A stretch of 64,000 nucleotides of DNA, taken from an uncultured Armatimonadetes bacterium (GTDB lineage: Bacteria > Armatimonadota > UBA5829 > DTJY01). The DNA lies in NCBI GenBank assembly GCA_963717145.1, contig OY970325.1, positions 448,001-512,000 of the forward strand, read 5' to 3'. Shown one piece after another: positions 1-64,000 of this stretch (the first letter of the stretch is position 1; every line of letters begins with the position of its first letter). A model generated the notes under the pieces. That model ran no database searches. It saw only the letters and a list, made by a program, of their open reading frames with translations, and had not been told where the DNA came from. A program made the position numbers and the translations under genes.

Positions 1-899
1 ATGGCCGTCCTGTACAACAATGCCATCCCTGTGTTCGTAGACTTGGACAATGTAACCCACAATATGGACCCCGACGGCATCGAGGCGGCGATCACCGAAC
101 GAACGAAGGCGATCATCTGCACCCACGCATGGGGCTGCCCGCCGAGATGGACCGCATCGTCGAGATCGGGCACCGTCACGGCCTGCTCGTGATCGAGGAC
201 TGCGCGGAGTCGCTGCTCGCCGACTATAAGGGGCGGTACACCGGCGCTTGGGGCGATGCCGGATGCTTCAGCTTCCAGGCGAGCAAGCAGCTCTCCCTCG
301 GCGACGGCGGGATGGCGACGGCGATCAACGAGAGTCTGCGCGACAAGATCGCCTCGCAGGCCGGCGCGCCCACCTTCAAGTCGGTCGCCTACGATCTCGA
401 CTACAACTACCGGATGAACGAGCCGACCGCCGCCGTGGGGCTCGCTCAACTCGAAGTCATGCCCGCGTTCATCGAGAAGCTCAAGGCAAACGCCCGCCAC
501 TACGACGACGCGGTGGCGGGCTGCCCGTGGATCGTCCTCCAGCGTGGACCGGAGGGTGCGAACCACTCGTTCTACCACTGGGCGGCGACGTTCCAGGGTG
601 ATGATGGGGAGCTGGCCGAGTTCAAGAAGGCGATCGAGTCTGCCGGCTTCGAGTCGGTCTCGGTCGGCTACACGGGCAAACCGGCGTACAAGCACCCCGT
701 GGTCGAGGAGCGTCGGGCGCATGCGTTCCACTGCCCGGAGAACGCCGGCCACTCCGGGCGGTATGAGGAAGGCACGTGTCCGGTCGCCGAGCGCATCATC
801 GCGCGCCTGCTCCTTGCCTTTGTCGTCGAGCCCGAGGAGACGGCCAAGCGCGAGGCCGAGAAGCTGCACCATGTGATCCGGCAGGTTCAGGGAGGATGA
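1..899 (+). CDS. DegT/DnrJ/EryC1/StrS-family PLP-dependent aminotransferase (5'-truncated by window; frameshift near 130)
   Basis: ORF 1..192 (PVFVD...[11 protein letters not shown]) and ORF 129..899 ([35 protein letters not shown]) are consecutive parts of one protein; one extra G in TGGGG at 130-134 restores HAWGLPAEMD. Confidence 0.88.
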
Positions 900-972
900 T
901 GGAGAGTGTGGGAGTGTGGGAGACGGAGTCCGCCCACTCCCATACCCCCACACTCCCATACTCCCATACTCC
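900..972. repeat. Intergenic inverted cluster of 8-bp repeats (GTGTGGGA / CTCCCATA)
   Basis: gagtgtgggagtgtgggag ... ctcccatacccccacactcccatactcccatactcc; same family at 12128-12215 and 30292-30320. Confidence 0.75.
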
Positions 973-989
973 GCGAAAGGGAGGCTGAC

Positions 990-1724
990 ATGAAGATAAT
1001 CGACGCCCATTGCCACGTGGGCTCGGGCGTGACCTGCTCGCAATCGGCGGATGACCTCCTTCGGCAGATGGACCGCCATAAGGTCGATTCGGCCGTCATC
1101 GTGCCGATGGACAGGTACATCGCCGTGCTCAACCGCGAGGGGAACGAGCGGACCCTCAGCACTGCGAAAAAGCATTCGAAGCGCTTCATCCCGTTCGCGA
1201 CGGTGAACCCATGGTACGGCGAACAGGCGGTGAGCGAACTGAGCCGGTGCTTCAATCTCGGCGCGGTCGGGCTGAAGCTTCACCCGGAGATCCAGGGCTT
1301 TCAGATCACCGACGCCATCGTCTTCCCGGTCGTAGAGTACGCGGTCGAGCAGGGGATGCCGATCTACTTCCATACCGGGACGGCCGTCAGTTCCTCGCCG
1401 TTCCAGCTTACCGAACTGGCGATGAGGTATCCCGAGGGGACGTTCATCATGGGGCACGCGGCCTATGCCGACTACTGGAACGATGTCGCCTCAGCCGTCA
1501 AAGCCGTGCCGAACGTCTACGTCGAGACCTCCCAACACCTGCCCGTCTTCATCCGCGCCTTGGTGAAGGAGGTCGGCGCCGACCGGGTCGTTTACGGCTC
1601 GGACTCCCCGAAAGCCGACATGGGGATCGAGATCGAGAAGATCACCCGCTACATCACCGATGCCGACGACTTGGAACGCATCTTCCGCAAGAATCTCTTC
1701 AGGATATTGGGAGGCAAGCGATGA
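990..1724 (+). CDS. Amidohydrolase family protein (Amidohydro_2-like)
   Basis: IIDAHCH, GLKLHP, FHTG, MGHA, YGSDSP motifs; GGGAGG RBS upstream of ATG 990. Confidence 0.88.
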   Translation: MKIIDAHCHVGSGVTCSQSADDLLRQMDRHKVDSAVIVPMDRYIAVLNREGNERTLSTAKKHSKRFIPFATVNPWYGEQAVSELSRCFNLGAVGLKLHPEIQGFQITDAIVFPVVEYAVEQGMPIYFHTGTAVSSSPFQLTELAMRYPEGTFIMGHAAYADYWNDVASAVKAVPNVYVETSQHLPVFIRALVKEVGADRVVYGSDSPKADMGIEIEKITRYITDADDLERIFRKNLFRILGGKR

Positions 1725-2575
1725 ACACGATCGACTTCCACTGCCACTACGGGAACTGGGGTGGGGGACCATACCCCAAGGGCTCGCAGAAGAAGATGCT
1801 CGACCTGCTCGCGAAGCACGATGTCCACATCGCGCTGATCACCCCTCTGAACAGCCTGTTCTCCGCCTGCCCGAACCCCACCCCAGCCCTCCCCGCTACG
1901 GGGAGGGAGCACGGCGGGCAACTCCCTCCCCGTAGCGGGGAGGGCTGGGGTGGGGTTCGGGACGCTGTCGCGCAGGAGAACGACCGGATCTTCGAGTTCT
2001 GCAGCCAGTCGCCCGATCGGCTCTTCCCCGCGATCGCCGTCAACCCGCTGGCGGGGAAGGCCGCGCTCGATGAGATACGTCGCTGCAAGACCGAGCACGA
2101 CGTGAAGGTGCTGAAGCTCCATCCCTGGCTTCAGGGATTCCCGATCGCGACGCCCGAGATGGATGCGGTCGCGGCCCTCTGCCAGAAGCTCGGGATCGCG
2201 ATCATGTTCCACGACGGCACGCCGATGTACACGCATCCCCTGCAGCTCGCCCGACTCTGCCGCGACTTCCCCGGGCTGACGGTGGTCTCCGGCCATGCGG
2301 GACTCAGCGACCTGTGGCGGGAGGCGATGCTGGCCGCTCAGAGGTATCCCAACTTCATCCTCTGCCTCTGCGGACCGCGCGAGGCCGGGATGCAGGAGAT
2401 CATCGACTCGGTCCCGCCCGAGCAGATATGCGTCGGCTCGGACTTCTTCGCTTCCAACGACGACGATTGCGTCATCTGGTTCCGCTGGGCGAGCTTCCGC
2501 GCGGTAGAGATGCCGGAAGAGACAAGGCGAATTATTGAGTATGAGACGCCTGCGAGGCTAATGGGCTTGGGCTGA
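1721..2575 (+). CDS. Amidohydrolase family protein with in-frame palindromic insertion
   Basis: IDFHCH, LKLHP, FHDG, SGHAG, VGSDF; ATGA overlap with the previous stop. Confidence 0.85.
   Translation: MNTIDFHCHYGNWGGGPYPKGSQKKMLDLLAKHDVHIALITPLNSLFSACPNPTPALPATGREHGGQLPPRSGEGWGGVRDAVAQENDRIFEFCSQSPDRLFPAIAVNPLAGKAALDEIRRCKTEHDVKVLKLHPWLQGFPIATPEMDAVAALCQKLGIAIMFHDGTPMYTHPLQLARLCRDFPGLTVVSGHAGLSDLWREAMLAAQRYPNFILCLCGPREAGMQEIIDSVPPEQICVGSDFFASNDDDCVIWFRWASFRAVEMPEETRRIIEYETPARLMGLG
1870..1961. repeat. Perfect 40-bp inverted repeat (REP/RPE-like) inside coding sequence
   Basis: 1870-1909 is the exact reverse complement of 1922-1961. Confidence 0.92.
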
Positions 2576-2604
2576 TTGAGCATCCGTGAGGAGAAGGGAT
2601 TCCA

Positions 2605-2838
2605 GTGGAGACGACGACAATATACATTCAGTTGCTGGAGGAAGGCACTGTCTGCTATCGTCCGACGGAGGGCGAGAGGCTTCAGGGCGGTTCGTATCGA
2701 GTGCTTCCCACTGAGAACTACGACCCGGAGGATGAAGTCTGGGAGTTTCCCCCGGGGTCGGTTGTGCGTGTGGAGGTCAAAACTCTACGCGATAGCTCGC
2801 CACATGACTGCCTGGTGGCCATAGAGATGGCAAGCTGA
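2605..2838 (+). CDS. Small acidic hypothetical protein
   Basis: 77 aa ORF (IYIQLLEEGTVCYRPT...EVWEFPPGSVVRV) co-oriented between operon genes. Confidence 0.6.
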   Translation: METTTIYIQLLEEGTVCYRPTEGERLQGGSYRVLPTENYDPEDEVWEFPPGSVVRVEVKTLRDSSPHDCLVAIEMAS

Positions 2839-2901
2839 GGAGTTCCTGCACTTGCACCGCAACGGGATGAAGGGCGTTCGCTACCAGTAACGGAGGTTTC
2901 C

Positions 2902-3966
2902 ATGTCACAGATCAACATTGGTGTCATCGGCTACGGAATACGAAGCGGCGGACTGATCGGGGCGCTCGGCGCGTTCCCGTACGCCAACCTCGTCGCGATC
3001 GCCGACGTGAATCCCACGGCCAGAGGGAAGGCGGCAAAGGACCACCCCGGCGTCGCCGTGTTCGACGACTACCGGGCGATGCTCGACTCCGGCAAGGTCG
3101 AGGCCGTCATGGTGGAGTCGCCTCCCCACACCCACGCCGCGTGTGCCATCGAGGCGCTGAGTCGCGGCATCCACGTCCTGAGCGACGTGCCCGCCGTCCA
3201 CACCATCGAGGAGGACGACATGCTCTGGGCCGCCGGGCAGAGGAGCAAGGCGGTCTACTCCTTCGGCGCGACCACCAACTACTGGGCCTACGTCGACGCC
3301 TGCCTCGACATGAAGCGGAAGGGCCTGCTCGGCGATCCCTTCTACCTCGAGGCGGAGTACGTCGCGGACCTCGGCAACCTGCCCGAGATCACCCCCTGGC
3401 GCAAGCACTACGAGCCGATCCGCTACTGCACCCATTCGCTCGGACCGCTGCTGAAGTGGATCGATGAGGACCTCGCGGAGGTCTCCTGCTTCTCCACCGG
3501 CAGCCACATCCGCCACGACCCGAAGGAGGACGACGCCATGGTCGCCATCTTCCGCACGAAGTCGGGCGTCGTCGTCAAGCTGCTCACCTGCTTCGTCAAC
3601 AAGCACCCGATCCCATTCCACCGATACGTCTGCCACGGGACGAAGGGCTACTTCGAGAAGACCCAGCCGCTCCTTGGCGGAGAGTGCCAGGCCCTCTGGT
3701 CGACGGAGGCCGTCTACGGGATGCGCGGGCTGATGAACGTCCCGGTGACGGAGACGCGGCCCGAGCACGCGCACGATGTCGGGGTAGGGGGACACGGCGG
3801 CGCGGACGGGTTGATGGTCAAGGACTTCCTCGACTCGATCGCCGGCGACAAGCAGCCCGAGGTCAACATGCGCGAGGCCCTCCGCATGACCCTCCCCGGC
3901 CTCTTCGCCCTCCAGTCATCCCAGGCAGGGGGCGAGTTGACGAGGATATCCTATCCCTGGGAGTGA
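2902..3966 (+). CDS. Gfo/Idh/MocA family oxidoreductase
   Basis: N-terminal IGVIGYG Rossmann motif, HVLSDVP, YCTHSLGP, GGHGGAD; GGAGG RBS. Confidence 0.9.
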   Translation: MSQINIGVIGYGIRSGGLIGALGAFPYANLVAIADVNPTARGKAAKDHPGVAVFDDYRAMLDSGKVEAVMVESPPHTHAACAIEALSRGIHVLSDVPAVHTIEEDDMLWAAGQRSKAVYSFGATTNYWAYVDACLDMKRKGLLGDPFYLEAEYVADLGNLPEITPWRKHYEPIRYCTHSLGPLLKWIDEDLAEVSCFSTGSHIRHDPKEDDAMVAIFRTKSGVVVKLLTCFVNKHPIPFHRYVCHGTKGYFEKTQPLLGGECQALWSTEAVYGMRGLMNVPVTETRPEHAHDVGVGGHGGADGLMVKDFLDSIAGDKQPEVNMREALRMTLPGLFALQSSQAGGELTRISYPWE

Positions 3967-4001
3967 CCGCCGGGTCGTACCCCAACTCGTAATTGTACTC
4001 G
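3883..4001 (+). repeat. Direct repeat copy 1: 3' end of the oxidoreductase gene plus trailer
   Basis: Encodes RMTLPGLFALQSSQAGGELTRISYPWE*; similar to 5008-5093 and 5424-5547. Confidence 0.92.
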
Positions 4002-4050
4002 TACACGGAACGACGGGCGTATTCGCAGAGAGACCGGGGGAGATACCATC

Positions 4051-4840
4051 TTGAGCAACGCAACGTTCATTGCATACGTAGATGAATCCGGCGACGAAGG
4101 ATTCAGGCAGGTTTCAGGCGCATCCCAGTGGTTTGTACTGTCCGCTGTTGTGCTGAAGCGCGCCAACGACCTGAGGGAATGCAAGTTGGTGGACGCCGTT
4201 AGAAGCGGGATCAATGCTCAGCGGCAGCCTGAACACCGCATGCCTCCGAGGAAACCTCTGCACTTCCGTGATCTCGGTCATGACCAGCGGAGGTTCTATT
4301 GCGATCATATCGGCCGAGCCGATCTCAGGACTATCTCCGTCCTGGTCAACAAACATGACATTGCATCCCCGGAGAACTTCACGGAGGAGTCGAGGCTCTA
4401 CTTCTACACAACCCGGCTACTGCTGGAGTGAATCTCCTGGTATTGCCGGGACCACAAGACTATCCACGATCTCGGAGATGGATCGGTGAAGGTGGTCTTC
4501 TCGAACAGGGCGACCATGAACTACAAAGCTCTGCAACAGTATCTGGAGTACCTCGATACGAACCGTGCGGCGCTCGGTTACCGGGCCGCACCGGAGATCA
4601 TCCGACCTGATCAGATATCATCCTTCACCGCTGGGAAACGAGATAGCCGACGCGGTTGCCTGCAGTTACTTCAAGGCAGTGGAGGCAAACGCCTTCGGCT
4701 TCACAGAGGAATCGTACGCAAAGTCTATCGTCGCCAGGGCATATAGACATAATGGCGAACTCTGGGGCTACGGTCTCAAGGTCATGCCCAGGGAGACTGA
4801 GGAGAAACGGCGTGCAGGAGGGATACTACAGGGCTGGTAG
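4051..4840 (+). pseudogene. DUF3800-family (RNase H-like fold) protein, disrupted
   Basis: YVDESGD at N-terminus and IADAVA near C-terminus; in-frame TGA at 4429-4431 (LLLE*ISWY) and frameshift near 4640. Confidence 0.8.
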
Positions 4841-4852
4841 CGGCTGAGGAGG

Positions 4853-4946
4853 CAAAAAAATAGCAGGTCCCGGGTCGTAGGATCCCACCGACCAGCGGCT
4901 GCCGCCCGTAAGGGCGACCTACGAGAGTCCCCGCGCATACCTGCAT
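4853..4946 (-). ncRNA. Putative DUF3800-associated structured small RNA (~90 nt), convergent with the gene
   Basis: Nested stems GCAGGT/ACCTGC and TCGTAGG/CCTACGA, hairpin GCCC-GTAA-GGGC, U7 tract at the minus-strand 3' end, promoter just upstream. Confidence 0.65.
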
Positions 4947-4950
4947 ACAC

Positions 4951-4979
4951 ATTGTACCATTGCGTAACGCACTTTGCAA
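4951..4979 (-). promoter_or_regulatory. Sigma70-type promoter for the putative small RNA
   Basis: Minus strand TTGCAA (4979-4974), 17 bp spacer, TG-g-TACAAT (4956-4951). Confidence 0.65.
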
Positions 4980-5007
4980 CACTTTTTGTAATCTTTTGCG
5001 TTACGAA

Positions 5008-5093
5008 CGCATGACGCTCCCCGGCCTCTTCGCCCTCCAGTCATCCCAGTCCGGCGGGCAGTTGACGAAGATCACCCATCCCTGGGAGTGACC
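5008..5093 (+). repeat. Direct repeat copy 2: orphan oxidoreductase 3' end
   Basis: Encodes RMTLPGLFALQSSQSGGQLTKITHPWE*. Confidence 0.92.
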
Positions 5094-5102
5094 CGTCGGC
5101 GG

Positions 5103-5131
5103 GTGACTTTGCGCAGACATTGAGGTATAAT
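5103..5131 (+). promoter_or_regulatory. Sigma70-type promoter of the DUF433 cassette
   Basis: GTGACT-17 bp-TATAAT; shares ACATTGAGGTATAATG with 25025-25040. Confidence 0.65.
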
Positions 5132-5147
5132 GCCCGTGGAGGCTGAC

Positions 5148-5369
5148 ATGAAGCTCGACCGCATAACATTTCACCCCAATATCCTCGGCGGCAAGGCGTG
5201 CATCCGGGGAATGCGCATCTCCGCGTCCCTGGTGGTGAACCTCGTCGCGAACGGCATGACCCGCCCGGAGATACTCGAGGCCTATCCCGATCTCGAAGAC
5301 GAGGACATAACCCAGGCGCTCAAGTACGCCGCCTGGACTGCCGGCGATCTTGTGACCGAGGCGGCATAG
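5148..5369 (+). CDS. DUF433-family antitoxin
   Basis: RITFHPNILGGKACIRGMRISASLVV...EILEAYPDLEDEDITQALKYAA is the typical DUF433 signature. Confidence 0.88.
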   Translation: MKLDRITFHPNILGGKACIRGMRISASLVVNLVANGMTRPEILEAYPDLEDEDITQALKYAAWTAGDLVTEAA

Positions 5370-5371
5370 TG

Positions 5372-5422
5372 ATGCCCTTGCGCTTCCTGGCAGACATGGG
5401 GATCTCCACGACGACCCGCTAG
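5372..5422 (+). pseudogene. N-terminal remnant of a DUF5615 (PIN-like) toxin
   Basis: MPLRFLADMGIST* directly after DUF433; ends where repeat copy 3 begins. Confidence 0.65.
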
Positions 5423-5423
5423 T

Positions 5424-5547
5424 CCCTCCGCATGACGCTCCCCGGCCTCTTCGCCCACCGGTCATCGAAGGCAGGAGGAGAGCTGACGAAGATCACCTAT
5501 CCCTGGGAGTGACCGCCGGGTCGTACCCCAACTCGTAATCGTACTCG
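5424..5547 (+). repeat. Direct repeat copy 3: orphan oxidoreductase 3' end plus trailer
   Basis: Encodes RMTLPGLFAHRSSKAGGELTKITYPWE*, followed by the same ~35-bp trailer as copy 1. Confidence 0.92.
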
Positions 5548-5688
5548 GAGCGATGGGGGTATCCTCGGGGGGGTTGCACTTCCTCCTGCGTGCCCGAACC
5601 CAAGCAGGAAAGCATCCTCTCAGTATATAATCCATATAAGAGCAAGGAACACAGATGCGAGTTACCCCACCGCCCAGAGGAGCCGCTC

Positions 5689-7980
5689 ATGCCAATACTG
5701 ACCGAACAGGAACAGCAGGAAGTCATCCGCTACATCGAGGCCGGGAAGCCCCTGCCGGATAAGTACCGCTTCCTGCTGTTCGAGGAGAAGCGCGAGGTCG
5801 AACTCGTCTGGAACGGGAAGACCGGCGAGGTTACCAACGTTGTCCTGCCGTTTCAGGTGATCGAGCAGGTAGATGAACCCCGCGCTGAGAAGCCGGAGGA
5901 TACCTCCCTCCAACTCGGCATGTTCGACACTCGCGGTCGGCAGAAGAAGGGCTGGACCAACAAGCTTATCTGGGGCGACAACAAGCTGATCCTCTCCAGC
6001 CTGAAGAACGGTCCCCTGCGCGAGGAGATCGAGAAGCAGGGCGGACTCAAGCTGATCTACATCGACCCGCCGTTCGACGTAGGCGCGGACTTCTCGATGG
6101 ATATCGAGATCGGCGGCGACACCTTCACCAAGAAGCCGAACATCCTGGAGGAGATCGCCTACCGTGATACTTGGGGCAAGGGCGCGGATTCCTTCATCGC
6201 CATGATCTATGAGCGGCTCATGCTCATGCGCGATCTCTTGGCGGACGATGGAAGCATCTACGTGCACTGCGATTGGCGAGTGAATAGTCACATGAGATTT
6301 GTGCTCGATGAGATATTTGGGACAGATACCCAGATAAACGAGCTTATCTGGCAACGATCGAACCCTCACAACGATACAAAGCGGTATGGATGCATTCATG
6401 ACACCATCTTTGTGTATTCCAGGAGTGCGGATTACATCTTCCAGACTCAGTTCACTCCTCCTTCGGAGTCATACATCCGGAGTCACTTCACCCAAGAAGA
6501 CGAAGCTGGGCGGAAGTATACGCTCATGCCTCTGATGGCTAGTGGATCCGGACCAGCAAGACGTTTTGGAGACAAGACGTTGACTCCGCCTCCGGGGACT
6601 CACTGGCGATGGACGCAAGAGCGAATCGACGATGCTATGAACAACGGCATCATTGTTTTCACGAGTGGCGGCACTCCAAGATACAAATTCTATGCGGATC
6701 AGTCTAAGGGAAGGCCCCTGCAGTCAGTATGGAGTGATCTAGTTCCTATCAACTCCCAATCGGCAGAAAGATTGGACTACCCCACGCAGAAACCGGAAAC
6801 TCTGCTGGATCGGATCATCAGAGCATCGTCCAACGAGGGCGATCTTGTGGCCGACTTCTTCTGCGGGTCCGGCACTACCGCCGCTGTTGCCGAAAAGCTC
6901 GGGCGGAAGTGGATCGTCACCGACCTCGGCAAGTTCGCCATCCACACGACCCGTAAGCGGATGATCGGCGTTCAGCGCGAACTCAAGAAGGATGGCAAGG
7001 ACTACCGGGCGTTCGAAATCCTCAACCTCGGCAAGTACGAGCGCCAGCACTACATCGGCGTGAACCCCAACCTGCGTGAGGCCGAGCAGCAGAAGCAACT
7101 GGAGGAGAAGGAAGCCGCCTTCCTCGACCTGATTCTCCGCGCCTACCGCGCTGAGAAGATCGACGGATTCAACACCTTCCACGGCAAGAAGGCCGGGCGG
7201 CTCGTGGCGGTCGGCCCGGTGAACCTTCCCGTGACCCGCCTCTTCGTCGAAGAGGTCATCCTGGAGTGCCGCCAGAAGCACATCACCCGCGTGGACATCC
7301 TCAGCTTCGAGTTCGAGATGGGACTCTTCCCGAATGTCCTGGATGAGGCCCGCGCGAAGGGGATAGACATCGCCCCGAAGTATATCCCCGCCGAGGTATT
7401 CGACAAGCGCGCCGTCGAGAAGAACCAGGTCGTGTTCCATGACGTCTCCTTCATCGAAGTTACACCCCATGTGAAGGGAAACACTGTCGCGGTGGAACTG
7501 ACTGATTTCTCCGTGTTCTACTCCCAGGACTCCATCGCCAACGCAGAGGCGACGATCAAGGACAAGAGCAGCAGGATCGTGGTCGAGAAGGGGCAGATCG
7601 TCAAGGTAAGCAAGGACAAGGACGGCATCGTCACCCGCGAAGTCCTCACCAAGGAATGGACCGACTGGATTGACTACTGGGCGGTGGACTTCCAGTTCGA
7701 GAGCAAGCGGGAGATCATCCGCCGAAAGCTGATACCGGCGGAACAGGAGTCGCTCGACGGACTCGAACCGCCGCAGATGGACCTGGCGCAATACGAGGAA
7801 GTCTGGACCGGCGACTACATCTTCGAGAACGAGTGGCAGTCGTTCCGCACGAAGAAGGACCGATCACTGGAACTGACGAGCGTCTACCACGAGTGCACGA
7901 AGGGACGGCGGAAGGTGGCAGTCAAGGTCGTAGATATCTTCGGCAACGACACGATGACGATTGTGGAAGTCAGCGTCTAG
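5689..7980 (+). CDS. mod: Type III restriction-modification methyltransferase subunit
   Basis: LIYIDPPF catalytic motif, YPTQKPE, DFFCGSGTT (beta-class order), C-terminal VKVVDIFGND; upstream of a Res gene. Confidence 0.92.
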   Translation: MPILTEQEQQEVIRYIEAGKPLPDKYRFLLFEEKREVELVWNGKTGEVTNVVLPFQVIEQVDEPRAEKPEDTSLQLGMFDTRGRQKKGWTNKLIWGDNKLILSSLKNGPLREEIEKQGGLKLIYIDPPFDVGADFSMDIEIGGDTFTKKPNILEEIAYRDTWGKGADSFIAMIYERLMLMRDLLADDGSIYVHCDWRVNSHMRFVLDEIFGTDTQINELIWQRSNPHNDTKRYGCIHDTIFVYSRSADYIFQTQFTPPSESYIRSHFTQEDEAGRKYTLMPLMASGSGPARRFGDKTLTPPPGTHWRWTQERIDDAMNNGIIVFTSGGTPRYKFYADQSKGRPLQSVWSDLVPINSQSAERLDYPTQKPETLLDRIIRASSNEGDLVADFFCGSGTTAAVAEKLGRKWIVTDLGKFAIHTTRKRMIGVQRELKKDGKDYRAFEILNLGKYERQHYIGVNPNLREAEQQKQLEEKEAAFLDLILRAYRAEKIDGFNTFHGKKAGRLVAVGPVNLPVTRLFVEEVILECRQKHITRVDILSFEFEMGLFPNVLDEARAKGIDIAPKYIPAEVFDKRAVEKNQVVFHDVSFIEVTPHVKGNTVAVELTDFSVFYSQDSIANAEATIKDKSSRIVVEKGQIVKVSKDKDGIVTREVLTKEWTDWIDYWAVDFQFESKREIIRRKLIPAEQESLDGLEPPQMDLAQYEEVWTGDYIFENEWQSFRTKKDRSLELTSVYHECTKGRRKVAVKVVDIFGNDTMTIVEVSV

Positions 7981-8000
7981 ACCCCTCGAATTCGAGGGGT
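7981..8000. other. Perfect 20-bp palindrome ACCCCTCGAATTCGAGGGGT
   Basis: Directly after the mod stop codon; shares the CGAATTCG core with the palindrome at 8250-8273. Confidence 0.8.
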
Positions 8001-8063
8001 TTGGAATGGACAGAAGACCATGTTGCTGATGTCAGCACAATGGTCGAGTAGAGGGAGGGGCGC

Positions 8064-8878
8064 GTGGCGGAGAAGATACAGGTTCAAGGAACAGAGATAA
8101 CGGTCATATCGCATCCACAGGGGGACTACATATCCCTGACGGATATGTTGAAGGCGAAAGACGGCGATTTCTTCATCTCGGACTGGTTGAGGAATCGCAA
8201 CACGGTCGAGTTTCTTGGCATCTGGGAGAGCGTCCACAACCCGAACTTCAATTATGGCGAATTCGCCGCAATTAGAAGTCAGGCAGGCCTTAACAGCTAC
8301 AAGATCAGCGTCAAGGAGTGGGTTAGCAGGACGCATGCCATAGGCCTGAAAGCAACCGCCGGAAGATATGGAGGCACCTACGCCCACAGGGATATCGCCT
8401 TTGAATTCGGCATGTGGATCAGTCCGGAATTCAAGATCTACCTGATCAAGGAGTTCCAACGGCTCAAGGACCAGGAGTTCAAGCAACTCGGATGGGACAT
8501 CCGCCGCAATCTCGTCAAGATCAACTACCGGATTCACACCGATGCCATCAAAGGGAATTTGATCCCGCCGGAACTCACCCGGCGGCAGATGGACTTGATA
8601 TACGCCTCCGAGGCGGATGTCCTGAACATGGCGCTCTTCGGTATGACGGCCAAGAAGTGGAGGGACAGCCATCCCGGCGAGAAGGGTAATATCCGAGACT
8701 ACGCGAACGTCTCGCAGCTTGTATGCCTCTCCAATCTCGAGAACCTGAACGCCCTCTTCATCAATGAGAAGATCCTCAGCCGGAACGGCTTCGCAAGTTG
8801 AACCAAATCGCGATTCAGCAGATGAAGATCCTATCGGAAGACTTCGGGATCAGGCAACTGGAGGCGGGGGACAAGTAA
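8064..8878 (+). CDS. KilA-N domain DNA-binding protein (frameshift near 8772)
   Basis: DYISLTD, WLRNRNTVEFLGIWE, GRYGGTYAHRDIAFEFGMW; one extra C at ~8772 gives ...PQPERLRKLNQIAIQQMKIL...DK* ending in TAATG overlap with res. Confidence 0.85.
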
Positions 8879-11547
8879 TGGCTCTGCACAAGGACTTTCC
8901 GGAATCACCTCACGCGATACTCGATCCGGCGATCCGCTGGTTCCCGGCAGACGAAGCTCTGCGCGAGAGCAGCATGGACAAGCTGCTGCCTCCTCTCGTC
9001 CCGGAACTTCGGAAGAAGGTGAAGGCCTGGAGAGAGAGCGGCTACGACAAGGCTACGGAGACAAGCCGCTCTTTGCTCAACTGGTGGTTCAAGACGCCGC
9101 ACCTTCTGCCCAAGTCCGACGGCACGATGGCCGAGTTCCAGTACTACTTCGCCCAGCGGGAAGCGCTGGAGACGATCATCTTTCTCTACGATGTTGTCGG
9201 AGTCAAAGACAAGTACGACATGATGCGCTTCGACGGCTCCGGCTTCGTATCCACCGGCATGTTCGACGAGGACTGGCGGCGCTTTGTCGTCAAGATGGCA
9301 ACCGGGGCGGGGAAGACCAAAGTGTTGAGCCTGGTCTTGGCGTGGAGCTTCTACCATAAGCTCTACGAGCCGGAGTCGGAACTGGCACGCAACTTCCTGG
9401 TGATCGCTCCAAATATCATAGTCCTCGATCGCATCTACAAGGACTTCAAGGGCCTGCGCATCTTCTTTGAGGATCCGGTGATACCGGATAACGGCATTGA
9501 CGGTCGCAACTGGCGTGATGACTTCCAGCTTACTCTGCACCTGCAGGACGATGTCCGCATCACTCATCCCACAGGTAACATATTCCTGACGAACATCCAT
9601 CGGGTCTATGCCGGTGATGACATTCCCCCTTCGCCCGAAGATGACAACACGATGGACTTCTTCCTGGGAAAGCGTCCGAGCGGCGCAACCACCGATTCCA
9701 AGGTCGATCTCGGGATGATCGTGCGGGATATCGATGAACTCGTTGTACTTAACGATGAGGCTCACCATATCCACGATCCGCGCATGGCCTGGTTCAAGTC
9801 CATTCAGGATATCCACAACCGCCTCAAGCAGAAGGGGGATGTGCTATCACTTCAGGTGGATGTCACCGCTACCCCAAGACACAACGATGGTGGGATCTTC
9901 GTGCAAACGGTCGCCGACTACCCCCTTGTCGAGGCGATCTGCCAGAACGTAGTCAAGCATCCTGTCCTTCCCGATGCACCGAGTCGTGCGAAGCTGCAGG
10001 AACGGCAGAGCCCCAGGTACACGGAGAAGTATGCCGACTACATAAACCTGGGCGTGACGGAATGGCGCAAGGCATATACCGAGCATGAGAAGATGGGCAA
10101 GAAGGCGATCCTGTTCGTCATGACCGACGACACCAAGAACTGCGATGATGTCGCGAAGTACCTGGAAGACACCTATGCCGATTTGAAAGGCGCAGTGCTG
10201 GTGATCCACACCAAAGACAATGGCGAGATCTCGGAGAGGAAGAAAGAGGACCTCGAAGTACTGCGCAAGCAGGCTAACGATATTGATGGAGAAGACAGTC
10301 CCTTTAAAGCCATCATCTCGGTTATGATGCTCAAAGAAGGATGGGACGTGCGCAATGTCACTACCATAGTCGGACTTCGGCCATACTCGGCGAAGAGCAA
10401 CATCCTCCCGGAGCAGACTCTTGGGAGGGGACTACGCCGCATGTATCCGGAGCAGTCCGTTCCCGAATTGGTTAGCGTCGTGGGTACGGACGCATTCATG
10501 GATTTCGTCGAGTCGATCCAGGCGGAAGGCGTCGTGCTCGAACGCCGGGCAATGGGCCAGGACACGGGCGCCATCACTCCCCTGGTCATCGAAGTGGACC
10601 AGGACAACGTGAAGAAGGATATCGATCAACTGGATATCGAGATTCCCGTGCTGAGTCCGCGAGTCTACCGTGAGTACAAGAACCTGAGCCAGCTAGATGA
10701 GACTGCCCTGGGTCATACCAAAGTGACCTACCGGCAGTTCAGCGAAGAGGAACAGCGGGAGATAGTCTTCCGGGACATCACGACCGGCGAGATCACACAC
10801 ACCACCATTCTCGATACGGCGGGCGTCGCGGACTATCGAAGCGTCATCGGCTACTTCGCTCAGACCATCATGAAGGACTTGCGCCTCGTCAGCGGCTATG
10901 ACGTTCTCTACGGCAAGGTCAAGGCCTTTGCTCAGGACCAGTTGTTTGACCAGCCGGTGGACCTTGAGACTCCGAACACCCTTCGCAACCTCTCCGAAGT
11001 ACCTGCGACGCGGACGCTGATCGAAACCTTCAAGAAGGCGATCAACGAGTTGACTATCCAGCAGAAAGGCGACGCTGAGATCAGGGATCACATCAAGTTG
11101 CGGGAGACTCGTCCCTTCGTGGTGAAGGAACAGGGGTACCTGATTCCGAGGAAGAGCATCTTCAACAAGATCATAGGCGACAGCGGCCTCGAACTCCTAT
11201 TCGCGGGTTTCCTGGACGACTGCGAAGACATCATCTCCTACGCCAAGAACTACCTGGCTGTGCGCTTCAAGCTGGACTATGTGAACGCCAACGGCGACAT
11301 CTCCAACTACTATCCCGATTTCCTGGTCAAGGCATCGGACCGCGAGGTCTTCATCGTGGAGACGAAGGGCCAGGAAGACCTCGATGTCCCGCTCAAGATG
11401 GAGCGGCTCAGGCAGTGGTGCGCGGATATCAACCATATCCAATCGGATGTTGTCTACGGTTACGTTTACGTTGACGAGGAAGGCTTCGAGAAGTATCGGC
11501 CCACGTCATTCCGGCAGCTGGTTGATGCGTTCCACGAGTACAAGTAG
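8878..11547 (+). CDS. res: Type III restriction endonuclease subunit (SF2 helicase-like ATPase + PD-(D/E)xK nuclease)
   Basis: KMATGAGKT Walker A, NDEAHH, LKEGWDV, QTLGRGLR, YYPDF...IVETKG. Confidence 0.92.
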   Translation: MALHKDFPESPHAILDPAIRWFPADEALRESSMDKLLPPLVPELRKKVKAWRESGYDKATETSRSLLNWWFKTPHLLPKSDGTMAEFQYYFAQREALETIIFLYDVVGVKDKYDMMRFDGSGFVSTGMFDEDWRRFVVKMATGAGKTKVLSLVLAWSFYHKLYEPESELARNFLVIAPNIIVLDRIYKDFKGLRIFFEDPVIPDNGIDGRNWRDDFQLTLHLQDDVRITHPTGNIFLTNIHRVYAGDDIPPSPEDDNTMDFFLGKRPSGATTDSKVDLGMIVRDIDELVVLNDEAHHIHDPRMAWFKSIQDIHNRLKQKGDVLSLQVDVTATPRHNDGGIFVQTVADYPLVEAICQNVVKHPVLPDAPSRAKLQERQSPRYTEKYADYINLGVTEWRKAYTEHEKMGKKAILFVMTDDTKNCDDVAKYLEDTYADLKGAVLVIHTKDNGEISERKKEDLEVLRKQANDIDGEDSPFKAIISVMMLKEGWDVRNVTTIVGLRPYSAKSNILPEQTLGRGLRRMYPEQSVPELVSVVGTDAFMDFVESIQAEGVVLERRAMGQDTGAITPLVIEVDQDNVKKDIDQLDIEIPVLSPRVYREYKNLSQLDETALGHTKVTYRQFSEEEQREIVFRDITTGEITHTTILDTAGVADYRSVIGYFAQTIMKDLRLVSGYDVLYGKVKAFAQDQLFDQPVDLETPNTLRNLSEVPATRTLIETFKKAINELTIQQKGDAEIRDHIKLRETRPFVVKEQGYLIPRKSIFNKIIGDSGLELLFAGFLDDCEDIISYAKNYLAVRFKLDYVNANGDISNYYPDFLVKASDREVFIVETKGQEDLDVPLKMERLRQWCADINHIQSDVVYGYVYVDEEGFEKYRPTSFRQLVDAFHEYK

Positions 11548-11595
11548 CCGACGTCGGATCGCCTCCCGGAGTCCAAGTCGGGCCTCAGGTGTATA

Positions 11596-11915
11596 GAAGT
11601 ATGACCTCCCGCTGTCAGCCGGAGACGATACTTCCATCGAAGTATGACCTCCGGGAGTCAGCCGGAGACGACTTGTCTATAGAAGTATGACCACCGGGAG
11701 TCAGCCGGAGACGATACTTCTATGGAAGTATGACCACCGGGAGTCAGCCGGAGACGACTTGTCAATAGAAGTATGACCACCGGGAGCTAGCCGGAGACGA
11801 CTTGTCTATAGAAGAATGACCACCGGGAGTCAGCCGGAGACGATACTTCTATGGAAGTATGACCACCGGGAGTCAGCCGGAGACGATACTTCTATGGAAG
11901 TATGACCACCGGGAG
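11596..11915. repeat. Tandem array A: ~7.4 copies of a 43-bp unit
   Basis: GAAGTATGAC starts at 11596, 11639, 11682, 11725, 11768, 11811, 11854, 11897; consensus GAAGTATGACCACCGGGAGTCAGCCGGAGACGA(TACTTC/CTTGTC)TAT(G/A). Confidence 0.95.
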
Positions 11916-12024
11916 ACGGCATCTGCTCATCATTCCCCCGCACGGACTGCTGCCCTCGGCAGCCCTCCGATCTGATCTTCGCCCCTTGTTCTCCTCTCGG
12001 CAAATGATATTGTCACAAGTTTCA

Positions 12025-12054
12025 CTAAAGCTCCCATTGTCATGACCCGACAAT
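12025..12054 (+). promoter_or_regulatory. Sigma28/SigD-like promoter
   Basis: CTAAAG-N16-CCGACAAT; equivalent element with the same spacing upstream of the paralog (34192-34163). Confidence 0.5.
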
Positions 12055-12273
12055 TGAATCGGCGGCTAATCTGTACCACAAGCCGCCGGGTTTTTGACCG
12101 ATCTGTGGGAAACCTCGCCAACCCTTCGTGTGGGAGTATGGGAGTGTGAGAGTGTGGGAGCATGGGAGTATGGGAGTGCGGGCGATCCGCGCTCCCACAC
12201 GCCCAGACTCCCACACGAAGGGTTTGGGGACGTCTCCGGGGCGGCTCGGTCACTTGAATGGAGGAAACTAGTT

Positions 12274-12951
12274 ATGGGTGATTGGATCCCCACTAAGGAC
12301 CTGGAACTCCAGGTATGGATGGACACGTTCCTGACCTACCTGAGCACGAATCTGGCGCACTTCGGGCTGGTGGCGGCGGATGTCCTCGATCTGACGGCTG
12401 CCTCGCCGGAGTTCAGCCAGGCGAGGGTTGCGGCGGAAGATGCCCGAATCGTGTATAAGGGCCTGGTTTCGGATAAGGGCGCCAAGCGCGATGCTCTCGT
12501 GGACCTGCTCAGGCCGATGGTCGCGCGGCTCCAGACCTTCCCCGCTACGACGAACCAGGACCGCGATTCGCTCGGGATTCCGAGACGCGGCGGGACATCC
12601 GCTGTCCCGCAGGCCATCGAACTGCTCCCGGACAGGCCGGTCGCAGGTATAAACATCGGCACGATCCGGAGGCATACGCTCCGCATCCAGAACGACATCG
12701 ATGGTACCATCACATCGGGCAAGCCCGAGGGCGTGAAAGCGGTCGAGGTCTGGGTGAAGGTCGGGGAAGCGCCGACGGGAGAGCCAGAGACGGACATGCG
12801 GTATGTGAACATGTCGACCAAGAATACGCTGGCGGTGGCGTTCGCGCCGGAGGATGGAAACAAGCAGGCGCATTACAAGATGCGCTGGATCTATAACGGC
12901 GGTCAGAAGGGCGGCTGGTCCGAGCTCCAGAGCGCGACGATCGCGGCCTAG
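12274..12951 (+). CDS. Uncharacterised protein (predicted helical N-terminus + FN3/Ig-like C-terminus), paralog 1
   Basis: GGAGG RBS; aligns over its full length with 33194..33856 (AHFGLV, DRDSLGI/DREALGI, MRW, WSE, ATIAA). Confidence 0.85.
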   Translation: MGDWIPTKDLELQVWMDTFLTYLSTNLAHFGLVAADVLDLTAASPEFSQARVAAEDARIVYKGLVSDKGAKRDALVDLLRPMVARLQTFPATTNQDRDSLGIPRRGGTSAVPQAIELLPDRPVAGINIGTIRRHTLRIQNDIDGTITSGKPEGVKAVEVWVKVGEAPTGEPETDMRYVNMSTKNTLAVAFAPEDGNKQAHYKMRWIYNGGQKGGWSELQSATIAA

Positions 12952-13105
12952 GGGAATGGTTGATGGTTGATGCCGGAGACCGGATGCCGGACGCCGGACA
13001 TGGCTGATGGCTGATGGTTGATGGCTGATGCCGGAGACCGGATACCGGAAATGGTTGATGGTTGATGGCTGATGGTTGATGCCGGAGACCGGATGCCGGA
13101 TGCCA
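12952..13105. repeat. Heptamer-repeat trailer (TGGTTGA/TGGCTGA and GCCGGAT/ACCGGAT)
   Basis: Direct reading; a closely similar trailer follows paralog 2 on the minus strand (33095-33193). Confidence 0.85.
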
Positions 13106-13146
13106 GGGGATTCTCTATGAGGAATCCAGGAATGCAGGAAGTGATC

Positions 13147-13176
13147 GGGGCGGGGGATGATTCCCCCGCCCCTTTT
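13147..13176 (+). terminator. Rho-independent terminator
   Basis: GGGGCGGGGGA-tgat-TCCCCCGCCCC-TTTT. Confidence 0.7.
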
Positions 13177-13236
13177 CGTCAGTCGATGGAGGTCGACTTC
13201 GTGCCTTGCCCAGGGTCGATTTCGATTCGTGCGGGC

Positions 13237-14830
13237 TCAGAAGCTGAAGTTGGCCGATGCTGCCAGGAACGTGCCCTGTCTTTGTACGGATACTGTCTTG
13301 ATCTCAGAGGCCGTCGTCGTATCTCCAACAGATACGCCGTTGAGCCTTTCCACCTTTCCGACAGCCAATCCGTACGTAAGGAACACCCGCGTCCTTCCCG
13401 TGCGGTGCGTTCCTCCGATCACAGCGGTGACTCCCAGCAGATATCGGACAGGATCTTTGGCGACCACTCCGAAGGTAATAGCAGGTGTGACAGATTGGTC
13501 TTTCAGGCAGTAGAAATGAGCCAAGGCAGCAGCCCCTATGTCAAGTCTGTCTGATGCACCCTCCTGGATGACCGTGGTAAAGTCGGTGGGCGGGTTCTTC
13601 GGCCCGACGATATAGTTGCGCTTCTTCAAGTTGGTGCCAGCCAGTCCGAGGCTGTAGTCGAGAATCCAGCGCCCGTAGACCGGGATAGTCTCTTCCGCCC
13701 GAGATGGCTTCGTGCCGCTGGTATCGGCTGTGGAGGCGTCCTTTGTAGCCGAATCCCCGCCGCCGCCTGCCTTCGGAGTCTCGGGGGCGCTCTCTTCACC
13801 TCCGGCCGTCTTTTCCTTCACCTGGACGACGATCTTCAGTTCATCCTTTGTCGGGGTGCACGGGTAATCTTTGTAGGCAGGGCTGTCCATAATCGCGATG
13901 AACATGTCCCGTGCTTTCCCAAGTCTGAGCTTGATCTCACTCAGATCGTTCCGAACTCCCGTTCGCTGTTCGTTGGCAATTGCGAGCAACTGATTGACCT
14001 GGGCGTCAGCGCCTGCAAGATACTTCAGGAGTTGCTCCGCGTTGGCCGGTGGCGTTCCAGAAGAGGGGTCCAGGGTCGCGACGATCCCCGCATAAGACGT
14101 CTTCCATCCATTGTAGGCCTTTCGAAGATCTTGGTAGTCCTTTTCGAGCTTACGAAGCGCGATGTTTGCCGGCTTTGGTATATCCTCTGCCCAATCACGC
14201 AGTCCCTGAACGTCTGCGGAAGAGTAGTCGTTCTCGTATGGGCCGGGCCCCCAGTGCAGAGACGTTGGAAATCCAGTGTTGATGCCATCAACATTCTTCA
14301 GAAACTCGGCCGCTTTGTATCTCATCTGCGGGTTCGTGTCCGCCGACTTGACTTGCTTTGCCAGATCGTAATCCAGCGTTGCAGCTCTTTCGAGTTTCGG
14401 CGAGACGACGGCTTTTAGCATGAAGAGGGTGAACGCTTTTGTGAAATCCTCTAGTGGCGTGGTCCCTCCTATCAACTGCAAGGCTTGGACTGTCGCTGCG
14501 GGCACCTCTTATCGGAATCGTAACAGACTTCGATTTCAGTATGAAGTCCTCGAGCGGTTTCGGCATCGTAGCCGTATGGTAATCAGTCTCCGTCATCGTG
14601 ACTGCGTAGTCATTTCGGAGGGTGTTCCATCTGATCACCCGCAATACGACCGGAGAGTCGCATTGGAGCTGGCGTACGCCACCGCTCACTTCTTGTTTGC
14701 CATTGTCCCATGTGTCGCCGAACGTCATAGTCTTCGCGTCGAAGTAGATCATCCTCTCTCCCGCTGCCCAGGCCGAGGCCGAGCAGACGAGCGCGAGTAG
14801 TAGCAGAGCCAGTCCCAGCGTTTTGTACAT
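13237..14830 (-). CDS. Secreted/outer-membrane hypothetical protein (frameshift near 14510)
   Basis: Signal peptide MYKTLGLALLLLALVCSASAWA in ORF 14288..14920 continues into ORF 13237..14505 after a one-base shift; ends in amphipathic strands and terminal Phe. Confidence 0.65.
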
Positions 14831-15237
14831 GAAGTACCTCCTGTAATGTATTTGCAGACAGGCCGCCTGACTGCGTGCTCGGTAGGCTACGAGCAGCAGA
14901 CCATGCCGGCTTGCCCCCAAGATGCTTATCCGAGGGCATATGGCACGGTCGTCTGTAGTGCTACAGGTCAGTCGTTCTGAAAGTGTTAGAATAATAACGT
15001 CATCTTATCGACCTGTCAAGCAGTTTTTTGGCATCAAGAGAAGACTGGAACGCGTGTGCGGCAAATGCTTTCTGCGTCTCCGGGCTCAGGGCGGGGAGCT
15101 GGTCAATAGCACTCCGGAAGGCATTCCTGTGGAATGGGGTAGCTGTACTTCAAGCTCTTGCTTTTCTAAGGGTGTTGGTGCAACCCTGGCCCTCCGTGCC
15201 TCGGGCGGCACGGAGGGCACGCAGAGAAGCTCGGGAG

Positions 15238-16069
15238 CTATATCAGAGGGGGCAACGCGAGCGCGCCGCTGACGTGATAGATGCTCCTCCGCGCGTAATC
15301 GTAGACATCGATATTGACCTTGAAATCTATGATGTAACCGTCCCGGAAGGGAAACACGATCTCGCACATCCGGGTCACCGGCTCGGAGTTGCCGATCGTG
15401 AACTCGCAGTACCCGGTGATGCGAATATCGACGCCGCTCCTCGCAGACGTCAAGTACCGTTCGTAGGCTTGTCGGAACTCCCTCATGCGAATCCGGACCG
15501 CGCCTCCGGGATTGTCGGGATCCAGGAGCAGGAACTGCTCGGGGCCTTCATCCGGAAAATACATGTAGGAGTAGGGCGAGCCGAGCCTGAAGTCGACCAT
15601 CCCCATGACGGGATAGTACATCGCGAAGGTTGCATTACGGCTCTGAGTCCGGCTCGGTCCCCGGATTGGCAATACCGACGCGATGTTGAGTCCTGGCTGT
15701 TCCCTGGAGGGCGACACTGTGATGGCGACGGGCTTGGATGTGATCCCGGCAAGGATTCCGCCGTCCGCGCCGAACGCCTGGACCTCATAGGCTCACCGGC
15801 GGGAGGTTGACCCTCAGGCAAGCGCGGCCGGCGCCATCGGTCTGAGCGAGACTGACCGAGGGCGTTCTCGTTGTGTTCGAGAGATCGAGGGCTCTGAACC
15901 AGACGGTCTCGCCGGCGAGCGGCTGGTTCATGTCGCCGAGGGCATCGGCGCAGAGGCGGACGTTGCCGGAGTACATCAGCAGATCGCTGGTGTAGGTGAG
16001 AGTGGCTGCGGTTGCCGGCATGGTGATGCAGAGACCGGCGACCAGTAACATATAAAGCTTGAACTTCAT
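15238..16069 (-). CDS. Secreted paralog-array protein, copy 1 (frameshift near 15795)
   Basis: ORFs 15785..16069 and 15238..15717 together match copy 4 (NLPPGAYEVQ, EQFLLLDPDNPGGAVRIRM, DVYDYARRSIYH). Confidence 0.75.
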
Positions 16070-16101
16070 TTCAGTGTCCTCCTTGCGATATGACCTTTGC
16101 T

Positions 16102-16132
16102 GATGCTTCGGCAGTCTGGTGACGAAGCATCG
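16102..16132. promoter_or_regulatory. Leader hairpin GATGCTTCG...CGAAGCATC (before copy 1)
   Basis: Inverted repeat; related copies at 17850-17894 and 18829-18871. Confidence 0.6.
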
Positions 16133-16159
16133 TCAATACTCAACACCCAACATCCCGCG

Positions 16160-16964
16160 CTACAGGTACCAGTACCAGTACACCTTATCCGGCCAGCCGC
16201 CTGCGTGGTAGATAGTCCTCCGAGCGAAGTCCAGGACATCGACCTGGAATCCCAGGGTGTAGCCGTAATACGCCACGTGGCAGGTCGCCCTCACCGGCGC
16301 GGAGTTGCCGGCCTTGAACTCGCAGTACCCGATGAAGTGGCAGTCGTAGACCGGCGGCGGCGCAAATCGATACCGCAGGTAGGCCTGATGGAATCCCTGT
16401 ATGCGGATGCGTACGGGCCCGCCGGGGGCATCGGGATCCAGGAAGAGAAACTGCTGGTTGCGCGTCCTGGTGAAGTACATGTAGGAGTACGGCTCGGCGT
16501 CGATGTTGGTGGGATCTCCGTAGAACTCCAGGTAGAGCCCGAAGGTTGCGATCCTCGTGGAAGACTGTCCCCGCTCCTTGAGCGGCAGCTCTGCCCGACC
16601 ACGCCATGAGGTCCCCGCGGGTGGGATCCATCACGGTGAGCGCCACTGGGTCGGACGCAACCCCCATGCCAGAGGCCTGGAACTCATAGACCCCCGGCTG
16701 GAGGTTGGCTCTCAGGCATGCATACGCGCCGTTCGGCTGCCCGTAGCTCATGGGCGCGAGCCTGTTGATGTTGTAGACATCCACTGCGCTGAACAGGAAC
16801 GGCTCGCCGGTTATGGGGACGCCCATGTCATCGAGGCCCTGGACGCACAGCGGGACGCCGGCGTTCTGCTCAAAGAACAGGTCGCCGGTGTATGAGAGAC
16901 TGGATGCGGCTGCCGGTGTCGAGATACAGACGGCGAGCAGTAGCACGTAGAGCAGGGATTTCAT
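16160..16964 (-). CDS. Secreted paralog-array protein, copy 2 (frameshift between ~16555 and 16620)
   Basis: N-half in ORF 16185..16964, C-half in the frame of 16160..16480 (QQFLFLDPDAPGGPVRIRI, GYCEF, DFARRTIYH). Confidence 0.72.
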
Positions 16965-17016
16965 CTGCGTATCCTCCTTTGGTCGGATGGGTTATTGGCT
17001 GCCTGTAAACGGCGTT

Positions 17017-17817
17017 TCAATCCCAGGCCCACAAGGGCAGGCCTCCGGCATGGTAGATGCTCCTTCTTGCGTAGTCGTAGACATCGACGTCCATCCTTGT
17101 ACCGAGTGAGGAGAACACGATCTCGCCCCACCGGGTCGCGGGCTCGGAGTCGCCTATGGTGAAGTCACAGTAACCGATGAACCAGGTATCGAGATAGACA
17201 TAGCTGTCTGGCTTGATCTCCCGGTATCGATCATAGGCCTCCCGGAACTGCCTCATGCGGACGCGGACGGCGCCGCCGGGGTGATCCGGATCGAGGAGGA
17301 GGAACTGCTCGGTGCTTCCTTCCGTGTAATACTTGTACCCGTACGACATGGCGCTTGTGAAGAACATCGACGGCCATGCATAGTACATCCCGAAGGTTGC
17401 GAGCCGGCTCTGCGACTGGCCTGGCTCCCGGAGCTGCAGTGTACCTGAGTTGGCCTGCCAGGCAGCGTACCGGCCCACCACCGTGATTGCGACCGGCTGA
17501 GACATCGCGCCATCCGTGCCGAATGCCTGTGCCTCATAGACTCCCGGCGAGAGGTTGGCACTCAGGCATGTGTGTCCTGCGGAGTCGGTCTCTGCGATGC
17601 TTCCCGGGGCGGTGCGGGTGATGTTCCAGAGGTCGAGGGCACGGAACAGGACCGGCTCCCCGGCGGCCGGCTGGTCGAGGTCGTTCAGCCCCTCGGCGCA
17701 GAGGCGGACGTTGCCGGAGTACATCAGCAGATCGCTGGTGTAGGTGAGAGTGGCTGCGGTTGCCGGCATGGTGATGCAGAGACCGGCGACCAGTAACATA
17801 TAAAGCTTGAACTTCAT
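17017..17817 (-). CDS. Secreted paralog-array protein, copy 3
   Basis: Intact ORF with signal peptide, GGAGG RBS and family motifs. Confidence 0.8.
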   Translation of the reverse strand: MKFKLYMLLVAGLCITMPATAATLTYTSDLLMYSGNVRLCAEGLNDLDQPAAGEPVLFRALDLWNITRTAPGSIAETDSAGHTCLSANLSPGVYEAQAFGTDGAMSQPVAITVVGRYAAWQANSGTLQLREPGQSQSRLATFGMYYAWPSMFFTSAMSYGYKYYTEGSTEQFLLLDPDHPGGAVRVRMRQFREAYDRYREIKPDSYVYLDTWFIGYCDFTIGDSEPATRWGEIVFSSLGTRMDVDVYDYARRSIYHAGGLPLWAWD

Positions 17818-17916
17818 TTCAGTGTCCTCCTTGCCAAATACCCTTTCCGGATGCTTCGGTAGCAGGGGGGCCTGACGGCGCTGCCGGAGCATCGTCGGGC
17901 CGCGAGAAGCTCGGGC

Positions 17917-18750
17917 CTACATGAAAGGCAATATGGGCACGCCGCCAACGCGGTAGATGCTCCTCCGGGCGTAGTCGAAGACATCGACATTGAACCTGAG
18001 ATCGACGGTGTAGACGTCATTGAAGGGAAACACGATCTCGCACATCCGGGTCACCGGCTTGGAGTCGCCGATCGTGAACTCGCAGTAACCGGTGAAGCGT
18101 AGATCGATGCCGGTGAACGGAGACGTGAGGTACTTGGCGTAGACTTGCCGGAAGTCCCTCATGCGGATCCGGACCGCGCCTCCGGGGTTGTCGGGATCCA
18201 GGAGCAGGAACTGCTCCGTGCGCGCATCGGGAAGATAGATGTAGGAGAAGGGCGCGCCGGGCTTGATGATGACGCCTGCGGTGTAGGGATAGTAGAATGC
18301 GAAGGTTGCATTGCGATTCTGAGTCCGGACCGGTCCCCGGACCGGCAATATCGCCGCCAGGCTGAATCCTTCCAGCTCCGCGGGGGACACGACTGCGATG
18401 GCGACGGGCTTGGACCCGACTCCCGCAAGGATTCCGCCGTCCGCGCCGAATACCTGCACCTCATAGGCGCCCGGCGGGAGGTTGACCCGCAGGCATGCGC
18501 GGCCGGCGCCGTCTGTCTGAGCGACGCTGAGCACGGGCGTCCTCGTTGTGTTCCAGAGATCGAGGGCTCTGAACCAGACCGTCTCGCCGGCTACGGGCCC
18601 GCCGAGGTTGTCGACGGCATCGGCGCACAGGCGGACACTGCCGATGTCCATCATCAGATCGCCGGTGTAGGTGAGAGTGGCTGTGGCTGCCGGTGTGGAG
18701 ATGCAGAGACCGGCGAGGAGCAGCAGGCAGAGCAGGGACTTCATTTGCAT
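17917..18750 (-). CDS. Secreted paralog-array protein, copy 4
   Basis: Intact ORF with signal peptide, GGAGG RBS and family motifs. Confidence 0.8.
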   Translation of the reverse strand: MQMKSLLCLLLLAGLCISTPAATATLTYTGDLMMDIGSVRLCADAVDNLGGPVAGETVWFRALDLWNTTRTPVLSVAQTDGAGRACLRVNLPPGAYEVQVFGADGGILAGVGSKPVAIAVVSPAELEGFSLAAILPVRGPVRTQNRNATFAFYYPYTAGVIIKPGAPFSYIYLPDARTEQFLLLDPDNPGGAVRIRMRDFRQVYAKYLTSPFTGIDLRFTGYCEFTIGDSKPVTRMCEIVFPFNDVYTVDLRFNVDVFDYARRSIYRVGGVPILPFM

Positions 18751-18945
18751 TTCCTCCGTGATAGAGTGGTTGAGTAGTTGACCATCAAGGGTATACCCAC
18801 CTTTTAGGCATCCAAACCAAGGCTTTCAGATGCTTCGGCAGCAGAGGCCCGGCGGCGCTGCCGAAGCATCGACAAGTGATAGGGGTGGGGTCTCCGGATC
18901 GGGGTCCGTGTGCAGGAATCGCATGCACGGTAACCGAATGCAGAG

Positions 18946-20244
18946 GTGTTGGTGGGGATCCGCCCGAAGAGTGTGAGTAGGAGATACGCCTTGAGCAGAT
19001 GGTTTCTCGTGTTGACAATGCTTTCCGCAAGGATATGCCTGACCGTCGCAGATGCGAAGCCGATCCTCGACCGGAGCGATGAGCCTTTCCGCATCATGAA
19101 CTGGTGGAGTCCGGTCAGGGAGCATCTGACCGAGAAGCAGGTGGACCTCATGGTCGGGAGCGGCCTGAACTTCCTGCTGTTCATGGGATACACCCCCGAG
19201 CACTGCAAGCGCGCGCTCGGCTATGCGTCGAAGTACCCCTGGGTCGAGGCGCTCGTGTGGGATGAGCGCATATTCGGGGCAGACCCGGATATCCCCGGCT
19301 CATCGAAGAACATCGATGCGGTCGTCAAGGACTACCAGAGCTATCACGCGTTCAAGGGCTTCGTCGTTCGGGACGAGCCGCCGGTGAAGGAGTACGCCCG
19401 CCTGGGATGGGTGTTCGACTACACCCGCGAGCGATGGCCCGGCGTCATCCCATACGTGAACCTCTATCCCAACTATGTGAACGCCGCCGATGTGGGGGCG
19501 AAGGACTATGCCGACTACATCCGCCGGTACATCGCCCTCCGCCCGCCGATGGTATCGTACGATCACTATCCCTTCCTGACCGAGGCCCTCGCGCCGGAGT
19601 GGTTCCATAACCTGGAGGAAGTGCGCCGGGAATGCCTGACCGCGGGGATTCCGCCGTGGGTGATAGTCCAGTTCTCGGCATGGCCGGGGATGCGTGCTGT
19701 GAATCAGGGCGAGCTGCGATGGTGCGTCTTCTCCGCGATGGCGTATGGGTACAAGAGCGTGTGCTACTTCTGCTATGCCACTCCTGAGGAGGTATTCACC
19801 CAGTGCGCGATCAACCTTGACGACACGGTGAATGCGGAGCGCTATGCCCTCCTGAAGCGGGTGAACAAGGATGTCGCTGCGCTCGGCCCGGTGATGATGG
19901 CGCTCACCTCCAAACGGGTCTATCACACTGAGCCGCTGCCGGCGGGGACACAGGGCGTCCCCTCAGACGGCTGGGTTCGGGCGTTCTCCGGCGGCGAGTG
20001 GATGGTCGGGGAGATGCGGGGCGAGCACAGCTCCTACGTCATGCTCGTCAACCGGAATCCGAACAAGGCGCAGAGTGCCTCGGTAAGCTGGTCCCCGGAT
20101 GTCAAGGCGGTCTACCGCGTGTCCGAGGACCTCTCTCTGCAGCCGGTCCGACTGCGAGCCGGGAAGTCGGGCCAGCGCGAGAGTTCGGTCAGTCTGCCCG
20201 CCGGTTCAGGTGCGCTCTACTGCATCGAGTTCGCAGGAGGATGA
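18946..20244 (+). CDS. Secreted glycoside-hydrolase-like protein (TIM-barrel type; start uncertain)
   Basis: GFVVRDEP, YVNLYPNY, SYDHYPF, AMAYGYKSVCYF motifs typical of uncharacterised GH-like proteins. Confidence 0.6.
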   Translation: MLVGIRPKSVSRRYALSRWFLVLTMLSARICLTVADAKPILDRSDEPFRIMNWWSPVREHLTEKQVDLMVGSGLNFLLFMGYTPEHCKRALGYASKYPWVEALVWDERIFGADPDIPGSSKNIDAVVKDYQSYHAFKGFVVRDEPPVKEYARLGWVFDYTRERWPGVIPYVNLYPNYVNAADVGAKDYADYIRRYIALRPPMVSYDHYPFLTEALAPEWFHNLEEVRRECLTAGIPPWVIVQFSAWPGMRAVNQGELRWCVFSAMAYGYKSVCYFCYATPEEVFTQCAINLDDTVNAERYALLKRVNKDVAALGPVMMALTSKRVYHTEPLPAGTQGVPSDGWVRAFSGGEWMVGEMRGEHSSYVMLVNRNPNKAQSASVSWSPDVKAVYRVSEDLSLQPVRLRAGKSGQRESSVSLPAGSGALYCIEFAGG

Positions 20245-20245
20245 T

Positions 20246-21289
20246 ATGAGGTACAGAACACAGGCGATAGTGGCGCTACTCCTGCTCTGGGGATGTACGT
20301 GTGCCTCTGGGCAGGACCTGAAGTTGTTCGGGACGCTCGGCAAGCTCGAACCTGTCTCCTCGTGGGATAGTGGGAAGGCCAAGTCCGTGGTCCTGGTGTA
20401 CAGGAATCGCGGAGTCGTGTTCCAATCATACGCTGGGAGCATAATGGTTGCGGCGGTGTTCGCCCCTGCCTCCTCCCGGTCTGTCGGTTCACACGCCATG
20501 CGGGCGAGTGACCTGGTACCCGGTGTCGGTGCGCGCGGAGTGATGCTGGGAGCATCCATGGATCAGGTGAAGCAAAGCCCGTTCATCATCGGTGCGAAAC
20601 TGGAAGCGGATCAGGCGGACGGGGCGATGTACAGAGGTGACCGGAACGAGATTCTGATGGTGCGCATCACTGGCGATAGCGTATCGCAGCTCGATATCAT
20701 GGGGGCGTTTCGGACACCGGAGGGCGTCACAGACAGGAGTACGATCCCGGAGATCGAAAAGGCATACGGTCGTGCGGATCAGTACTATCAGATCACCGAT
20801 GCTCGAAACCCTTTAGCGTTGCTTATCGTCATGCCTGTTCTGCTGGCCCTCGGGTTGGGATTCGGGTTGCTTGCGGGAATCATCATACGCGGCAGGATGC
20901 AGGACGATTCCGGGAGTGGGGCGCTGGTCCATGCGATGGTGATCGCGGGCGCGGGGCTGGCCGCATACTCGTTGCTGTTCGGCTTCGTATTCCTCCGCTC
21001 GATGGGCATGCCCGTCGACTGGAAGATAGTGCCCGTCAACATGGTTTCGGCGGGCATCACGGGCGCGATATGCGTGCTGATAATGAAGGTTCTCAAGAGT
21101 CGCATGACCGGCTGCCTGGGCGCCCTGGTCATCCTGTTCTCGATGGAGCTGGTTTCGCTGGTGGTCACGTTGCTGACGACGGGGACAGGGCCGGTAACCT
21201 TCGATGCCCGGGGAATGCTGGGCGGCATTCTGTACCTGCCCTTTGTGATCGGCTTGTTCGTCACCGGCAGGCCGAAGACCCGGTCGTAA
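20246..21289 (+). CDS. Membrane protein with N-terminal exported domain and several C-terminal TM helices
   Basis: Signal peptide followed by hydrophobic segments; AGGAGG RBS. Confidence 0.7.
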   Translation: MRYRTQAIVALLLLWGCTCASGQDLKLFGTLGKLEPVSSWDSGKAKSVVLVYRNRGVVFQSYAGSIMVAAVFAPASSRSVGSHAMRASDLVPGVGARGVMLGASMDQVKQSPFIIGAKLEADQADGAMYRGDRNEILMVRITGDSVSQLDIMGAFRTPEGVTDRSTIPEIEKAYGRADQYYQITDARNPLALLIVMPVLLALGLGFGLLAGIIIRGRMQDDSGSGALVHAMVIAGAGLAAYSLLFGFVFLRSMGMPVDWKIVPVNMVSAGITGAICVLIMKVLKSRMTGCLGALVILFSMELVSLVVTLLTTGTGPVTFDARGMLGGILYLPFVIGLFVTGRPKTRS

Positions 21290-21379
21290 TAGTGATCGTA
21301 CTGGACGTTGGTGCGGATTTGTAATCCAGCACCCGAGGGCCACCTGGCATCTGTGATGCCGAGGAGGAGACTGTTGCTA

Positions 21380-22585
21380 ATGCGACCTATATGGATCATC
21401 GCGGTGACTGCCTCGCTGCTCCTATGCATAGGCATGTCCGGCTGTCGCGGCTCGAAACGAGCTGAAGCGGGACCGCCTGCCGCGCGGATGTTATACGCAG
21501 TCGCGTCGAAGTCCAAGTGGAGTCTCCGGACCGCCACCTGGCCCAACCCAAAGCCCACTCCCCTGAATCCTCACGTCCTTGGCAGATACCGTCTGGGCAG
21601 CTTCATCCGCGACACTCAGTTCTCGACCGACGGGACGAAGGTGCTCCTTGTCGCCACTACTATGCTCCCGAACGGCAAGGAGACGGAGCTATCGGATATC
21701 AATGAGGTCGGCACCGATCTCTGGATACTCGATCTGAAGGCCAACATACTGAAGCCGCTTACGACTGATGGCTTCGGATACCAAGACGCGAGGTGGTCGC
21801 CGGACGGCCGCTACGTCTCCGCCATCTGTCTCGAGGGTGATGACATCCCTGGGCATCTCGAGCACGTGGCGGTTATGATGGACAGCACCTTTCAGTACGA
21901 TCACAACCTCTACGTCTGGGATACCTACACCGGGAAGCGCGCAAAGTTGGCGGAGTACGTGGATAATGCCATCTGGTTTCCGGACAGCAGGACGATCTAC
22001 TACGAAGGCGTGGAAGGTCAGAGAGAGACGAGTATAATATTTCGTATGGACGTGATCAGGCGCAAGCCGACGAAGATCGTGGTCGGCAACCCAAATGTGT
22101 ACCTGGGAGAGTGGTCACCGAACGGCAGATACCTCGCGTATATCACCGACAGGGTGGAAGCAGGGCGAAGCGGCAATGTTCTGGCGGTGCTTCGCCGAGG
22201 CAGCAAGGAGCCGAAGTTATTCAAGGATTATGTGTCTGGACATATGTGGTCGCCGGATAGCCGCAAGCTCCTGGTCTTCTCGGAGGAAGGTCGTTATCGT
22301 CGATCTGACTCCAATCTGTTAGTCCTTGATATCGCCACAGGGCAAGTGAAGACGCTGCACGTGGTTCTTGGAGAGGATGATGGAATAGCGGCGTGGTCGC
22401 GGGATGGCAAGTGGTTGATCGTCACGCGTTACCTGAAGCCCGATCCGGTTTGGAGCATGCAGGTGGAGGCATACCCCGTCGATGGAGGTAAGCCCGTCGT
22501 CCTTCTCACGTCGCCCGAACGGACGATTGCCATGGTCTGGCACGAGCTGACGCCTCAAGAGGCTAGGGAAGAGGGGAAACCATAG
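21380..22585 (+). CDS. TolB-like beta-propeller lipoprotein (PD40-like repeats)
   Basis: Lipobox-like MSGC; repeated WSPDG/WFPDS/WSPNG/WSRDG motifs. Confidence 0.75.
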   Translation: MRPIWIIAVTASLLLCIGMSGCRGSKRAEAGPPAARMLYAVASKSKWSLRTATWPNPKPTPLNPHVLGRYRLGSFIRDTQFSTDGTKVLLVATTMLPNGKETELSDINEVGTDLWILDLKANILKPLTTDGFGYQDARWSPDGRYVSAICLEGDDIPGHLEHVAVMMDSTFQYDHNLYVWDTYTGKRAKLAEYVDNAIWFPDSRTIYYEGVEGQRETSIIFRMDVIRRKPTKIVVGNPNVYLGEWSPNGRYLAYITDRVEAGRSGNVLAVLRRGSKEPKLFKDYVSGHMWSPDSRKLLVFSEEGRYRRSDSNLLVLDIATGQVKTLHVVLGEDDGIAAWSRDGKWLIVTRYLKPDPVWSMQVEAYPVDGGKPVVLLTSPERTIAMVWHELTPQEAREEGKP

Positions 22586-25014
22586 TGAAGCATCGCACGT
22601 TGATTTCTGGAATGCTGATCATGCTCAGTCTCGGAACAGTCTGCGCACAGGAGGGGAAGATGAACACCATCGAGCCGAATATGGAGATCGCAAAGACGTG
22701 GTGGGCCGACATGGAGAAGAAGTGGACCGTCGTCGGGTGGCCGGAGCACCGCACGCGGTTCAACGTCCTCTACGACGGGACGCTGGTCAACTACTTCGCA
22801 TTCCATCACCACCCGACCGCCCCCGCGGGTTCGAGGCCGGATATCCCCGAGCCGTTCACCCAGTTCGCCTTCACCCCGGCGGCAAGCATCGGCGAGGTCA
22901 CCGCGCCCGCCTACAACATCCCTGCCGACTACCACGATGTCGTCCAGGGATGGGCCGACTCCGAGACGCCGGTGCTCTGGAGCGAATGGGCCTGGCACGG
23001 GTATCTCCTCCGCTCGCAGGTCTTCGTGCACACTCCAGGTGGCAAGAAGCTTGAGCGGGGCGACGAGCCGCTCTTCGCATGGGTCCGGCTCGCCGTCCAC
23101 TACGTTTCGCCCGGCCTTCCGTTGGAGCAGACTCCCGGCTTCGGCATCAGGATCAACTCCTTCGCGGTCAACGCCTCGATGGAGGTGAAGCACAACCTGA
23201 ACACCCTCAACGCCAAGCCGAAGTATCCGCGGGAGTTGAAGGCGGAATATTCGCCGATGGGTAGTGGCCGTGCCTCTGTGCCGGCCAGCGAGGTGACAGA
23301 GGCCGGCACAGAGGCACGGCCACTACTTGTCCTCGAACCGGACGGCCGGGTACGGATGGCCCTCGCGCCTGGATCAGCCGTCAAGGCCGAGTTCAAGGCC
23401 GGCGCTCCCACCGCCGATGACAGCCTCCTGTACGTCCAGCTTCCCCCGACGCAGGGATCGCACGTCGATCTCCTCATCCCCATGCTCCCGACCGACCGCG
23501 ACACCTTCGACAAGGAACTCGCGCTGGGATACGACGGCGCATTCAAGGAGGCGGAGGCCTTCTGGAAGAAGACGTCCGCCGCCACGAAGTTCGAGGTCCC
23601 GGAGGAAGGCATCACCCAGGCGATCAGGCGCAACCTGCAGATCAGCCGCATCACCTCCGAGAAGTGGCCCGACGCCGGGACCTACGTCATGACCGGCGGG
23701 TTCTGGTACGGGATCGCCTGCTGGGGGACTCCCGTGTGCACGGCGATCGTCCGATTCCTCGACCCGCTCGGGTATCATGGCGTCGTGGAGGAGTACCTGA
23801 GGCCGTTCAAGGACACGCAGGGTAGGGTGCTTCCCCCCGGTGACGGATTGAAGCAGCATCCCGGATACCTCGGCGTCCCACCCGAGACGGCGATCATCAA
23901 CTGGCTGCCCGACCACGGCGCGATCCTCTGGACGATGGCCGAGCACGGGCTGCTCACCCACGACGCGAAGTTCATCGAGGAGTACACGCCGGTGATCGTC
24001 AAGGCGTGCGAGTGGATACGCGACGCCCGGCGGACGACGGTCGAGGGCGCGGTGCCGGGGATCATGCCGCCCGCGGGGGCGTCGGACGATGAGTCGCACA
24101 TCCAGAACTGCTGGACCGACGGCTGGATCTACAAGGGGCTCACCTCCGCGGTCGACTTCCTGAAGATGACCGGCAACCCGCGCGCCGCCGAGTTCGAGGC
24201 CGAGGCGAAGGAGTACAAGGCGACATTCCAGAAGGCGTTCCGGGCGAAGGCGAAGACGACCGCGACTTGGACCGACGACGCGGGGAAGGTGCGGCACATG
24301 GTCCCGTTCTCCCTCTCGAAGGAGCAGGACTGGCAGTGGCGATTCCTATTCTACCTTGACACCGGTCCGATGCACCTCGTGTTCTCGGAGTTGATGGACG
24401 CCGATGACCCGCTGATGAAGGATGCGGTCGCATGGTATCGCGAGGGCCCGCCGTCGAAGATGTATCGTCCCTACGGCGACCTCACTCATGTTCCATCGCT
24501 GAGGTACGAGATGTCGAGCTGGGAGTGCTGCTACAGTTGGAACGTCTACCACAACTGGCAGCTCGGCGACCGCCGGTATTTCCTGGAGGGGCTCTATTCG
24601 CAGTTCGCCGGCGCGATGTCACAGCAGACATACACCGTCTGCGAATCACGCGGCGGGATGACGTCGGGCATCTTCTGGATTCCTGCGTTCGATGTCGCGC
24701 GTCAGGCGGTGATCGACGATCAACTGGAGGAGGGGAAGCTCCATCTCCTCCGCCTCTGCCCGCTCGCCTGGCTCGAGGGTAAGGGGTCGAACTTCGAGAA
24801 CATGCCCACGCGCTTCGGCCCGGTTGATCTGCATGCGAAACTTACCGGCAGCCAACTCGATGTCTCGTACTCGATCCGCCCACATTCCCCATCAACCATG
24901 AACCCTCAACCATCAACCATTCTCCATCTCCCGGCGGGCCTCAAGTCCGTCACCCTCAACGGCAAGCCTCTGAAGTGGGATGGGATGGCGGAGAAGGTGG
25001 AGATCCGGCCGTGA
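22585..25014 (+). CDS. Large secreted protein, probable (alpha/alpha)6-barrel glycoside-hydrolase-like
   Basis: Signal peptide; DHGAILW, GIMPP, WTDGWIYKGL, C-terminal PTRFGPV; two in-frame repeat insertions. Confidence 0.6.
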   Translation: MKHRTLISGMLIMLSLGTVCAQEGKMNTIEPNMEIAKTWWADMEKKWTVVGWPEHRTRFNVLYDGTLVNYFAFHHHPTAPAGSRPDIPEPFTQFAFTPAASIGEVTAPAYNIPADYHDVVQGWADSETPVLWSEWAWHGYLLRSQVFVHTPGGKKLERGDEPLFAWVRLAVHYVSPGLPLEQTPGFGIRINSFAVNASMEVKHNLNTLNAKPKYPRELKAEYSPMGSGRASVPASEVTEAGTEARPLLVLEPDGRVRMALAPGSAVKAEFKAGAPTADDSLLYVQLPPTQGSHVDLLIPMLPTDRDTFDKELALGYDGAFKEAEAFWKKTSAATKFEVPEEGITQAIRRNLQISRITSEKWPDAGTYVMTGGFWYGIACWGTPVCTAIVRFLDPLGYHGVVEEYLRPFKDTQGRVLPPGDGLKQHPGYLGVPPETAIINWLPDHGAILWTMAEHGLLTHDAKFIEEYTPVIVKACEWIRDARRTTVEGAVPGIMPPAGASDDESHIQNCWTDGWIYKGLTSAVDFLKMTGNPRAAEFEAEAKEYKATFQKAFRAKAKTTATWTDDAGKVRHMVPFSLSKEQDWQWRFLFYLDTGPMHLVFSELMDADDPLMKDAVAWYREGPPSKMYRPYGDLTHVPSLRYEMSSWECCYSWNVYHNWQLGDRRYFLEGLYSQFAGAMSQQTYTVCESRGGMTSGIFWIPAFDVARQAVIDDQLEEGKLHLLRLCPLAWLEGKGSNFENMPTRFGPVDLHAKLTGSQLDVSYSIRPHSPSTMNPQPSTILHLPAGLKSVTLNGKPLKWDGMAEKVEIRP
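23261..23326. repeat. GTAG...CTAC REP-like inverted repeat inside coding sequence
   Basis: 23261-23286 is the exact reverse complement of 23301-23326. Confidence 0.88.
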
Positions 25015-25039
25015 CTCGGCGACCACATTGAGGTATAAT
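25011..25039 (+). promoter_or_regulatory. Sigma70-type promoter of the MNT-HEPN cassette
   Basis: GTGACT-17 bp-TATAAT, same design as 5103-5131. Confidence 0.65.
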
Positions 25040-25082
25040 GATCTTAGGAAGGATGCAAGGCGCATAGCCCCGACCACACAGC

Positions 25083-25397
25083 ATGAATGCAGACGAAGCA
25101 ATAGGAATAATGGTCGAGCGGATAGCAACACGCTTCAGGCCGGAGAGGATCATCCTGTTCGGCTCGCGCGCTCGCGGAACTGCGGAACCCGACAGCGATG
25201 TCGATCTGCTCGTGGTCTTCTCAACGTGTGTGGATCGGAAGGCTGCGAGCCTATCTATCATGAAAGCCCTCGCCGATCTGCCCGTCGGCAAGGATATCGT
25301 TGTCACTACATCGGCGGAACTGGCGACGCGCGGGAGGCTGGCCAGCACGATTCTGTACCCCGCGTGCCACGAGGGTAAGGTGCTCTATGCCGGATGA
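25083..25397 (+). CDS. Minimal nucleotidyltransferase (MNT) antitoxin
   Basis: ILFGSRARG...SDVDLLVV signature. Confidence 0.88.
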   Translation: MNADEAIGIMVERIATRFRPERIILFGSRARGTAEPDSDVDLLVVFSTCVDRKAASLSIMKALADLPVGKDIVVTTSAELATRGRLASTILYPACHEGKVLYAG

Positions 25398-25791
25398 ACT
25401 GATACTGAAGGAGACAACTCGTTGGCTTCAATACGCCAGCGAAGACCTCGATGCCGCACGCATTCTGCTGCAATTCGAAACCCCGAGGCACGTCTGCCTG
25501 CTCGCGCAGTAGAGCGCGGAGAAAGCGATCAAGAGCATCTATGCTTTTCTGGACATGCCTATCCAGAAGAGCCACGACCTCGACATGCTCAAGAACCTCC
25601 TTCCTGACGGATGGTATACCAAGAGTGAAGCAAAGGATCTCTCCGAGCTGAGCTTCTGGGCGGTTGAGTCGCGTTATCCCGGCGATCTACCGGAAGCGAC
25701 GAAGGAAGATGCAGACAATGCTCTGGCCAAAGCAGAGTACATCCTTCGGTCCGTTCAAGACGATCTCCGAAGACACGGGTTTGCCAGTTGA
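25387..25791 (+). pseudogene. HEPN-domain protein with internal TAG
   Basis: WLQYASEDL...LAQ*SAEKAIK...KSHDL...SRYP; in-frame TAG at 25510-25512 where Q (CAG) is expected. Confidence 0.82.
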
Positions 25792-26163
25792 CCTCGGCCC
25801 CTCGCCCCTGGTGTCCTCTGTGCCTCCATGGTCTCCCTTCTGACTCCTGACGCCTCGCTCTTCACCCTACACTCCCCTTTCCCCACCGAAGGCAGAGGGG
25901 ATTGACCGGGGTAGGTATAATTACCAGATTTTTGTGAAATGATTGACAGAATCGTCAAGAGGCGTTAACATCTCCTCGGGAGTTGTAGTCTCCGTGCCCC
26001 GATCAACCGCTCCATGCAGGTGAAGGCACGGGGATCGTCAGCTCACAAAACCACCACCGGCTTCCTGGGAACATCCATCGCATGGCCTATCCCCTGAGCA
26101 AGTCTCCGGATATGTCACGGGAAGCGGACCACCATCGCAGTACCTTATTGGAGAGGGCAAGAA

Positions 26164-29100
26164 ATGTCACATTGGAAGGGCAATCGTTTTGTCGGATTCA
26201 GTCTGTTGGTCTCCGTCACCTTACTCGCCGCACTGACGCTCCTCATGCTGACTGTTCCGGCGCTCGCGGCCCCGGACGCAGGCGCACCAGGGCAGATCAT
26301 CTCACAGGGAGCGAAGCCGTTCTCGGACACCTGGAAGGCCATGGGGAAGCGGGACGCATCCCTGAGCAAGTCCTCTTCCCGGAAGCCGGAGTTCATCCCC
26401 CGCAAGAAGGATCCGCGTTTCAGCACGAGAACGTCTGTCGGCGGGACCGCCGTGCAGCAGGAGCGCTCGCTGCCGGTCATACAATCACCGCAGCCGATAG
26501 GCACGAGCTTCCAGGCGATCAACTACCAGGACCAGATCAACGCATTCGGCGGCGGATCCTTCCCGCCGGACACCATGGGGGCCATCGGCCCGAGCCACTT
26601 CATGGAAGTGATCAACTCGTCGGTCGCCATCTATGACCGGGTGGGCACGCTCCAGAGCCACGTGAGTCTCAACAACTTCTTCACCGTCGTGGTTGGAGGC
26701 GTCACCTATCCCCGGAACGGCGCATTCGATACCAGAGTGCTCTTCGATCGGCGGAGCGATCGCTGGTTCGCCATCGCCCTCGAGCGGGGGAATCCCTCGC
26801 GCACCCAGAACCATATCCTCCTGGCCGTCTGCCGAACCAACGATCCCACGACGGGTACTTGGGACAAGTATGTGATCCAGGTGGGCGTCGCGAACCAGGG
26901 AGCAACGACCTACTTCAGCGACTACGATACCCTGGGCGTCGATGATAACGGCGTCTACTTCGCAGTCTCGATCTTCGGCTCGGACAACTCCTTCCGCTCG
27001 AAGATCGCCGCGACCGGTAAGGCCTCTCTGATCGCCGCAACGCCGGCTCTGGGGGCGATTTACCAGTGGGACAACATCACGGACATGTTCTCGACTCCTC
27101 AGCCGGTGCAGAACTACGACGGGGCAGGCGCGACCTCCCCAGCCTGGTTCGTCGGCGGATCGTCGACTGTCTACGCTGACGTGCTCTACCGCACCCTCAA
27201 CTGGGCCACGGGAGCACCCGCACTGAGCGGCCCGAGTACGGTAGTGAGCACGCCGGCATATGGCGCGCCGATCAATGCTCCGGCTAACGGGAGTACGACG
27301 AATATCGACGTAGGCGATGACCGGCTGCTGAGTGCCATGATCCGCAACAACCGGCTGTGGACCTGCCGGCATGTGGGAGTGAATTCCAACGGCGGCGACA
27401 CGAATCCTACCCGCACGGGATGTGAGTGGCTGGAGCTGGATCTTCCGGGACACCGGCGTCACTCGCCCAGAGCGGACGGGTGTACGATTCCGCCTCCAGC
27501 GGTCCGCGGTATTACTACTTCCCATCCATCGCGGTAAGCGGCCAGGGCCACGCGGTCATGGGCTTCTCGGGATCGAGGTCAACGGAATACATCGGCGCAT
27601 ACACCTCCGGGCGATACGCCGGTGATGCGGCGGGAGTGATGGGAACTCCCTCCCTCATCAAGGGCGGTGAGGCCGCTTATACCCGGCTGGATGGTTCCAG
27701 CCGTAACCGCTGGGGCGACTACAGCTACACCAGCATCGACCCGAATGATGACATGACTCTCTGGACGATTCAGGAATATGCATCCAATGTGGGCACAAGC
27801 AACTGGGGCACATGGGTCGCCTCGATGATGGCCCCAGCGCCGGCGCTGATGCCCGTGCCGCCTCCAGCGCCCACCTTCTGCGCCGGGACGTTCGGCAATA
27901 TGTTGACGCTCAACGGCGGGAACTTCTACGATCCCGGCCCCGGATTCGCCAACCGCCTGATGGTGATGTTCCCCGGCGGAGCGATCAACGGGATACTGGT
28001 TACCGGCATTGGATGGATGGGCCCGGGCATGGTCAATGTGTTCTTCGATGTCATGCCGATCGCCAGCGCCGGTCCACGGAACATCATGCTGACGAACCCG
28101 GATGGCCAGGTCGCCTTCGTTCCGAATGGCATCAACATATTGGCCGGCCCGACGATCATCGACCAGACCAGGGATCTGACCGCGTGCCTGGGTCAGCCGG
28201 AAGTGATGTGCGTGCACGCCACCGGCACGCCGCCGATCACTTATCAGTGGATGAAGAACGGCCTGCCCATCCCCGGTGCCACGATGAGTTGCTACAACAT
28301 CCCATCCGCCACATGTCTCGACATGGGTATGTACCAGTGCATGGTGACGGACACATGCGGGACGATCCCGAGCATGCCGATCCCGGTGCAGGTTACCGGT
28401 CCGCCTCAGATCATGCAACAGCCGGAGAGCAGGGTGGCGTGCATGGGAGAGATGGTGAACTTCTGCGTCGGAGCTTTCGCCGAGTGCGGAGGCGGCATCA
28501 TGAACTACCAGTGGCGGAAGAACTGGATCGACATCCCGGGCGCAACCAACCCCTGCTATGATACCATCGCCAACCCGATGTCCGCCGGAGCATACACCTG
28601 CCTCATCAGCAACCAGTGCGGCGTGGTGGTGAGCGCCGAGGCCCGGTTGGGAGTAGGTCCGTGCATCCAGAAGATCTCCCAGGTCAAACATGCGCCGGAC
28701 GGCTTCCAGTTCGTGATCAAGGGCAAGGCCGTCGCCGCCGCCTTTGCGAACTACTTCTACATCGAGGAGACGGATGCGAGCAAGGGGATCCGCGCCGAAG
28801 AGCCCTCCCATGGCCTGAGCATCGGCGACTCGGTGGACATTCAGGGCATCGTGCGGACGAACACCTATGGCGAGCGGTACATCGATGTGCAGTTGGCGGT
28901 CAAGAACGGGAGCGGGACGGTCGGTCCACTCCTGATGACGAACCGCGAGCTTGGCGGCGCGGACTGGCAATACATCTCGGGCAACGGCGCGGGACAGCAG
29001 GGAGTGCTGGGCGGAGCGGGGCTGAACAACATCGGCCTGCTGGTGACGAGTACCGGCGCGTTCACATACGTCAGCTCGACCCGCTTCACCATCGATGACG

Positions 29101-29267
29101 GCTCAATGGGCGGCGTCACGGTGGACGTTCCCTCCACGGTGACTCTCGACTCCGGCTGGCAGTACGTGACTGTGACCGGGATAAGCTCCTGCAGGAAGCC
29201 GGGATCAGACGTACTCCGCTGGCTCCTGGTCCGCCAGCAGTCGGACATAGTCCCTCGCCTGCCGTAA
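26164..29267 (+). CDS. Large secreted surface protein with Ig-like domains (frameshift near 27445)
   Basis: Signal peptide; PPDTMGAIGP, RWGDYS; two Ig-like domains (YQWMKNG, YQWRKN); ORFs 26164..27537 and 27426..29267 join with a one-base shift. Confidence 0.75.
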
Positions 29268-29524
29268 TCACGCATCACACGGGGCGGGACTCACACTCCC
29301 GCCCCGTCTCCCCGTCCCTCCTCCCCCCATCTCCCCCTCTCCCGATTCGTGTACCGGTAGCTTGAGAGTATGACCCACCGCCTGATTGTCCGAGTTACCG
29401 AATACCGCGAGCCCGGATTCTCCCCATATTCGCCCATTCGTGTGATTCGTGTTTCCCCGACTCCGCATTCCGAAAAGTGGGTACTATCCCTTCGAATGAC
29501 AATTCACTCATGAGGAGGCGCAAC

Positions 29525-30292
29525 ATGCTGCGACCCATGCACTTCGAGATCATGGCTGCCGACCCGGAACGGGCGGCGAAGTTCTACACCGATGTCTTCG
29601 GGTGGAAGTTCCAGAAATGGGAAGGCCCGATGGAGTACTGGTTGATCATGACCGGCGACAGAAGTCAGCCTGGCATCGACGGCGGAATGATGAAGGGCGA
29701 CACGCCCATGACCATCAACACCGTTCCCGTCCCGAACATCGATGAGTACATCGAGAAGGTCACCGCCGCCGGTGGGAAGATCCACAAGGCCAAGCACGAG
29801 ATCCCCGGCGTTGGATACCACGGGTATGTCGAGGACACGGAGGGCAACGTGTTCGGCGTCCTGCAGCCGGCGAACGAGAAGATGGAGGGTGCCGAGTTCG
29901 AGAGTACGCACAAGACTCCGCGACCCGTACACTTCGAGATCACCGTTGCCGATCCGGACCGGGCGGCGAAGTTCTACACCGATGTCTTCGGGTGGAAGTT
30001 CCAGAAATGGGAAGGCCCGATGGAGTACTGGATGGTCATCACCGGCGACAAGGATGACCCGCACGGCATCAACGGCGGCATGATGAAGGGCGACGCCCCG
30101 AAGACCGCCAACACCATCGCCATCCCGAACATCGATGAGTTCGTCGACAAGGTAATCGCGGCCGGAGGGAAGGTCATCATGCCGAAGGACGAGATTCCGA
30201 CCGTAGGCATGTTCGCGTATGTCGCGGATACGGAAGGCAACGAGTTCGGCATCCTTCAGCCGTCGGAAGAGATGATGCGCGCCGCGGCGTGA
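29525..30292 (+). CDS. VOC/glyoxalase family protein with duplicated domain
   Basis: Two HFEI...AAKFYTDVFGW...DTEGN domains; GAGGAGG RBS. Confidence 0.88.
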   Translation: MLRPMHFEIMAADPERAAKFYTDVFGWKFQKWEGPMEYWLIMTGDRSQPGIDGGMMKGDTPMTINTVPVPNIDEYIEKVTAAGGKIHKAKHEIPGVGYHGYVEDTEGNVFGVLQPANEKMEGAEFESTHKTPRPVHFEITVADPDRAAKFYTDVFGWKFQKWEGPMEYWMVITGDKDDPHGINGGMMKGDAPKTANTIAIPNIDEFVDKVIAAGGKVIMPKDEIPTVGMFAYVADTEGNEFGILQPSEEMMRAAA

Positions 30293-30376
30293 TGGAGTGG
30301 GAGAGTGGGAGAGTGGGGGAGTCCCGTCCCTCCTCCCTCCTCCCCGCGTCCCTCCTCTCCAACGTAGAGGGTCGCC

Positions 30377-31960
30377 CTATTTCGGATTACTACCGGCAGC
30401 CGGCATGTGCCTGGCCCAGTAGAGGTCCTGCTTCTTCACGGCCAGGTACCCAAGACTCCCGTCCGTGCGGAACACCGGGCCCGTGCCGGGAAAGAAGTGG
30501 GCCGTCCCTGGACTGCTCGGGCCGAGCCAGACACCAGTGGCCTGCATGGTCTGTAACCTTATGAACTCCTGGAAAGAGTCCAGGAGGACCTTCTCGGCCA
30601 CAAGCACGCCCAGTGCGTCATATTCCGGCCCCTGCTGCCCGTCCAGGACCACAAACTGCTTCTTGCCTTTCTGCGCGGCATAGGCAATGTGCTGCCCGTC
30701 ACTGCTGAAGACAGGGGTCGTCTCCAGGATAAGATCGAATTCCGGCTGCTCCTGCCCATCCAGGACGACCGCCTGCGTCTTCTTTCTGATCACGACATAG
30801 GCGCAGTGCTTCCCGTCAGCGCTGAGAATCGGACTGCTTATCGCATCATACTCCGGCCCCTTCTGCCCGTCCAGAACGATACACTGCTTCTTGCCATCCT
30901 GCGCCCAATAAGCCAGGTGTTTCCCGTCGGAGCTGAGGACGGGATTACCCACGCCGTCTAACTCCGGCCCTTGTTGCCCGTCCGTTACTATCATCCACTT
31001 CTTGCCGTTCACCGCAAGATGGGTGAACCTTCCGTCAGCGCCGAAGACGGGCAAGCCCAACTGGTCATATTCGGGCCCCTCCCGACCGTCCAAGACCATC
31101 ACCAGTTTCTTGTTCCTCAGTGCAGGATAGGCGAAATGCTTTCCGTCAGGGCTGAAGGCGGATTGCGCCCCCGTCCCATCGTATTCCGGACCTGCCTGTT
31201 CGTCCAGGACAAAGAACCCTCTGTTGTTCCTGGTAGCTGCATAGGCAGAGTGCTTGCCATCAGCGCTGAAGATGGGATCGAACAGCTTGTCATACTCCGG
31301 CCCCACGCGTCCGTCTACCACCATCGTCCACTTCTTGTCGTTCTGCGCCGCATAGACCAGCTTCCCGTCCGGGCTGAAGAACGGGTTGCTCACCGCATCG
31401 TATTCCGGCCCCTGCTGCCCGTCCATGACCATCGCCCACTTCTTGCCGTTCTGCGCGATATAGGCAAGCTTTCCGTCACGGTTGAAGAAGGGTGAGCCCA
31501 GCGTGTCATGCTCCGTGCCCTCCTGCCCGTCCAGGACCATTACCCATTTCTTATCCCTGGTTGCACCATAGACCCAGTGTCTTCCGTCCGGGCTGAAGTA
31601 TGGGTTGCTTGTGCTATCGTACTCCGGCTGTTCCTTGCCATCGAGGACGATGAGCCATCTCTTGCTCCTGGTCACAGCATAGGCAAGCTTACCATCGGAG
31701 CTGAAGACAGGCTGGCCCACGCCATCATATTCGGACCCCTTCTTCCCATCCAGGACCATGAGGTGCTTCTTGCCTTCCTTCATACCGTAGGCGAAATGAC
31801 CGCCGTCGGCACTGAACGAGATTGACAGGACGAGGTCCTTGTACTCGCATAGCCGTGTCTCCTGAAGAGTGAACCCGCCTTCGACCGCTGCTGGAGACTG
31901 AGACGCCACTGCGCCAGATAGTAGAACGAGCCCAGCCAAGAAAACCACTAAGCGTGCCAT
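30377..31960 (-). CDS. Secreted WD40/TolB-like repeat protein (~11 repeats of ~37 aa)
   Basis: Repeated PxFSxDGKHxAY...VLDGQxGPEYD; signal peptide from ATG 31960. Confidence 0.8.
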   Translation of the reverse strand: MARLVVFLAGLVLLSGAVASQSPAAVEGGFTLQETRLCEYKDLVLSISFSADGGHFAYGMKEGKKHLMVLDGKKGSEYDGVGQPVFSSDGKLAYAVTRSKRWLIVLDGKEQPEYDSTSNPYFSPDGRHWVYGATRDKKWVMVLDGQEGTEHDTLGSPFFNRDGKLAYIAQNGKKWAMVMDGQQGPEYDAVSNPFFSPDGKLVYAAQNDKKWTMVVDGRVGPEYDKLFDPIFSADGKHSAYAATRNNRGFFVLDEQAGPEYDGTGAQSAFSPDGKHFAYPALRNKKLVMVLDGREGPEYDQLGLPVFGADGRFTHLAVNGKKWMIVTDGQQGPELDGVGNPVLSSDGKHLAYWAQDGKKQCIVLDGQKGPEYDAISSPILSADGKHCAYVVIRKKTQAVVLDGQEQPEFDLILETTPVFSSDGQHIAYAAQKGKKQFVVLDGQQGPEYDALGVLVAEKVLLDSFQEFIRLQTMQATGVWLGPSSPGTAHFFPGTGPVFRTDGSLGYLAVKKQDLYWARHMPAAGSNPK

Positions 31961-32321
31961 GTCTAACTCCATTCTCGCACATTCGACCGGAGCACGATGC
32001 CTTCTTCTTCGTTCCATCCGCACTCCACATTCTCCTCTCAGTTGTGGTTCTCCATCCTCTCCCCATTCCGCATTCGTAGTTTCCAGACCCAGCAAGTTTG
32101 CGGGCGAATGGCACGATTCTTGCAATAGAGCATCTCTTGGGAGTCTGTGCCGCATGATCCCGTGACCATCGCAGACCCAGGACTCGATATGAGGCGCAGG
32201 AAGTAGATAGCGCGCGAATACCAAGGCCTGGAATACCAGGTGGATCACCGACCACTCTCCACTATCGCTGGGATAAGCGCTCGGGCGGATGACGCCCGGG
32301 ACGTGACAAGGGAGGAACGAA

Positions 32322-33014
32322 ATGCGCGCCAGGACTATTACTCTCATCGGGATCGTCTGCCTCGTACTACTGCCGGCACTCTCCACAACCGCATTCGCGT
32401 CGAACATCTATACCACGGAAGACATGACGGCTACCCGCTATTGGATGTCTGACTCCCAGATCGGTGAGTCGTATTGGCATTATGGTGGCAGATACTACGA
32501 TACCGACCTGCAGGTCGACCGGTGGGTAACCGATGACTCCTGGTTCGGCTACCGGTATGGGTACCACTGGGCCGTCGTTCAGATGCCGATTGATTCCCTT
32601 AACGGCATGCAGTTTGCGCCGGGATCGGTCAAACTGTGGTTCTATTCGTACGGCTTCGCCGCGGACAAGAGTGTGCGTGGCATGAACTACGACCCAAGAG
32701 GCTGGATGACCGAGGAACATGTCCGGTGGATGAGTTCCCATTCCTCATCCACCCTCGTGGGTTCGGTTCCCGCCGGAGGGGCCGGATGGATAGGGGTTGA
32801 CGTCACCTCCCAGGTTCAGAGCCAGGTGAACGCCGGCTATGGCTGGGCAGGCTTCTACATTGACGGCCCTCCGGCTATCGGTACAGCGGACAGGATCGGC
32901 TCCTCCGAGGGCGGGTATGCGGCATACCTGGAGATCGTCCCCGAGCCCTCGAGCCTGATTGCGCTGATGGGAGGCCTGGCGGGGATGGGGTTCTTCCTCC
33001 GCCGGAGAAGGTAA
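32322..33014 (+). CDS. PEP-CTERM sorting-domain protein
   Basis: Signal peptide; C-terminal VPEPSS + hydrophobic helix + RRRR. Confidence 0.9.
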   Translation: MRARTITLIGIVCLVLLPALSTTAFASNIYTTEDMTATRYWMSDSQIGESYWHYGGRYYDTDLQVDRWVTDDSWFGYRYGYHWAVVQMPIDSLNGMQFAPGSVKLWFYSYGFAADKSVRGMNYDPRGWMTEEHVRWMSSHSSSTLVGSVPAGGAGWIGVDVTSQVQSQVNAGYGWAGFYIDGPPAIGTADRIGSSEGGYAAYLEIVPEPSSLIALMGGLAGMGFFLRRRR

Positions 33015-33094
33015 CACGAAAAGAAGGGCGGAGCACCCATGCGCCCCGCCCCTGTTCGGAATGGTTAATGAGGGATGGTTCATGGTTAATGTGG

Positions 33095-33193
33095 GGCCGG
33101 TCTCCCGTCAACCATCTCCGGTATCCGGTCTCCGGCATCAACCATTCCCGATATCCGGCATCAACCATCAGCCATCAACCATCAACCATTCCC
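33095..33193. repeat. Heptamer-repeat trailer of paralog 2
   Basis: Minus strand reads GGGAATGGTTGATGGTTGATGGCTGATGGTTGATGCCGG..., matching the trailer of paralog 1. Confidence 0.8.
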
Positions 33194-33856
33194 TTATGCC
33201 GCTATCGTCGCCGCCTCGGTCTCGCTCCAGTTGCCGATCTGACCCTCGCGGTTCACCCAGCGAAGCATGTAGTACACCGTCTTCCCCGCATCATCAGGAG
33301 CATACTCCAGGCTGAACGGGCTCTTGTACGCCACCGCCGCAAGCTCGCCATCGCCCGCGCCGGAGGGCAGTGTGCCGACCGTGCGCCAGATCTCGCAGCC
33401 GATCGCACCGACCGGCCTGCTTCGGCTCACCGTCGAGCCGTTCGTGTTCCGAATGCGGATCACGTGCTTCAGGCGGGCGTTCACATCGATCAGTCCGAGC
33501 GGCTTGTCCACACTCGCTCCCGCCGGCACCTGCGGCGCGGCAGTCTTGATCCCGAGCGCCTCGCGGTCGGCATCAGTCGTGTTCGGGCTGGCATTGATCT
33601 TCTTCACCAGCGCACGGATGACGGTGTCGAACGCCTTGCGCTCCTCATTCTTCGCCGAGCAGTAGCTCTGCGCCGTTGCCTGAGCGGTGTAGTGCTGCGC
33701 CAGGAGGGTGTCCCACTCCGGATGATGGTCCGCGAACGGCACCAGATCACCCACGACCAGTCCGAAGTGCGCGATGTTCGGCTCCAGATAAGCGATAAAC
33801 GTGTCGGCCCAGGCGGTGAAGTCAGCATCCTTGGCCGGCATATAATTGTTACTCAT
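33194..33856 (-). CDS. Uncharacterised protein (predicted helical N-terminus + FN3/Ig-like C-terminus), paralog 2
   Basis: Full-length similarity to 12274..12951; GAAGGA RBS-like sequence upstream. Confidence 0.85.
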   Translation of the reverse strand: MSNNYMPAKDADFTAWADTFIAYLEPNIAHFGLVVGDLVPFADHHPEWDTLLAQHYTAQATAQSYCSAKNEERKAFDTVIRALVKKINASPNTTDADREALGIKTAAPQVPAGASVDKPLGLIDVNARLKHVIRIRNTNGSTVSRSRPVGAIGCEIWRTVGTLPSGAGDGELAAVAYKSPFSLEYAPDDAGKTVYYMLRWVNREGQIGNWSETEAATIAA

Positions 33857-34162
33857 TGTCTTTTGGTTCCTTCCATCAGAAATGATCCGGATTCAGCGGA
33901 AGGACACCGCGACGAACAGCCGGTGGATGGCCCAAGGTCCGGCATGAACCATGAACCATTCCCCATGCCCCATGAACCATCATCCATCAACCATTCCCCG
34001 CATCCCTTCCCGAATTCCGGTTGCAGCCGGTCGCGATAAGATCACCGCCCCGGCCACCATTCACAGCCCACGGCCGATCGTCAACCATGCACTGTTCACT
34101 GCTCACTGTTCACCTGTCCGCGATCACCCCTTCGTCAAGAGCCATATTTGATTACAACACCG

Positions 34163-34192
34163 ATTATCGGAAAACGGATTCTTTGACTATAG
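34163..34192 (-). promoter_or_regulatory. Sigma28/SigD-like promoter
   Basis: Minus strand CTATAG-N16-CCGATAAT. Confidence 0.5.
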
Positions 34193-34223
34193 GGCCAGAA
34201 CTAATCTTTTTTGCGCATGGCAG

Positions 34224-34540
34224 TAGGGGAATTTGGCCGTGGCGTTACTCAGTCAGGCGGGGGGGAATTTCGATTAGGCGACTGCTTTATTCAGTTTAGG
34301 CGGGGGGGAATTTCGATTAGGGCACTGCTTTATTCAGTTTAGGCGGGGGGGAATTTCGATTAGGGCACTGCTTTATTCAGTTTAGGCAGGGGGAATTTGG
34401 ATTAGGCCACTGCTTTATTCAGTTTAGGCGGGGGGGAATTTCGATTTGGCCACTGCTTTATTCAGTTTAGGCGGGGGGGAATTTCGATTTGGCCACTGCC
34501 TTATTCAGTTTAGGCAGGGGGGAATCTCGGTTTGGGCACG
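34224..34540. repeat. Tandem array B: ~7 copies of a 43-bp unit
   Basis: ACTGC starts at 34281, 34324, 34367, 34409, 34452, 34495; consensus CACTGCTTTATTCAGTTTAGGCGGGGGGGAATTTCGATTAGG(G/C), degenerate at both ends. Confidence 0.95.
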
Positions 34541-34990
34541 GGGAAATATGAGCGTGGGCATCGGGAAATGGGCGTCCGGCGGGCGGAGAAAGACCACTCA
34601 GCGCCGGCCTGATCGAGCAGAGGTCGCGCCCCAGTCGAGCAACATCCCGGCCAAACCACAGCAGGGGTGGGGGATCATCGAACAAGGAAGCCCGACCCAT
34701 CGCCGTCCGCCTCGCCCCGACCAAACCCGCCGGCCTATGGAACTGAGGTCAGGAGCCGTGCAAGGCGAGGTGAATCCTATAGGGAAGACCCCGGCGGAAC
34801 CAAGAGGCGACTGTCCATCCTCCCTGTTACACTTGCATAGCCTGCAACTGGCAATAGGATTGGTCGCATGAAGGTTGTTGAGTCCCTTGCATCGAAAGGC
34901 TTTGCTATGGCATACTTGTGAGGATATGCCGTGAAGCTCGGACATGCGTTGATACTGCATGTCCTCGGTTCCGTGTTGTGCAGGTGCGAT

Positions 34991-37288
34991 ATGCCTAAGT
35001 TTACCGTAGACACACATCTTTTTCGAGAACTGGGCGAGCTTCTTGTCGGTCGTGATTCCACGGCTCTGGTTGAGCTCGTTAAGAACTCCTATGACGCCGA
35101 TGCCACCCATGTTCAGGTCTATGGCGAGAGTCTTGATACGCCCGAGAATGGCTTCATCATCATTCGCGATGATGGTGTTGGGATGAATTCCAGGCAGTTC
35201 GAGGAAGGATTCCTTCGTGTGGCGTCAAGGATCAAGAGCCATGGCGACCCAAGATCGCCTAGATTCGGGCGGCGATATACTGGCGCCAAAGGCATCGGCA
35301 GGCTGGCTGCTCATAAGCTCGCAAGATACATTGCCATAGAATCGTTTCCATGGACATCCACTGGCGACGATGCTGAACCCATCGATGCCAGAATTGACTG
35401 GGATATAGTTGAGGCGCACCAGAACTTGGACGAGCTGGAAGATTCAGATGCAATAACGCTGGCGCCCCGAGCCAGCGCCGAAGGCTCACAGCGCGGAACG
35501 ACGATCACTTTGTCCAGGCTTCGTCGTCGGTGGACATCTTCTGAGCGCTCACGATTCTTCACCGAGGTGACCAGTTTCACGCCACCTGAGCAACTTGTGA
35601 ACCTACCTGATGGTGTTACCGATGAGGATTTGCTCTTCCTTACACCACGGATATGTGACACCACCAGCAAGGATCCGGGTTTCACGGTTGAACTCCATGG
35701 TGAGCTACAGGCAGGTGAAGACTACTGGGTAGCCCTTGCCCAGACCGCAGACTGGCTCATCGAGATAGACGCTAGCCGCGATCATGATGGTGCTCCTGCA
35801 GGCGCATGCAAGGTACGATACAAGGTTACACCGACGAAGTTGACACGTAAAGACTTACGCAGTGCTCGGTCTCGTTTCTTTGAAATGGACCACCCTTCTG
35901 CTGACGACGGGCCATTCTTCCAAGCCCGAATCCTGATTCGCGAAGGTCATCTGGCGGAACAAGGACTCGACACCGGGTGGTTGACCAAATCCAATGGCGT
36001 TAGAGTCTTTATGGAAGGCTTCCGCGTACTACCGTACGGTGAGCCTGGCAATGACTGGTTGGAGATCGACCGAGGTTATTCACGACGGCAGAGGCAACTG
36101 GCATTCCTCAAGGATTTGCCTGTCGGGGTACCGATGGACGAGGATGAGGGACTGATGGCTCTGCGAAATGCCAACTATTTCGGGGCGGTGTTCCTCACTG
36201 AGGAAGACGCCCCTGGTCTTCAAATGCTGGTGAACCGCGAGGGCTTTATCCCCGAAGCCAGCTATGAGACATTGTGCACCCTGGTCCGCATCGGCATCGA
36301 TTTGTCGACGCGGGTAAGAGCCTACTTCGGTCGCGAGCATCGTGAGCTATGGAGATTGGAGCGAGAGATTCAGCCTGAGATCGAGGTCGAGCCCGTTCGT
36401 CGGCTGGAGCTTCGGGAGCAGATCGAGGCGTCGGTCAGAAGGGCAGCAGAGTTCGCGCAACAGGCTCGGATACAAGCAGCAGAAGGGGATTTTGGTTCAG
36501 CAATAGAGTATATCGACCAAGCCGCGGAGGAGTTCGCCTTGACGTCCGAGGCCTCCGAACGGCTGATGACCGAGCGGGCCCTGACGCAAGTTCTCGCTGC
36601 TGTTGGTCTGCAGATGGCGGCCTTCGTGCATGAGATCAATGCTCTGCTGGGAATGGCTAATACCTTGCAGGTTGCACTCGAAGCTATATCCAGGGACAGG
36701 GCGCTGCCTGCTTCTGCGAGGACTAGGATCGGACAGCTTGTGGGGTCGGTAGGGGACCTTCGACGGGCAATAGAGCGTCAGGCATCGTACCTAGTCGATG
36801 TTGTCTCCGCCGATGCTAGACGGCGACGGTCAAGGCAAAGAATGGCAGAGAGGTTTGACGCTAGTAGAAGACTCGTCCAAACTTCGGCGGACAGAAGGGG
36901 AATCGAGATTGTGAATGATATCCCGAGCGACTTCCGAACACCACCTATGTTCCCGGCTGAGGTCACCGTTATCTTTACCAACCTTCTGACCAATGCAGTC
37001 AAAGCCGCCGGTGATAACGGTCGAATCCATGCATCCGGCGTCAGAGATGGAGCCGTCCTGCGTATCCGGGTGGAGAACACTGGTGCGGCGGTACCCTCAT
37101 CGGAGGGCGAGAGGTGGTTCAGACCCCTTGAATCGACAACGACAGAGATAGATCCATTCTTGGGACAGGGAATGGGGATGGGTCTTCCGATCACCAGGAA
37201 TGTTCTGGCTGAATATGGGGCTACGGCCCGGTTTGTGGAACCGAGCCATGGCTATGCAACAGCAGTCGAACTCACCTTCAAGGAGTGA
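34991..37288 (+). CDS. GHKL (MORC/Hsp90-like) ATPase fused to a histidine kinase module
   Basis: N-terminal ELVKNSYDADA, DDGVGM, GAKGIGRLA; C-terminal FVHEIN H-box, NLLTNAVKA, ENTG, GMGMGL. Confidence 0.88.
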   Translation: MPKFTVDTHLFRELGELLVGRDSTALVELVKNSYDADATHVQVYGESLDTPENGFIIIRDDGVGMNSRQFEEGFLRVASRIKSHGDPRSPRFGRRYTGAKGIGRLAAHKLARYIAIESFPWTSTGDDAEPIDARIDWDIVEAHQNLDELEDSDAITLAPRASAEGSQRGTTITLSRLRRRWTSSERSRFFTEVTSFTPPEQLVNLPDGVTDEDLLFLTPRICDTTSKDPGFTVELHGELQAGEDYWVALAQTADWLIEIDASRDHDGAPAGACKVRYKVTPTKLTRKDLRSARSRFFEMDHPSADDGPFFQARILIREGHLAEQGLDTGWLTKSNGVRVFMEGFRVLPYGEPGNDWLEIDRGYSRRQRQLAFLKDLPVGVPMDEDEGLMALRNANYFGAVFLTEEDAPGLQMLVNREGFIPEASYETLCTLVRIGIDLSTRVRAYFGREHRELWRLEREIQPEIEVEPVRRLELREQIEASVRRAAEFAQQARIQAAEGDFGSAIEYIDQAAEEFALTSEASERLMTERALTQVLAAVGLQMAAFVHEINALLGMANTLQVALEAISRDRALPASARTRIGQLVGSVGDLRRAIERQASYLVDVVSADARRRRSRQRMAERFDASRRLVQTSADRRGIEIVNDIPSDFRTPPMFPAEVTVIFTNLLTNAVKAAGDNGRIHASGVRDGAVLRIRVENTGAAVPSSEGERWFRPLESTTTEIDPFLGQGMGMGLPITRNVLAEYGATARFVEPSHGYATAVELTFKE

Positions 37289-37294
37289 TCCCCA

Positions 37295-38437
37295 ATGCCA
37301 GCAACGAAGGTTCCGAGCATTCTCATCATTGATGACACCCTCTCGCAGGTGGAGGGGCTTGCTAATCTCATCAGAAGCGAGGGATTGGCGAAGGTGGTCA
37401 TATGTGATCCGGATGAGGTTAGCCGCCTTGACGTGTTGAGGGCTGACTTAGTGCTGATTGACTATGATATCGCAAAGTGGCGCAAGGGTATTGAGCCGGG
37501 TGAGATCATCAGTCAGCAGCCCGGGAATGGACTCGCGCTGGTTCCCGTCTTAAGAAGCCACATAAAGCGGAAGGTTCAGCCAACCGCCTACGCCATACTG
37601 ACCGGTAAGATGGACGAACTGGCCGATCCTCTCCCATCTGAGTATCGCAACCATGCGCTGGCCAGCATAAACAACCTGGAGTGGATCTTCGAGAAATCCT
37701 CCCCCGGAGACGAACCACGATTATACCAGCAGATCGCTGAACTGGCTGCTGCTGTCAGGAGGCTCCCGCGGGGATGGACGCCATATTCTGATCGAGGCTC
37801 TGCAGAGCAGTTGGCAGGATTACTGGGACTTAGCCTGGGTACCGACGAGTCTGACGAGCTCATGCAGGATGTTCTTCGCTGCCATCCTCCGCTCTATGAG
37901 CTGTCGGAATGGAGTCACGGTCTAACTATTCTGCGATGGTTGCTCCACAGGATCCTGCCTTATCCGTGTTTCCTACTGGATACCAACTACCTCGCTGCTC
38001 GCCTTAGACTGCAGCATGCCGGACTGGAGAGCGCACTTCAGGTCGGATGCCCGCTTCGAAAGGCTCTAGCCCCCTATGAATATGATGGCATCCTACCTAC
38101 GTTTCTGGGCGGTCGATGGTGGCGAATGGGGGTAGAGAGGTTTCTATGGAACAAAACTGGGGGTATGTCTTTCGACATAGCGAGTGTCCGCAGGTTGGTA
38201 AATGCCCTGGCAGGGGAGGAGCTTCCGCCCAGTACTCCAGATGATTTTCCTGTAGTCTGCATCGGCGCCAGATACGAGTCCATGAAGGAGTTCTGCTCAA
38301 TCGATGAAGCCGTGCGGATTCGCCCAGATGATTGGCCTGCGTACGCTGAGCAAGCATGGACGACTCTGGAGCTTGCGAACGAGGAAACGAAGCTGAAGGC
38401 CCTTGTCATCGAAGAAGATAGAGAGAGGCTTGGTTGA
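37295..38437 (+). CDS. Response-regulator receiver-like domain protein with unknown C-terminal domain
   Basis: ILIIDD, DLVLIDY, GNGLAL, AILTG; directly after the kinase. Confidence 0.75.
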   Translation: MPATKVPSILIIDDTLSQVEGLANLIRSEGLAKVVICDPDEVSRLDVLRADLVLIDYDIAKWRKGIEPGEIISQQPGNGLALVPVLRSHIKRKVQPTAYAILTGKMDELADPLPSEYRNHALASINNLEWIFEKSSPGDEPRLYQQIAELAAAVRRLPRGWTPYSDRGSAEQLAGLLGLSLGTDESDELMQDVLRCHPPLYELSEWSHGLTILRWLLHRILPYPCFLLDTNYLAARLRLQHAGLESALQVGCPLRKALAPYEYDGILPTFLGGRWWRMGVERFLWNKTGGMSFDIASVRRLVNALAGEELPPSTPDDFPVVCIGARYESMKEFCSIDEAVRIRPDDWPAYAEQAWTTLELANEETKLKALVIEEDRERLG

Positions 38438-39213
38438 TGCTAGTGGAACAGCCTTCTCCTCTTCAACTCAAGTTCTCGTTTTCGGGGATCAAGGACGAGA
38501 TCCAGACCATGAGGGAACTGGCCTCCAGATTCATCACCCCGCAGTCTGCTAGTGTACTTCGGGAGTGGCAGCAGCAACTCGAGGGTATCCAGGCAAACCG
38601 ACCCCAGAAGCCACAGCATTGGTGCATAAGCCCAGAACACCCCATAGAGACGATTCCGAGCCAGGGCCAATACGAACGTGGCGCAAGAAAGGCTGCGACT
38701 GTGCGAGGGGTTCTTACCGCGAAATGGACAGTTCTGGTGTCTCCCGTACAAGGCAAGAAGTCGCTGAAGCCAGAGAGGTTCCTCGTAGTGGGCATAGCCT
38801 CGACCAAGATCCAGATATACCATTCCGACGGGCGAGAACTGGCGAGGTGGCGCTTTGAGATAGGACTGGGCCCCAAAGCTCCAGGATGTCGTTTCCATAC
38901 ACAGGTACTGGGCGAGAATAGTGATACTGTGTTCCCTAAGCTTCTGCCCGTGCCACGTCTGCCGTCCATATTGGTGACTCCAATGGAGAGCTTGGATTTC
39001 TTACTAGGGGAGTTGTTCCAAGACGACTGGCATTTCCGGAGCACATCGGAAGCTGCTCGTATGGCAGCATGGGGTAACAGCCATCGCGAGCGGGTAAGAA
39101 GACTGCTGAACTGGCATCTTGATGCTGTCTGTGGCAGTTCAGGTAGCGCTTGGACAGCCATTAAGAAACATACTTTGAACCAGGACGCGCTTGTGGAGGG
39201 ATCGAATAAGTGA
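38437..39213 (+). CDS. Hypothetical protein in the kinase/methyltransferase operon
   Basis: TGATG overlap with the upstream gene and overlap with the downstream start. Confidence 0.75.
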   Translation: MLVEQPSPLQLKFSFSGIKDEIQTMRELASRFITPQSASVLREWQQQLEGIQANRPQKPQHWCISPEHPIETIPSQGQYERGARKAATVRGVLTAKWTVLVSPVQGKKSLKPERFLVVGIASTKIQIYHSDGRELARWRFEIGLGPKAPGCRFHTQVLGENSDTVFPKLLPVPRLPSILVTPMESLDFLLGELFQDDWHFRSTSEAARMAAWGNSHRERVRRLLNWHLDAVCGSSGSAWTAIKKHTLNQDALVEGSNK

Positions 39214-40799
39214 TCCTACCTACTCCACCTGAATCCTGTAAGGTCTACACACCTCCTGCACTGGCCGATGCCATAGTTCGTTCCCTAGGTGATGCTCCAG
39301 ACGCTAGATGGCTCGAGCCCAGCGCCGGAGGTGGTGTATTCGTGTCAGCGGTGTCCCAACTGGGAGTGGAGCGTAACCACATCTGTGCCATAGACATCGA
39401 CAAGTGCTGCGGTCCGCATGATGGTCTTGCCATCGTCTTTCGAGGGCAGGATTTCGTGAGATGGTCACTTGACACTACACAGCATTTCGACAGGATAGTC
39501 GGCAATCCCCCTTATATTCGCCTCTGTCGGCTCGAGGAGTCGCTGAAGAACGCGGCATTGCGTGTCACGGAGCCTGATGGCAGTCCTATGCATCTTGGCG
39601 TGAACTACTGGCATGTGTTTGTATGCGCGTGCCTTAAGATCCTCAATCCTGGCGGTTCTCTGGCATTGGTGCTTCCCGCGTCATGGGATTACGCTGACTA
39701 CTCTGCTCCTCTCAGGTGTACGTTGCCCAAGCTCTTCCGAAGCGTTGTAGTCCACAGAAGCTTGCGACCACTGTTCGGCACGGTTAGCGATGGATCAGTC
39801 GTCCTGATCGCCAAGGGATACAGAGAGCAGTCAGAACACTATGCTCGCCATGTGCATGCAGACTTGCCTGCTCTCATCAAGGCGCTTGAGGTGGGAGAAC
39901 ACGATCTGGTAAGTACTGGTTCGCAGACCGAGCAGGAAGATGCTGGTGAGGAGCTTGTCACCCTTGGCGACATCGCTGACATCGTGATCGGAGCCGTCAC
40001 GGGCGATGCGAAGTACTTTCTTCTGACGGAGCAACGGCGCTTGGAGCATAAGCTCCCGGAGAGTTGCTGCAAGCGGATTCTCACTCGTGCCCGCCAGCTT
40101 CGGGGCGGCGAGGTCTCCCTTGATGATTGGAGGCAGCTCAAGGACGGAGGACACCGAGTCTGGCTGTTTTCTCCACCGGACGATCTTCTGGCCAATGATG
40201 CGGTACATGCCTATCTTGAGTTGTCCACAGACAAGGAGGGACCCAACAAGGAAGCGTATTGGCTGCAGAAGCGTGATGAGTGGTATAGAGTTGAACTGCC
40301 ACTGGAGGCGCATGGATTCATGAGTGGGATGCGCAGTACCGGCCCCTGGATGTGTATGAACCGCTCACCCGAGCTTACAGCTTCCAACACGCTCTACATT
40401 GTCAGATTCCGAGAAGATATCACTGAGGGTGAGCGCTATGCCTGGGCCCTATCCATGCTTACGTCTCCAGTCGCCGCACAGTCGGCGCAATCCTGTCGGC
40501 TCTATGCCGATGGGTTGAGGAAGTTCGAGCCAAGCGACCTGAAGAGGCTGAGGTTGCCGAAGCCACTGCGCTCTGAGGGAGCTAGAGGGGCATATGTACA
40601 GGCGGTTTCCCATCTGCTGAGCGATGGGCCTGTTTGGGCACGAGAGATCGCGGATCAGTGGTTCGCCGTGCAAAGCCGCCTGAGTGATCTGGCTCTCTCT
40701 AGGGAAGCGCAGATGGACCGGGTTGCTGAATCAAAGGGCACCTACCAGACGAGACTGCACGAGGATGGCCCGGTCGTTGCGACGGATATTCGTTCCTAG
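39210..40799 (+). CDS. N6-adenine DNA methyltransferase (gamma class, Eco57I/TaqI-like)
   Basis: VYTP, LEPSAGGGVF (motif I) before IVGNPPY (motif IV); GAVTG; C-terminal GLRKFEPSDL. Confidence 0.88.
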   Translation: MILPTPPESCKVYTPPALADAIVRSLGDAPDARWLEPSAGGGVFVSAVSQLGVERNHICAIDIDKCCGPHDGLAIVFRGQDFVRWSLDTTQHFDRIVGNPPYIRLCRLEESLKNAALRVTEPDGSPMHLGVNYWHVFVCACLKILNPGGSLALVLPASWDYADYSAPLRCTLPKLFRSVVVHRSLRPLFGTVSDGSVVLIAKGYREQSEHYARHVHADLPALIKALEVGEHDLVSTGSQTEQEDAGEELVTLGDIADIVIGAVTGDAKYFLLTEQRRLEHKLPESCCKRILTRARQLRGGEVSLDDWRQLKDGGHRVWLFSPPDDLLANDAVHAYLELSTDKEGPNKEAYWLQKRDEWYRVELPLEAHGFMSGMRSTGPWMCMNRSPELTASNTLYIVRFREDITEGERYAWALSMLTSPVAAQSAQSCRLYADGLRKFEPSDLKRLRLPKPLRSEGARGAYVQAVSHLLSDGPVWAREIADQWFAVQSRLSDLALSREAQMDRVAESKGTYQTRLHEDGPVVATDIRS

Positions 40800-40965
40800 T
40801 CGGGTGTTCCGTAGCTTTCTTCCTTTCGCTCGCATTCCGCTCTCCGTGACTCCCCTCGCTCTTGTCTCCACTTGCCGATCCAGAGCCTGTCCCCGGATCG
40901 TGCGACTGGAAACCGGTCCAGCGATGTTGCGGCCGGGCGGGGTGGCGCGGTACCATGGGTGCGGT

Positions 40966-41173
40966 TCACCGCCAGGTGATGTCGCGGGTGAGGGATGTTT
41001 CGCCGCCGGGGCAGGTGAGATGCGCCTTGATCCTGAGTACTTGTCCGTCCGGTCGGCTCGGCGTCGGGTAGAACAACTCGAACGCGGTGTATCCATTATC
41101 CACGGCGTGTGACGGCAATTGCCTATGGCCGGGGGGGCCATCCAACCGCATCTCGACTTCTTCCGTTTTCCGA
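40966..41173 (-). pseudogene. Orphan, internally deleted copy of the GH31 gene 3' end
   Basis: QLPSHAVDNGYTAFELFYPTPSRPDGQVLRIKAHLTCPGGETSLTRDITWR* matches 44127-44283; 41141-41173 matches 44659-44691. Confidence 0.88.
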
Positions 41174-41330
41174 CGTGTTCTCCCGGACCGAGGGTGCGTA
41201 TACGGATGCGCGACACATGTGTTCATGCCCATTAGCTCGTTAGACTGCGGGAATCGTAACGGCGCATGGTATGTGCTACCATTGCCGGACGATGGCCAAA
41301 GAAATATTTGTTAGATTAGCCAATCGGCTA

Positions 41331-41358
41331 TTGACTTTTTCGTCGGTGGTGATAGAAT
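41331..41358 (+). promoter_or_regulatory. Sigma70-type promoter of the DUF2589-like operon
   Basis: TTGACT-16 bp-TAGAAT with TGn extension. Confidence 0.6.
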
Positions 41359-41515
41359 ATAGCGTTCATACTTGCCTTCCTGGTACGTTACACAGGCGAG
41401 TGGCTTGCGGCGGGCGAAGCCTTCCAGCGTAGATACGAACACAAGGTGAACCCTCCCAGAGAATCCCAACTGCAGTTCGTTTCTTGCACCATCAAACCAT
41501 TAAGGAGGTAGAGGA

Positions 41516-42178
41516 ATGCCGAATCCCGGACAGGAACTGTCAAGCATCGATTTCGAGTCCATGATCGGCGGGCCGCTGATCGCCGTCATTAATGCGCAGG
41601 CGCAGGCTGCCATGTCCACGGTCAACTTCATCAAGGAGGTCGGCTTCAAGAAGCCGGCGGCTGAGGGGGTTGCCGGAGGTGACAGCGAGACCCAGGAGCC
41701 GATCTATGTCACCTTCAAGTATCCCAAGGAGCTGAGCCCATATCAACCCGCCGTGGCGGCGGACCCGGGCAATGGCACCCCAGCTCATCCGGCGCGTGCC
41801 GCTCAACCGGCGGTGCCTGCTGTGGTGGAAACACAGGAGTTGCAGGTGCCAATCCTGACCATGCTCCCCATCCCCTTCATCCGAATCGACCTGGCGACGA
41901 TCGACTTCAATGCGAAGATCAACTCGGTCGAGTATCGCAAGACCGATACCAACCTCAAGGTTGATGCCTCATTGGAGGCAGGCGCCGGCTGGCTGTGGGG
42001 ATCGGCGAAGCTCAAGGTATCGACTTCCTTCCAGCGCACGACCCAGCAGGGCAACACCGTGGACCGCACCTATTCCCTGGCGATCCATGTCAAAGCCGTG
42101 CAGGATGAGATGCCGGCGGGCATGGAGAAGGTGCTCGGCATTCTCGAGGGTGCAATCACTTCTAAGCCGGCCGACTAG
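41516..42178 (+). CDS. DUF2589-like protein
   Basis: IGGPLIAVINAQAQAAMSTVNFIKEVGF, VPILTMLPIP, IDFNAKI, VKAVQDEMPAGM; strong RBS. Confidence 0.75.
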   Translation: MPNPGQELSSIDFESMIGGPLIAVINAQAQAAMSTVNFIKEVGFKKPAAEGVAGGDSETQEPIYVTFKYPKELSPYQPAVAADPGNGTPAHPARAAQPAVPAVVETQELQVPILTMLPIPFIRIDLATIDFNAKINSVEYRKTDTNLKVDASLEAGAGWLWGSAKLKVSTSFQRTTQQGNTVDRTYSLAIHVKAVQDEMPAGMEKVLGILEGAITSKPAD

Positions 42179-42208
42179 TAGCCAAACCCATAAGGGGGTT
42201 CAGTTCAC

Positions 42209-42907
42209 ATGCCCTATCTAGGGGATTACCTGGGTCAGCTTCTGGCAGAGATCTCGATGGCGCGAATGCAGGCCGATCTGGAGACGGTTCGCTTGGCGGA
42301 GTTGTATGCCTCGCACCCGCTCCTCCGCACGATGCCTGTGCCGCACGTCAGGCTGCCTGAAGTCAACATGGAGATTCCAGTCCTGATCAAGGCCTCAGAG
42401 GAGCCCCGCGCCGGTGAATCGGCGCGGGGCGGGGCCGCGCCCTCTGACTTGCGCAAGAAGTTCGACGAGGTGCTCGATGCGCATCTGTCAAAGGCGAGTG
42501 TCACACTGTCGCAGGCTGATCGCAAGAAGTTGGGCGCGGCTCTCGACGAGCGTCTCACTCCAACGGGGATACCGGCGGAGATCGCTGTCGATGTCAATCG
42601 CCTGGCGGACGAGTTCGCTTCAACAGCGCTCCGCGTCGTCCGAGAACTCAAACCACGGCCGACCAGGGGTGAGCCGACCGTTGCGCCGGAGATAGCGGCC
42701 GAGCTCAAGGAGAGTGTGCGACGAGAGTTCCTGAAACTCCGCACGGCGCCTCCGCGTCTCACCGTGCTGGTGACGAGCGCCGAGATACGGGAAGCCGGAA
42801 CTGCGGAGAACACAACACGTCTCACCCTCAAAGTATCGGAGCAGGGAGTCGAATGGACTTCAGTTGAAGCCGACGGCGTCCGACTCGATCGTCTAGTGCC
42901 AGAGTAG
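42209..42907 (+). CDS. Hypothetical protein (partner of the DUF2589-like gene)
   Basis: Co-oriented 232 aa ORF, 30 bp after the previous gene. Confidence 0.75.
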   Translation: MPYLGDYLGQLLAEISMARMQADLETVRLAELYASHPLLRTMPVPHVRLPEVNMEIPVLIKASEEPRAGESARGGAAPSDLRKKFDEVLDAHLSKASVTLSQADRKKLGAALDERLTPTGIPAEIAVDVNRLADEFASTALRVVRELKPRPTRGEPTVAPEIAAELKESVRREFLKLRTAPPRLTVLVTSAEIREAGTAENTTRLTLKVSEQGVEWTSVEADGVRLDRLVPE

Positions 42908-42913
42908 TTATAT

Positions 42914-43487
42914 ATGCTGCGCCTAATGCAGATCGAGGAGATCAACAACCTGATGCTCCTGCTGCCGGATCTGGTCCGGCAGCAGGAGCATCGTTCGACT
43001 GATTTCCCGGCGAAGGCCGGTGAATGGCTGGCCGAGTTGGAGAGAGTCTGCGAGGAGTGCCGGCTCCATCATGCCGGGAGCGTCTCCATGCTGCGAAGTA
43101 GCCTGGTTGCGGCGGAGCACGGGCAACTGCCGCCTGGGATTGAGTTTCGCGGACATGCAAGCCGGTCGAAAGTACCTGAACGCGGCGGCATCCCAGGCCC
43201 TTCAGCGCGCAGCAGAACTGGCGTCGGCTCTAATAGCGGAGAACCGGCCGCGTCTTGCGGAAGCCGAGCGGGTGGTCCAGCAGGTTGTCGCCGTAGCCTT
43301 GTCGCGGGAATTGATAGCCGCCCGGGACGAGGCGATGACCGGCACGGACTATCTCGTGATGGTCCGGAAGAACCTCTCAGCGTCCAGCGATCTGGACAGC
43401 GCCTTTGTCGCCCTCGAAGGCCTGGTCGGACCTACCGATGCGCTGGTCCTCCTGGATCGGGCGCTGTCACCTTATTTCGGCGCTTGA
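42914..43487 (+). CDS. Hypothetical helical protein (frameshift near 43175)
   Basis: ORF 42914 up to SRSKV continues as LNAAASQALQRAA... in ORF 43020..43487 if one C is removed. Confidence 0.6.
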
Positions 43488-43554
43488 TTGGCAATGGACG
43501 ACCGGAGGTCTACTACTTCAGGCAAGCAAGAGCCAAGGACAAGGGGATACACAC

Positions 43555-44118
43555 ATGGCAGGATCCAACCTCAGCGGAAAAGATTGGTGGCGCGCGAACC
43601 AGGCGCGCTATCCGAACAGCCAGGATATCGACGATCTTGAGCCCGGCTTTCGGTCGAACGTCGAAGTCTTTATCGGCTCGTTGAGAGATGCCGGGGCGAC
43701 GGTCAGGGTCACGAGCACACGCAGGAACGCAACCCGTGCGTTCCTGATGCACTATAGCTGGAGGTTGGCCTACGGCGACATAGATCCTGGAGATATTCCC
43801 AAGCGCGCCGGGCTCGACATCGAGTGGGACCATGGCGATCTCGACAGGTCACGGCAGGCGGCAAAGGAAATGGTGAACCTCTTCGGCATGGTGCAGATTG
43901 CCTCGCTCACCTCGAACCACATCCGTGGGAAGGCGATCGACATGAACATCTCTTGGAAGGATACCCTCGTGCTGACGCGGCCATCACCTCTTCTCGCCAG
44001 GATCGAGAGCAGTCCGCGCACGGGACAGAATCGCGAGTTGCATGAGATCGCCGCCACGACGTTCAGTGTGCGCAAACTGGTGTCTGACCCGCCGCATTGG
44101 TCATACAACGGGCGGTAG
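43555..44118 (+). CDS. Peptidase M15-like (LAS zinc peptidoglycan peptidase) protein
   Basis: SNHIRGKAID (SxHxxGxAxD) and C-terminal DPPHWS. Confidence 0.7.
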   Translation: MAGSNLSGKDWWRANQARYPNSQDIDDLEPGFRSNVEVFIGSLRDAGATVRVTSTRRNATRAFLMHYSWRLAYGDIDPGDIPKRAGLDIEWDHGDLDRSRQAAKEMVNLFGMVQIASLTSNHIRGKAIDMNISWKDTLVLTRPSPLLARIESSPRTGQNRELHEIAATTFSVRKLVSDPPHWSYNGR

Positions 44119-44126
44119 GCGAGCAC

Positions 44127-47096
44127 CTACCGCCACTCCATCTCGCGGGTGATATCCGTCTCGCCGCCGGGCCAGGTGAGATGCGCCTTGATCCTCATGG
44201 TTTGCCCGTCCGGTCGGCTCGGCGTCGGGTAGAACAACTCGAACGCGGTGTATCCATTCCCCGCATCGTGTGACGGCAACTGCCCCCAGCCGGGGAGCGC
44301 GTCCTGGGGAAGCTCGATCTGAAGCTTCACGTCCGCCTCACCCGCGATATCCCGGTCGTACTCCAGCTTCGAATAGACATGCAGGTACGGCCCGACGAAG
44401 TGCGGCTGCGGGTTGTCCCACACCATTCGCGCCTGCAGGTTCAGGCCGAGCAGCGTGGCGGTCATCTTGCTTAGCTCCTCAGGCTCGAACTGCACGCCCG
44501 CGATCACCTGTGTGGCGTCCAGGCAGGTCGCGTTCTTGTCGGGGATGACCCGCGTGGAGTCGAACGGATGGGTGACGCATGCCTTCAATACCCGCTCCGT
44601 CATCGCCCTCAGGTCGGGAGGGTTCGACGCGATTCCTCTCGGATGCGCGACGAGTGCGTCCAACTGCATCTCGACTTCCTCCGTCTCCCGAATGACCCAG
44701 GGCGGCTTGGCGTGCTCCCTGCCGGTGAGCGCGATGGCATACTTCAGCTTCTGGTCGAGCTTCACCGACCTGATGCGGTCTCGGAACTCCATGACCTGCT
44801 GGAGCGCGAGGGCATCGGCGAACGTTCCCGCGCCGTCGAGCGTGATGACCGCTTCCTTCCCGGTTGACAGCGGCTCGAGGAGATGAATGGTGGTGATGCG
44901 CGTCTTGGCGTCCCAACTCCATCCCTGGCGCGGATCATCGGGGCGGCGTTCCTCCATCTCTTTGCCGTTGAGCTTCACCGCGTCGGGCCGGAGCAACCCG
45001 TGGATGCGGATATCATAGCGGCGGCTTGCGGGTTGACCCTTGTACTTCCCCACGGTTGGCCCGATCTTGAGGGTGGCAACTCCCTCTCCGTTGCGGGGAG
45101 GGTTGGGGTGGGGTCTTCCGGGGAATGGTGGTCCTCCATCCGTCACCGGAAGACCCCACCCCAACCCTCCCCGCAACGGAGAGGGGGTTACCTCGAACGG
45201 CGTCCATGCCGAACCGTTCTTGCGGTAGTCGAGGGATTCGCCGTCATCCTCATACAGACGGAAGCTGCTCGCCTTGTCGGATGCATATACATCCAGCGAC
45301 AATGAGTCCGGCTGCGTTCCTGAGGGAATGATCGCACCCGCGCGGACGAAGAGCGGCATCCTCTCCAGCGGGCATTCATAGGCGATGACCTGTCCGCCGG
45401 GAGAAATCCGGCCGGTGAAGTAGTCGAACCACGAATCGCCCTCGGGGAGATAGACGTCCTTGAGCGCGGGCTTGCCGTGCGCGTCCTCCGTTATCGGCGA
45501 CACGAGTATATCCCGGCCGAACATGTACTGCTTATCCGCGAAGGTATACGCCTGCTCCTGATCGGGGTAGTCGAGATACATTCCCCGCACGAGCGGCATG
45601 CCGGTGTCGTGGGCGATGCGCGCATAGGTGTAGGAGTAGGGGATCAGACTCTCGCGCAGCCTCATGAACTCCGCGGCGATGTTCATGCCATCTGCGCCGT
45701 ATTCCCACGGCAGTCGTAGTCCCCAGAGGCCGTGGAACCAGAATATCGGGCTGAACGATCCGAACTGCATCCACCGCGTATACAGCTCGGGATCGATGGA
45801 GAGTCCGTAGACCGCGTTGGTGAGGTTGGCGGGATACGCCACCAGTTGATTGCCCGCGCGGACGTTGAAGGGGATGAGCATCTCCAACGCCTTCCATTCC
45901 GGCACCAGGTCGCCGGAGAAGAACGCTCCACTGCGATGCGAGCCCCATGCCCCGAGCCTGCAGAAGACGTATGGCCGCTTGCCGGTGATCTCCTCGGTGC
46001 CCTTGTACTCGATCTCGCGAGTCCACATCATCGGCTCGAGCCCGTCCATGTTCGCGGGGGCGCATCCGTCCTGCCACCAGAACGCCATGCCCATATCGAG
46101 CGCCGGCTTGTGGAGGAGGTCCATGAAGAGCCCGGCGTACTTCTTGCTCGCCAGGTCGTGGGCGATCTCCTTGGTATCCGCCGGCAGGCCCATCTCCTTG
46201 CGGATGGTCTCGAAGTTGTGGTCGCTCTCCGGTGTCAATGCCGCGTAGTGCTCGTTGAGGCTGACGTGGATATCCCGCTCGTTCATCCACTTGAAGAACT
46301 CCTCGGGATCCGGCATCTGCTCCCGGTCCCAGTCGTAGCCCGACCAGACGACGTCGGTCCACGAGCAGGAGTCGATGATGAACACATCGAGCGGGATCTG
46401 TTCCTCCGCAAACCGCTCGGCGATCATCTTCCACTGCTGGGCGGAATACGCGGCGCGTGAGCCGAACCAAATGCCGAGAGTGTATCGCGGGACCATCGGG
46501 ATCGGCCCGGTGAGCTTCATGAGGGAGTTCAGCGCGCCTGCGTAGTCGCGTCCGTAGAGCAGGAAGTACCAGTCCTGGCTGTCCTTCTCCGGTCGCGGCT
46601 CGACCCATTCGGTCGCCTTGTTCCAGAGCGCGGTGCGGCTGTCGTCGAGGAGGTAGTATCCGTTGCGGCTGAGCGGTCCCGGATCAGCGACGGGAACCGT
46701 CCGGTGGGCGATGTCTCCCGGCACTCCGCCGAGGTTCCGCTCATCCTTGTCACCGGGCTTCCATGCGCCATCCGTCCACTCGATCAGGAGGTTCTCCGCG
46801 GTGAACGGGCCTGAGCCTTCTTTGTAGCGGAGGGAGAGCTTGCTGGTCTTGATGTTCCGCCAGCCGTCCTTGACCTCTGACTCGAACGCGCACTCCGGCC
46901 ATGAGTCGCGCCCGGTCACCGCGACGCTCGGGACATCGACGAACTTGGCCGCGGACCCATACTCCATCCGGATGATGTCCGGCGCGATGACGGAAAAGCG
47001 CACGTTTCCAGTCACGAGCGATCGTACCGACGCGGAACAACAGCCGGGAGCGACCAACAGAGCGATCGCGCTACCCAGGAGTAGATATCTCAGCAT
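44127..47096 (-). CDS. Secreted glycoside hydrolase family 31 protein
   Basis: PRYTLGIW, IPLDVFIID, FWWQDG, FSGD, ELYTRWMQFG, QYMFG, PLFVRAGAIIP, LYEDDGES. Confidence 0.9.
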   Translation of the reverse strand: MLRYLLLGSAIALLVAPGCCSASVRSLVTGNVRFSVIAPDIIRMEYGSAAKFVDVPSVAVTGRDSWPECAFESEVKDGWRNIKTSKLSLRYKEGSGPFTAENLLIEWTDGAWKPGDKDERNLGGVPGDIAHRTVPVADPGPLSRNGYYLLDDSRTALWNKATEWVEPRPEKDSQDWYFLLYGRDYAGALNSLMKLTGPIPMVPRYTLGIWFGSRAAYSAQQWKMIAERFAEEQIPLDVFIIDSCSWTDVVWSGYDWDREQMPDPEEFFKWMNERDIHVSLNEHYAALTPESDHNFETIRKEMGLPADTKEIAHDLASKKYAGLFMDLLHKPALDMGMAFWWQDGCAPANMDGLEPMMWTREIEYKGTEEITGKRPYVFCRLGAWGSHRSGAFFSGDLVPEWKALEMLIPFNVRAGNQLVAYPANLTNAVYGLSIDPELYTRWMQFGSFSPIFWFHGLWGLRLPWEYGADGMNIAAEFMRLRESLIPYSYTYARIAHDTGMPLVRGMYLDYPDQEQAYTFADKQYMFGRDILVSPITEDAHGKPALKDVYLPEGDSWFDYFTGRISPGGQVIAYECPLERMPLFVRAGAIIPSGTQPDSLSLDVYASDKASSFRLYEDDGESLDYRKNGSAWTPFEVTPSPLRGGLGWGLPVTDGGPPFPGRPHPNPPRNGEGVATLKIGPTVGKYKGQPASRRYDIRIHGLLRPDAVKLNGKEMEERRPDDPRQGWSWDAKTRITTIHLLEPLSTGKEAVITLDGAGTFADALALQQVMEFRDRIRSVKLDQKLKYAIALTGREHAKPPWVIRETEEVEMQLDALVAHPRGIASNPPDLRAMTERVLKACVTHPFDSTRVIPDKNATCLDATQVIAGVQFEPEELSKMTATLLGLNLQARMVWDNPQPHFVGPYLHVYSKLEYDRDIAGEADVKLQIELPQDALPGWGQLPSHDAGNGYTAFELFYPTPSRPDGQTMRIKAHLTWPGGETDITREMEWR
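45078..45189. repeat. 44-bp inverted repeat (same family as 1870-1961) inside the GH31 gene
   Basis: 45078-45121 pairs with 45146-45189 (one mismatch); shared core CCCCACCCCARCCCTCCCCGCWACGGRGAGGG. Confidence 0.9.
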
Positions 47097-47339
47097 TGTG
47101 TCCTCCATCTTGTCTGCGCCCCTCCTTACGAAGGAGCATTGGCGGTCTGCCTGGCGATCTTGGCGTCTTGGCGGTTCCATGTCGGGCACGCCGTGCAGAA
47201 ACCCCCTCGGCCCAGAGGCCGGTCCCCCTTCGTAAAGGGGACATCTCCGCGCAATACTAGCAATGGGTCCGGGGCAGTGTCAAGCACGGGCAACAAATCG
47301 GGCGTCAGAGCCGTCTAATGTTCGGAAAGGGGATATTCT

Positions 47340-48233
47340 ATGAACAAACGACTGATACTCATTCCTATCGTCATCATCCTCGCGGGCGTCCTGGGATACG
47401 CCGCGGTCTCGTACCATTCGAGTCATGCTCAGCCGGTGACACAGGAGCCGGCGGCGTCCAAGCAGATGGCAGCGGGGGAGCCGTCGCCGGGTGATCGTCA
47501 GGGGGGGCCGATGTCCATGAACCCCGAGGCCGTTCCCAAGGCGGATGAAGGCAAGGGGAAGCCCTCCAAGATGAAGCCGAACGACGGCCAGAAGAAGGCT
47601 CAGAAGGGGAAGCCGGGCCAGGATGCTTCCGCATTCCGTCAGCAGCACAAGCAGATGTTCGGGCTCATGAATACCTTCCTCGCCCTGGCTGCCATAGAGC
47701 GAGGCGGGAAGAGCACGCTCACTCCTGTTCAGGCAAAGCAGGTCCTGAGCATTATGACCCCACTGAAGGCTCAGCCAAAGCTCACCGAGGCGGAGGCGGG
47801 GAAGACTCTCGCCAGGCTGAACAAGATTCTCACCGCCGATCAGTTGAAGGCCATGTCGGCGTTCAAGTCCCCGGGCAGGAACGGGCAGAAGCCGGATCAG
47901 CGGCAGCACGCCGGTCCGCCTCCGGGAGCGACCGGACAGAGACCACCGCAGGGCGCGCCGCCTCCCGGTCAGGATGGAATGCGCCGGCAGGGACCTCCTC
48001 CCGGTTCGCCTCCGAGGGTCGCCGGGCAGAAGCCTCCTCAGGGCGCGCCGCCTTCCGGTTCGCCGCCTCGAGTGCCCGGTCAGCAGCAGGGACCACAGTT
48101 CGATCCGGCAGCGATGAATGATTTCAACCCGTTCTACACCGGAGCACCGACCGGCGGAGGAGCGGGTCCGGCGATGGGCAAGCGCATGGAACGGTTCTTC
48201 GATGCATTGAAGAAGAAGGCCGGAGTATCTTAG
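47340..48233 (+). CDS. Membrane-anchored hypothetical protein with Pro/Gln/Gly-rich repeats
   Basis: N-terminal TM segment; repeated PPQGAPP / GSPPRV. Confidence 0.7.
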   Translation: MNKRLILIPIVIILAGVLGYAAVSYHSSHAQPVTQEPAASKQMAAGEPSPGDRQGGPMSMNPEAVPKADEGKGKPSKMKPNDGQKKAQKGKPGQDASAFRQQHKQMFGLMNTFLALAAIERGGKSTLTPVQAKQVLSIMTPLKAQPKLTEAEAGKTLARLNKILTADQLKAMSAFKSPGRNGQKPDQRQHAGPPPGATGQRPPQGAPPPGQDGMRRQGPPPGSPPRVAGQKPPQGAPPSGSPPRVPGQQQGPQFDPAAMNDFNPFYTGAPTGGGAGPAMGKRMERFFDALKKKAGVS

Positions 48234-48782
48234 CTAGAACTCGACGCTGATCGCCATCGGGCTCGAGGTGGAGTCTGCGTGGTGATGAGTGAACTGCTTC
48301 GCGATGAAATAGCCAATCAGCGCGCCGGCGATGACTTGATCCCATTCGTGGGCATGTACTTCGATCCGGGAATAGCCGATCGCCGCTGCGGTACCATAGG
48401 CCAGCAGCGAGAGATCCGGCTGGTACGCCGCCACACAAGTCGCCATCGCAAAGGCGGCTGACGTATGCCCGCTGGGAAAGCTGTCGTAGGCGCCTCCGTC
48501 CGGACGCTTCACGTGGGTGATGAACTTCAGCGCCTGTGTGACAACGCCGGTTACTGCGAGGGCCTTCGCGGCCTGAGTCGCCTCATGTCTTCCTTCGCGT
48601 CCATCCATCGCCAGCGTGAGTTCACTCACCGCCAGGTATGGCACTATGGAGTCGGACACGGCCCTCCAGGTCTTCTCGTCGCCGTCCGCTGGATCCGCGC
48701 ACCACGCCCGCGCCGACGCGAGGATGAGAACGATGATGAGGATCAGGTACTTGCCACGAATTGTCACGTCATCGTCCTCCAA
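48234..48782 (-). CDS. PAP2-family phosphatase (start uncertain)
   Basis: KxxxxxxRP, SFPSGH, SRxxxxxHxxxQ motifs. Confidence 0.88.
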   Translation of the reverse strand: MEDDDVTIRGKYLILIIVLILASARAWCADPADGDEKTWRAVSDSIVPYLAVSELTLAMDGREGRHEATQAAKALAVTGVVTQALKFITHVKRPDGGAYDSFPSGHTSAAFAMATCVAAYQPDLSLLAYGTAAAIGYSRIEVHAHEWDQVIAGALIGYFIAKQFTHHHADSTSSPMAISVEF

Positions 48783-48938
48783 CCGCTCATTTTGCAGGTC
48801 GGACCTCCATCGATGAGTATATCACATCCCGGAGGTGCAGGCACGCCCATGACAGGAGTCCTGCAGGAATACCAGTGGCCTCGGAAGTACATGGTACACG
48901 GGGATCGGTTACCCCTCAAACACCAGGGAGGACGGCAC

Positions 48939-50597
48939 ATGAGATTCACCGACATTTTGCTGCTTATACTGCTGGCCGGAAGCCTGATCGGTTCCGCCGG
49001 CGCTGAGAAGATCTACCTGAACCCCAGCGATCAGATCCACAACATGAGTCCCGACGGTACATACTGCGAGGCCGACGGTATGAAGGATGTCGGACGGAAG
49101 CTCGAGGCCAAGCTCAAGGCGCGCGGCTTCGAAGTCCAAAACTCGGACGGCGGGACGATGAGGGAAGCGTGCGACGCGGCCAACGCCTGGCCCGCGGACA
49201 TCTTCATCTCCCTGCACTCCAACGCCGCCGGAAGCAAGAACTCGGGCAAAGCGCACGGGACCAACACGCTCTACTACTTCCCGCGCGACGGTCGGGAGCC
49301 GAACCCGATCAGTATCAAGCTCGCCCTGCTCTGCGATGAGAAGGTCGTCGAGAAGATGACCACCTACGGACGCGGGCACAACTTTGCCGTCACCGCTGAC
49401 TTTCCGTTTCTGCCCTATAACCTCTATGTGCTGCGCAGGACGAACATGCCCGGCACGCTTGTCGAGGGCCTCTTCCACGACAACGAGGAAGACACCGCCG
49501 TGCTCAAGACCGAAGAGGGCAGGGATGCCTACGCCCAGGGCGTCTACGAGGCGCTCTGCGACTACTTCGGAAAGAGTTACTATCCGGATGCGCCGATCCT
49601 CGATCCCGTCGGCCCGGTGGCGAATGACTCGACCGGCAACCTCGCCCTCGTGGTTCGTGGTGAGAAGGGGAATGCGACGCTCGTCCGCCAGACCGGCATC
49701 AACGCCAGGTGGTCCGCCCAGTCGATCGACCTGGAGGGCAACATCTCTGGCGAACCCGTGATTGCTCGGAACCCTCAGGGCCGCCTGCATGTATTCGCTC
49801 AGGGCCCCGGAGGCCGTGTCTGGCACAAGGTTCAGGCAAAGGTCGGGAGCGATCGGTGGAACGGCTGGTATGACCTGAGAGGCACTGCGTCGGGTGATCC
49901 TGTTGTTGCCAGGTATGCCGATGGACGGCTCGTCGTCTTCGCGGTAGGTTCGGACGGCCATCTGCGGTACAAGGCTCAGCGCTCCGTGAACAGCGGACTG
50001 CAATGGGATGAGTGGAACGATCTCGGCGGACAGGTGATCGGAAAGCCGTCGGTCTGCCGTGGAGCGGACGGGCAACTGGTCGTCGCCTGCAGAGCGCCCG
50101 AGAGAGGCCTGATCGTTGCCACCCAATCGGGTGATGAATGGACGGTTCGGAACGATCAGGATGACGTCGTGGCTGGCGATCCAGTCGCGGTGATGGATCG
50201 GATCTTCTGCCTCGGACCGGATGGGCATGTCCTGAGCAGGACGGGAGCGGCCTGGCAGGATCTCGGCGGATCGTTCGTCGGGAGCCCGGTGGTCGGCGTC
50301 GGTACGGACGGGGTGCTCGAGGTCTTTGCGCTCGATGGTCAGGGCGCGGTTTCGCATAGCTCGCAGGGATCGGATGGCTCATGGACGGGCTGGCAGTCCC
50401 TCGGCGGCACATTCAGCAGCACTCCGATCGTTGGCAGGAACCTGGACGGCCGCATCGAACTGCTCGCGCGCGCGTCTGACGGGAAGATGCAGTACCGAAT
50501 CCAGCGCGAGCCCGGGAAGAGCGCCATCTGGGACGGCTGGTACACGGTCGGCGAGTACTTCACCGCCACGGTGAGGGAATATCCTGCGGCTCAGTGA
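48939..50597 (+). CDS. N-acetylmuramoyl-L-alanine amidase-like (Amidase_3) domain fused to PLL-lectin-like beta-propeller repeats
   Basis: IFISLHSNA, LYVLRRTNMPGTLVEGLFHDN; repeats such as PVIARNPQGRLHVFA...WNGWYDLRG. Confidence 0.8.
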   Translation: MRFTDILLLILLAGSLIGSAGAEKIYLNPSDQIHNMSPDGTYCEADGMKDVGRKLEAKLKARGFEVQNSDGGTMREACDAANAWPADIFISLHSNAAGSKNSGKAHGTNTLYYFPRDGREPNPISIKLALLCDEKVVEKMTTYGRGHNFAVTADFPFLPYNLYVLRRTNMPGTLVEGLFHDNEEDTAVLKTEEGRDAYAQGVYEALCDYFGKSYYPDAPILDPVGPVANDSTGNLALVVRGEKGNATLVRQTGINARWSAQSIDLEGNISGEPVIARNPQGRLHVFAQGPGGRVWHKVQAKVGSDRWNGWYDLRGTASGDPVVARYADGRLVVFAVGSDGHLRYKAQRSVNSGLQWDEWNDLGGQVIGKPSVCRGADGQLVVACRAPERGLIVATQSGDEWTVRNDQDDVVAGDPVAVMDRIFCLGPDGHVLSRTGAAWQDLGGSFVGSPVVGVGTDGVLEVFALDGQGAVSHSSQGSDGSWTGWQSLGGTFSSTPIVGRNLDGRIELLARASDGKMQYRIQREPGKSAIWDGWYTVGEYFTATVREYPAAQ

Positions 50598-50603
50598 GTG
50601 AGC

Positions 50604-50633
50604 GTTGGGGAGGGACTGCAGTCCCTCCCCAAC
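50604..50633. terminator. Perfect palindrome between convergent genes (terminator/REP-like)
   Basis: GTTGGGGAGGGACTGCAGTCCCTCCCCAAC. Confidence 0.6.
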
Positions 50634-50656
50634 TTCGGTCATTCAGCAGCAAACGC

Positions 50657-52165
50657 TCAGCTCTCCGGCACGTAACCGTCGGAGAAGCACTTGAGGAAAG
50701 CGACCAGCGCGTCGACCTCCTCGTCGGTAAGCCCGAGGTTGCCGTATCCTCCCGTGCGGAAGATGTTGGGATGATCAACTTCCGGCGGTCCCCATCCGGC
50801 CCCCGGAACGTCGCGAGTGTTGTAGAACTGGATTACGGTCTTCAGGTTGTCGAAGACTCCGTTGTGCATGTAAGGTGCTGTCTTGGCCACATTCCGAAGG
50901 GACGGGACCTTGAACTTGCCCAACTCCTCGTTCGCACCAAAGGTGCCACGCTGCATCAGCATTCCTCCGAGACCGAGGTCCACCCAGTCGAAGCCCCAGG
51001 GGTTTAGACTTCGATGCAGGGTGTAGAAAGGATTGTCCGGGTTCGCAGGTACTCCCACGTTGAAGTACCCGTGATTCGTGAAGAGGGGCATGCCGTTCCA
51101 CGTCCCACCGGGCGCGCAACCACAGTCACATCCCATGCCGCAGTTGCACACTCCGGTCCACGCGCATCCGCACGGGCAGTCTCCCTCGCAGACCTGCGGG
51201 GTGCTCGGGCATCCGCACTGGCAGCCCGGGCCGCACTTGCAGACGCCGGTGAACGCGCATCCGCAGGCGCACCCGCCTGCGCAGGTGTTCGCATCGGTCT
51301 GCAGGCATCCGCAGTCGCACCCGGGTCCGCAGGTGCAGACGCCGGTCACCGCGCATCCACACTTGCAGCCGTTCTCACAGGCGACTTGGCCCTTCTGCGG
51401 GCAACCGCAGGTGCAGCCCGGTCCGCATGTGCAAACGCCGGTATACACGCAGCCGCACTTGCATCCGCCGGAACACTCCCGACCCGTCGTGGTTCCGGTG
51501 AAGTGGCACATCGTGCAGCCGCCCTTGCCGTGGAAGATCATCATGCCCATGCGTTCCATCGGCGTGAAGTCCGCCTCTCCGGCCATGACGGCATCGACCT
51601 TCGCGGTGAAGGGGTTCACTTCCGACGACCGCTCGTAAGCCGCGATCGCATCCGCCATATGGTCGAAGGCGCGGTCAACCGATATGAGGGCGTAAGCGCC
51701 GTACACAGTTCGGAATAGCGGGGCATAGGACGCGCTCCTGACACTGTACACCGCGTACCTTTTGCCCGGATTGCTCATCTCAAGTGGATTCAGGAGCGGG
51801 CCCTTCGCCTGCTCCACGAGATTGCTCGCGCGGCCGTCCCAGAACGTGCCGCCGGCATATCCGCCGTTGTATTTCATAAGCTTCTGGGGGCCTCCAATTG
51901 CGTAGGAAGCCTGAGGTGAGTTCCGATTCCCGAACCGGTTCGTAAGCGCCCCCGCGGAGGTGGGGCAATCGGTTCGCGGATCCGCGAACCCCGTGGATGG
52001 CGAGTGGCAAGTCGCGCACGATACTTTCGCCGGCCTGGACAGGTCTGTGTCGAAGAAGAGCTGCTTACCGAGTTGTTCCTTCGGTGTCAAAGCTGCTCCG
52101 AGTGTTCCGGCGAGGATGAACGTGACCGCGATGGTCACGCAGAGGATGTTGAGAGCATTCCTCAT
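50657..52165 (-). CDS. Di-heme cytochrome c peroxidase (CCP/MauG family) with a Cys-rich insertion
   Basis: Signal peptide; LGKQLFFD, CATCH, RNSP, FWDGRA, CTMCH, FKVPSLRNVAKTAPYMHNG. Confidence 0.9.
   Translation of the reverse strand: MRNALNILCVTIAVTFILAGTLGAALTPKEQLGKQLFFDTDLSRPAKVSCATCHSPSTGFADPRTDCPTSAGALTNRFGNRNSPQASYAIGGPQKLMKYNGGYAGGTFWDGRASNLVEQAKGPLLNPLEMSNPGKRYAVYSVRSASYAPLFRTVYGAYALISVDRAFDHMADAIAAYERSSEVNPFTAKVDAVMAGEADFTPMERMGMMIFHGKGGCTMCHFTGTTTGRECSGGCKCGCVYTGVCTCGPGCTCGCPQKGQVACENGCKCGCAVTGVCTCGPGCDCGCLQTDANTCAGGCACGCAFTGVCKCGPGCQCGCPSTPQVCEGDCPCGCAWTGVCNCGMGCDCGCAPGGTWNGMPLFTNHGYFNVGVPANPDNPFYTLHRSLNPWGFDWVDLGLGGMLMQRGTFGANEELGKFKVPSLRNVAKTAPYMHNGVFDNLKTVIQFYNTRDVPGAGWGPPEVDHPNIFRTGGYGNLGLTDEEVDALVAFLKCFSDGYVPES
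51116..51475 (-). repeat. Four tandem 9-Cys repeats CxxxCxCGCxxTGVCxCGxGCxCGC
   Basis: Read from the translation; 36 Cys in ~120 aa. Confidence 0.92.
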
Positions 52166-52308
52166 CGAGTGGTCTCCTTTCCTGCAGATGATGAAGGGTA
52201 GTGCTTACCCCGCAGGCCGTTTACCCGTTTTGTGGAACGGACAAACGCTAAGGAGACCAGTAATCGCAGATTTCCATTGAGCGTGGAGAAGACACATGCG
52301 GAAGCGCG

Positions 52309-53088
52309 TTACTCGGCCACTAACTGGTGTTCCCTGGTGAAGAACTGCCGGTAGCTCCAAAGTGCGGCGGCGAGACTTGCCACGGTCACCGCGGCGGTGA
52401 TCATGTAGACGACCACGATCTGGTATCTCACCGCCTCGGTCGGCGACTGGCCTGCGATGATCTGCCCGGTCATCATCCCCGGCAGCGAGACTATGCCGAC
52501 GGTCATCATCGAGTTGATGTTGGGGATCATGGCTGCCTTTGCCGCCGCCTTGAGCGCGGGATCGGCGGCCTGGCGCGATGTCGCCCCGAGTGCGAGCGCG
52601 GTCTCGATCTGCAGCCGACGGAGCTTGATCTCCGCCGAGATTCGGTTCATCGCCAGCGACGCGCCGTTCATCGAGTTGCCGAGAATCATACCAGAGATAG
52701 GGATGACGTACCACGGAGACGCCTCGATGATCCCGAGCCCCACGAGGATCGCGAGCGTCCCGAGCCCTCCGATGCCGACCGACAGTACCGCGATCCACTT
52801 CGCGCCCGGGATGTCCTTCGACCGCTGAGCCGCGGTGTAGCCCGCGACGGCGGTCATCACGGCGAGGGTGAGCAGCACCCAGTACCACTTGTCGGCGCGG
52901 AATATTCCCTCGAGCACATATCCGACCGCCATGAGTTGCACGAGCGAGCGGATCGTGCCGACCAGCAGGTCCTTCTCCAGCCCGAGCCGTTCGAGCCGCG
53001 AGAGCACGACCGTGATGACGATCAGTACCAGCGCGACTCCGAGTTCCCCGTAGCTGATCTCCGCGTAGTTATGGGCGTCAACCATCAA
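52309..53088 (-). CDS. fetB: FetB/YbbM (UPF0014) ABC transporter permease
   Basis: RSLVQLMAVGYVL, IPISGMILGNSM, GIVSLPGMMTGQIIAG, AVRYQI. Confidence 0.85.
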   Translation of the reverse strand: MMVDAHNYAEISYGELGVALVLIVITVVLSRLERLGLEKDLLVGTIRSLVQLMAVGYVLEGIFRADKWYWVLLTLAVMTAVAGYTAAQRSKDIPGAKWIAVLSVGIGGLGTLAILVGLGIIEASPWYVIPISGMILGNSMNGASLAMNRISAEIKLRRLQIETALALGATSRQAADPALKAAAKAAMIPNINSMMTVGIVSLPGMMTGQIIAGQSPTEAVRYQIVVVYMITAAVTVASLAAALWSYRQFFTREHQLVAE

Positions 53089-53124
53089 CCATCCGCTCCC
53101 CCATCAACCATGAACCATCAGCCA

Positions 53125-53856
53125 TCAACCATTTCCCCCCAGCTTCCCCTCGATGAACATCCTCGCGGTCTCCGTCTGCGGATTGGCGAAGAACTCCTCC
53201 GTGATGCCCTCCTCGATATTCTTGCCGCCGACGAGAAGCATCGTCCGAGTGCCGATTCGCTCCGCCTGCTCCATGTCGTGCGTCACGAAGACGATCGTGA
53301 GCCCGTCGTCGCGGTTCATCTTGAGAGCCAGGTCCTCGATCTGAGTCTTGCTCGCGGGGTCGAGGGACGAGGTCGGCTCGTCCATGAGCAGGATTTCCGG
53401 GCCGGTTGCGAGCGTGCGGGCGATCGAGAGCCGCTGCTGTTCGCCGCCGGAAAGACTGCTCGCCGTCCGGGATGGGAAGTCCTCGGGCAGGCCGACTCGT
53501 CGAAGCAGTTCCGCTGAATCGATCTTGATCCCTGCGAGCTTGGCTCCGTACTGGAGGTTGTCATCCACTGTCCCGTCGAACACGACCGGTTTTTGGAAGA
53601 CCATCCCCGCGCGCCGACGAAGCGCCAGGACGTTCATCGACCGAGTCTCCGTCCCATCGAGCAGGATCCGGCCCGAGGTCGGATCGTCGAGGCGGTTGAT
53701 CAGCCGGAGGAGGGTGCTCTTTCCCGAGCCCGACGGGCCGAGGATCGTGAACACGTCGCCCGCCTGGACCGAGATCGAGACGTCGGACAGGATCGTGACG
53801 GGCTGTCCGCCGTTCGTCCGCTTGGTTATCGACTCCAGTCGCAGTCTTTCATCCAT
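53125..53856 (-). CDS. fetA: ABC transporter ATP-binding subunit (FetA/YbbL-like)
   Basis: GPSGSGKST, LSGGEQQR, LLMDEPTSSLD, VTH; adjacent to the fetB-like permease. Confidence 0.8.
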   Translation of the reverse strand: MDERLRLESITKRTNGGQPVTILSDVSISVQAGDVFTILGPSGSGKSTLLRLINRLDDPTSGRILLDGTETRSMNVLALRRRAGMVFQKPVVFDGTVDDNLQYGAKLAGIKIDSAELLRRVGLPEDFPSRTASSLSGGEQQRLSIARTLATGPEILLMDEPTSSLDPASKTQIEDLALKMNRDDGLTIVFVTHDMEQAERIGTRTMLLVGGKNIEEGITEEFFANPQTETARMFIEGKLGGNG

Positions 53857-53860
53857 TAGG

Positions 53861-55156
53861 CTACTTTGGTGCGCCGTCGGTGGTCGTGTCGGCCTTCTTG
53901 TCGATGACGAAGGTGTCGATCGGCGTGCCGTCCTGGTTCATGGTGCGCACGGTGAGCTTCATGTCGTTCACCTCGACGACGAGGTAGTTCGGCTGCTTCA
54001 GCGGGTTGAAGAAGAACGCGTCCCACGCCCGCTTGCTGAGGTTCTTGTAGGTCTTCTCGCCGCTCCTGCCGGTGACGAAGTAGATCGTCCCCTCCGAAGG
54101 TTTCGACATGTTCTTGCCATCATTGATCGGCCAGGTCCGACCGACGCCGTGATCGTGGCCGTTGAAGACGAGGTCGGCGTGATCCTTCTCCAGCGTCGGA
54201 CAGAATGCCGCCCGGAGTTCCTCGTTCGACCGACCGTCCTTCACCTCATAAGGCGCCTTGTGGAAGAATACGATCTTCCAAGTCGCGTTGGATGCCGAGA
54301 GGTCGGCGTCCAGCCATTCCTGGAGGGCGGGGAGGCCGTCGCCCTTCGCCTTCTCGCTGTCGAGCACGGTGAGATGGACGCGCCCGTAGTCGTAGGAGTA
54401 GACGCGGCTCTTCAGGCCCTCCGGCCCGTTCTGCGGCACGGGGAACTGCCTGGTCGTGTACGACGGCCCGCCTCCACCGGCGTACTCGTGGTTGCCCAGG
54501 ACCGGCATCTCGGGGATCGAGTCGATCACCCCCGTTGTCGCCGCGAACCAGCAGTTCCAGTGCTCGGCGCTCTGCCCGGTGTTGACCATATCGCCGACGT
54601 TCACCATGAACTTCGCGGTGGGATTCGCCTCGTAGGCGTTATGCACGGTCGTCCGCCACTTGCCGTAGGGCGCATCGCCGGATGTGCTGCTCTGACTGTC
54701 GCCGAAGACGAGGAACTTGAACGCGCGCGGCTTGGGAGCGGCGGTCGTGAAGCTGTGGGGCTCGCCCCACTGATCGCCATTGCCGACGCGGTACGTATAC
54801 TTCGTGTTCGGTGAGAGACCGGTGAGGGCTGCCGTGAAGAGCCGGTACTGCCCCTTGTCGGTGTCGAAGTCGGTCGCGGTCGCCTCTGCCTCCCTCCCGG
54901 AGAGACTGGATCCTCTCGTGTAGACGACTGCGCCCGATGTCGCGCCGGTATCGGTCCGCCAGGTGATCGTCATCGTCGTCGCCGGATCGCCGGTCCATGT
55001 GAGGGTGACGTGATCCTGGATGGCCGTCGTGGTCGCGCCGGGACTCCCAATCGTGACGGTAGTCGTATCCGTGCTCGCACTCGTGCGCTCGGACGAACCG
55101 ATCGGGGCGAGTGCCATCAGAAGGATCAGCGCTGTCCATACGTATATTCTTCTCAT
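53861..55156 (-). CDS. Purple acid phosphatase-like metallophosphoesterase with N-terminal FN3-like domain
   Basis: FGDSQ, VGDMV, LGNHE, FFH, NGHDH motifs; signal peptide. Confidence 0.88.
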   Translation of the reverse strand: MRRIYVWTALILLMALAPIGSSERTSASTDTTTVTIGSPGATTTAIQDHVTLTWTGDPATTMTITWRTDTGATSGAVVYTRGSSLSGREAEATATDFDTDKGQYRLFTAALTGLSPNTKYTYRVGNGDQWGEPHSFTTAAPKPRAFKFLVFGDSQSSTSGDAPYGKWRTTVHNAYEANPTAKFMVNVGDMVNTGQSAEHWNCWFAATTGVIDSIPEMPVLGNHEYAGGGGPSYTTRQFPVPQNGPEGLKSRVYSYDYGRVHLTVLDSEKAKGDGLPALQEWLDADLSASNATWKIVFFHKAPYEVKDGRSNEELRAAFCPTLEKDHADLVFNGHDHGVGRTWPINDGKNMSKPSEGTIYFVTGRSGEKTYKNLSKRAWDAFFFNPLKQPNYLVVEVNDMKLTVRTMNQDGTPIDTFVIDKKADTTTDGAPK

Positions 55157-55200
55157 CGATGCCTCCATTGTCACCACCGCTCGCCAACGACCTGGAATCT

Positions 55201-55980
55201 CTATGGAGCCCGGTTCCGGTCCAGTCTCCATATTCTCTTCTCCCATTCCTTCGGCAGCTTGGGGTCCAGCCTGATATCCAGCGACTGATGCTTCCCAGAG
55301 CCCGCGACTATCAGTTCTCCCAGCCGAAGATTCATGCTGTAGACGTCAAGCCGGTGCTCGTTCTGCTTTCTCAGCCCAATGTCCGCCAGGACGGCGAAGT
55401 TGGTGGCGATCTTCTTGGGGGATTGAGCGTCAAAGCGATAGGCCTCCACCATTGAACGATGCATACCCGACCCGAAGGAGTACACGTAGACCAGATCTTC
55501 ATTTGAGTCGCCGTTGATGTCGAAGACCCACATCTCCATCAGCCCCCATCCGCCGAATCCGACGCTCATCGGGTACGCTTTCCCGTCCTTCACCAGGTAT
55601 GCGTCAAACCCGCCGAGAGTCCATGCATTATCCCGTACTCGGAACACCTGAGCCCGTAGTCGCTGCCTGATCTCAGTGGTCGTGATCTCTTTGAGCTTGG
55701 GATGATCGTTGCGCGGGCACTGATCCTTGTGCGCATTGAGCCAAGCCGCTACCAGTCTCTCTGCCTGACTGACCGAGACTTCGTCGCTATGCTGGCTCTG
55801 TCGGGAAATGGGGCTGGTGAGGAGCAGTGCAGCGGCAACACCTATCGCAAGGAGTCCCACGGCAATCAAGATTCCGCTCCGTATTCCCCCATGGGTCGTC
55901 GCGTCGATGATCGGGTGTCGTCTCCGTGATAAGGAACCATCCGATGGTTTCATCTGCAGCCTCCGATGCGGGACCAGCAT
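55201..55980 (-). CDS. Membrane-anchored hypothetical protein (start uncertain)
   Basis: One TM segment followed by a DINGDSNEDLVY...GSGMHRS motif. Confidence 0.55.
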   Translation of the reverse strand: MLVPHRRLQMKPSDGSLSRRRHPIIDATTHGGIRSGILIAVGLLAIGVAAALLLTSPISRQSQHSDEVSVSQAERLVAAWLNAHKDQCPRNDHPKLKEITTTEIRQRLRAQVFRVRDNAWTLGGFDAYLVKDGKAYPMSVGFGGWGLMEMWVFDINGDSNEDLVYVYSFGSGMHRSMVEAYRFDAQSPKKIATNFAVLADIGLRKQNEHRLDVYSMNLRLGELIVAGSGKHQSLDIRLDPKLPKEWEKRIWRLDRNRAP

Positions 55981-56005
55981 ACTACAACCACGGACATCAC
56001 GTCCA

Positions 56006-58033
56006 TCAGTCCAGCAAAGGGATCTCGGCCTCTCCGCCTTCGGGGAGAGCGACGCGGAGCACCTTGCCTTCGATTCTGATCGATCGCGCGAGTGCAGCCG
56101 TCTTCTCCGGGGTGACCTCGACGAAAAGGACCGCGATCCTGCGCGCGACCTGATCGCCGGCCTTGAAGGTCTTCGGCTCGTCTGAAAATGAGCCGTAGAG
56201 GATATCCGCACAGACCGCCTGCGCATTATATCCGGCGGCCTGAATGTACGTCATGCCCGATCCCGCGACTGAGACGACGCCGAGCCGGCCCTCAACATTT
56301 GCCCATGAGCCGGGTATCGCGACGGGCTGCTGAGGCTTCGTCCAGTCGAAGATGGTCTCGCCGTCCTGATGATGGATCGTCCTCGTCCCGCCGCTCAACT
56401 CGTCATTCTCGATGCCGAACGGAACGCCGAGTTCTTTGGCCATCGTGACGTCGGACAGGGCGGTGACCGAGTCCTGGTAGATCACCGCCTTTTCGCCCAG
56501 GGAGGTGACCCTGAGTGTCTGCTTCAACCGATCCCCGTTCGTGAGCAGCACGGCATTCGTCTCGAAGCCGGTCCGCGTCTGCTTGGTAGAATTCTCTACG
56601 ACCTTCATCTTCGCATCATTCGGGCTCAGTTCGATGCCGCCGACGAGGCCATTGGTGATCGGCACGGTGAAATGCGGATTGCCCTGATGTCCCTCCCCGA
56701 TCGGTGCGAGCATCCCCATGATCCGATACTTCCAGGAGAAGGTGAAGAGCTTGCTGCCGGTGCGATGGAGGATGAACCCCACTGAGCTGTGCCTCTGAAC
56801 GACCGGTGGTTCGGCGATTGAACCCGGCGGAACAGACGGACCGAAGATCTTGTGCGCCAGGTAGCCGTATGTGGACTGCTCGGCGACAATCGCGTGCCTC
56901 GTGAACCCGAGGCGCGATCCCGGGACCGCAAGGTTCCCGTCCTGCATCTCCTGCCAGGTCCGGATTCTCTGGAGGACGATCCGCTCCATCCCTGAGGCAA
57001 ACGGGTCCCTCATGTACGTACCGAACGACGCCAGAAGGTTGATGTTCGGCAGGCCGTGCTGTTCCCAGTCCATGCCCTGGGGGAAGGCGCTCTCTCCGCA
57101 CGGGAGCATGATCGACCGGAGCAACTGCCAGGTGCCCGCGAGATGATAGGTCGCCGCCTGCGGGACGGGACGGCGCGCATAGGTGTAGTGCATCGCGGCC
57201 TGCGTGAGGAAGTAGGAGCTGCATTCGGTGTATGCCGGGTGGAAGAAGCCGTGGTTCTCCAGCGTGAAGTCGGGATGCAGGTTCGGCGAGGTGATCCATT
57301 CCCTGGCCGGACGTCCGTCTACCATCGTCTCGTCCCTCAGGTCCTTCGGCACCGACAGAGTATTCATCATATACTCGATCGCCTTTTCATGCCATGCCGA
57401 GGCGCGGGGATGATCGGGGAACATGTTAGTGGCGGCGGATATGCAGATCAGAGTCCAGCCGTTCTCCTCGGCCTTGGTGTCGTTCCATCGGCCTCCGGGC
57501 GGTCGGGTGGCGAGGAATCGATCTGCCTCGGAAGCGACGACGCGCTCGACGCCCTTCTGCAGCTCGGGATCGAGATCGTCCCAGATGAGCCACGCGCCGA
57601 ACGCCAGCGTGCCCGTCCACATCGCCGACTGCCAGTCTCCTCCCCAATGCTTGTCGTCGGTGCAGTTCTGAGTACCGGTGAGATGAGTGGCGGTGACGTA
57701 TCGAAGAGCTGCGGTCGTCTTCGCCATGAAGTCCCGGCGATCGGCGTCGCCGAGGTGGGAGTACTTGAGGAGCGCTCCGCACGCGAGCACCATCTCGCAA
57801 ATCGCGCGGATGCCTTCGTTCCCGCCGCTGATTCCCGTGCCCCAGTGGCCCGCGTTCGGATCGAACGTCGAGACGTGCCACTGATCGTCGGAATACCGGC
57901 ATGCATCGGTGATCACGCGCTCATAAGTGCGCAGCAACTCGCGCTCGGAGAGTGGGCGGATGTGATAGACATCCTCCGCGCGCGCGGCGACCGGCAGCAG
58001 TACAAGCAGGAAGAAGAACATCCAATAATTCAA
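56006..58033 (-). CDS. Secreted protein, probable alpha/alpha-barrel + beta-sandwich (polysaccharide-lyase-like)
   Basis: Signal peptide; WQSAMW, DTKAEEN, ENHGFFHPAY; family uncertain. Confidence 0.55.
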   Translation of the reverse strand: MNYWMFFFLLVLLPVAARAEDVYHIRPLSERELLRTYERVITDACRYSDDQWHVSTFDPNAGHWGTGISGGNEGIRAICEMVLACGALLKYSHLGDADRRDFMAKTTAALRYVTATHLTGTQNCTDDKHWGGDWQSAMWTGTLAFGAWLIWDDLDPELQKGVERVVASEADRFLATRPPGGRWNDTKAEENGWTLICISAATNMFPDHPRASAWHEKAIEYMMNTLSVPKDLRDETMVDGRPAREWITSPNLHPDFTLENHGFFHPAYTECSSYFLTQAAMHYTYARRPVPQAATYHLAGTWQLLRSIMLPCGESAFPQGMDWEQHGLPNINLLASFGTYMRDPFASGMERIVLQRIRTWQEMQDGNLAVPGSRLGFTRHAIVAEQSTYGYLAHKIFGPSVPPGSIAEPPVVQRHSSVGFILHRTGSKLFTFSWKYRIMGMLAPIGEGHQGNPHFTVPITNGLVGGIELSPNDAKMKVVENSTKQTRTGFETNAVLLTNGDRLKQTLRVTSLGEKAVIYQDSVTALSDVTMAKELGVPFGIENDELSGGTRTIHHQDGETIFDWTKPQQPVAIPGSWANVEGRLGVVSVAGSGMTYIQAAGYNAQAVCADILYGSFSDEPKTFKAGDQVARRIAVLFVEVTPEKTAALARSIRIEGKVLRVALPEGGEAEIPLLD

Positions 58034-58048
58034 TTCGCAGACTCCTTT

Positions 58049-59467
58049 TCACAGCGTCAGCACCGGCTGGAAGCGCCACTGCTGATTGGGTTGAGGGGTG
58101 GGGGATCGCAGGACAGCCCCCAGACCGTCGAGGGAGAGCATCTCCCCCGTGCCGTCATTGGTGATGCGGAAGCATCCGTCCCTGGTGCGGCCCAGCGTCC
58201 ATCGCTGCTTCAGATCGGTGCTGTCCCAGTTCTGGATGATGCCGCCATCCCGCGCCTCGAGGGCCAGCCCGCTGTGGACCGCGATGATTCGGTAATGGTT
58301 CTTCCCGAGATGATACAGCCAGAAGAGGCCGAGCGGCGCTTTCGCCGGACCTGTGCCCCCGAGAACCGCGCCGGGAGCACCCTGGCTGAGCGTCTCCGAG
58401 TTGATGATGCCTAAGCGCGTGTGCCCATCGCGTGCGACGATCCGGTACGCGCCGTCTATGAGCAATCCTCCAGGCACGACCGACGGCTTCCCGGCGATCC
58501 ACTCCCTGACCCGATCGTAGAGAGCATGCGGGTTCAGCGCGCCCGTCTTGTCGCGGATCTGGCGTCCGAGTTCGCAGTGCGACGTGTCCGAGACGCACCA
58601 CTGATTCCGCTCGGTGGGATCGTCGTATGAGCCGACGATCACGTACTCGGGGTGATTCTTCCTCGCCAGCGCGAAGTTGTAGTCGAGCCATGCCATCGAC
58701 TTCCGCCACATCGCTCCGTCGGCGGGATTCCATCGAACTGCGGACGTGACGTACATCGAGTCGCCGCTGGGGACGCTCCCGACCCACGGCTCGAGTTGCC
58801 ATCCCCACTTGTTGATGCACGAATCCTCCCCCGATGCCCACACCAGGCTGAACCGCGAAGAGAACGTCTGTAGGGGCGCGCCTTGTGCCGCCCGGCCTTG
58901 TGCCTTCTCCGACGCTGCGGGCGGCACAAGGCGCGCCCCTACAGACGTTTTGCCCATCTTCAGGTACGCCCGATACCAGTCGCGGATCGAGTAGCAGACG
59001 ATCAGCGGCTTGCCTCTGTAATGGAAGTAGGTCTTGGGGTGGGGCGCATCCGGGCCGGCGAACTTGTCCCATATGTCCTTGGCATGGCTCTCGAAGGAGG
59101 CCGTGTTCCCACCGCTGTTCTCCGCAACGCAGAACTTCATCCCCCGCTCGGCGCAGAGCTTCTGGATGAGTTGACACCGACCGTCGAGCCAGTTCCAGCC
59201 GTTCGTCAGGTCCGCGATGACGATGGTGACCCCAGCCGCCTTGATCCCGTCGAGATACGGGCCGTACTGGCTCTCGTCCGACCAGTCGAGCGTCTTCCAT
59301 TCGCCGTTGACGAGGTTACGGGTGGCGTCCGGGTTCTTCTCGTTCCACCACGCCTGGTCGTGCCCATACCAGATCATGATCCACGTGGCGTATGTCGTCG
59401 CGCGGCCTTGGCTGCCCATCACGAGCATGAGCGCGCCCAGCAGGAAGAAACGCACCAGATACTTCAT
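58049..59467 (-). CDS. Secreted glycoside-hydrolase-like protein with C-terminal ricin-B-like domain
   Basis: YRGKPLI; C-terminal YRIIAVHSGLALE, QRW, NQQWRF (QxW repeats). Confidence 0.65.
   Translation of the reverse strand: MKYLVRFFLLGALMLVMGSQGRATTYATWIMIWYGHDQAWWNEKNPDATRNLVNGEWKTLDWSDESQYGPYLDGIKAAGVTIVIADLTNGWNWLDGRCQLIQKLCAERGMKFCVAENSGGNTASFESHAKDIWDKFAGPDAPHPKTYFHYRGKPLIVCYSIRDWYRAYLKMGKTSVGARLVPPAASEKAQGRAAQGAPLQTFSSRFSLVWASGEDSCINKWGWQLEPWVGSVPSGDSMYVTSAVRWNPADGAMWRKSMAWLDYNFALARKNHPEYVIVGSYDDPTERNQWCVSDTSHCELGRQIRDKTGALNPHALYDRVREWIAGKPSVVPGGLLIDGAYRIVARDGHTRLGIINSETLSQGAPGAVLGGTGPAKAPLGLFWLYHLGKNHYRIIAVHSGLALEARDGGIIQNWDSTDLKQRWTLGRTRDGCFRITNDGTGEMLSLDGLGAVLRSPTPQPNQQWRFQPVLTL
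58863..58949. repeat. GTAG...CTAC REP-like inverted repeat inside coding sequence
   Basis: 58863-58894 is the exact reverse complement of 58918-58949. Confidence 0.9.
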
Positions 59468-60966
59468 TCCGTGTTCGCCTTGTGTGTGCGATTCGACAAG
59501 AGCTTCTCCCACTTGAGCAGACGAGCGATGGAGGTGAAGCTGTCTCGACCCCGGCCGATGTAGACCGCCCTGCACGCATCATACACCGCCGGATCGATCT
59601 CCGCGAGGGGCAGCCATCCGGTGATCCCTGTGCTGTCGTACTTGACTGACCCGCCCGAGCCATCGACCCGTGTGTTGAAGGTGGTCTCTCCCGGGCGATA
59701 GATGTTCTTGAGGAATGTATTGTCAAACCGCCGGAGGTCCGTCTTGTCGAACGCCACCCCCGCGCGCCCCGCGTTGAGCGCGAGTTGGATGTTGAGCGTC
59801 GCGTGCGAGTTGTCCTCGATCACCGGCTTCGGAGCCATCACGGGGTAGTTGTCCGAGAGATCATCCTCGCGCGAGTACCCGGTGTTGAGCGGCTCATACC
59901 AGTAGTACCAGACGTACCGGTCGCCGTCGACCAGCTTCAGCCGGTTCTTGAAGAGGTTCGCCATCCGGGTTGACTGATCGAGGTAGAAGCTTTTGCCCGT
60001 GAGCCGATAGAGCGCCAACTCCGAGCTGACGTGCATGCCGAGGTAGTTGAACGGCTCGGGGAGGTTGTCGTATGGGAACGGGCCGCCGCGCTCGCACGTG
60101 ATGTAGTAGCCCTCATCCTTGCCCGGTCCATTGCGGAAGTGACTCTTTGCTTCCTCGTACGATTCATCCGCCGCCTTGGTGAATCGATCGGCTGCCGGCA
60201 GGAACTCCTTCAGTGAGTCGTCGGCCTTCACGATCTCGGCGAACCGGAGCAGCGGATAGTAGATGATGCCGAGATACCCGACATACGCGAGCTTGAGGGA
60301 CCGGAGCGTGACCTGCTGAGTCCTCGGCAGGCCCGAACCCCTAACCAGCGGAATCGCCTTGATGAGTTGGGAAATCTCCGTGCACTCGCCGGCGGGCGCT
60401 CCCGGTGTCGGCGATGGATTGTTGATGATCGTCTCGAAGTAGCGCGGGCTCTTCGGATCGGTGCTGAGGTTGGTGAACGTCTCGGTGCGCTTCCAGTACT
60501 CGTTGGTGACTCTCAGTGCGAACACGCGACCCGTGACTGTGACCTGCACCCTGGTCTGATCGTTGTAGGCGTAGGGAGTCGAGCGCAGGCGGATGATATC
60601 GCGGCCGGACGCGTCCCGCAGAGTCCCCTCCGCGACTGTGTACTTCACGCCCATGCTCCAGGCCTTGTGGACCTTGCCCGTCCAGTCCTTCACTCTCCGC
60701 CGATCGTCACGGTGCCCGAGCATCTGATCGCCGCGCTGAACGAGCACTCGCAGGTACTTCGAATCGCCTGTCGCCTCGTACATATCGACGATGCCGTTGA
60801 GCGCGCCGGCCTCGCCCCACGCGAGCTGGCTCGCGTCCTTGTTCACGAGCCAGGGATCCTTCTGGAGTTGGGCCATCAGCTCGTCGGCCTTCTCGCGGGT
60901 GATGGTGACGGCAAGACACGGCGTCATCATCACCATCAGGCACAAAGTGATCAACCCTTCCTTCAT
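59464..60966 (-). CDS. Secreted hypothetical protein (alpha/alpha-barrel-like)
   Basis: Signal peptide; MYEATGDSKYL and LYRLTGKSFYL helix-pair motifs. Confidence 0.6.
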   Translation of the reverse strand: MKEGLITLCLMVMMTPCLAVTITREKADELMAQLQKDPWLVNKDASQLAWGEAGALNGIVDMYEATGDSKYLRVLVQRGDQMLGHRDDRRRVKDWTGKVHKAWSMGVKYTVAEGTLRDASGRDIIRLRSTPYAYNDQTRVQVTVTGRVFALRVTNEYWKRTETFTNLSTDPKSPRYFETIINNPSPTPGAPAGECTEISQLIKAIPLVRGSGLPRTQQVTLRSLKLAYVGYLGIIYYPLLRFAEIVKADDSLKEFLPAADRFTKAADESYEEAKSHFRNGPGKDEGYYITCERGGPFPYDNLPEPFNYLGMHVSSELALYRLTGKSFYLDQSTRMANLFKNRLKLVDGDRYVWYYWYEPLNTGYSREDDLSDNYPVMAPKPVIEDNSHATLNIQLALNAGRAGVAFDKTDLRRFDNTFLKNIYRPGETTFNTRVDGSGGSVKYDSTGITGWLPLAEIDPAVYDACRAVYIGRGRDSFTSIARLLKWEKLLSNRTHKANTE

Positions 60967-61007
60967 TCCGCGCCCCAACACCCAACACCCAACACCTGAC
61001 ACCTCTG

Positions 61008-62648
61008 CTACCTCCCGCCTCTGAGCACCGGCTCGAGTTCCGGGCTGATGTAGTGGCAGCAGAAGTAGACCTGCCCGTTCGAACCTCGTTTCGCGCACAT
61101 GTCCACTTGGCGCTTAACGTAGTCTGCCTGCCTGGGAACCGGCCCCTTATCCGATCCGGCGTAGATCGAAAGCCCTGGGATGACGTTGCTCTTCCAATCC
61201 GGGATCTTCGCCCATTCATCGAACGCGACCGAGAGCGCCGGGTCATCCACATATGCCATCGGGACCACGTAGTCGACGATCCCCTCGCGGACCCACCGAG
61301 TCCAGTCCTGAAGAACGCTGTCCCCCTGTGCTTTGGTGTAGAAGACCGCCGCGGTCACCAGTACCGTGGGACGGACCTTCTTTGCGGACTTGTACACGTC
61401 GCGCACCAGATCCGTTATCTTGTCCACCGGCCACTGAGTCCACGCCTGATCCTGTTTCTCCATCTCCGCCAACGCCTCGGCACTGGCAGACATCGGCATG
61501 GCGGGGTCATCGACGACCGGGATGATCGTCACCCCCGCGGAGAAGAATCCATGCGGGCGGTCGACTCCGAGAACCGCCAGCAGGTCGGGCTTCCCCTCCG
61601 CCAAGCCGTCGATCCACACCACGTTCATGCCGGCTTCGACCAACTTCCGCAGCCTGGACGCCTCATCGGCGGTCCACAGGTATACGCAGGGCACGACGAG
61701 GATGTCGCCGGCCTCACATTGATCGAGCTTCGACTCCACAGCCTTGACGCCGATGCGTGCGAGCCATCCCCGAGCGTATTCTCGCAGGTCAACGCCATAC
61801 TGCTTCTCGTTCACCTCCGACACGAGCAGCCTGACCGTCCTCGTCTCCGATCCGTATGCCCTGAGCCTCGACAGGAGGAAGGAGTCCAGCACCGGCCCAT
61901 TGCTCTGCTCCGCATGCCAGTTGAAGAGGAGCGCTCGCCCCGTGCCGAGCCGGTTCTCCACGATCGCCGGCAGCCCGGTCCCGAACTTCGCGAGCATCTT
62001 GCCTGTTGTGACGCCGTGGACCGCGTTCGCGGCAAGGTCGAGTCTGATCGGAAACTCCGTGGAGTCCGTCTGGCTGATCAACGCCTTGCCGGTTTGGTTC
62101 CGGAAGGCCTCCGCCGATGACTTCCCGTAGCCGAGCGATCCATAGGGATAGCGGATGTAGTCGAAGTGGATGCCGTCGAGCTTGGGGTAGTTCTTCACTG
62201 CGGAGACCATGAGGTCGCGTTGGAAGCGGAGGACCTGGGGATTCGTGAAGTCGAACCAGTCCACTTTCTTCCCCTGCGCGTCGGTTGCCATCCAGTCCGG
62301 ATGTTTGGTCGCGAAGTAGCCCGAGTCATCGCCGCCCGGCTCGCCGTTGACGTACCAGGCATGGACCTTCATACCGCGCTTGTGACCGGCCGTGATGCTG
62401 TATCCCAGCGGGTCGAAGCCCTTCTTGACATCGGGGGACATCGGGCAGAATTCGGTGCGAAACCACGCCTGCTGCCGGTAGAAGATGAGGACGTACAGGT
62501 TGTCTATCCCCGACCGCTGCGCCTGGTCGAGAGTCTTGTCCGCGGTGGCCTTGTCGATCACATTCTCGGGATGCACCCACAGGCCGTTGATTGCGAAACA
62601 GGGGACTGACGCAAGGGTGAGGAGAAAGCATGCCAACACGATCTTCAT
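61008..62648 (-). CDS. GHL10/DUF187-type glycoside hydrolase-like protein
   Basis: FDPL, GMKVHAW, HPDW, DGIHFDYIRYP, QDWTRW, DYVVPMAY. Confidence 0.82.
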   Translation of the reverse strand: MKIVLACFLLTLASVPCFAINGLWVHPENVIDKATADKTLDQAQRSGIDNLYVLIFYRQQAWFRTEFCPMSPDVKKGFDPLGYSITAGHKRGMKVHAWYVNGEPGGDDSGYFATKHPDWMATDAQGKKVDWFDFTNPQVLRFQRDLMVSAVKNYPKLDGIHFDYIRYPYGSLGYGKSSAEAFRNQTGKALISQTDSTEFPIRLDLAANAVHGVTTGKMLAKFGTGLPAIVENRLGTGRALLFNWHAEQSNGPVLDSFLLSRLRAYGSETRTVRLLVSEVNEKQYGVDLREYARGWLARIGVKAVESKLDQCEAGDILVVPCVYLWTADEASRLRKLVEAGMNVVWIDGLAEGKPDLLAVLGVDRPHGFFSAGVTIIPVVDDPAMPMSASAEALAEMEKQDQAWTQWPVDKITDLVRDVYKSAKKVRPTVLVTAAVFYTKAQGDSVLQDWTRWVREGIVDYVVPMAYVDDPALSVAFDEWAKIPDWKSNVIPGLSIYAGSDKGPVPRQADYVKRQVDMCAKRGSNGQVYFCCHYISPELEPVLRGGR

Positions 62649-62812
62649 GGTCCGCTCCTTCAGAAGGTTCATGCCTCAACCTTCCGCGTGACGGCCCGAC
62701 TATCCTTCCGCATGTGCAGGAACTCCCGGCCCTGTGGGGAACAGATCAGTGGGGCACGGGATGATTCGGATGGTGGCGACGTGTGCCTGCTCCGGTCGCA
62801 GAAGGAGATCTG

Positions 62813-63289
62813 ATGCAACTGCGGTTGATGTCGAGGATCATCGCCTACGGAATGCTGGCCTATCTCCTGGGCCTGCCGGGGGTATGGATACTGTCGATGA
62901 TCCTGGTCAACGTCCTGCCGATACCTTCACCCCACTTCATCCTGACTCTCGTGATACCTTACGTCATCCTGCGATTCGGGCTGTTCGGGGTGGTCGGCCT
63001 CAAGGTCGGGGAGAGGGCCGCCGAGCGGAAGATAGCCAACGCGCTGCTGGCGGGTGTCCTGTTGACCGTCGGGGTGATGACTCTGGATACTCTGGCAGTG
63101 AACCTCCTCCCGAAGGGTCAACCCAGGCCGGGCATGCCGCGCGGACCGCAGATGAGCATGCTCGCGGAGTGGGCGCTCTACCTGGGGATGATCGGGCTGC
63201 AGATCGCCCTCGCTGCGGCCGGAGGATGGATCGCCGCCAGACGGACTTCCGATCAAGTTGGTGCGGATCTGCGATCCGGCGTCGCCTAA
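62813..63289 (+). CDS. Small integral membrane protein
   Basis: About four hydrophobic segments; AAGGAG RBS. Confidence 0.65.
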   Translation: MQLRLMSRIIAYGMLAYLLGLPGVWILSMILVNVLPIPSPHFILTLVIPYVILRFGLFGVVGLKVGERAAERKIANALLAGVLLTVGVMTLDTLAVNLLPKGQPRPGMPRGPQMSMLAEWALYLGMIGLQIALAAAGGWIAARRTSDQVGADLRSGVA

Positions 63290-63308
63290 GGAACTATCGG
63301 CACCGGAG

Positions 63309-64000
63309 CTATCCCGGCCAGATTGCATCCATCTCCCACGCGTCCAGGGAGAGGAGAACCGACTCTCCCCCTTCCGAGAACACTTGGATCCCGCGGCTGT
63401 CCGGTCTCGTCGGGTAGACGCGCTTCGTGACGCACTGTCGCCCGTTCGCGAAGACCTCGACCACGCTCCGGTCGATGAAGATCCGCAGATCGATTTCCTC
63501 TCCCGGCCGGATCACCAGCGGGGCCACCTGCGGATCGGTTGCCGTGACCTGTGGGCTGAGGCTCGCGCGCGACGGGTCGAGGGCGAGGGTGCCGGCCCTG
63601 AGATCCACTGTAATGACCGTCTCCTCCTCGCCGCCGGTGGACCTGAGGACTTTCAGCCCGATCCGCTCCGCAGTTCCGACGCCGATCCTTGCGCGGACCT
63701 CGAGTACGTTCCCACCGATGCGATCGAGGGTGACCGCCTGTCCGCTTCCCACGACGACGTCGGAGACGCTCTGATGGCTGCCTCTCAGCGCCTGCAGTTC
63801 CGGAACGGGTTCGATCGTCAGCATGCCGTCGGAGTCCAGGGAGATGTCTCTGGGAAGGGAGAGGATACCCGACCAGCCGGCCTCCTTCATAGCATCGAAG
63901 TTCCGACCCTCCGTGACCCACGCGATCGCTACCCGCCGTCCGCCCGCGAGCTTCCAGGCGATCGGGGCCGAGAGGTCGCCGCAGATTCCCAGACGCGCGA
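63309..64000 (-). CDS. Glycoside hydrolase family 32 protein, C-terminal part (5'-truncated by window)
   Basis: GWSGILSLPR, PVPELQALR, LRIFIDRSVVEVFAN, TKRVYP. Confidence 0.88.
   Translation of the reverse strand, partial: ARLGICGDLSAPIAWKLAGGRRVAIAWVTEGRNFDAMKEAGWSGILSLPRDISLDSDGMLTIEPVPELQALRGSHQSVSDVVVGSGQAVTLDRIGGNVLEVRARIGVGTAERIGLKVLRSTGGEEETVITVDLRAGTLALDPSRASLSPQVTATDPQVAPLVIRPGEEIDLRIFIDRSVVEVFANGRQCVTKRVYPTRPDSRGIQVFSEGGESVLLSLDAWEMDAIWPG

Follow-up and report, generated by a model that had tools for sequence, protein, structure and literature searches.

Tandem repeat arrays with a 21-bp base period precede genes of a helical–FN3 protein family in at least six phyla

Genes of a large protein family, two members of which lie in the window (the whole 64,000-nucleotide stretch analysed here), are preceded by a tandem direct-repeat array with a period of 21, 42, 62 or 63 bp at 48 of 63 homologous loci (76%), distributed over at least six phyla. 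This array–gene pairing appears to be undescribed: the literature search found no description of the family, the arrays or the module, and we found no described system that the module fits, in line with the initial annotation of this DNA, which had recognised none.

Organization of the two module copies in the window

The initial annotation proposed a module of a 43-bp array and a gene that recurs with a paralogue. Both arrays were recovered by TRF, and the two encoded proteins share 32% identity over 223 aa (BLASTP, E = 3e-46), which bears out that proposal. The components are as follows.

Copy 1
11592–11915, forward strand: array 1, the 5' edge of the copy; 7.5 copies of a 43-bp unit, 87% matches, score 466 (TRF)
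12025–12054, forward strand: sigma-28-like motif CTAAAG-N16-CCGACAAT, a putative promoter (pattern search)
12059–12096, forward strand: terminator-like stem-loop of 9 pairs with a 13-nt loop, then a T run, directly 3' of the promoter-like motif (our own scan and RNA fold)
12108–12237, forward strand: long leader hairpin of direct, then inverted TGGGAGTR octamers (TRF)
12274–12951, forward strand: gene of 225 aa (ORF), with ribosome-binding site GGAGGA at 12260–12265; starts 359 bp after array 1 (initially given as about 360 bp)
12952–13105, forward strand: 3' trailer in the 3' UTR, with heptamers ATGGYTG and GATGCCG (TRF)
13147–13172, forward strand: intrinsic terminator of 11 pairs, then TTTTCG (terminator scan)

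Copy 2
34255–34529, reverse strand: array 2, upstream of the gene; 6.4 copies of a 43-bp unit unrelated to that of array 1, 94% matches, score 473 (TRF)
34163–34192, reverse strand: sigma-28-like motif CTATAG-N16-CCGATAAT, a putative promoter (pattern search)
33943–33994, reverse strand: leader heptamer repeats (TRF and pattern search)
33194–33856, reverse strand: paralogous gene of 220 aa (ORF); starts 399 bp after array 2
33095–33193, reverse strand: 3' trailer of heptamer repeats (TRF and alignment to the copy 1 trailer)
33024–33053, reverse strand: intrinsic terminator of 13 pairs, then CTTTTCG (terminator scan)

Self-match at lag 43 is 0.875 in array 1, where the next unrelated lag reaches 0.37, and 0.849 in array 2, where the matches are spaced 43, 43, 42, 43 and 43 bp, one unit being 42 bp long. 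Both arrays are also reported by TRF with periods of 129/128 bp, corresponding to three-unit higher-order repeats. Each unit core is confined to its own array within the 64 kb (6/6 matches each; chance expectation 0.00). The units lie head to tail without the unique spacers that define a CRISPR, and no cas family was found among the scanned neighbour genes. The near-palindrome reported at several unit junctions of array 1 is ATACTTCTATGGAAGTAT, found at four of them (three exact, one with two mismatches). The two unit variants, described as alternating, follow the order A B A B B A A; their alternation is not strict. Array 1 is self-complementary on both strands (z ~ -5.8 and -5.6); array 2 has no significant self-complementarity on either. 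As had been noted, array 1 follows the res gene: it begins 45 bp past the stop codon of a ResIII/endonuclease gene (8764–11547), with no promoter-like site ahead of it.

The window contains exactly two matches to CTAWAG-N16-CCGAYAAT, at 12025–12054 on the forward strand and 34192–34163 on the reverse strand, a count that is no independent test because the pattern was built from those two sites. The sigma-28 (FliA) consensus is TAAA-N15-GCCGATAA; the form TAWM-N17-CCGAYAW, found in both copies and in the homologous loci L001 and L003, has a spacing one base above it. The copy 1 leader folds at -116.6 kcal/mol (z = -7.7), and the sub-threshold microRNA-like Rfam matches to its hairpin at 12108–12237 reflect the hairpin alone. 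No terminator-like hairpin was found between array and gene in copy 2.

The heptamer trailer, counted initially as part of the module, is present, and near-identical stretches are shared by the two trailers. It is nevertheless a member of a repeat family dispersed in the window's genome: ATGGTTG-type heptamers also occur at 24890–24920, 53076–53132 and 33943–33994, and short repeats lie downstream of the gene at only 15 of 74 homologous loci.

The protein family

With a cut-off of E <= 0.001 the family has 1422 cluster representatives, and with E <= 1e-10 it has 390; six further paralogues are present in the window's own genome. It matches no described family in Pfam, NCBIfam, PHROGs, PADLOC, a PDB profile search or two Atlas searches. 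The AF2 model of the copy 1 protein (pLDDT 93.9) predicts an N-terminal helical domain and a C-terminal FN3 domain, in agreement with the helical/FN3-like character first ascribed to it. The C-terminal domain is modelled as a beta-sandwich of seven strands and can be superposed on solved FN3 domains, and Foldseek against PDB returned 24 matches at E <= 0.001; among the matches listed, all are FN3 domains or FN3-containing proteins. By sequence, Pfam fn3 gave no match. For the N-terminal domain there were 0 matches at E <= 0.001 and no solved relative.

This N-terminal domain is predicted to form a symmetric dimer. The homodimer prediction scored 0.72, against 0.00 for the best of three controls; three runs had at least 95% of contacts in common, with partner pLDDT of at least 84 and an interface at residues 4–103. 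Of 30 proteins solved as one-chain pairs, 20 reached the same mark, as did 1 of 23 whose structures are single chains; these counts are only rough because our own alignment was used.

Structure, profile and family searches recognised no DNA-binding fold in the protein, nor does it bear any likeness to a nuclease or a known RNA binder. Members are near neutral (median pI 6.45), with net charges of -3 in the N-terminal and +2 in the C-terminal domain. tblastn found no homologue in 72,556 plasmid and 50,697 phage records.

Homologues align from the copy 1 ATG, and for those of ~220 aa the alignment starts at a conserved N-terminal DYIP motif directly 3' of the ribosome-binding site. Domain fusion was considered for longer homologues and rejected, the six inspected having N-terminal extensions and none a recognisable extra domain; the extensions of P0109 and P0121 are clearly translated arrays.

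Arrays and genes are paired across phyla

Tabulation of repeat periods upstream of homologues, a comparison to which the initial annotation had pointed, covered 63 loci in which the gene is full-length and no less than 500 bp of upstream DNA is available. The window's own genome lies outside the fetched locus set, the best matches there being 35–37% identical. Among the 48 loci with an array, the best self-match lag was 21 in 26, 42 in 13, 62 in 2 and 63 in 7. Out of 564 control segments of 700 bp from the same loci, 18 reached the score and 6 did so at lag 21 or 63 (~1%). TRF reported arrays of such periods in 45 of 64 loci. The base array period is 21 bp across phyla, with 42 and 63 as higher-order units; effective unit lengths of 20.7, 21 and 21.5 bp equal 10.3–10.75 bp per helical turn. 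Homologues mostly carry 21-nt units in 4–15 copies, and a 43-bp period upstream of the gene was seen only in this window. A few period-21 arrays also lie upstream of unrelated genes.

Stops occur in all six frames in 7 of 45 arrays, the other 38 having at least one open frame. Since neither 43 nor 62 is divisible by 3 and these seven arrays are closed throughout, the arrays are not coding, as had been thought likely from the 43-bp period.

When ORFs of at least 80 aa from 79 loci and the window were clustered, no neighbour family recurred in more than six sources; a cluster from 19 loci was simply the antisense frame of the module's own gene. No regulator gene is conserved beside the module. 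Pfam annotation of the 130 nearest neighbours gave a mixture of defence and polysaccharide genes, often of defence type (DNA methylases, TIR, SIR2-STAND, Fic, HEPN and caspase).

Conservation, duplication and turnover of arrays

Paralogues within one genome have unrelated unit sequences, so the suggestion that each has its own array sequence stands. At 52–70% protein identity, unit match between paralogues is 0.43–0.57, against a null mean of 0.50. Among relatives at 70–100% protein identity, arrays are 44–94% identical in most pairs and coding DNA 72–99%, while the 150 bp upstream of the arrays are mostly unrelated; where protein identity is at least 75%, arrays are about as conserved as coding DNA. 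The initial idea of a conserved period with free sequence therefore holds for the period, with its 21-bp base, and less so for the sequence, which is partly conserved: a core GGAGCGG / ATGAC / ACTCC recurs among arrays.

L006 and L017 are two loci of one genome assembly, with 94% protein identity. Their likeness begins at the first array unit, ends shortly after the stop codon and does not extend outside this stretch, within which they differ by a 42-bp, two-unit insertion. Duplication in that genome took array, leader and ORF along as a single unit. Unit indels of 21 and 42 bp distinguish near-identical copies.

Promoter motifs, strand preference and RNA structure

Both window copies and the Phycisphaerae loci L001 and L003 have the sigma-28-like geometry in the interval from array to gene. 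The initial annotation had listed it among the parts of the module; as a feature of the whole family it was rejected, since it occurs near the gene in only 3 of 64 loci and is lineage-specific. In Pyrinomonadaceae, a block consisting of an A-tract, TTGnnn, N17 and TATCAT lies 3' of the array in four of six aligned loci. A generic sigma-70 scan did not favour the array–gene interval (7/45 loci; controls 5, 3 and 4), and terminator-like hairpins on the gene strand are not enriched there (10/47; controls 7, 10 and 7 of 47). Loci of the Pirellulales-type clade have 48–92 bp between the end of the array and the start codon, and this gap, which holds a conserved A/T-rich block and then the ribosome-binding site, leaves scant space for a canonical promoter.

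An RNA-like structure is seen in the Pirellulales-type (ATGAC) clade. In 14 loci the units form 19-nt hairpins with 2-nt linkers, each with a 7-bp stem closed by an ATGAC loop that is invariant and asymmetric. Pair cells are paired in 74.6% of cases, against 61.6 +/- 2.1 when shuffled (0/500 reach this value) and 29–48% in slid controls; covariation is 0.493, against 0.303 shuffled (0/500), with both-side changes in 7/7 pairs. On the gene strand ATGAC is found 48 times, against 5 on the opposite one.

Over all 47 arrays, folding is more stable on the gene strand in 25 and on the other in 22 (Wilcoxon p = 0.27), and 19, array 2 included, lack self-complementarity on both strands. The 29 structured arrays show a weak bias toward the gene strand (18 vs 11; Wilcoxon p = 0.047, binomial p = 0.26), with G-U pairs at 193/1463 (13.2%) against 103/1371 (7.5%) on the other strand. 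Inside the L075 array no covariation was found, the changes being wobble pairs and none of them compensatory, and no Rfam family matched the arrays of the window and 17 loci. At L054, read by eye, the array is flanked by a -10-like CATAAT on its 5' side and, on its 3' side, by a hairpin with a T7 run and then a second promoter-like site.

Comparison with known repeat systems

Iterons accompany rep genes, and the partition sites parC and sopC serve ParR and SopB; these sites consist of 5–12 direct repeats of ~20–22 bp (43 bp in sopC) that adjoin the gene of their binder, are phased on one helix face and often double as autoregulatory operators. The module resembles them in its row of direct repeats of such length beside a gene. 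It differs in that its protein has no winged-helix, ribbon-helix-helix or ParB fold, no partner ATPase or conserved neighbour accompanies it, and the modules are chromosomal and multi-copy, with no phage or plasmid homologue found by tblastn. Activators of the AraC/XylS and LytTR types bind two or three sites at 21-bp spacing directly upstream of the -35 element, the regulator being a separate protein with a DNA-binding domain; two-turn direct repeats are common to both, whereas the module has 4–15 units and no such regulator. The coat-protein operators of MS2 and PP7 are single, non-tandem ~19-nt hairpins with a conserved loop bound by a protein dimer. They recall the 19-nt hairpins of the ATGAC clade and the predicted dimer, but the module is tandem and the protein folds are unrelated. 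The window's heptamer and octamer repeats behave as dispersed families in intergenic regions and UTRs, like REP/BIME elements and STRR, the heptamer repeats of cyanobacteria; unlike REP/BIME elements, the 43-bp units are not dispersed within the 64 kb, and each array has its own sequence.

In type III toxin–antitoxin systems (toxIN, cptIN, tenpIN), RNA from the array is cut into units and neutralises a toxic protein, and a short palindromic repeat between array and gene serves as a terminator. These systems are recognised by tandem direct nucleotide repeats upstream of a protein gene, with units of 31–62 nt in 1.9–5.6 copies in the published families (PMC3401426). The likeness includes a lone protein gene preceded by its own tandem direct-repeat array, a unit length that is constant per family while the sequence varies, and an often chromosomal, multi-copy occurrence in defence contexts (PMC3401426); the window's 43-nt units, in 6.4–7.5 copies, lie inside the published length range. 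The module differs in its helical and FN3 protein, which is not an endoribonuclease of the ToxN, AbiQ, CptN or TenpN type (Pfam, NCBIfam, PADLOC, Foldseek), in its base unit of 21 nt in 4–15 copies, and in lacking terminator enrichment while carrying promoter-like motifs between array and gene in two lineages.

How the array may work

The reading we tentatively rank first is that the array works as DNA, as protein-binding sites set in a row at every second helical turn, a spacing that would place all sites on the same helix face. Just upstream of the gene's promoter, it would be occupied cooperatively by a dimeric protein, for which the module's own product is the simplest candidate; binding may set the level of expression or autoregulate it, and units gained or lost could tune that level. 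Consistent with this are the association itself (48/63 vs 6/564), the pitch of 10.3–10.75 bp per turn, the module boundary at the array in L006/L017, array conservation near the coding level, promoter-like motifs between array and gene (window, L001, L003 and Pyrinomonadaceae), the lack of a uniform strand (25 vs 22), the 19/47 unstructured arrays and the predicted homodimer (0.72). Less easily accommodated are the near-neutral protein without a DNA-binding fold, the absence of a conserved regulator beside the module, the flat generic sigma-70 scan, the few period-21 arrays near unrelated genes, the G-U excess on the gene strand, and the Pirellulales-type clade, with its little promoter room and RNA-like ATGAC hairpins. 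The last two observations point instead to action as RNA, a reading that we regard as only slightly less probable. A sense transcript, either the 5' leader or a separate upstream transcript, would then present 21-nt units (42/43 nt where two differ) as hairpins or single-stranded motifs bound by the module's dimeric protein, with a constant pitch set by protein geometry and unit sequences co-evolving with each paralogue. Pairing and covariation above all 500 shuffles in the 14 loci with a 7-bp stem and invariant ATGAC loop, the 48-to-5 strand skew of that loop, the lean of structured arrays to the gene strand in stability (18 vs 11) and G-U content (13.2% vs 7.5%), the 48–92-bp distance to the start codon in Pirellulales-type loci, the single L054 example with CATAAT before the array and a hairpin and T7 run after it, and the frequent defence-type neighbours all agree with a role as RNA. 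The layout, a tandem array upstream of a lone gene, also fits the published type III criteria, and the window's 43 nt falls inside 31–62 nt, yet 21-nt units in 4–15 copies fall outside the published ranges (PMC3401426). Terminator-like hairpins are moreover not enriched (10/47 vs 7, 10 and 7), promoter-like motifs lie 3' of the array in two lineages, no structure is predicted for 19/47 arrays (array 2 included), and in some arrays the antisense fold is the more stable. Array 1 starts 45 bp past the stop codon of res and no promoter-like site precedes it, L075 lacks compensatory change, no Rfam family falls on the arrays, and the protein is unlike any nuclease or known RNA binder.

We consider it unlikely that the array is structural DNA whose exact sequence is irrelevant, or the target of a general host factor. 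Small bends added in phase would curve the DNA upstream of the promoter, aiding polymerase wrapping or attracting a nucleoid protein; alternatively, the array would be a contingency locus in which slippage adds or removes units and changes expression. The period is indeed kept while paralogue units diverge to chance level, 21- and 42-bp unit indels separate near-identical copies, similar arrays precede unrelated genes and the protein is not DNA-binder-like. A pure shape constraint, however, predicts neither array conservation close to that of coding DNA nor a recurring core; one- or three-turn periods, equally good for curvature, are not seen, and the strong tie to one gene family is left unexplained. 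It is very improbable that the arrays are non-functional satellite-like DNA or REP-like clusters hitch-hiking with the gene, their period kept by descent and slippage homogenisation. Higher-order blocks of 42, 63 and 129 bp and the unit indels do show turnover by unequal exchange, and tandemly reiterated REP clusters are known (PMC3733652), but arrays persist in 76% of loci in at least six phyla against ~1% of controls, are conserved among relatives where the adjoining upstream DNA is not and, unlike dispersed REPs, have no units outside their own array within the window. Least probable of all is a coding function, with 21 bp as seven codons of a heptad repeat in an N-terminal extension or leader peptide. 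Although 21 is a multiple of 3, 38/45 arrays have an open frame and some public gene predictions, such as P0109 and P0121, run through arrays, short GC-rich repeats are expected to hold open frames by chance, periods of 43 and 62 shift the frame, 7/45 arrays are closed in all six, and homologues of ~220 aa align from DYIP directly after the ribosome-binding site.

Significance

Taken jointly, the observations might define a new class of single-gene module, a dimeric helical–FN3 protein with a cognate tandem array of nucleic acid of 21-nt pitch and many mutually orthogonal copies per genome, though this remains a rather doubtful reading. Most likely it would take the form of repeat RNA plus protein, following the logic of type III toxin–antitoxin or defence systems with an entirely unrelated protein, and its range would extend widely over Planctomycetota, Acidobacteriota, Verrucomicrobiota, Cyanobacteria and Bacteroidota.

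The family is large and unnamed, lacks a Pfam model, and its N-terminal domain has no solved relative. Some public gene models translate the arrays as false heptad-repeat N-termini, an annotation error that can now be flagged. The cis element that accompanies the family keeps its geometry across phyla, which is rare and offers a concrete handle on function. Were this a generic upstream element, it would represent a new promoter architecture in phyla with poorly known transcription signals. If each array is bound by the product of its own module, every genome would hold a set of orthogonal protein–array pairs, which would be of interest as natural regulatory or tagging parts and may embody a new defence or addiction logic.

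Array and gene recur together in the window

Tandem Repeats Finder (TRF) called a 43-bp array upstream of each of the two family genes, copy 1 and copy 2, and also three-unit blocks of 129/128 bp for both arrays. Downstream of both genes, a trailer rich in heptamers leads up to an intrinsic terminator, so both trailers are read as 3′ UTR.

Features of the two modules
8764-11547: ResIII/endonuclease gene (res)
11592-11915: array 1, upstream of copy 1; 43-bp period, 7.5 copies, 87% matches
12274-12951: copy 1 ORF, 225 aa, ATG 359 bp past the end of array 1
13147-13172: intrinsic terminator of copy 1, after the trailer
34255-34529: array 2, upstream of minus-strand copy 2; 43-bp period, 6.4 copies, 94% matches
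33856-33194, minus strand: copy 2 ORF, 220 aa, 399 bp past the end of array 2
33053-33024: intrinsic terminator of copy 2, after the trailer

The initial annotation proposed that the array-plus-gene architecture recurs at a second site with a paralogue, and this was borne out: the two gene products share 32% identity (E = 3e-46), and self-match at lag 43 is 0.875 in array 1 and 0.849 in array 2. As also annotated, the arrays share their period and no sequence, array 1 directly follows res (45 bp from its stop codon) and a near-palindrome spans unit junctions, being present at four junctions of array 1. Strict alternation of two unit variants was not upheld, the actual order being A B A B B A A. 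Dispersed REP elements, as portrayed in PMC3733652, are a poor match, each unit being confined to its own array across the 64-kb window searched.

Array-gene association across phyla

Tabulating repeat periods upstream of homologues, the check suggested with the annotation, extended the association well beyond the window. One genome per species was scanned and the best 80 of 126 confirmed relatives were kept, yielding 79 loci (L001-L079), from which the window's own genome is absent. By record title they derive from Planctomycetota (Phycisphaerae, Pirellulales and others), Acidobacteriota (Pyrinomonadaceae), a cyanobacterium (Hormoscilla), Verrucomicrobiota, Bacteroidota and Ignavibacteriae, and Chthonomonadales. 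Of the 64 loci with a near-complete N-terminus and ≥300 bp of upstream sequence, 45 have a TRF-called array with a period of 20-22 bp, or multiples, no more than 700 bp ahead of the gene. A TRF-independent test took the 63 loci in which the gene is complete and ≥500 bp precede it (16 truncated loci left out); in 48 of them the best self-match lag was 21 (26 loci), 42 (13), 62 (2) or 63 (7), while one of the remaining 15 had lag 14 and 14 scored below threshold. Of 564 further 700-bp segments drawn from these loci as controls, 18 passed the threshold, only six of them with lag 21 or 63.

The gene models of P0109 and P0121, two public protein predictions of the family, start too far upstream, such that arrays are translated as false heptad or 14-residue N-terminal repeats; arrays are therefore also present in metagenome family members. 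Coding arrays, thought unlikely at the outset, were ruled out because a period of 43 or 62 cannot keep the reading frame and 7/45 arrays have no open frame among the six.

A few period-21 arrays also precede unrelated genes, for instance a Bro-N gene (L005) and a row of genes led by a methylase (L014).

Period-21/42 arrays upstream of other genes
L005: 1347-1457
L014: 151-287
L002: 1372-1451
L004: 3521-3677
L011: 2430-2524
L027: 819-1027

In L014, the gene preceded by the array is a methylase fragment, the first of a row whose last member is the family gene. Three related Pyrinomonadaceae loci have their array 1.3-3.5 kb away from the family gene on its upstream side, with intervening genes, one of them an IS1595 transposase. 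A second 21-bp repeat, TTGAYTTGCGGCTAAsTCrA, precedes ATGAC-bearing arrays in some Planctomycetota loci (L016 4579-4669; L049 ~3950-4000); two of its units in L049 read, by eye, TTGACT-N17-TACTTT, so that a promoter could arise from neighbouring units.

Module boundaries and neighbourhood

Between the paralogues L006 and L017 of one assembly, which differ by a 42-bp insertion, similarity begins at the first unit of the array and ends shortly after the stop codon, with none outside; between L005 and L012, which differ by a 21-bp deletion, it also extends ~80 bp upstream of the array. Relatives whose proteins are 70-100% identical mostly have arrays of 44-94% identity, near the 72-99% of coding DNA, and the 150 bp preceding these arrays are usually unrelated. 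By these comparisons, array and gene appear to form a module under selection. The surmise that unit sequence is free was upheld in part: in same-genome pairs of paralogues (52-70% protein identity) unit similarity is 0.43-0.57, at chance level (null mean 0.50). Some arrays nonetheless share a GGAGCGG / ATGAC / ACTCC core, and AGCGG occurs in 17/45 against a null of 3.8, in lineages that are not independent. In seven loci (L038, L050, L062, L068, L077, L078 and L079), the family gene has another copy or a fragment of itself within a few kb, arranged in tandem or pseudogenised.

No neighbour gene was conserved beside the family gene among the loci compared. The nearest neighbours, comprising DNA methylases, TIR, SIR2-STAND, Fic, HEPN/nucleotidyltransferase, caspase, Bro-N, transposase and polysaccharide genes, are a mix typical of variable islands. 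Divergent from copy 2, a gene at 34931-37288 (+) codes for a protein of 785 aa that has two GHKL ATPase domains and, in PADLOC, weakly matches models of type II restriction enzymes; this gene, together with the restriction-modification genes by copy 1, suggests that both copies lie in defence-type islands. Just upstream of those type III genes (mod-like, 5590-7980; res) is a DUF3800-VII RNA at 4857-4945 (-), the sole above-threshold Rfam match in the window (85.3 bits, E = 1.5e-16).

Protein family and predicted structure

Neither window protein matched Pfam, NCBIfam, PHROGs or PADLOC, a 105-member family profile matched nothing in Pfam or PDB sequences, and searches of the phage and plasmid collections found no homologue. 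An exhaustive HMMER search recovered 1422 cluster representatives with E ≤ 0.001, of which 390 had E ≤ 1e-10; almost all are ~220 aa long. The source genome probably holds at least eight copies, since a word-indexed search listed seven members, the window's own protein included, on an apparently shared contig, judged by its identical length of 5,366,867 bp in each case, and copy 2 adds to these.

The helical/FN3-like description of the gene agrees with a confident AlphaFold2 model (pLDDT 93.9), in which helices (residues 9-25, 38-88 and 94-100) and a linker precede a beta-sandwich (120-222) matching FN3 domains only in Foldseek; the N-terminal domain modelled alone (pLDDT 95.2) had no PDB match at E ≤ 0.001. 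A predicted homodimer scored 0.72 against 0.00 for the best of three controls, a mark that 20/30 proteins solved as one-chain pairs and 1/23 solved as single chains had reached, counts that are approximate here since our own alignment was supplied. Runs agreed in ≥95% of contacts (partner pLDDT ≥84), and in the predicted interface the helical domains (residues 4-103) pack antiparallel. Family members are close to neutral (median pI 6.45; net charge -3 in the N-domain, +2 in the C-domain).

Promoter-like motif, leader and trailers

The annotated promoter geometry is shared by both window copies but is not a family feature. CTAWAG-N16-CCGAYAAT matches the window only at 12025-12054 and 34192-34163, the two sites from which the pattern was derived, so the count is not an independent test. 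The sigma-28-like motif lies between array and gene in L001, L003 and both window copies, is found near the gene in only 3/64 homologous loci and is not specific to the module. The copy 1 leader, 12055-12273 (+), contains a terminator-like stem-loop, starting only ~5 nt past the -10-like element, and then a long hairpin of direct-then-inverted octamers, the whole leader folding at -116.6 kcal/mol (z = -7.7).

The heptamer trailer, also annotated as a module part, does follow both genes, and the trailers (12952-13105 and 33095-33193) have near-identical 20-40 nt stretches in common, although the proteins are so divergent; GATGCCGGAGACCGGATRCCGG is found only there (4/4 matches). However, the heptamer ATGGTTG recurs at 24890-24920, 53076-53132 and 33943-33994, and short repeats lie 3′ of the family gene in only 15/74 loci, against 129/2008 background bins. 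With the octamer TGGGAGTR (901-974, 12131-12213, 30298-30313) it represents two dispersed short-tandem-repeat families at intergenic/UTR sites, which we take to resemble the heptamer STRR repeats of cyanobacteria.

DNA or RNA

Tentatively, the array may act as DNA, as phased protein-binding sites two helical turns apart. The pitch equals two B-DNA turns (effective unit lengths 20.7, 21 and 21.5 bp). Two lineages have promoter-like motifs between array and gene, namely the sigma-28-like motif and, in 4/6 aligned Pyrinomonadaceae loci, a block of A-tract, TTGnnn, N17 and TATCAT. Neither strand folds better over 47 arrays (25 vs 22, p = 0.27); self-complementarity occurs in 28 of them, against 5/60 control segments, and 19, array 2 included, are without it.

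Action as RNA, the array being transcribed as hairpins or protein-binding units, is only slightly less likely. Fourteen loci of a Planctomycetota-centred clade have units that form 7-bp stems with an invariant asymmetric ATGAC loop and 2-nt linkers. In this clade, 74.6% of pair cells are paired (61.6% in shuffles) and the covariation score is 0.493 (0.303), both above all 500 shuffles; double changes affect all seven stem pairs, ATGAC occurs 48 times on the gene strand against five on the other, and 48-92 bp separate the end of the array from the ATG. Of 29 structured arrays, 18 fold more stably on the gene strand and 11 on the opposite one (Wilcoxon p = 0.047; binomial p = 0.26), and gene-strand folds contain more G-U pairs (193/1463 versus 103/1371). 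A strict type III toxin-antitoxin layout is disfavoured by the protein, which is not nuclease-like, by terminator-like hairpins between array and gene that are not enriched (10/47 vs 7, 10 and 7 in controls) and by the L075 array, which has wobble pairs and no compensatory changes.

Relation to known systems

Iteron/rep and parC/ParR or sopC/SopB pairs, as well as activator sites with 21-bp spacing, have a layout like that of the module; so do type III toxin-antitoxin loci, going by the criteria in PMC3401426. The module lacks a defining feature of each of these three kinds: its protein fold differs, and it has neither partner gene nor plasmid context. Full-text literature searching returned no description of the family or its arrays. 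Given a layout that resembles known systems yet misses a defining feature of each, the module is classed as a variant of a kind already known, a gene preceded by a repeat array of its own, and there is a real chance that it represents a new class.

Follow-up and report, generated by a model that had tools for sequence, protein, structure and literature searches.

Genes and Arrays in the Window

The 64,000-nucleotide window analyzed in this study contains two related genes, F01 (33194..33856, minus strand) and F13 (12274..12951, plus strand), which encode proteins of 220 and 225 amino acids, respectively, each followed by a stop codon. Residues 4-220 of F01 aligned with residues 3-225 of F13 at 32% identity (E 3e-46), confirming the end-to-end paralogy proposed in the initial annotation, and the motifs named there (AHFGLV, DRxxLGI, and RW...WSE...ATIAA) were all found in the comparison. 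As that annotation had also described, the two modules face each other over ~20 kb: the genes are convergent with 20.2 kb between them, and the intervening genes include one for a PEP-CTERM protein and one for a PD40 protein. A GGAAGG-type Shine-Dalgarno sequence was present upstream of F01.

Array B (34255..34529, minus strand) is a tandem array with a 43-bp unit, a single copy being 42 bp long, as determined by TRF (period 43, 6.4 copies, 94% matches), a unit list, and autocorrelation. Because the units start at 34255, 34298, 34341, 34384, 34426, 34469, and 34512, the spacings are 43, 43, 43, 42, 43, and 43 bp; G5-G7 tracts were present in the units. TRF and the unit list thus agreed with the array as originally reported (period 43, one unit of 42, ~7 copies, G-tracts). 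Its position upstream of the gene also held, but the reported distance of ~370 bp did not, the array lying 399-673 bp upstream of the F01 ATG. Two diverged sub-units of 21/22 bp make up each unit, both of which start with AGGC on the plus strand, and the autocorrelation was 0.85 at lag 43 and 0.43 at lags 21 and 22 against a background of ~0.25. Direct reading revealed a degenerate gene-proximal unit (GGGGAATTTGG...CTCAGTC; about 34215..34254, minus strand) that was absent from the TRF calls.

Array A (11592..11915, plus strand; 7.5 units of 43 bp by TRF) lies 359-682 bp upstream of F13 and has no 21-bp sub-period. A comparison on both strands found no similarity between arrays A and B (the score of the pair stayed below 16), in line with the earlier statement that their sequences are unrelated. 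The array A unit also forms two further arrays elsewhere in the genome, whose flanks are unrelated; one of them sits between convergent genes and precedes nothing. In both A and B the units abut head to tail with no spacers, and a CRISPR array was rejected because the repeats lack unique spacers. A coding origin (21 bp being 7 codons) was ruled out by the occurrence of periods of 22, 41, 43, 44, and 85 bp, arrays A and B themselves being of 43 bp.

Several smaller features surround the two genes. The sequence after the stop codon is common to both, as had been noted, with GGGAATGGTTGATGGTTGATG continuing both genes and GCCGGAGACCGGAT occurring within both stretches; TRF and the downstream sequence placed tails of heptamer and GCCGGAGACCGGAT repeats directly past the F01 stop in the 3' UTR (33097..33189, minus strand) and past the F13 stop codon (12956..13104, plus strand). 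Hairpins resembling intrinsic terminators were located on the F01 side (33024..33053, minus strand; 13 pairs, then CTTTTCGT) and on the F13 side (13147..13172, plus strand; 11 pairs, then TTTTCGT). The presumed 5' leader of F01 carries a short tandem repeat of CATGAAC/CATCAAC-type heptamers (33943..33994, minus strand; TRF). The leader of F13 contains a hairpin, CGGCGGC-TAATCTGTACCACAA-GCCGCCG followed by GGTTTTT (12060..12095, plus strand), with covariation of the stem in the leaders of two paralogues, F09 and F06. It also contains octamer repeats (TGGGAGTA) accompanied by an inverted partner (CTCCCACA; 12128..12216, plus strand; TRF). A sigma-70 promoter scan of both loci found nothing. Contigs from one DNA sequencing run, in which 0.07 of the sampled words were present, contained a relative ~93% identical over the gene; upstream of it, 144 other letters replace 164 bases, and the contig ends at 34051. 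This was the only run listed, none being of RNA, and neither its reads nor its contigs cover 34083..34538, the stretch with array B.

Recurrence of the Upstream Arrays

The genome contains exactly 25 intact paralogues of ~220 amino acids each. An upstream array with a period of ~21n was detected at 24/25 family genes and at 67/3083 other called genes, with a period of 20-23, 40-45, 62-67, or 83-88 bp required within 800 bp upstream. Downstream arrays by the same definition were found at 1/25 family genes and 82/3083 other genes. The association of array and gene is therefore far beyond chance. The family in this genome has 24 different arrays, all spaced by about two turns of the DNA helix, and they end 33-445 bp before the ATG. 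Over all genomes compared, the units are near-identical tandem copies, and a single array can have as many as 18 of them.

The association was also observed outside this genome. An upstream array was present in 14/22 loci from 12 other genomes of the phylum, and in Planctomycetota and Acidobacteriota arrays occurred in 30/43 upstream versus 2/44 downstream regions. The best period at those 30 loci was 21 (21 loci), 42 (4), 63 (4), or 125 (1); the loci came from a 12-row alignment of closer sequences and are biased to matches of one peptide pattern, mostly Phycisphaerae. These counts strongly support and generalize the suggestion, made from the two copies in the window, that the array belongs functionally to the locus.

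Within the genome, 21/24 array types are single-copy, and the types of F02, F09, and F13 are also present away from family genes. A further copy of the F02 type lies 123 bp before a radical-SAM gene, with its orientation to that gene unchanged. Beyond these three exact recurrences, matches of 12-13/14 between orphan 21-bp arrays and family arrays were no commoner than in shuffles. The likeness of TACAC-N3-GTGTA between the F24 array and an array at genome position 895089 was within shuffle expectation and was discarded.

Sequence Constraint, Symmetry, and Promoter Position

Orthologues retain both a motif and its register. The core TCGCG[TG][CG]CG[AC]C was found in 7/8 Phycisphaerales loci whose proteins start with SGEHYMPRPD and are 53-95% identical. 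It lies at -274, -253, -232, -211, -190, -148, -127, or -106, that is, in 21 bp steps and in one common register to the start codon, and the orthologous arrays differ by whole 21-bp units. For 3/5 loci in a genome from another genus of the same family, the best-matching upstream region in the present genome was that of the closest paralogue. Paralogues, in contrast, turn over: at 60-71% identity their arrays were no more alike than background (F23/F24 scored 7 versus a median of 9), and only F07/F08, which are 94% identical, have an array in common within the genome.

Dyad symmetry exceeding that of 95% of shuffles was found in 14/60 units, with ~3 expected, leaving 46/60 units without significant symmetry. 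REP/BIME elements were rejected, because only those 14/60 units were significantly symmetric and 21/24 array types occur once.

The position of the array relative to the putative promoter was also compared. Motif scans located CCGATAATCGG, a palindrome containing a -10-like GATAAT hexamer, at 34160..34170 (minus strand), 312 bp upstream of the F01 ATG; it may be a promoter element. In 12/14 array-bearing genes of subfamily I, which takes in both F01 and F13, the interval from array to ATG contains a (G/C)ATAAT, GACAAT, or GCTAAT hexamer. In subfamily II, a -10-like hexamer lies upstream of the array in 4/10 genes (F16, F22, F23, and F25), one of which has an additional hexamer inside its array, and F21 has a hexamer between array and ATG. 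Since the hexamer position differs between the subfamilies, the array is not at one fixed place relative to the putative promoter.

Properties of the Protein Family

The family proteins, F01 included, combine a helical N-domain with a fibronectin-III-like (FN3-like) C-domain. No Pfam or NCBIfam model matched the family protein, the Pfam fn3 model gave no match at E<=0.01, and PADLOC returned 0 families at E<=1e-8. A model of the C-domain (residues 112-220) superposed on FN3 domains with a Z of 11.5 and an rmsd of 2.3 A over 96 aligned residues, and Foldseek related the two at E 4.4e-4; at the level of the predicted fold, the C-domain thus resembles a seven-strand beta-sandwich of FN3 topology. 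Foldseek with the N-domain found nothing at E<=0.001, and in the fold comparison (VIA) the best Z was 6.1, with none at or above 8, which is no better than common helical arrangements; the N-domain was given no fold assignment.

Structure prediction supports a homodimer formed through the N-domain. The predicted N-domain homodimer reached an ipSAE of 0.71, versus 0.00 for the best control; in the calibration, the mark was reached by 20/30 proteins solved as one-chain pairs and by 1/23 solved single. At least 79% of the contacts agreed between runs, and the partner pLDDT was at least 83. The predicted contacts 62-62, 44-76, and 41-80 would place the 55-residue helices antiparallel.

A profile search returned 6675 cluster representatives at E<=1e-3. 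Members occur at least in Planctomycetota and Acidobacteriota (from record titles), in Bacteroidota (from Atlas taxon labels), and in the Armatimonadota lineage of this genome, and every relative was either named 'hypothetical protein' or had no name. This very large family is without a curated model or a described function. Nothing on it or on such arrays was found in the literature covered, outside which most subscription journals lie. The conserved part of the C-terminus in 131 full-length relatives is AT(I/V) plus two small residues; an ssrA-like degradation tag was rejected because only 46/131 of them end in AA. Acidic proteins, with a pI below 7, make up 18/25 paralogues.

Possible Role of the Arrays in Gene Control

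Array B is most likely an undescribed gene-control site and not a defense or mobile element. We propose that it may be the cis-regulatory array of the stand-alone gene at 33194..33856 and that array A may play the same role for the gene at 12274..12951. Each array would be a row of putative binding sites placed every two helix turns (~21 bp; here 21 + 22 = 43), and sites spaced in this way would therefore all lie on the same face of the helix. Cooperative binding to the sites by a sequence-specific protein, probably a dimer, would switch transcription of the downstream gene; the binder may be either the product of the gene itself or a regulator encoded elsewhere. Because each paralogue has a site sequence of its own, control of the 25 genes would be separate. 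We infer from the comparisons above that the element acts on DNA, through protein binding, and on transcription, and we lean slightly towards accepting that a phased array, bound sequence-specifically on one DNA face, controls a stand-alone gene. The downstream neighbour is convergent in 16/25 loci, and none of the neighbours is conserved, supporting self-contained units. The excess of units with dyad symmetry (14/60, with ~3 expected), the F02-type copy ahead of the radical-SAM gene, and the precedent of BvgA~P likewise favour this reading. Counting against regulation, no DNA-binding gene linked to the family was found among the neighbours of the 25 loci, and the distance of 360-400 bp that separates arrays A and B from the ATG is long for a classical operator. 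The two extra copies of array A with unrelated flanks, one of them preceding nothing, the varying place of the arrays relative to the putative promoter, and the 46/60 units without significant dyad symmetry also weigh against it, and 24 different site sequences would require many specific binders.

If the arrays have this role, a single stereotyped control element, the tandem array of two-turn period, would be recognizable across phyla. Its sequence changes from one paralogue to the next and is retained by orthologues, which would offer a natural experiment on the evolution of cooperative, phased DNA recognition. Array DNA could also be used as bait, giving a handle on the binder and on the function of the family.

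A narrower version of this proposal, in which the binder is the gene's own product, is tentative and on balance doubtful. It would make the family a new class of sequence-specific, self-regulating DNA-binding proteins, in which an antiparallel helical dimer serves as a ruler that spaces two FN3-like beta-sandwich domains by about two helical turns to read successive 21-bp units, each paralogue recognizing its own array. The modules are self-contained, with one gene, a paralogue-specific array, and no conserved neighbour; the N-domain homodimer is predicted (ipSAE 0.71); and the array types of F02, F09, and F13 occur away from family genes, like targets of a regulator. However, the protein has no recognizable DNA-binding domain (no Pfam or NCBIfam match, best N-domain Z 6.1), its C-domain has an ordinary FN3 fold, which usually binds protein, and 18/25 paralogues are acidic. 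Moreover, a two-fold symmetric dimer mismatches head-to-tail repeats unless its linkers are flexible. If this version were true, one genome would contain 25 orthogonal, self-contained genetic switches, some of which would also control other genes bearing an array copy, providing a new DNA-binding architecture together with naturally orthogonal operator-regulator pairs.

The arrays could instead work by shape or length and not by sequence, which we consider improbable. Repeats of 21 bp would add small bends in phase and produce curved DNA, or a spacer changing by whole double turns would tune expression in the manner of a rheostat, as at a contingency locus. The period is the sole property common to all arrays, array sequences change quickly between paralogues, the differences between orthologous arrays amount to whole 21-bp units, and 46/60 units are without significant dyad symmetry. 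In contrast, the 12-bp core is kept in orthologues that are 53-95% identical while the spacer varies, and the arrays of orthologues in another genus are still alike. This retention of the core and likeness across genera indicate constraint on sequence and not on shape alone.

Slightly less probable again is an action as RNA, in which the array would form part of a long 5' leader, as a string of small hairpins or of protein-binding motifs affecting stability or translation. A -10-like GCCGATAAT does lie upstream of the array in F16, F22, F25, and the F25 orthologue of another genus, the array in these subfamily II genes extends to the ribosome-binding site, and several such units can form hairpins of 5-8 bp. 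Nevertheless, a strict phase of 21 nt equals two turns of DNA, whereas for RNA it would be without clear significance. In subfamily I, to which both window genes belong, the -10-like element lies downstream of the array, and the Rfam search of both modules (F01 and F13) gave no match.

There is only a small chance that REP- or STRR-like satellite DNA, selfish or neutral, has simply accumulated as these arrays in the long intergenic regions beside the genes. Repeats abound in the genome (836 TRF rows with a score of at least 50), including REP-like 31-45-bp arrays and heptamer and octamer repeats; array A exists in three copies with unrelated flanks; and short repeats after stop codons are enriched at the family (13/25 versus 241/3083 others). 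However, the family arrays are side-specific (24/25 upstream versus 1/25 downstream), the association with a fixed period holds in other phyla, core motif and register are conserved among orthologues, and 21/24 array types are single-copy.

The reading of array and gene as a mobile or defense-related module beside defense loci is very unlikely. Both window copies do adjoin restriction-modification-like loci, in line with the defense-like surroundings described initially. Defense genes were counted with one ORF-calling and PADLOC pipeline around the 25 paralogues and at 25 size-matched random loci. Strong PADLOC hits (E<=1e-20) occurred at 7/25 family versus 2/25 random loci, ABC-ATPase false hits and a random locus overlapping the F20 neighbourhood being excluded; with all hits at E<=1e-8, however, the counts were 12/25 versus 8/25, which is not significant, and the defense adjacency is a weak trend at most. 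Furthermore, no integrase, transposase, terminal repeats, recombinase, or conserved partner gene was found, and the genes surrounding the 25 paralogues vary widely, from pst/PhoU to glycosidases and RNase E/G. The defense or mobile role suggested at the outset is thus not upheld.

Comparison with Known Systems

Sites of the LytTR family (AgrA, ComE, PlnC/D) are 9-bp direct repeats with a 12-bp spacer, arranged in twos or threes. The family arrays resemble them in having direct repeats with a core of ~9-12 bp, a variable spacer, and a 21-bp period, but they contain up to 18 units. The LytTR domain PF04397 gave 0 matches in this 98%-complete genome, whereas the same search was positive in 5/14 control genomes. 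Plasmid iterons and centromere or operator arrays of the ParR/omega type are head-to-tail repeats of ~20-22 bp to which the product of the neighbouring gene binds cooperatively and which act as the operator of that gene; such arrays are found in operons for plasmid replication or partition, together with Rep, ParA, or ParM genes. The family arrays are likewise head-to-tail repeats of ~20-22 bp next to a gene, but they accompany 25 chromosomal stand-alone genes without a ribbon-helix-helix or winged-helix domain. An iteron origin or a partition centromere was rejected, as no Rep, ParA, or ParM-ParR was found among the neighbours.

BvgA~P, a NarL/FixJ-type response regulator, binds the Bordetella fha and ptx promoters cooperatively at several to six sites, starting from an upstream nucleation site and reaching the -35 region; up to six head-to-head dimers lie 22 bp apart along a single face of the helix (PMC7250471). 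The family arrays are similar in their spacing of about two helical turns (22 bp in BvgA~P), which would put the putative sites on one DNA face; no linked regulator gene was found among the neighbours. The BvgA~P sites are not known to consist of one unit repeated in tandem, and the same regulator acts at all of the promoters, whereas the family arrays are near-identical tandem copies with a sequence of their own for each paralogue. The P2 C repressor is reported to be a symmetric dimer reading non-palindromic direct repeats about two helical turns apart (PMC2995052, PMC1904263). Unlike the family arrays, the P2 site has two half-sites only and belongs to a phage immunity switch with a helix-turn-helix protein.

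The GGAATGGTTGATGG heptamer tails behind the F01 and F13 stop codons correspond to short tandem repeats of the STRR type, which differ from the 43-bp arrays in lying after the gene and not before it. Runs of at least three such heptamers occur at 104 places in the genome. Post-stop short repeats show enrichment near family genes but are present behind 7.8% of the other called genes as well, and the tail common to F01 and F13 is the general post-stop repeat type of this genome.

The Two Modules of the Window

The minus-strand gene F01 (33194..33856, 220 aa) and the plus-strand gene F13 (12274..12951, 225 aa) encode proteins that align end to end with 32% identity (E 3e-46), confirming the paralogy proposed in the initial annotation. 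TRF placed the tandem array upstream of F01 (array B) at 34255..34529 (period 43, 6.4 copies, 94% matches) and that upstream of F13 (array A) at 11592..11915 (43 bp x 7.5). As previously described, array B has a period of 43 bp with one unit of 42 bp (spacings between unit starts: 43, 43, 43, 42, 43, and 43), and a G tract was present in each unit; its start, however, lies 399 bp from the ATG rather than about 370 bp from the gene. Autocorrelation of array B reached 0.85 at a lag of 43 and 0.43 at a lag of either 21 or 22 (background ~0.25), its unit being a diverged dimer with sub-units of 21 and 22 bp, and the same analysis detected no half-period in array A. No similarity between the two arrays was found on either strand in the array-versus-array comparison, in agreement with the claim that they are unrelated in sequence. 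The continuation reported after both stop codons was recovered as the same heptamer tail, and each gene ends with this heptamer-repeat 3' tail followed by a GC-rich terminator-like hairpin.

A Family of 25 Paralogues

In the 5.37-Mb single-contig genome to which the window belongs, searching at the protein level detected 25 family members (F01-F25). Scanning every six-frame ORF with a profile recovered an identical set, each member at E 1.5e-61 or better, with the next match at E 0.7. None of the 25 genes is disrupted (protein lengths 215-227 aa), and a GGAGG-type ribosome-binding site precedes almost every one. They fall into two subfamilies, F01-F15 (I) with the C-terminus ...ATIAA and F16-F25 (II), whose tail differs and in most members reads ...AA(R)G.... 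Pfam and NCBIfam contained no model for the family. Among 1.84 billion cluster representatives, a profile search found 6675 relatives at E<=1e-3, with 3736 remaining at 1e-10 and 589 at 1e-30; the nearest ESM Atlas clusters were unnamed and mainly from Bacteroidota and Planctomycetota. No description of such a family or such arrays was found in the paper library searched, which holds a minority of subscription journals.

Arrays Upstream of Family Genes

When 1000 bp upstream of each family gene was analyzed with TRF, a tandem array was present in every case except F04, with a period of 21, 22, 24, 41-44, 63, 66, 84, or 85 bp and a gene-proximal end lying 33-445 bp upstream of the ATG. Genome-wide, 133 array loci had a period of 20-23, 40-45, 62-67, or 83-88 bp, and 27 of them fell in the 800-bp stretches preceding the 25 family genes, together 0.37% of the genome. 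Arrays of such period occurred within 800 bp upstream of 24/25 family genes versus 67/3083 other genes, and within 800 bp downstream of 1/25 versus 82/3083, the comparison set being the non-family genes of a crude call (3107 ORFs, each with a minimum length of 120 aa and a third-position GC of 0.72 or more) that spans 71% of the genome and leaves out genes with low GC3. Short repeats of 6-9-mers within 60 bp after the stop codon were found at 13/25 family genes and 241/3083 other called genes. These post-stop tandem repeats, enriched at the family and exemplified in the window by 33097..33189 and 12956..13104, share the GGGGAATGGTTGATGG heptamer type in seven family genes and are usually followed by a GGGGCGGGG...CCCCGCCCC terminator-like hairpin.

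Most array types (21/24) occurred only once in the genome. The array A unit formed two further arrays with unrelated flanks, at genome positions 546484-546997 and 1805382-1805668; one is upstream of a GHL10 gene, and the other is flanked by an Mrr-type nuclease gene and by a KdpD-like gene that is convergent. The F09 unit adjoins the array at 546484-546997, and the resulting composite orphan locus (genome 546374..546997, outside the window) joins 22-bp F09-like units to twelve 43-bp array A-like units; F09 and F13 are 60% identical paralogues. The F02 unit is found again ahead of a radical-SAM gene, with its orientation to that gene unchanged. Some ten further strong arrays of 21 bp lie in front of genes unrelated to the family (YcxB-like, GH99-like, beta-helix, TIR-NB-ARC or symporter, MFS, and LarA).

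Candidate Promoter Elements

Between array and ATG, F01 has the -10-like hexamer GATAAT, within the palindrome CCGATAATCGG at 34160..34170, and F13 has GACAAT and GCTAAT. Such a hexamer occupied this position in 12/14 array-bearing genes of subfamily I and in F21 of subfamily II; in 4/10 subfamily II genes (F16, F22, F23, and F25) it lay upstream of the array. From sequence, we infer these hexamers to be putative promoter elements. A consensus promoter scan of both window modules gave no matches. GCCGATAAT occurs 55 times genome-wide, 7 times upstream of family genes, and could represent either a favoured extended -10 element or the site of a specific factor.

A leader hairpin was observed in the paralogues F13, F09, and F06 (window 12060..12095 on the plus strand, and genome positions 2876625 and 5282771). 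Its loop, TAATCTG(T/A)A(C/A)C..CAA, is conserved, whereas the stems covary (CGGCGGC/GCCGCCG, GGGCGGC/GCCGCCC, and ACGGC/GCCGT). Because a T run comes after the hairpin in F13, it may act there as an attenuator.

Arrays in Other Genomes

The family was found in 13/120 other genomes of the same phylum (E<=1e-10), and 14 of their 22 loci, which include some partial matches, had an upstream array with a period of 21, 23, 42, 63, or 84. The longest array seen, at one same-phylum locus (L039), comprised 18 copies of the 21-bp unit CCCATTCAAAGAACAAACGGG at -489..-109 before the family gene. A pattern scan using one genome per species yielded 79 loci, mostly from Phycisphaerae, other Planctomycetota, and Pyrinomonadaceae/Acidobacteriota. 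Among the 46 near-complete matches kept, such arrays were present in 30 of the 43 upstream regions of at least 500 bp but in only 2 of the 44 such downstream regions. The best-scoring period at those 30 loci was 21 (21 loci), 42 (4), 63 (4), or 125 (1).

Constraint among Orthologues and Turnover among Paralogues

Eight Phycisphaerales loci encode proteins with the N-terminus SGEHYMPRPD (53-95% identity). The core TCGCG[TG][CG]CG[AC]C was present upstream in seven of these eight loci; since the repeat units were what first drew attention to the group, it is the protein signature and the register that count as independent evidence. The core lies at -274, -253, -232, -211, -190, -148, -127, or -106, positions 21 bp apart and in identical register to the start codon across genomes. 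It was absent from the eighth locus (L125) and, in the forward direction, from the nine loci with other N-termini; a further locus (L114) gave no translation from its estimated start. The arrays of the SGEHYMPRPD group align unit by unit in rows of 21, with one genome's array offset by exactly one unit, and their 10-bp spacers differ between units but are conserved between genomes. At 3/5 loci in a genome from a second genus of this taxonomic family, the most similar upstream region in the window's genome was that of the most similar paralogue (F19, F25, and F12, the last tied with F05; chance ~1 in 25 each), in a comparison that took in six of seven loci.

Within the window's genome, only F07 and F08 (94% identical) have a common array, with a similarity score of 120, compared with 7 for F23/F24 (71% identity) and 12 for F16/F22 (68%); the background had a median of 9 and a 95th percentile of 15. 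Judging from these comparisons, array sequence is under constraint among orthologues but varies freely from one paralogue to the next.

Possible Function of the Arrays and the Family Protein

The two-turn period, the conserved core with free spacer, the conserved register, and the whole-unit indels point to the arrays being sites that a protein would bind cooperatively on one face of the DNA. An example of such binding, that of BvgA~P at the ptx promoter, is documented (PMC7250471). No LytTR regulator is encoded in the window's genome.

The AlphaFold2 model of F01 (pLDDT 91.8, pTM 0.51) predicted helices at 10-27, 35-89, and 95-101 and a beta-sandwich at 118-217, which has the FN3 fold (Z 11.5, rmsd 2.3 A, 96 aligned; Foldseek E 4.4e-4). 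Structure searches with the N-domain modelled alone (pLDDT 92.3) gave no convincing match. The homodimer prediction passed its test with 0.71 versus 0.00 for the best control, a mark reached by 20/30 solved homodimers and 1/23 proteins solved as single chains; contact agreement between runs was at least 79% and partner pLDDT at least 83. In the predicted dimer, the N-domains form the interface and their long helices run antiparallel. These models support the family protein pairing as a homodimer. Because the modules are self-contained and paralogue-specific and a dimer is predicted, the family gene's own product is a candidate binder of its array; against this candidate speak its acidity (pI <7 in 18/25 paralogues) and its lack of any known DNA-binding fold.

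Gene Neighbourhoods and Defence Genes

The neighbours of family genes are diverse and the downstream neighbour is convergent at 16/25 loci; the family genes are therefore stand-alone units. The defence-locus association suggested in the initial annotation was not borne out by an enrichment check: PADLOC matches at E<=1e-8 occurred at 12/25 family loci versus 8/25 random loci, which was not significant, in a comparison using one pipeline for both sets, with the family count taken from pipeline ORFs only, one random locus overlapping the F20 neighbourhood, and ABC-ATPase false matches in both.

A four-gene operon (34931..40796, plus strand) diverges from array B. Its 785-aa protein combines an N-terminal HATPase_c_3 domain, like that of the BbrUII/HgiDII restriction enzymes, with a histidine-kinase ATPase at the C-terminus; proteins of 380 aa (weak receiver domain), 259 aa (no family), and 529 aa (Eco57I-like methyltransferase; PADLOC MTase_II 3.9e-49, weak mad2) follow in this order. 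The operon encodes a restriction-modification-like system of an unusual kind, one that includes kinase parts. Elsewhere in the window, 8412..8798 (plus strand), inside the ORF 8064..8801, matched the PADLOC candidate family PDC-S22 (E 8.7e-61), and this gene is flanked by type III mod (5590..7980) and res (8764..11547). A full-length DUF3800-VII RNA (RF02967) was detected with Rfam at 4857..4945 on the minus strand, scoring 85.3 bits versus a gathering score of 36.2.
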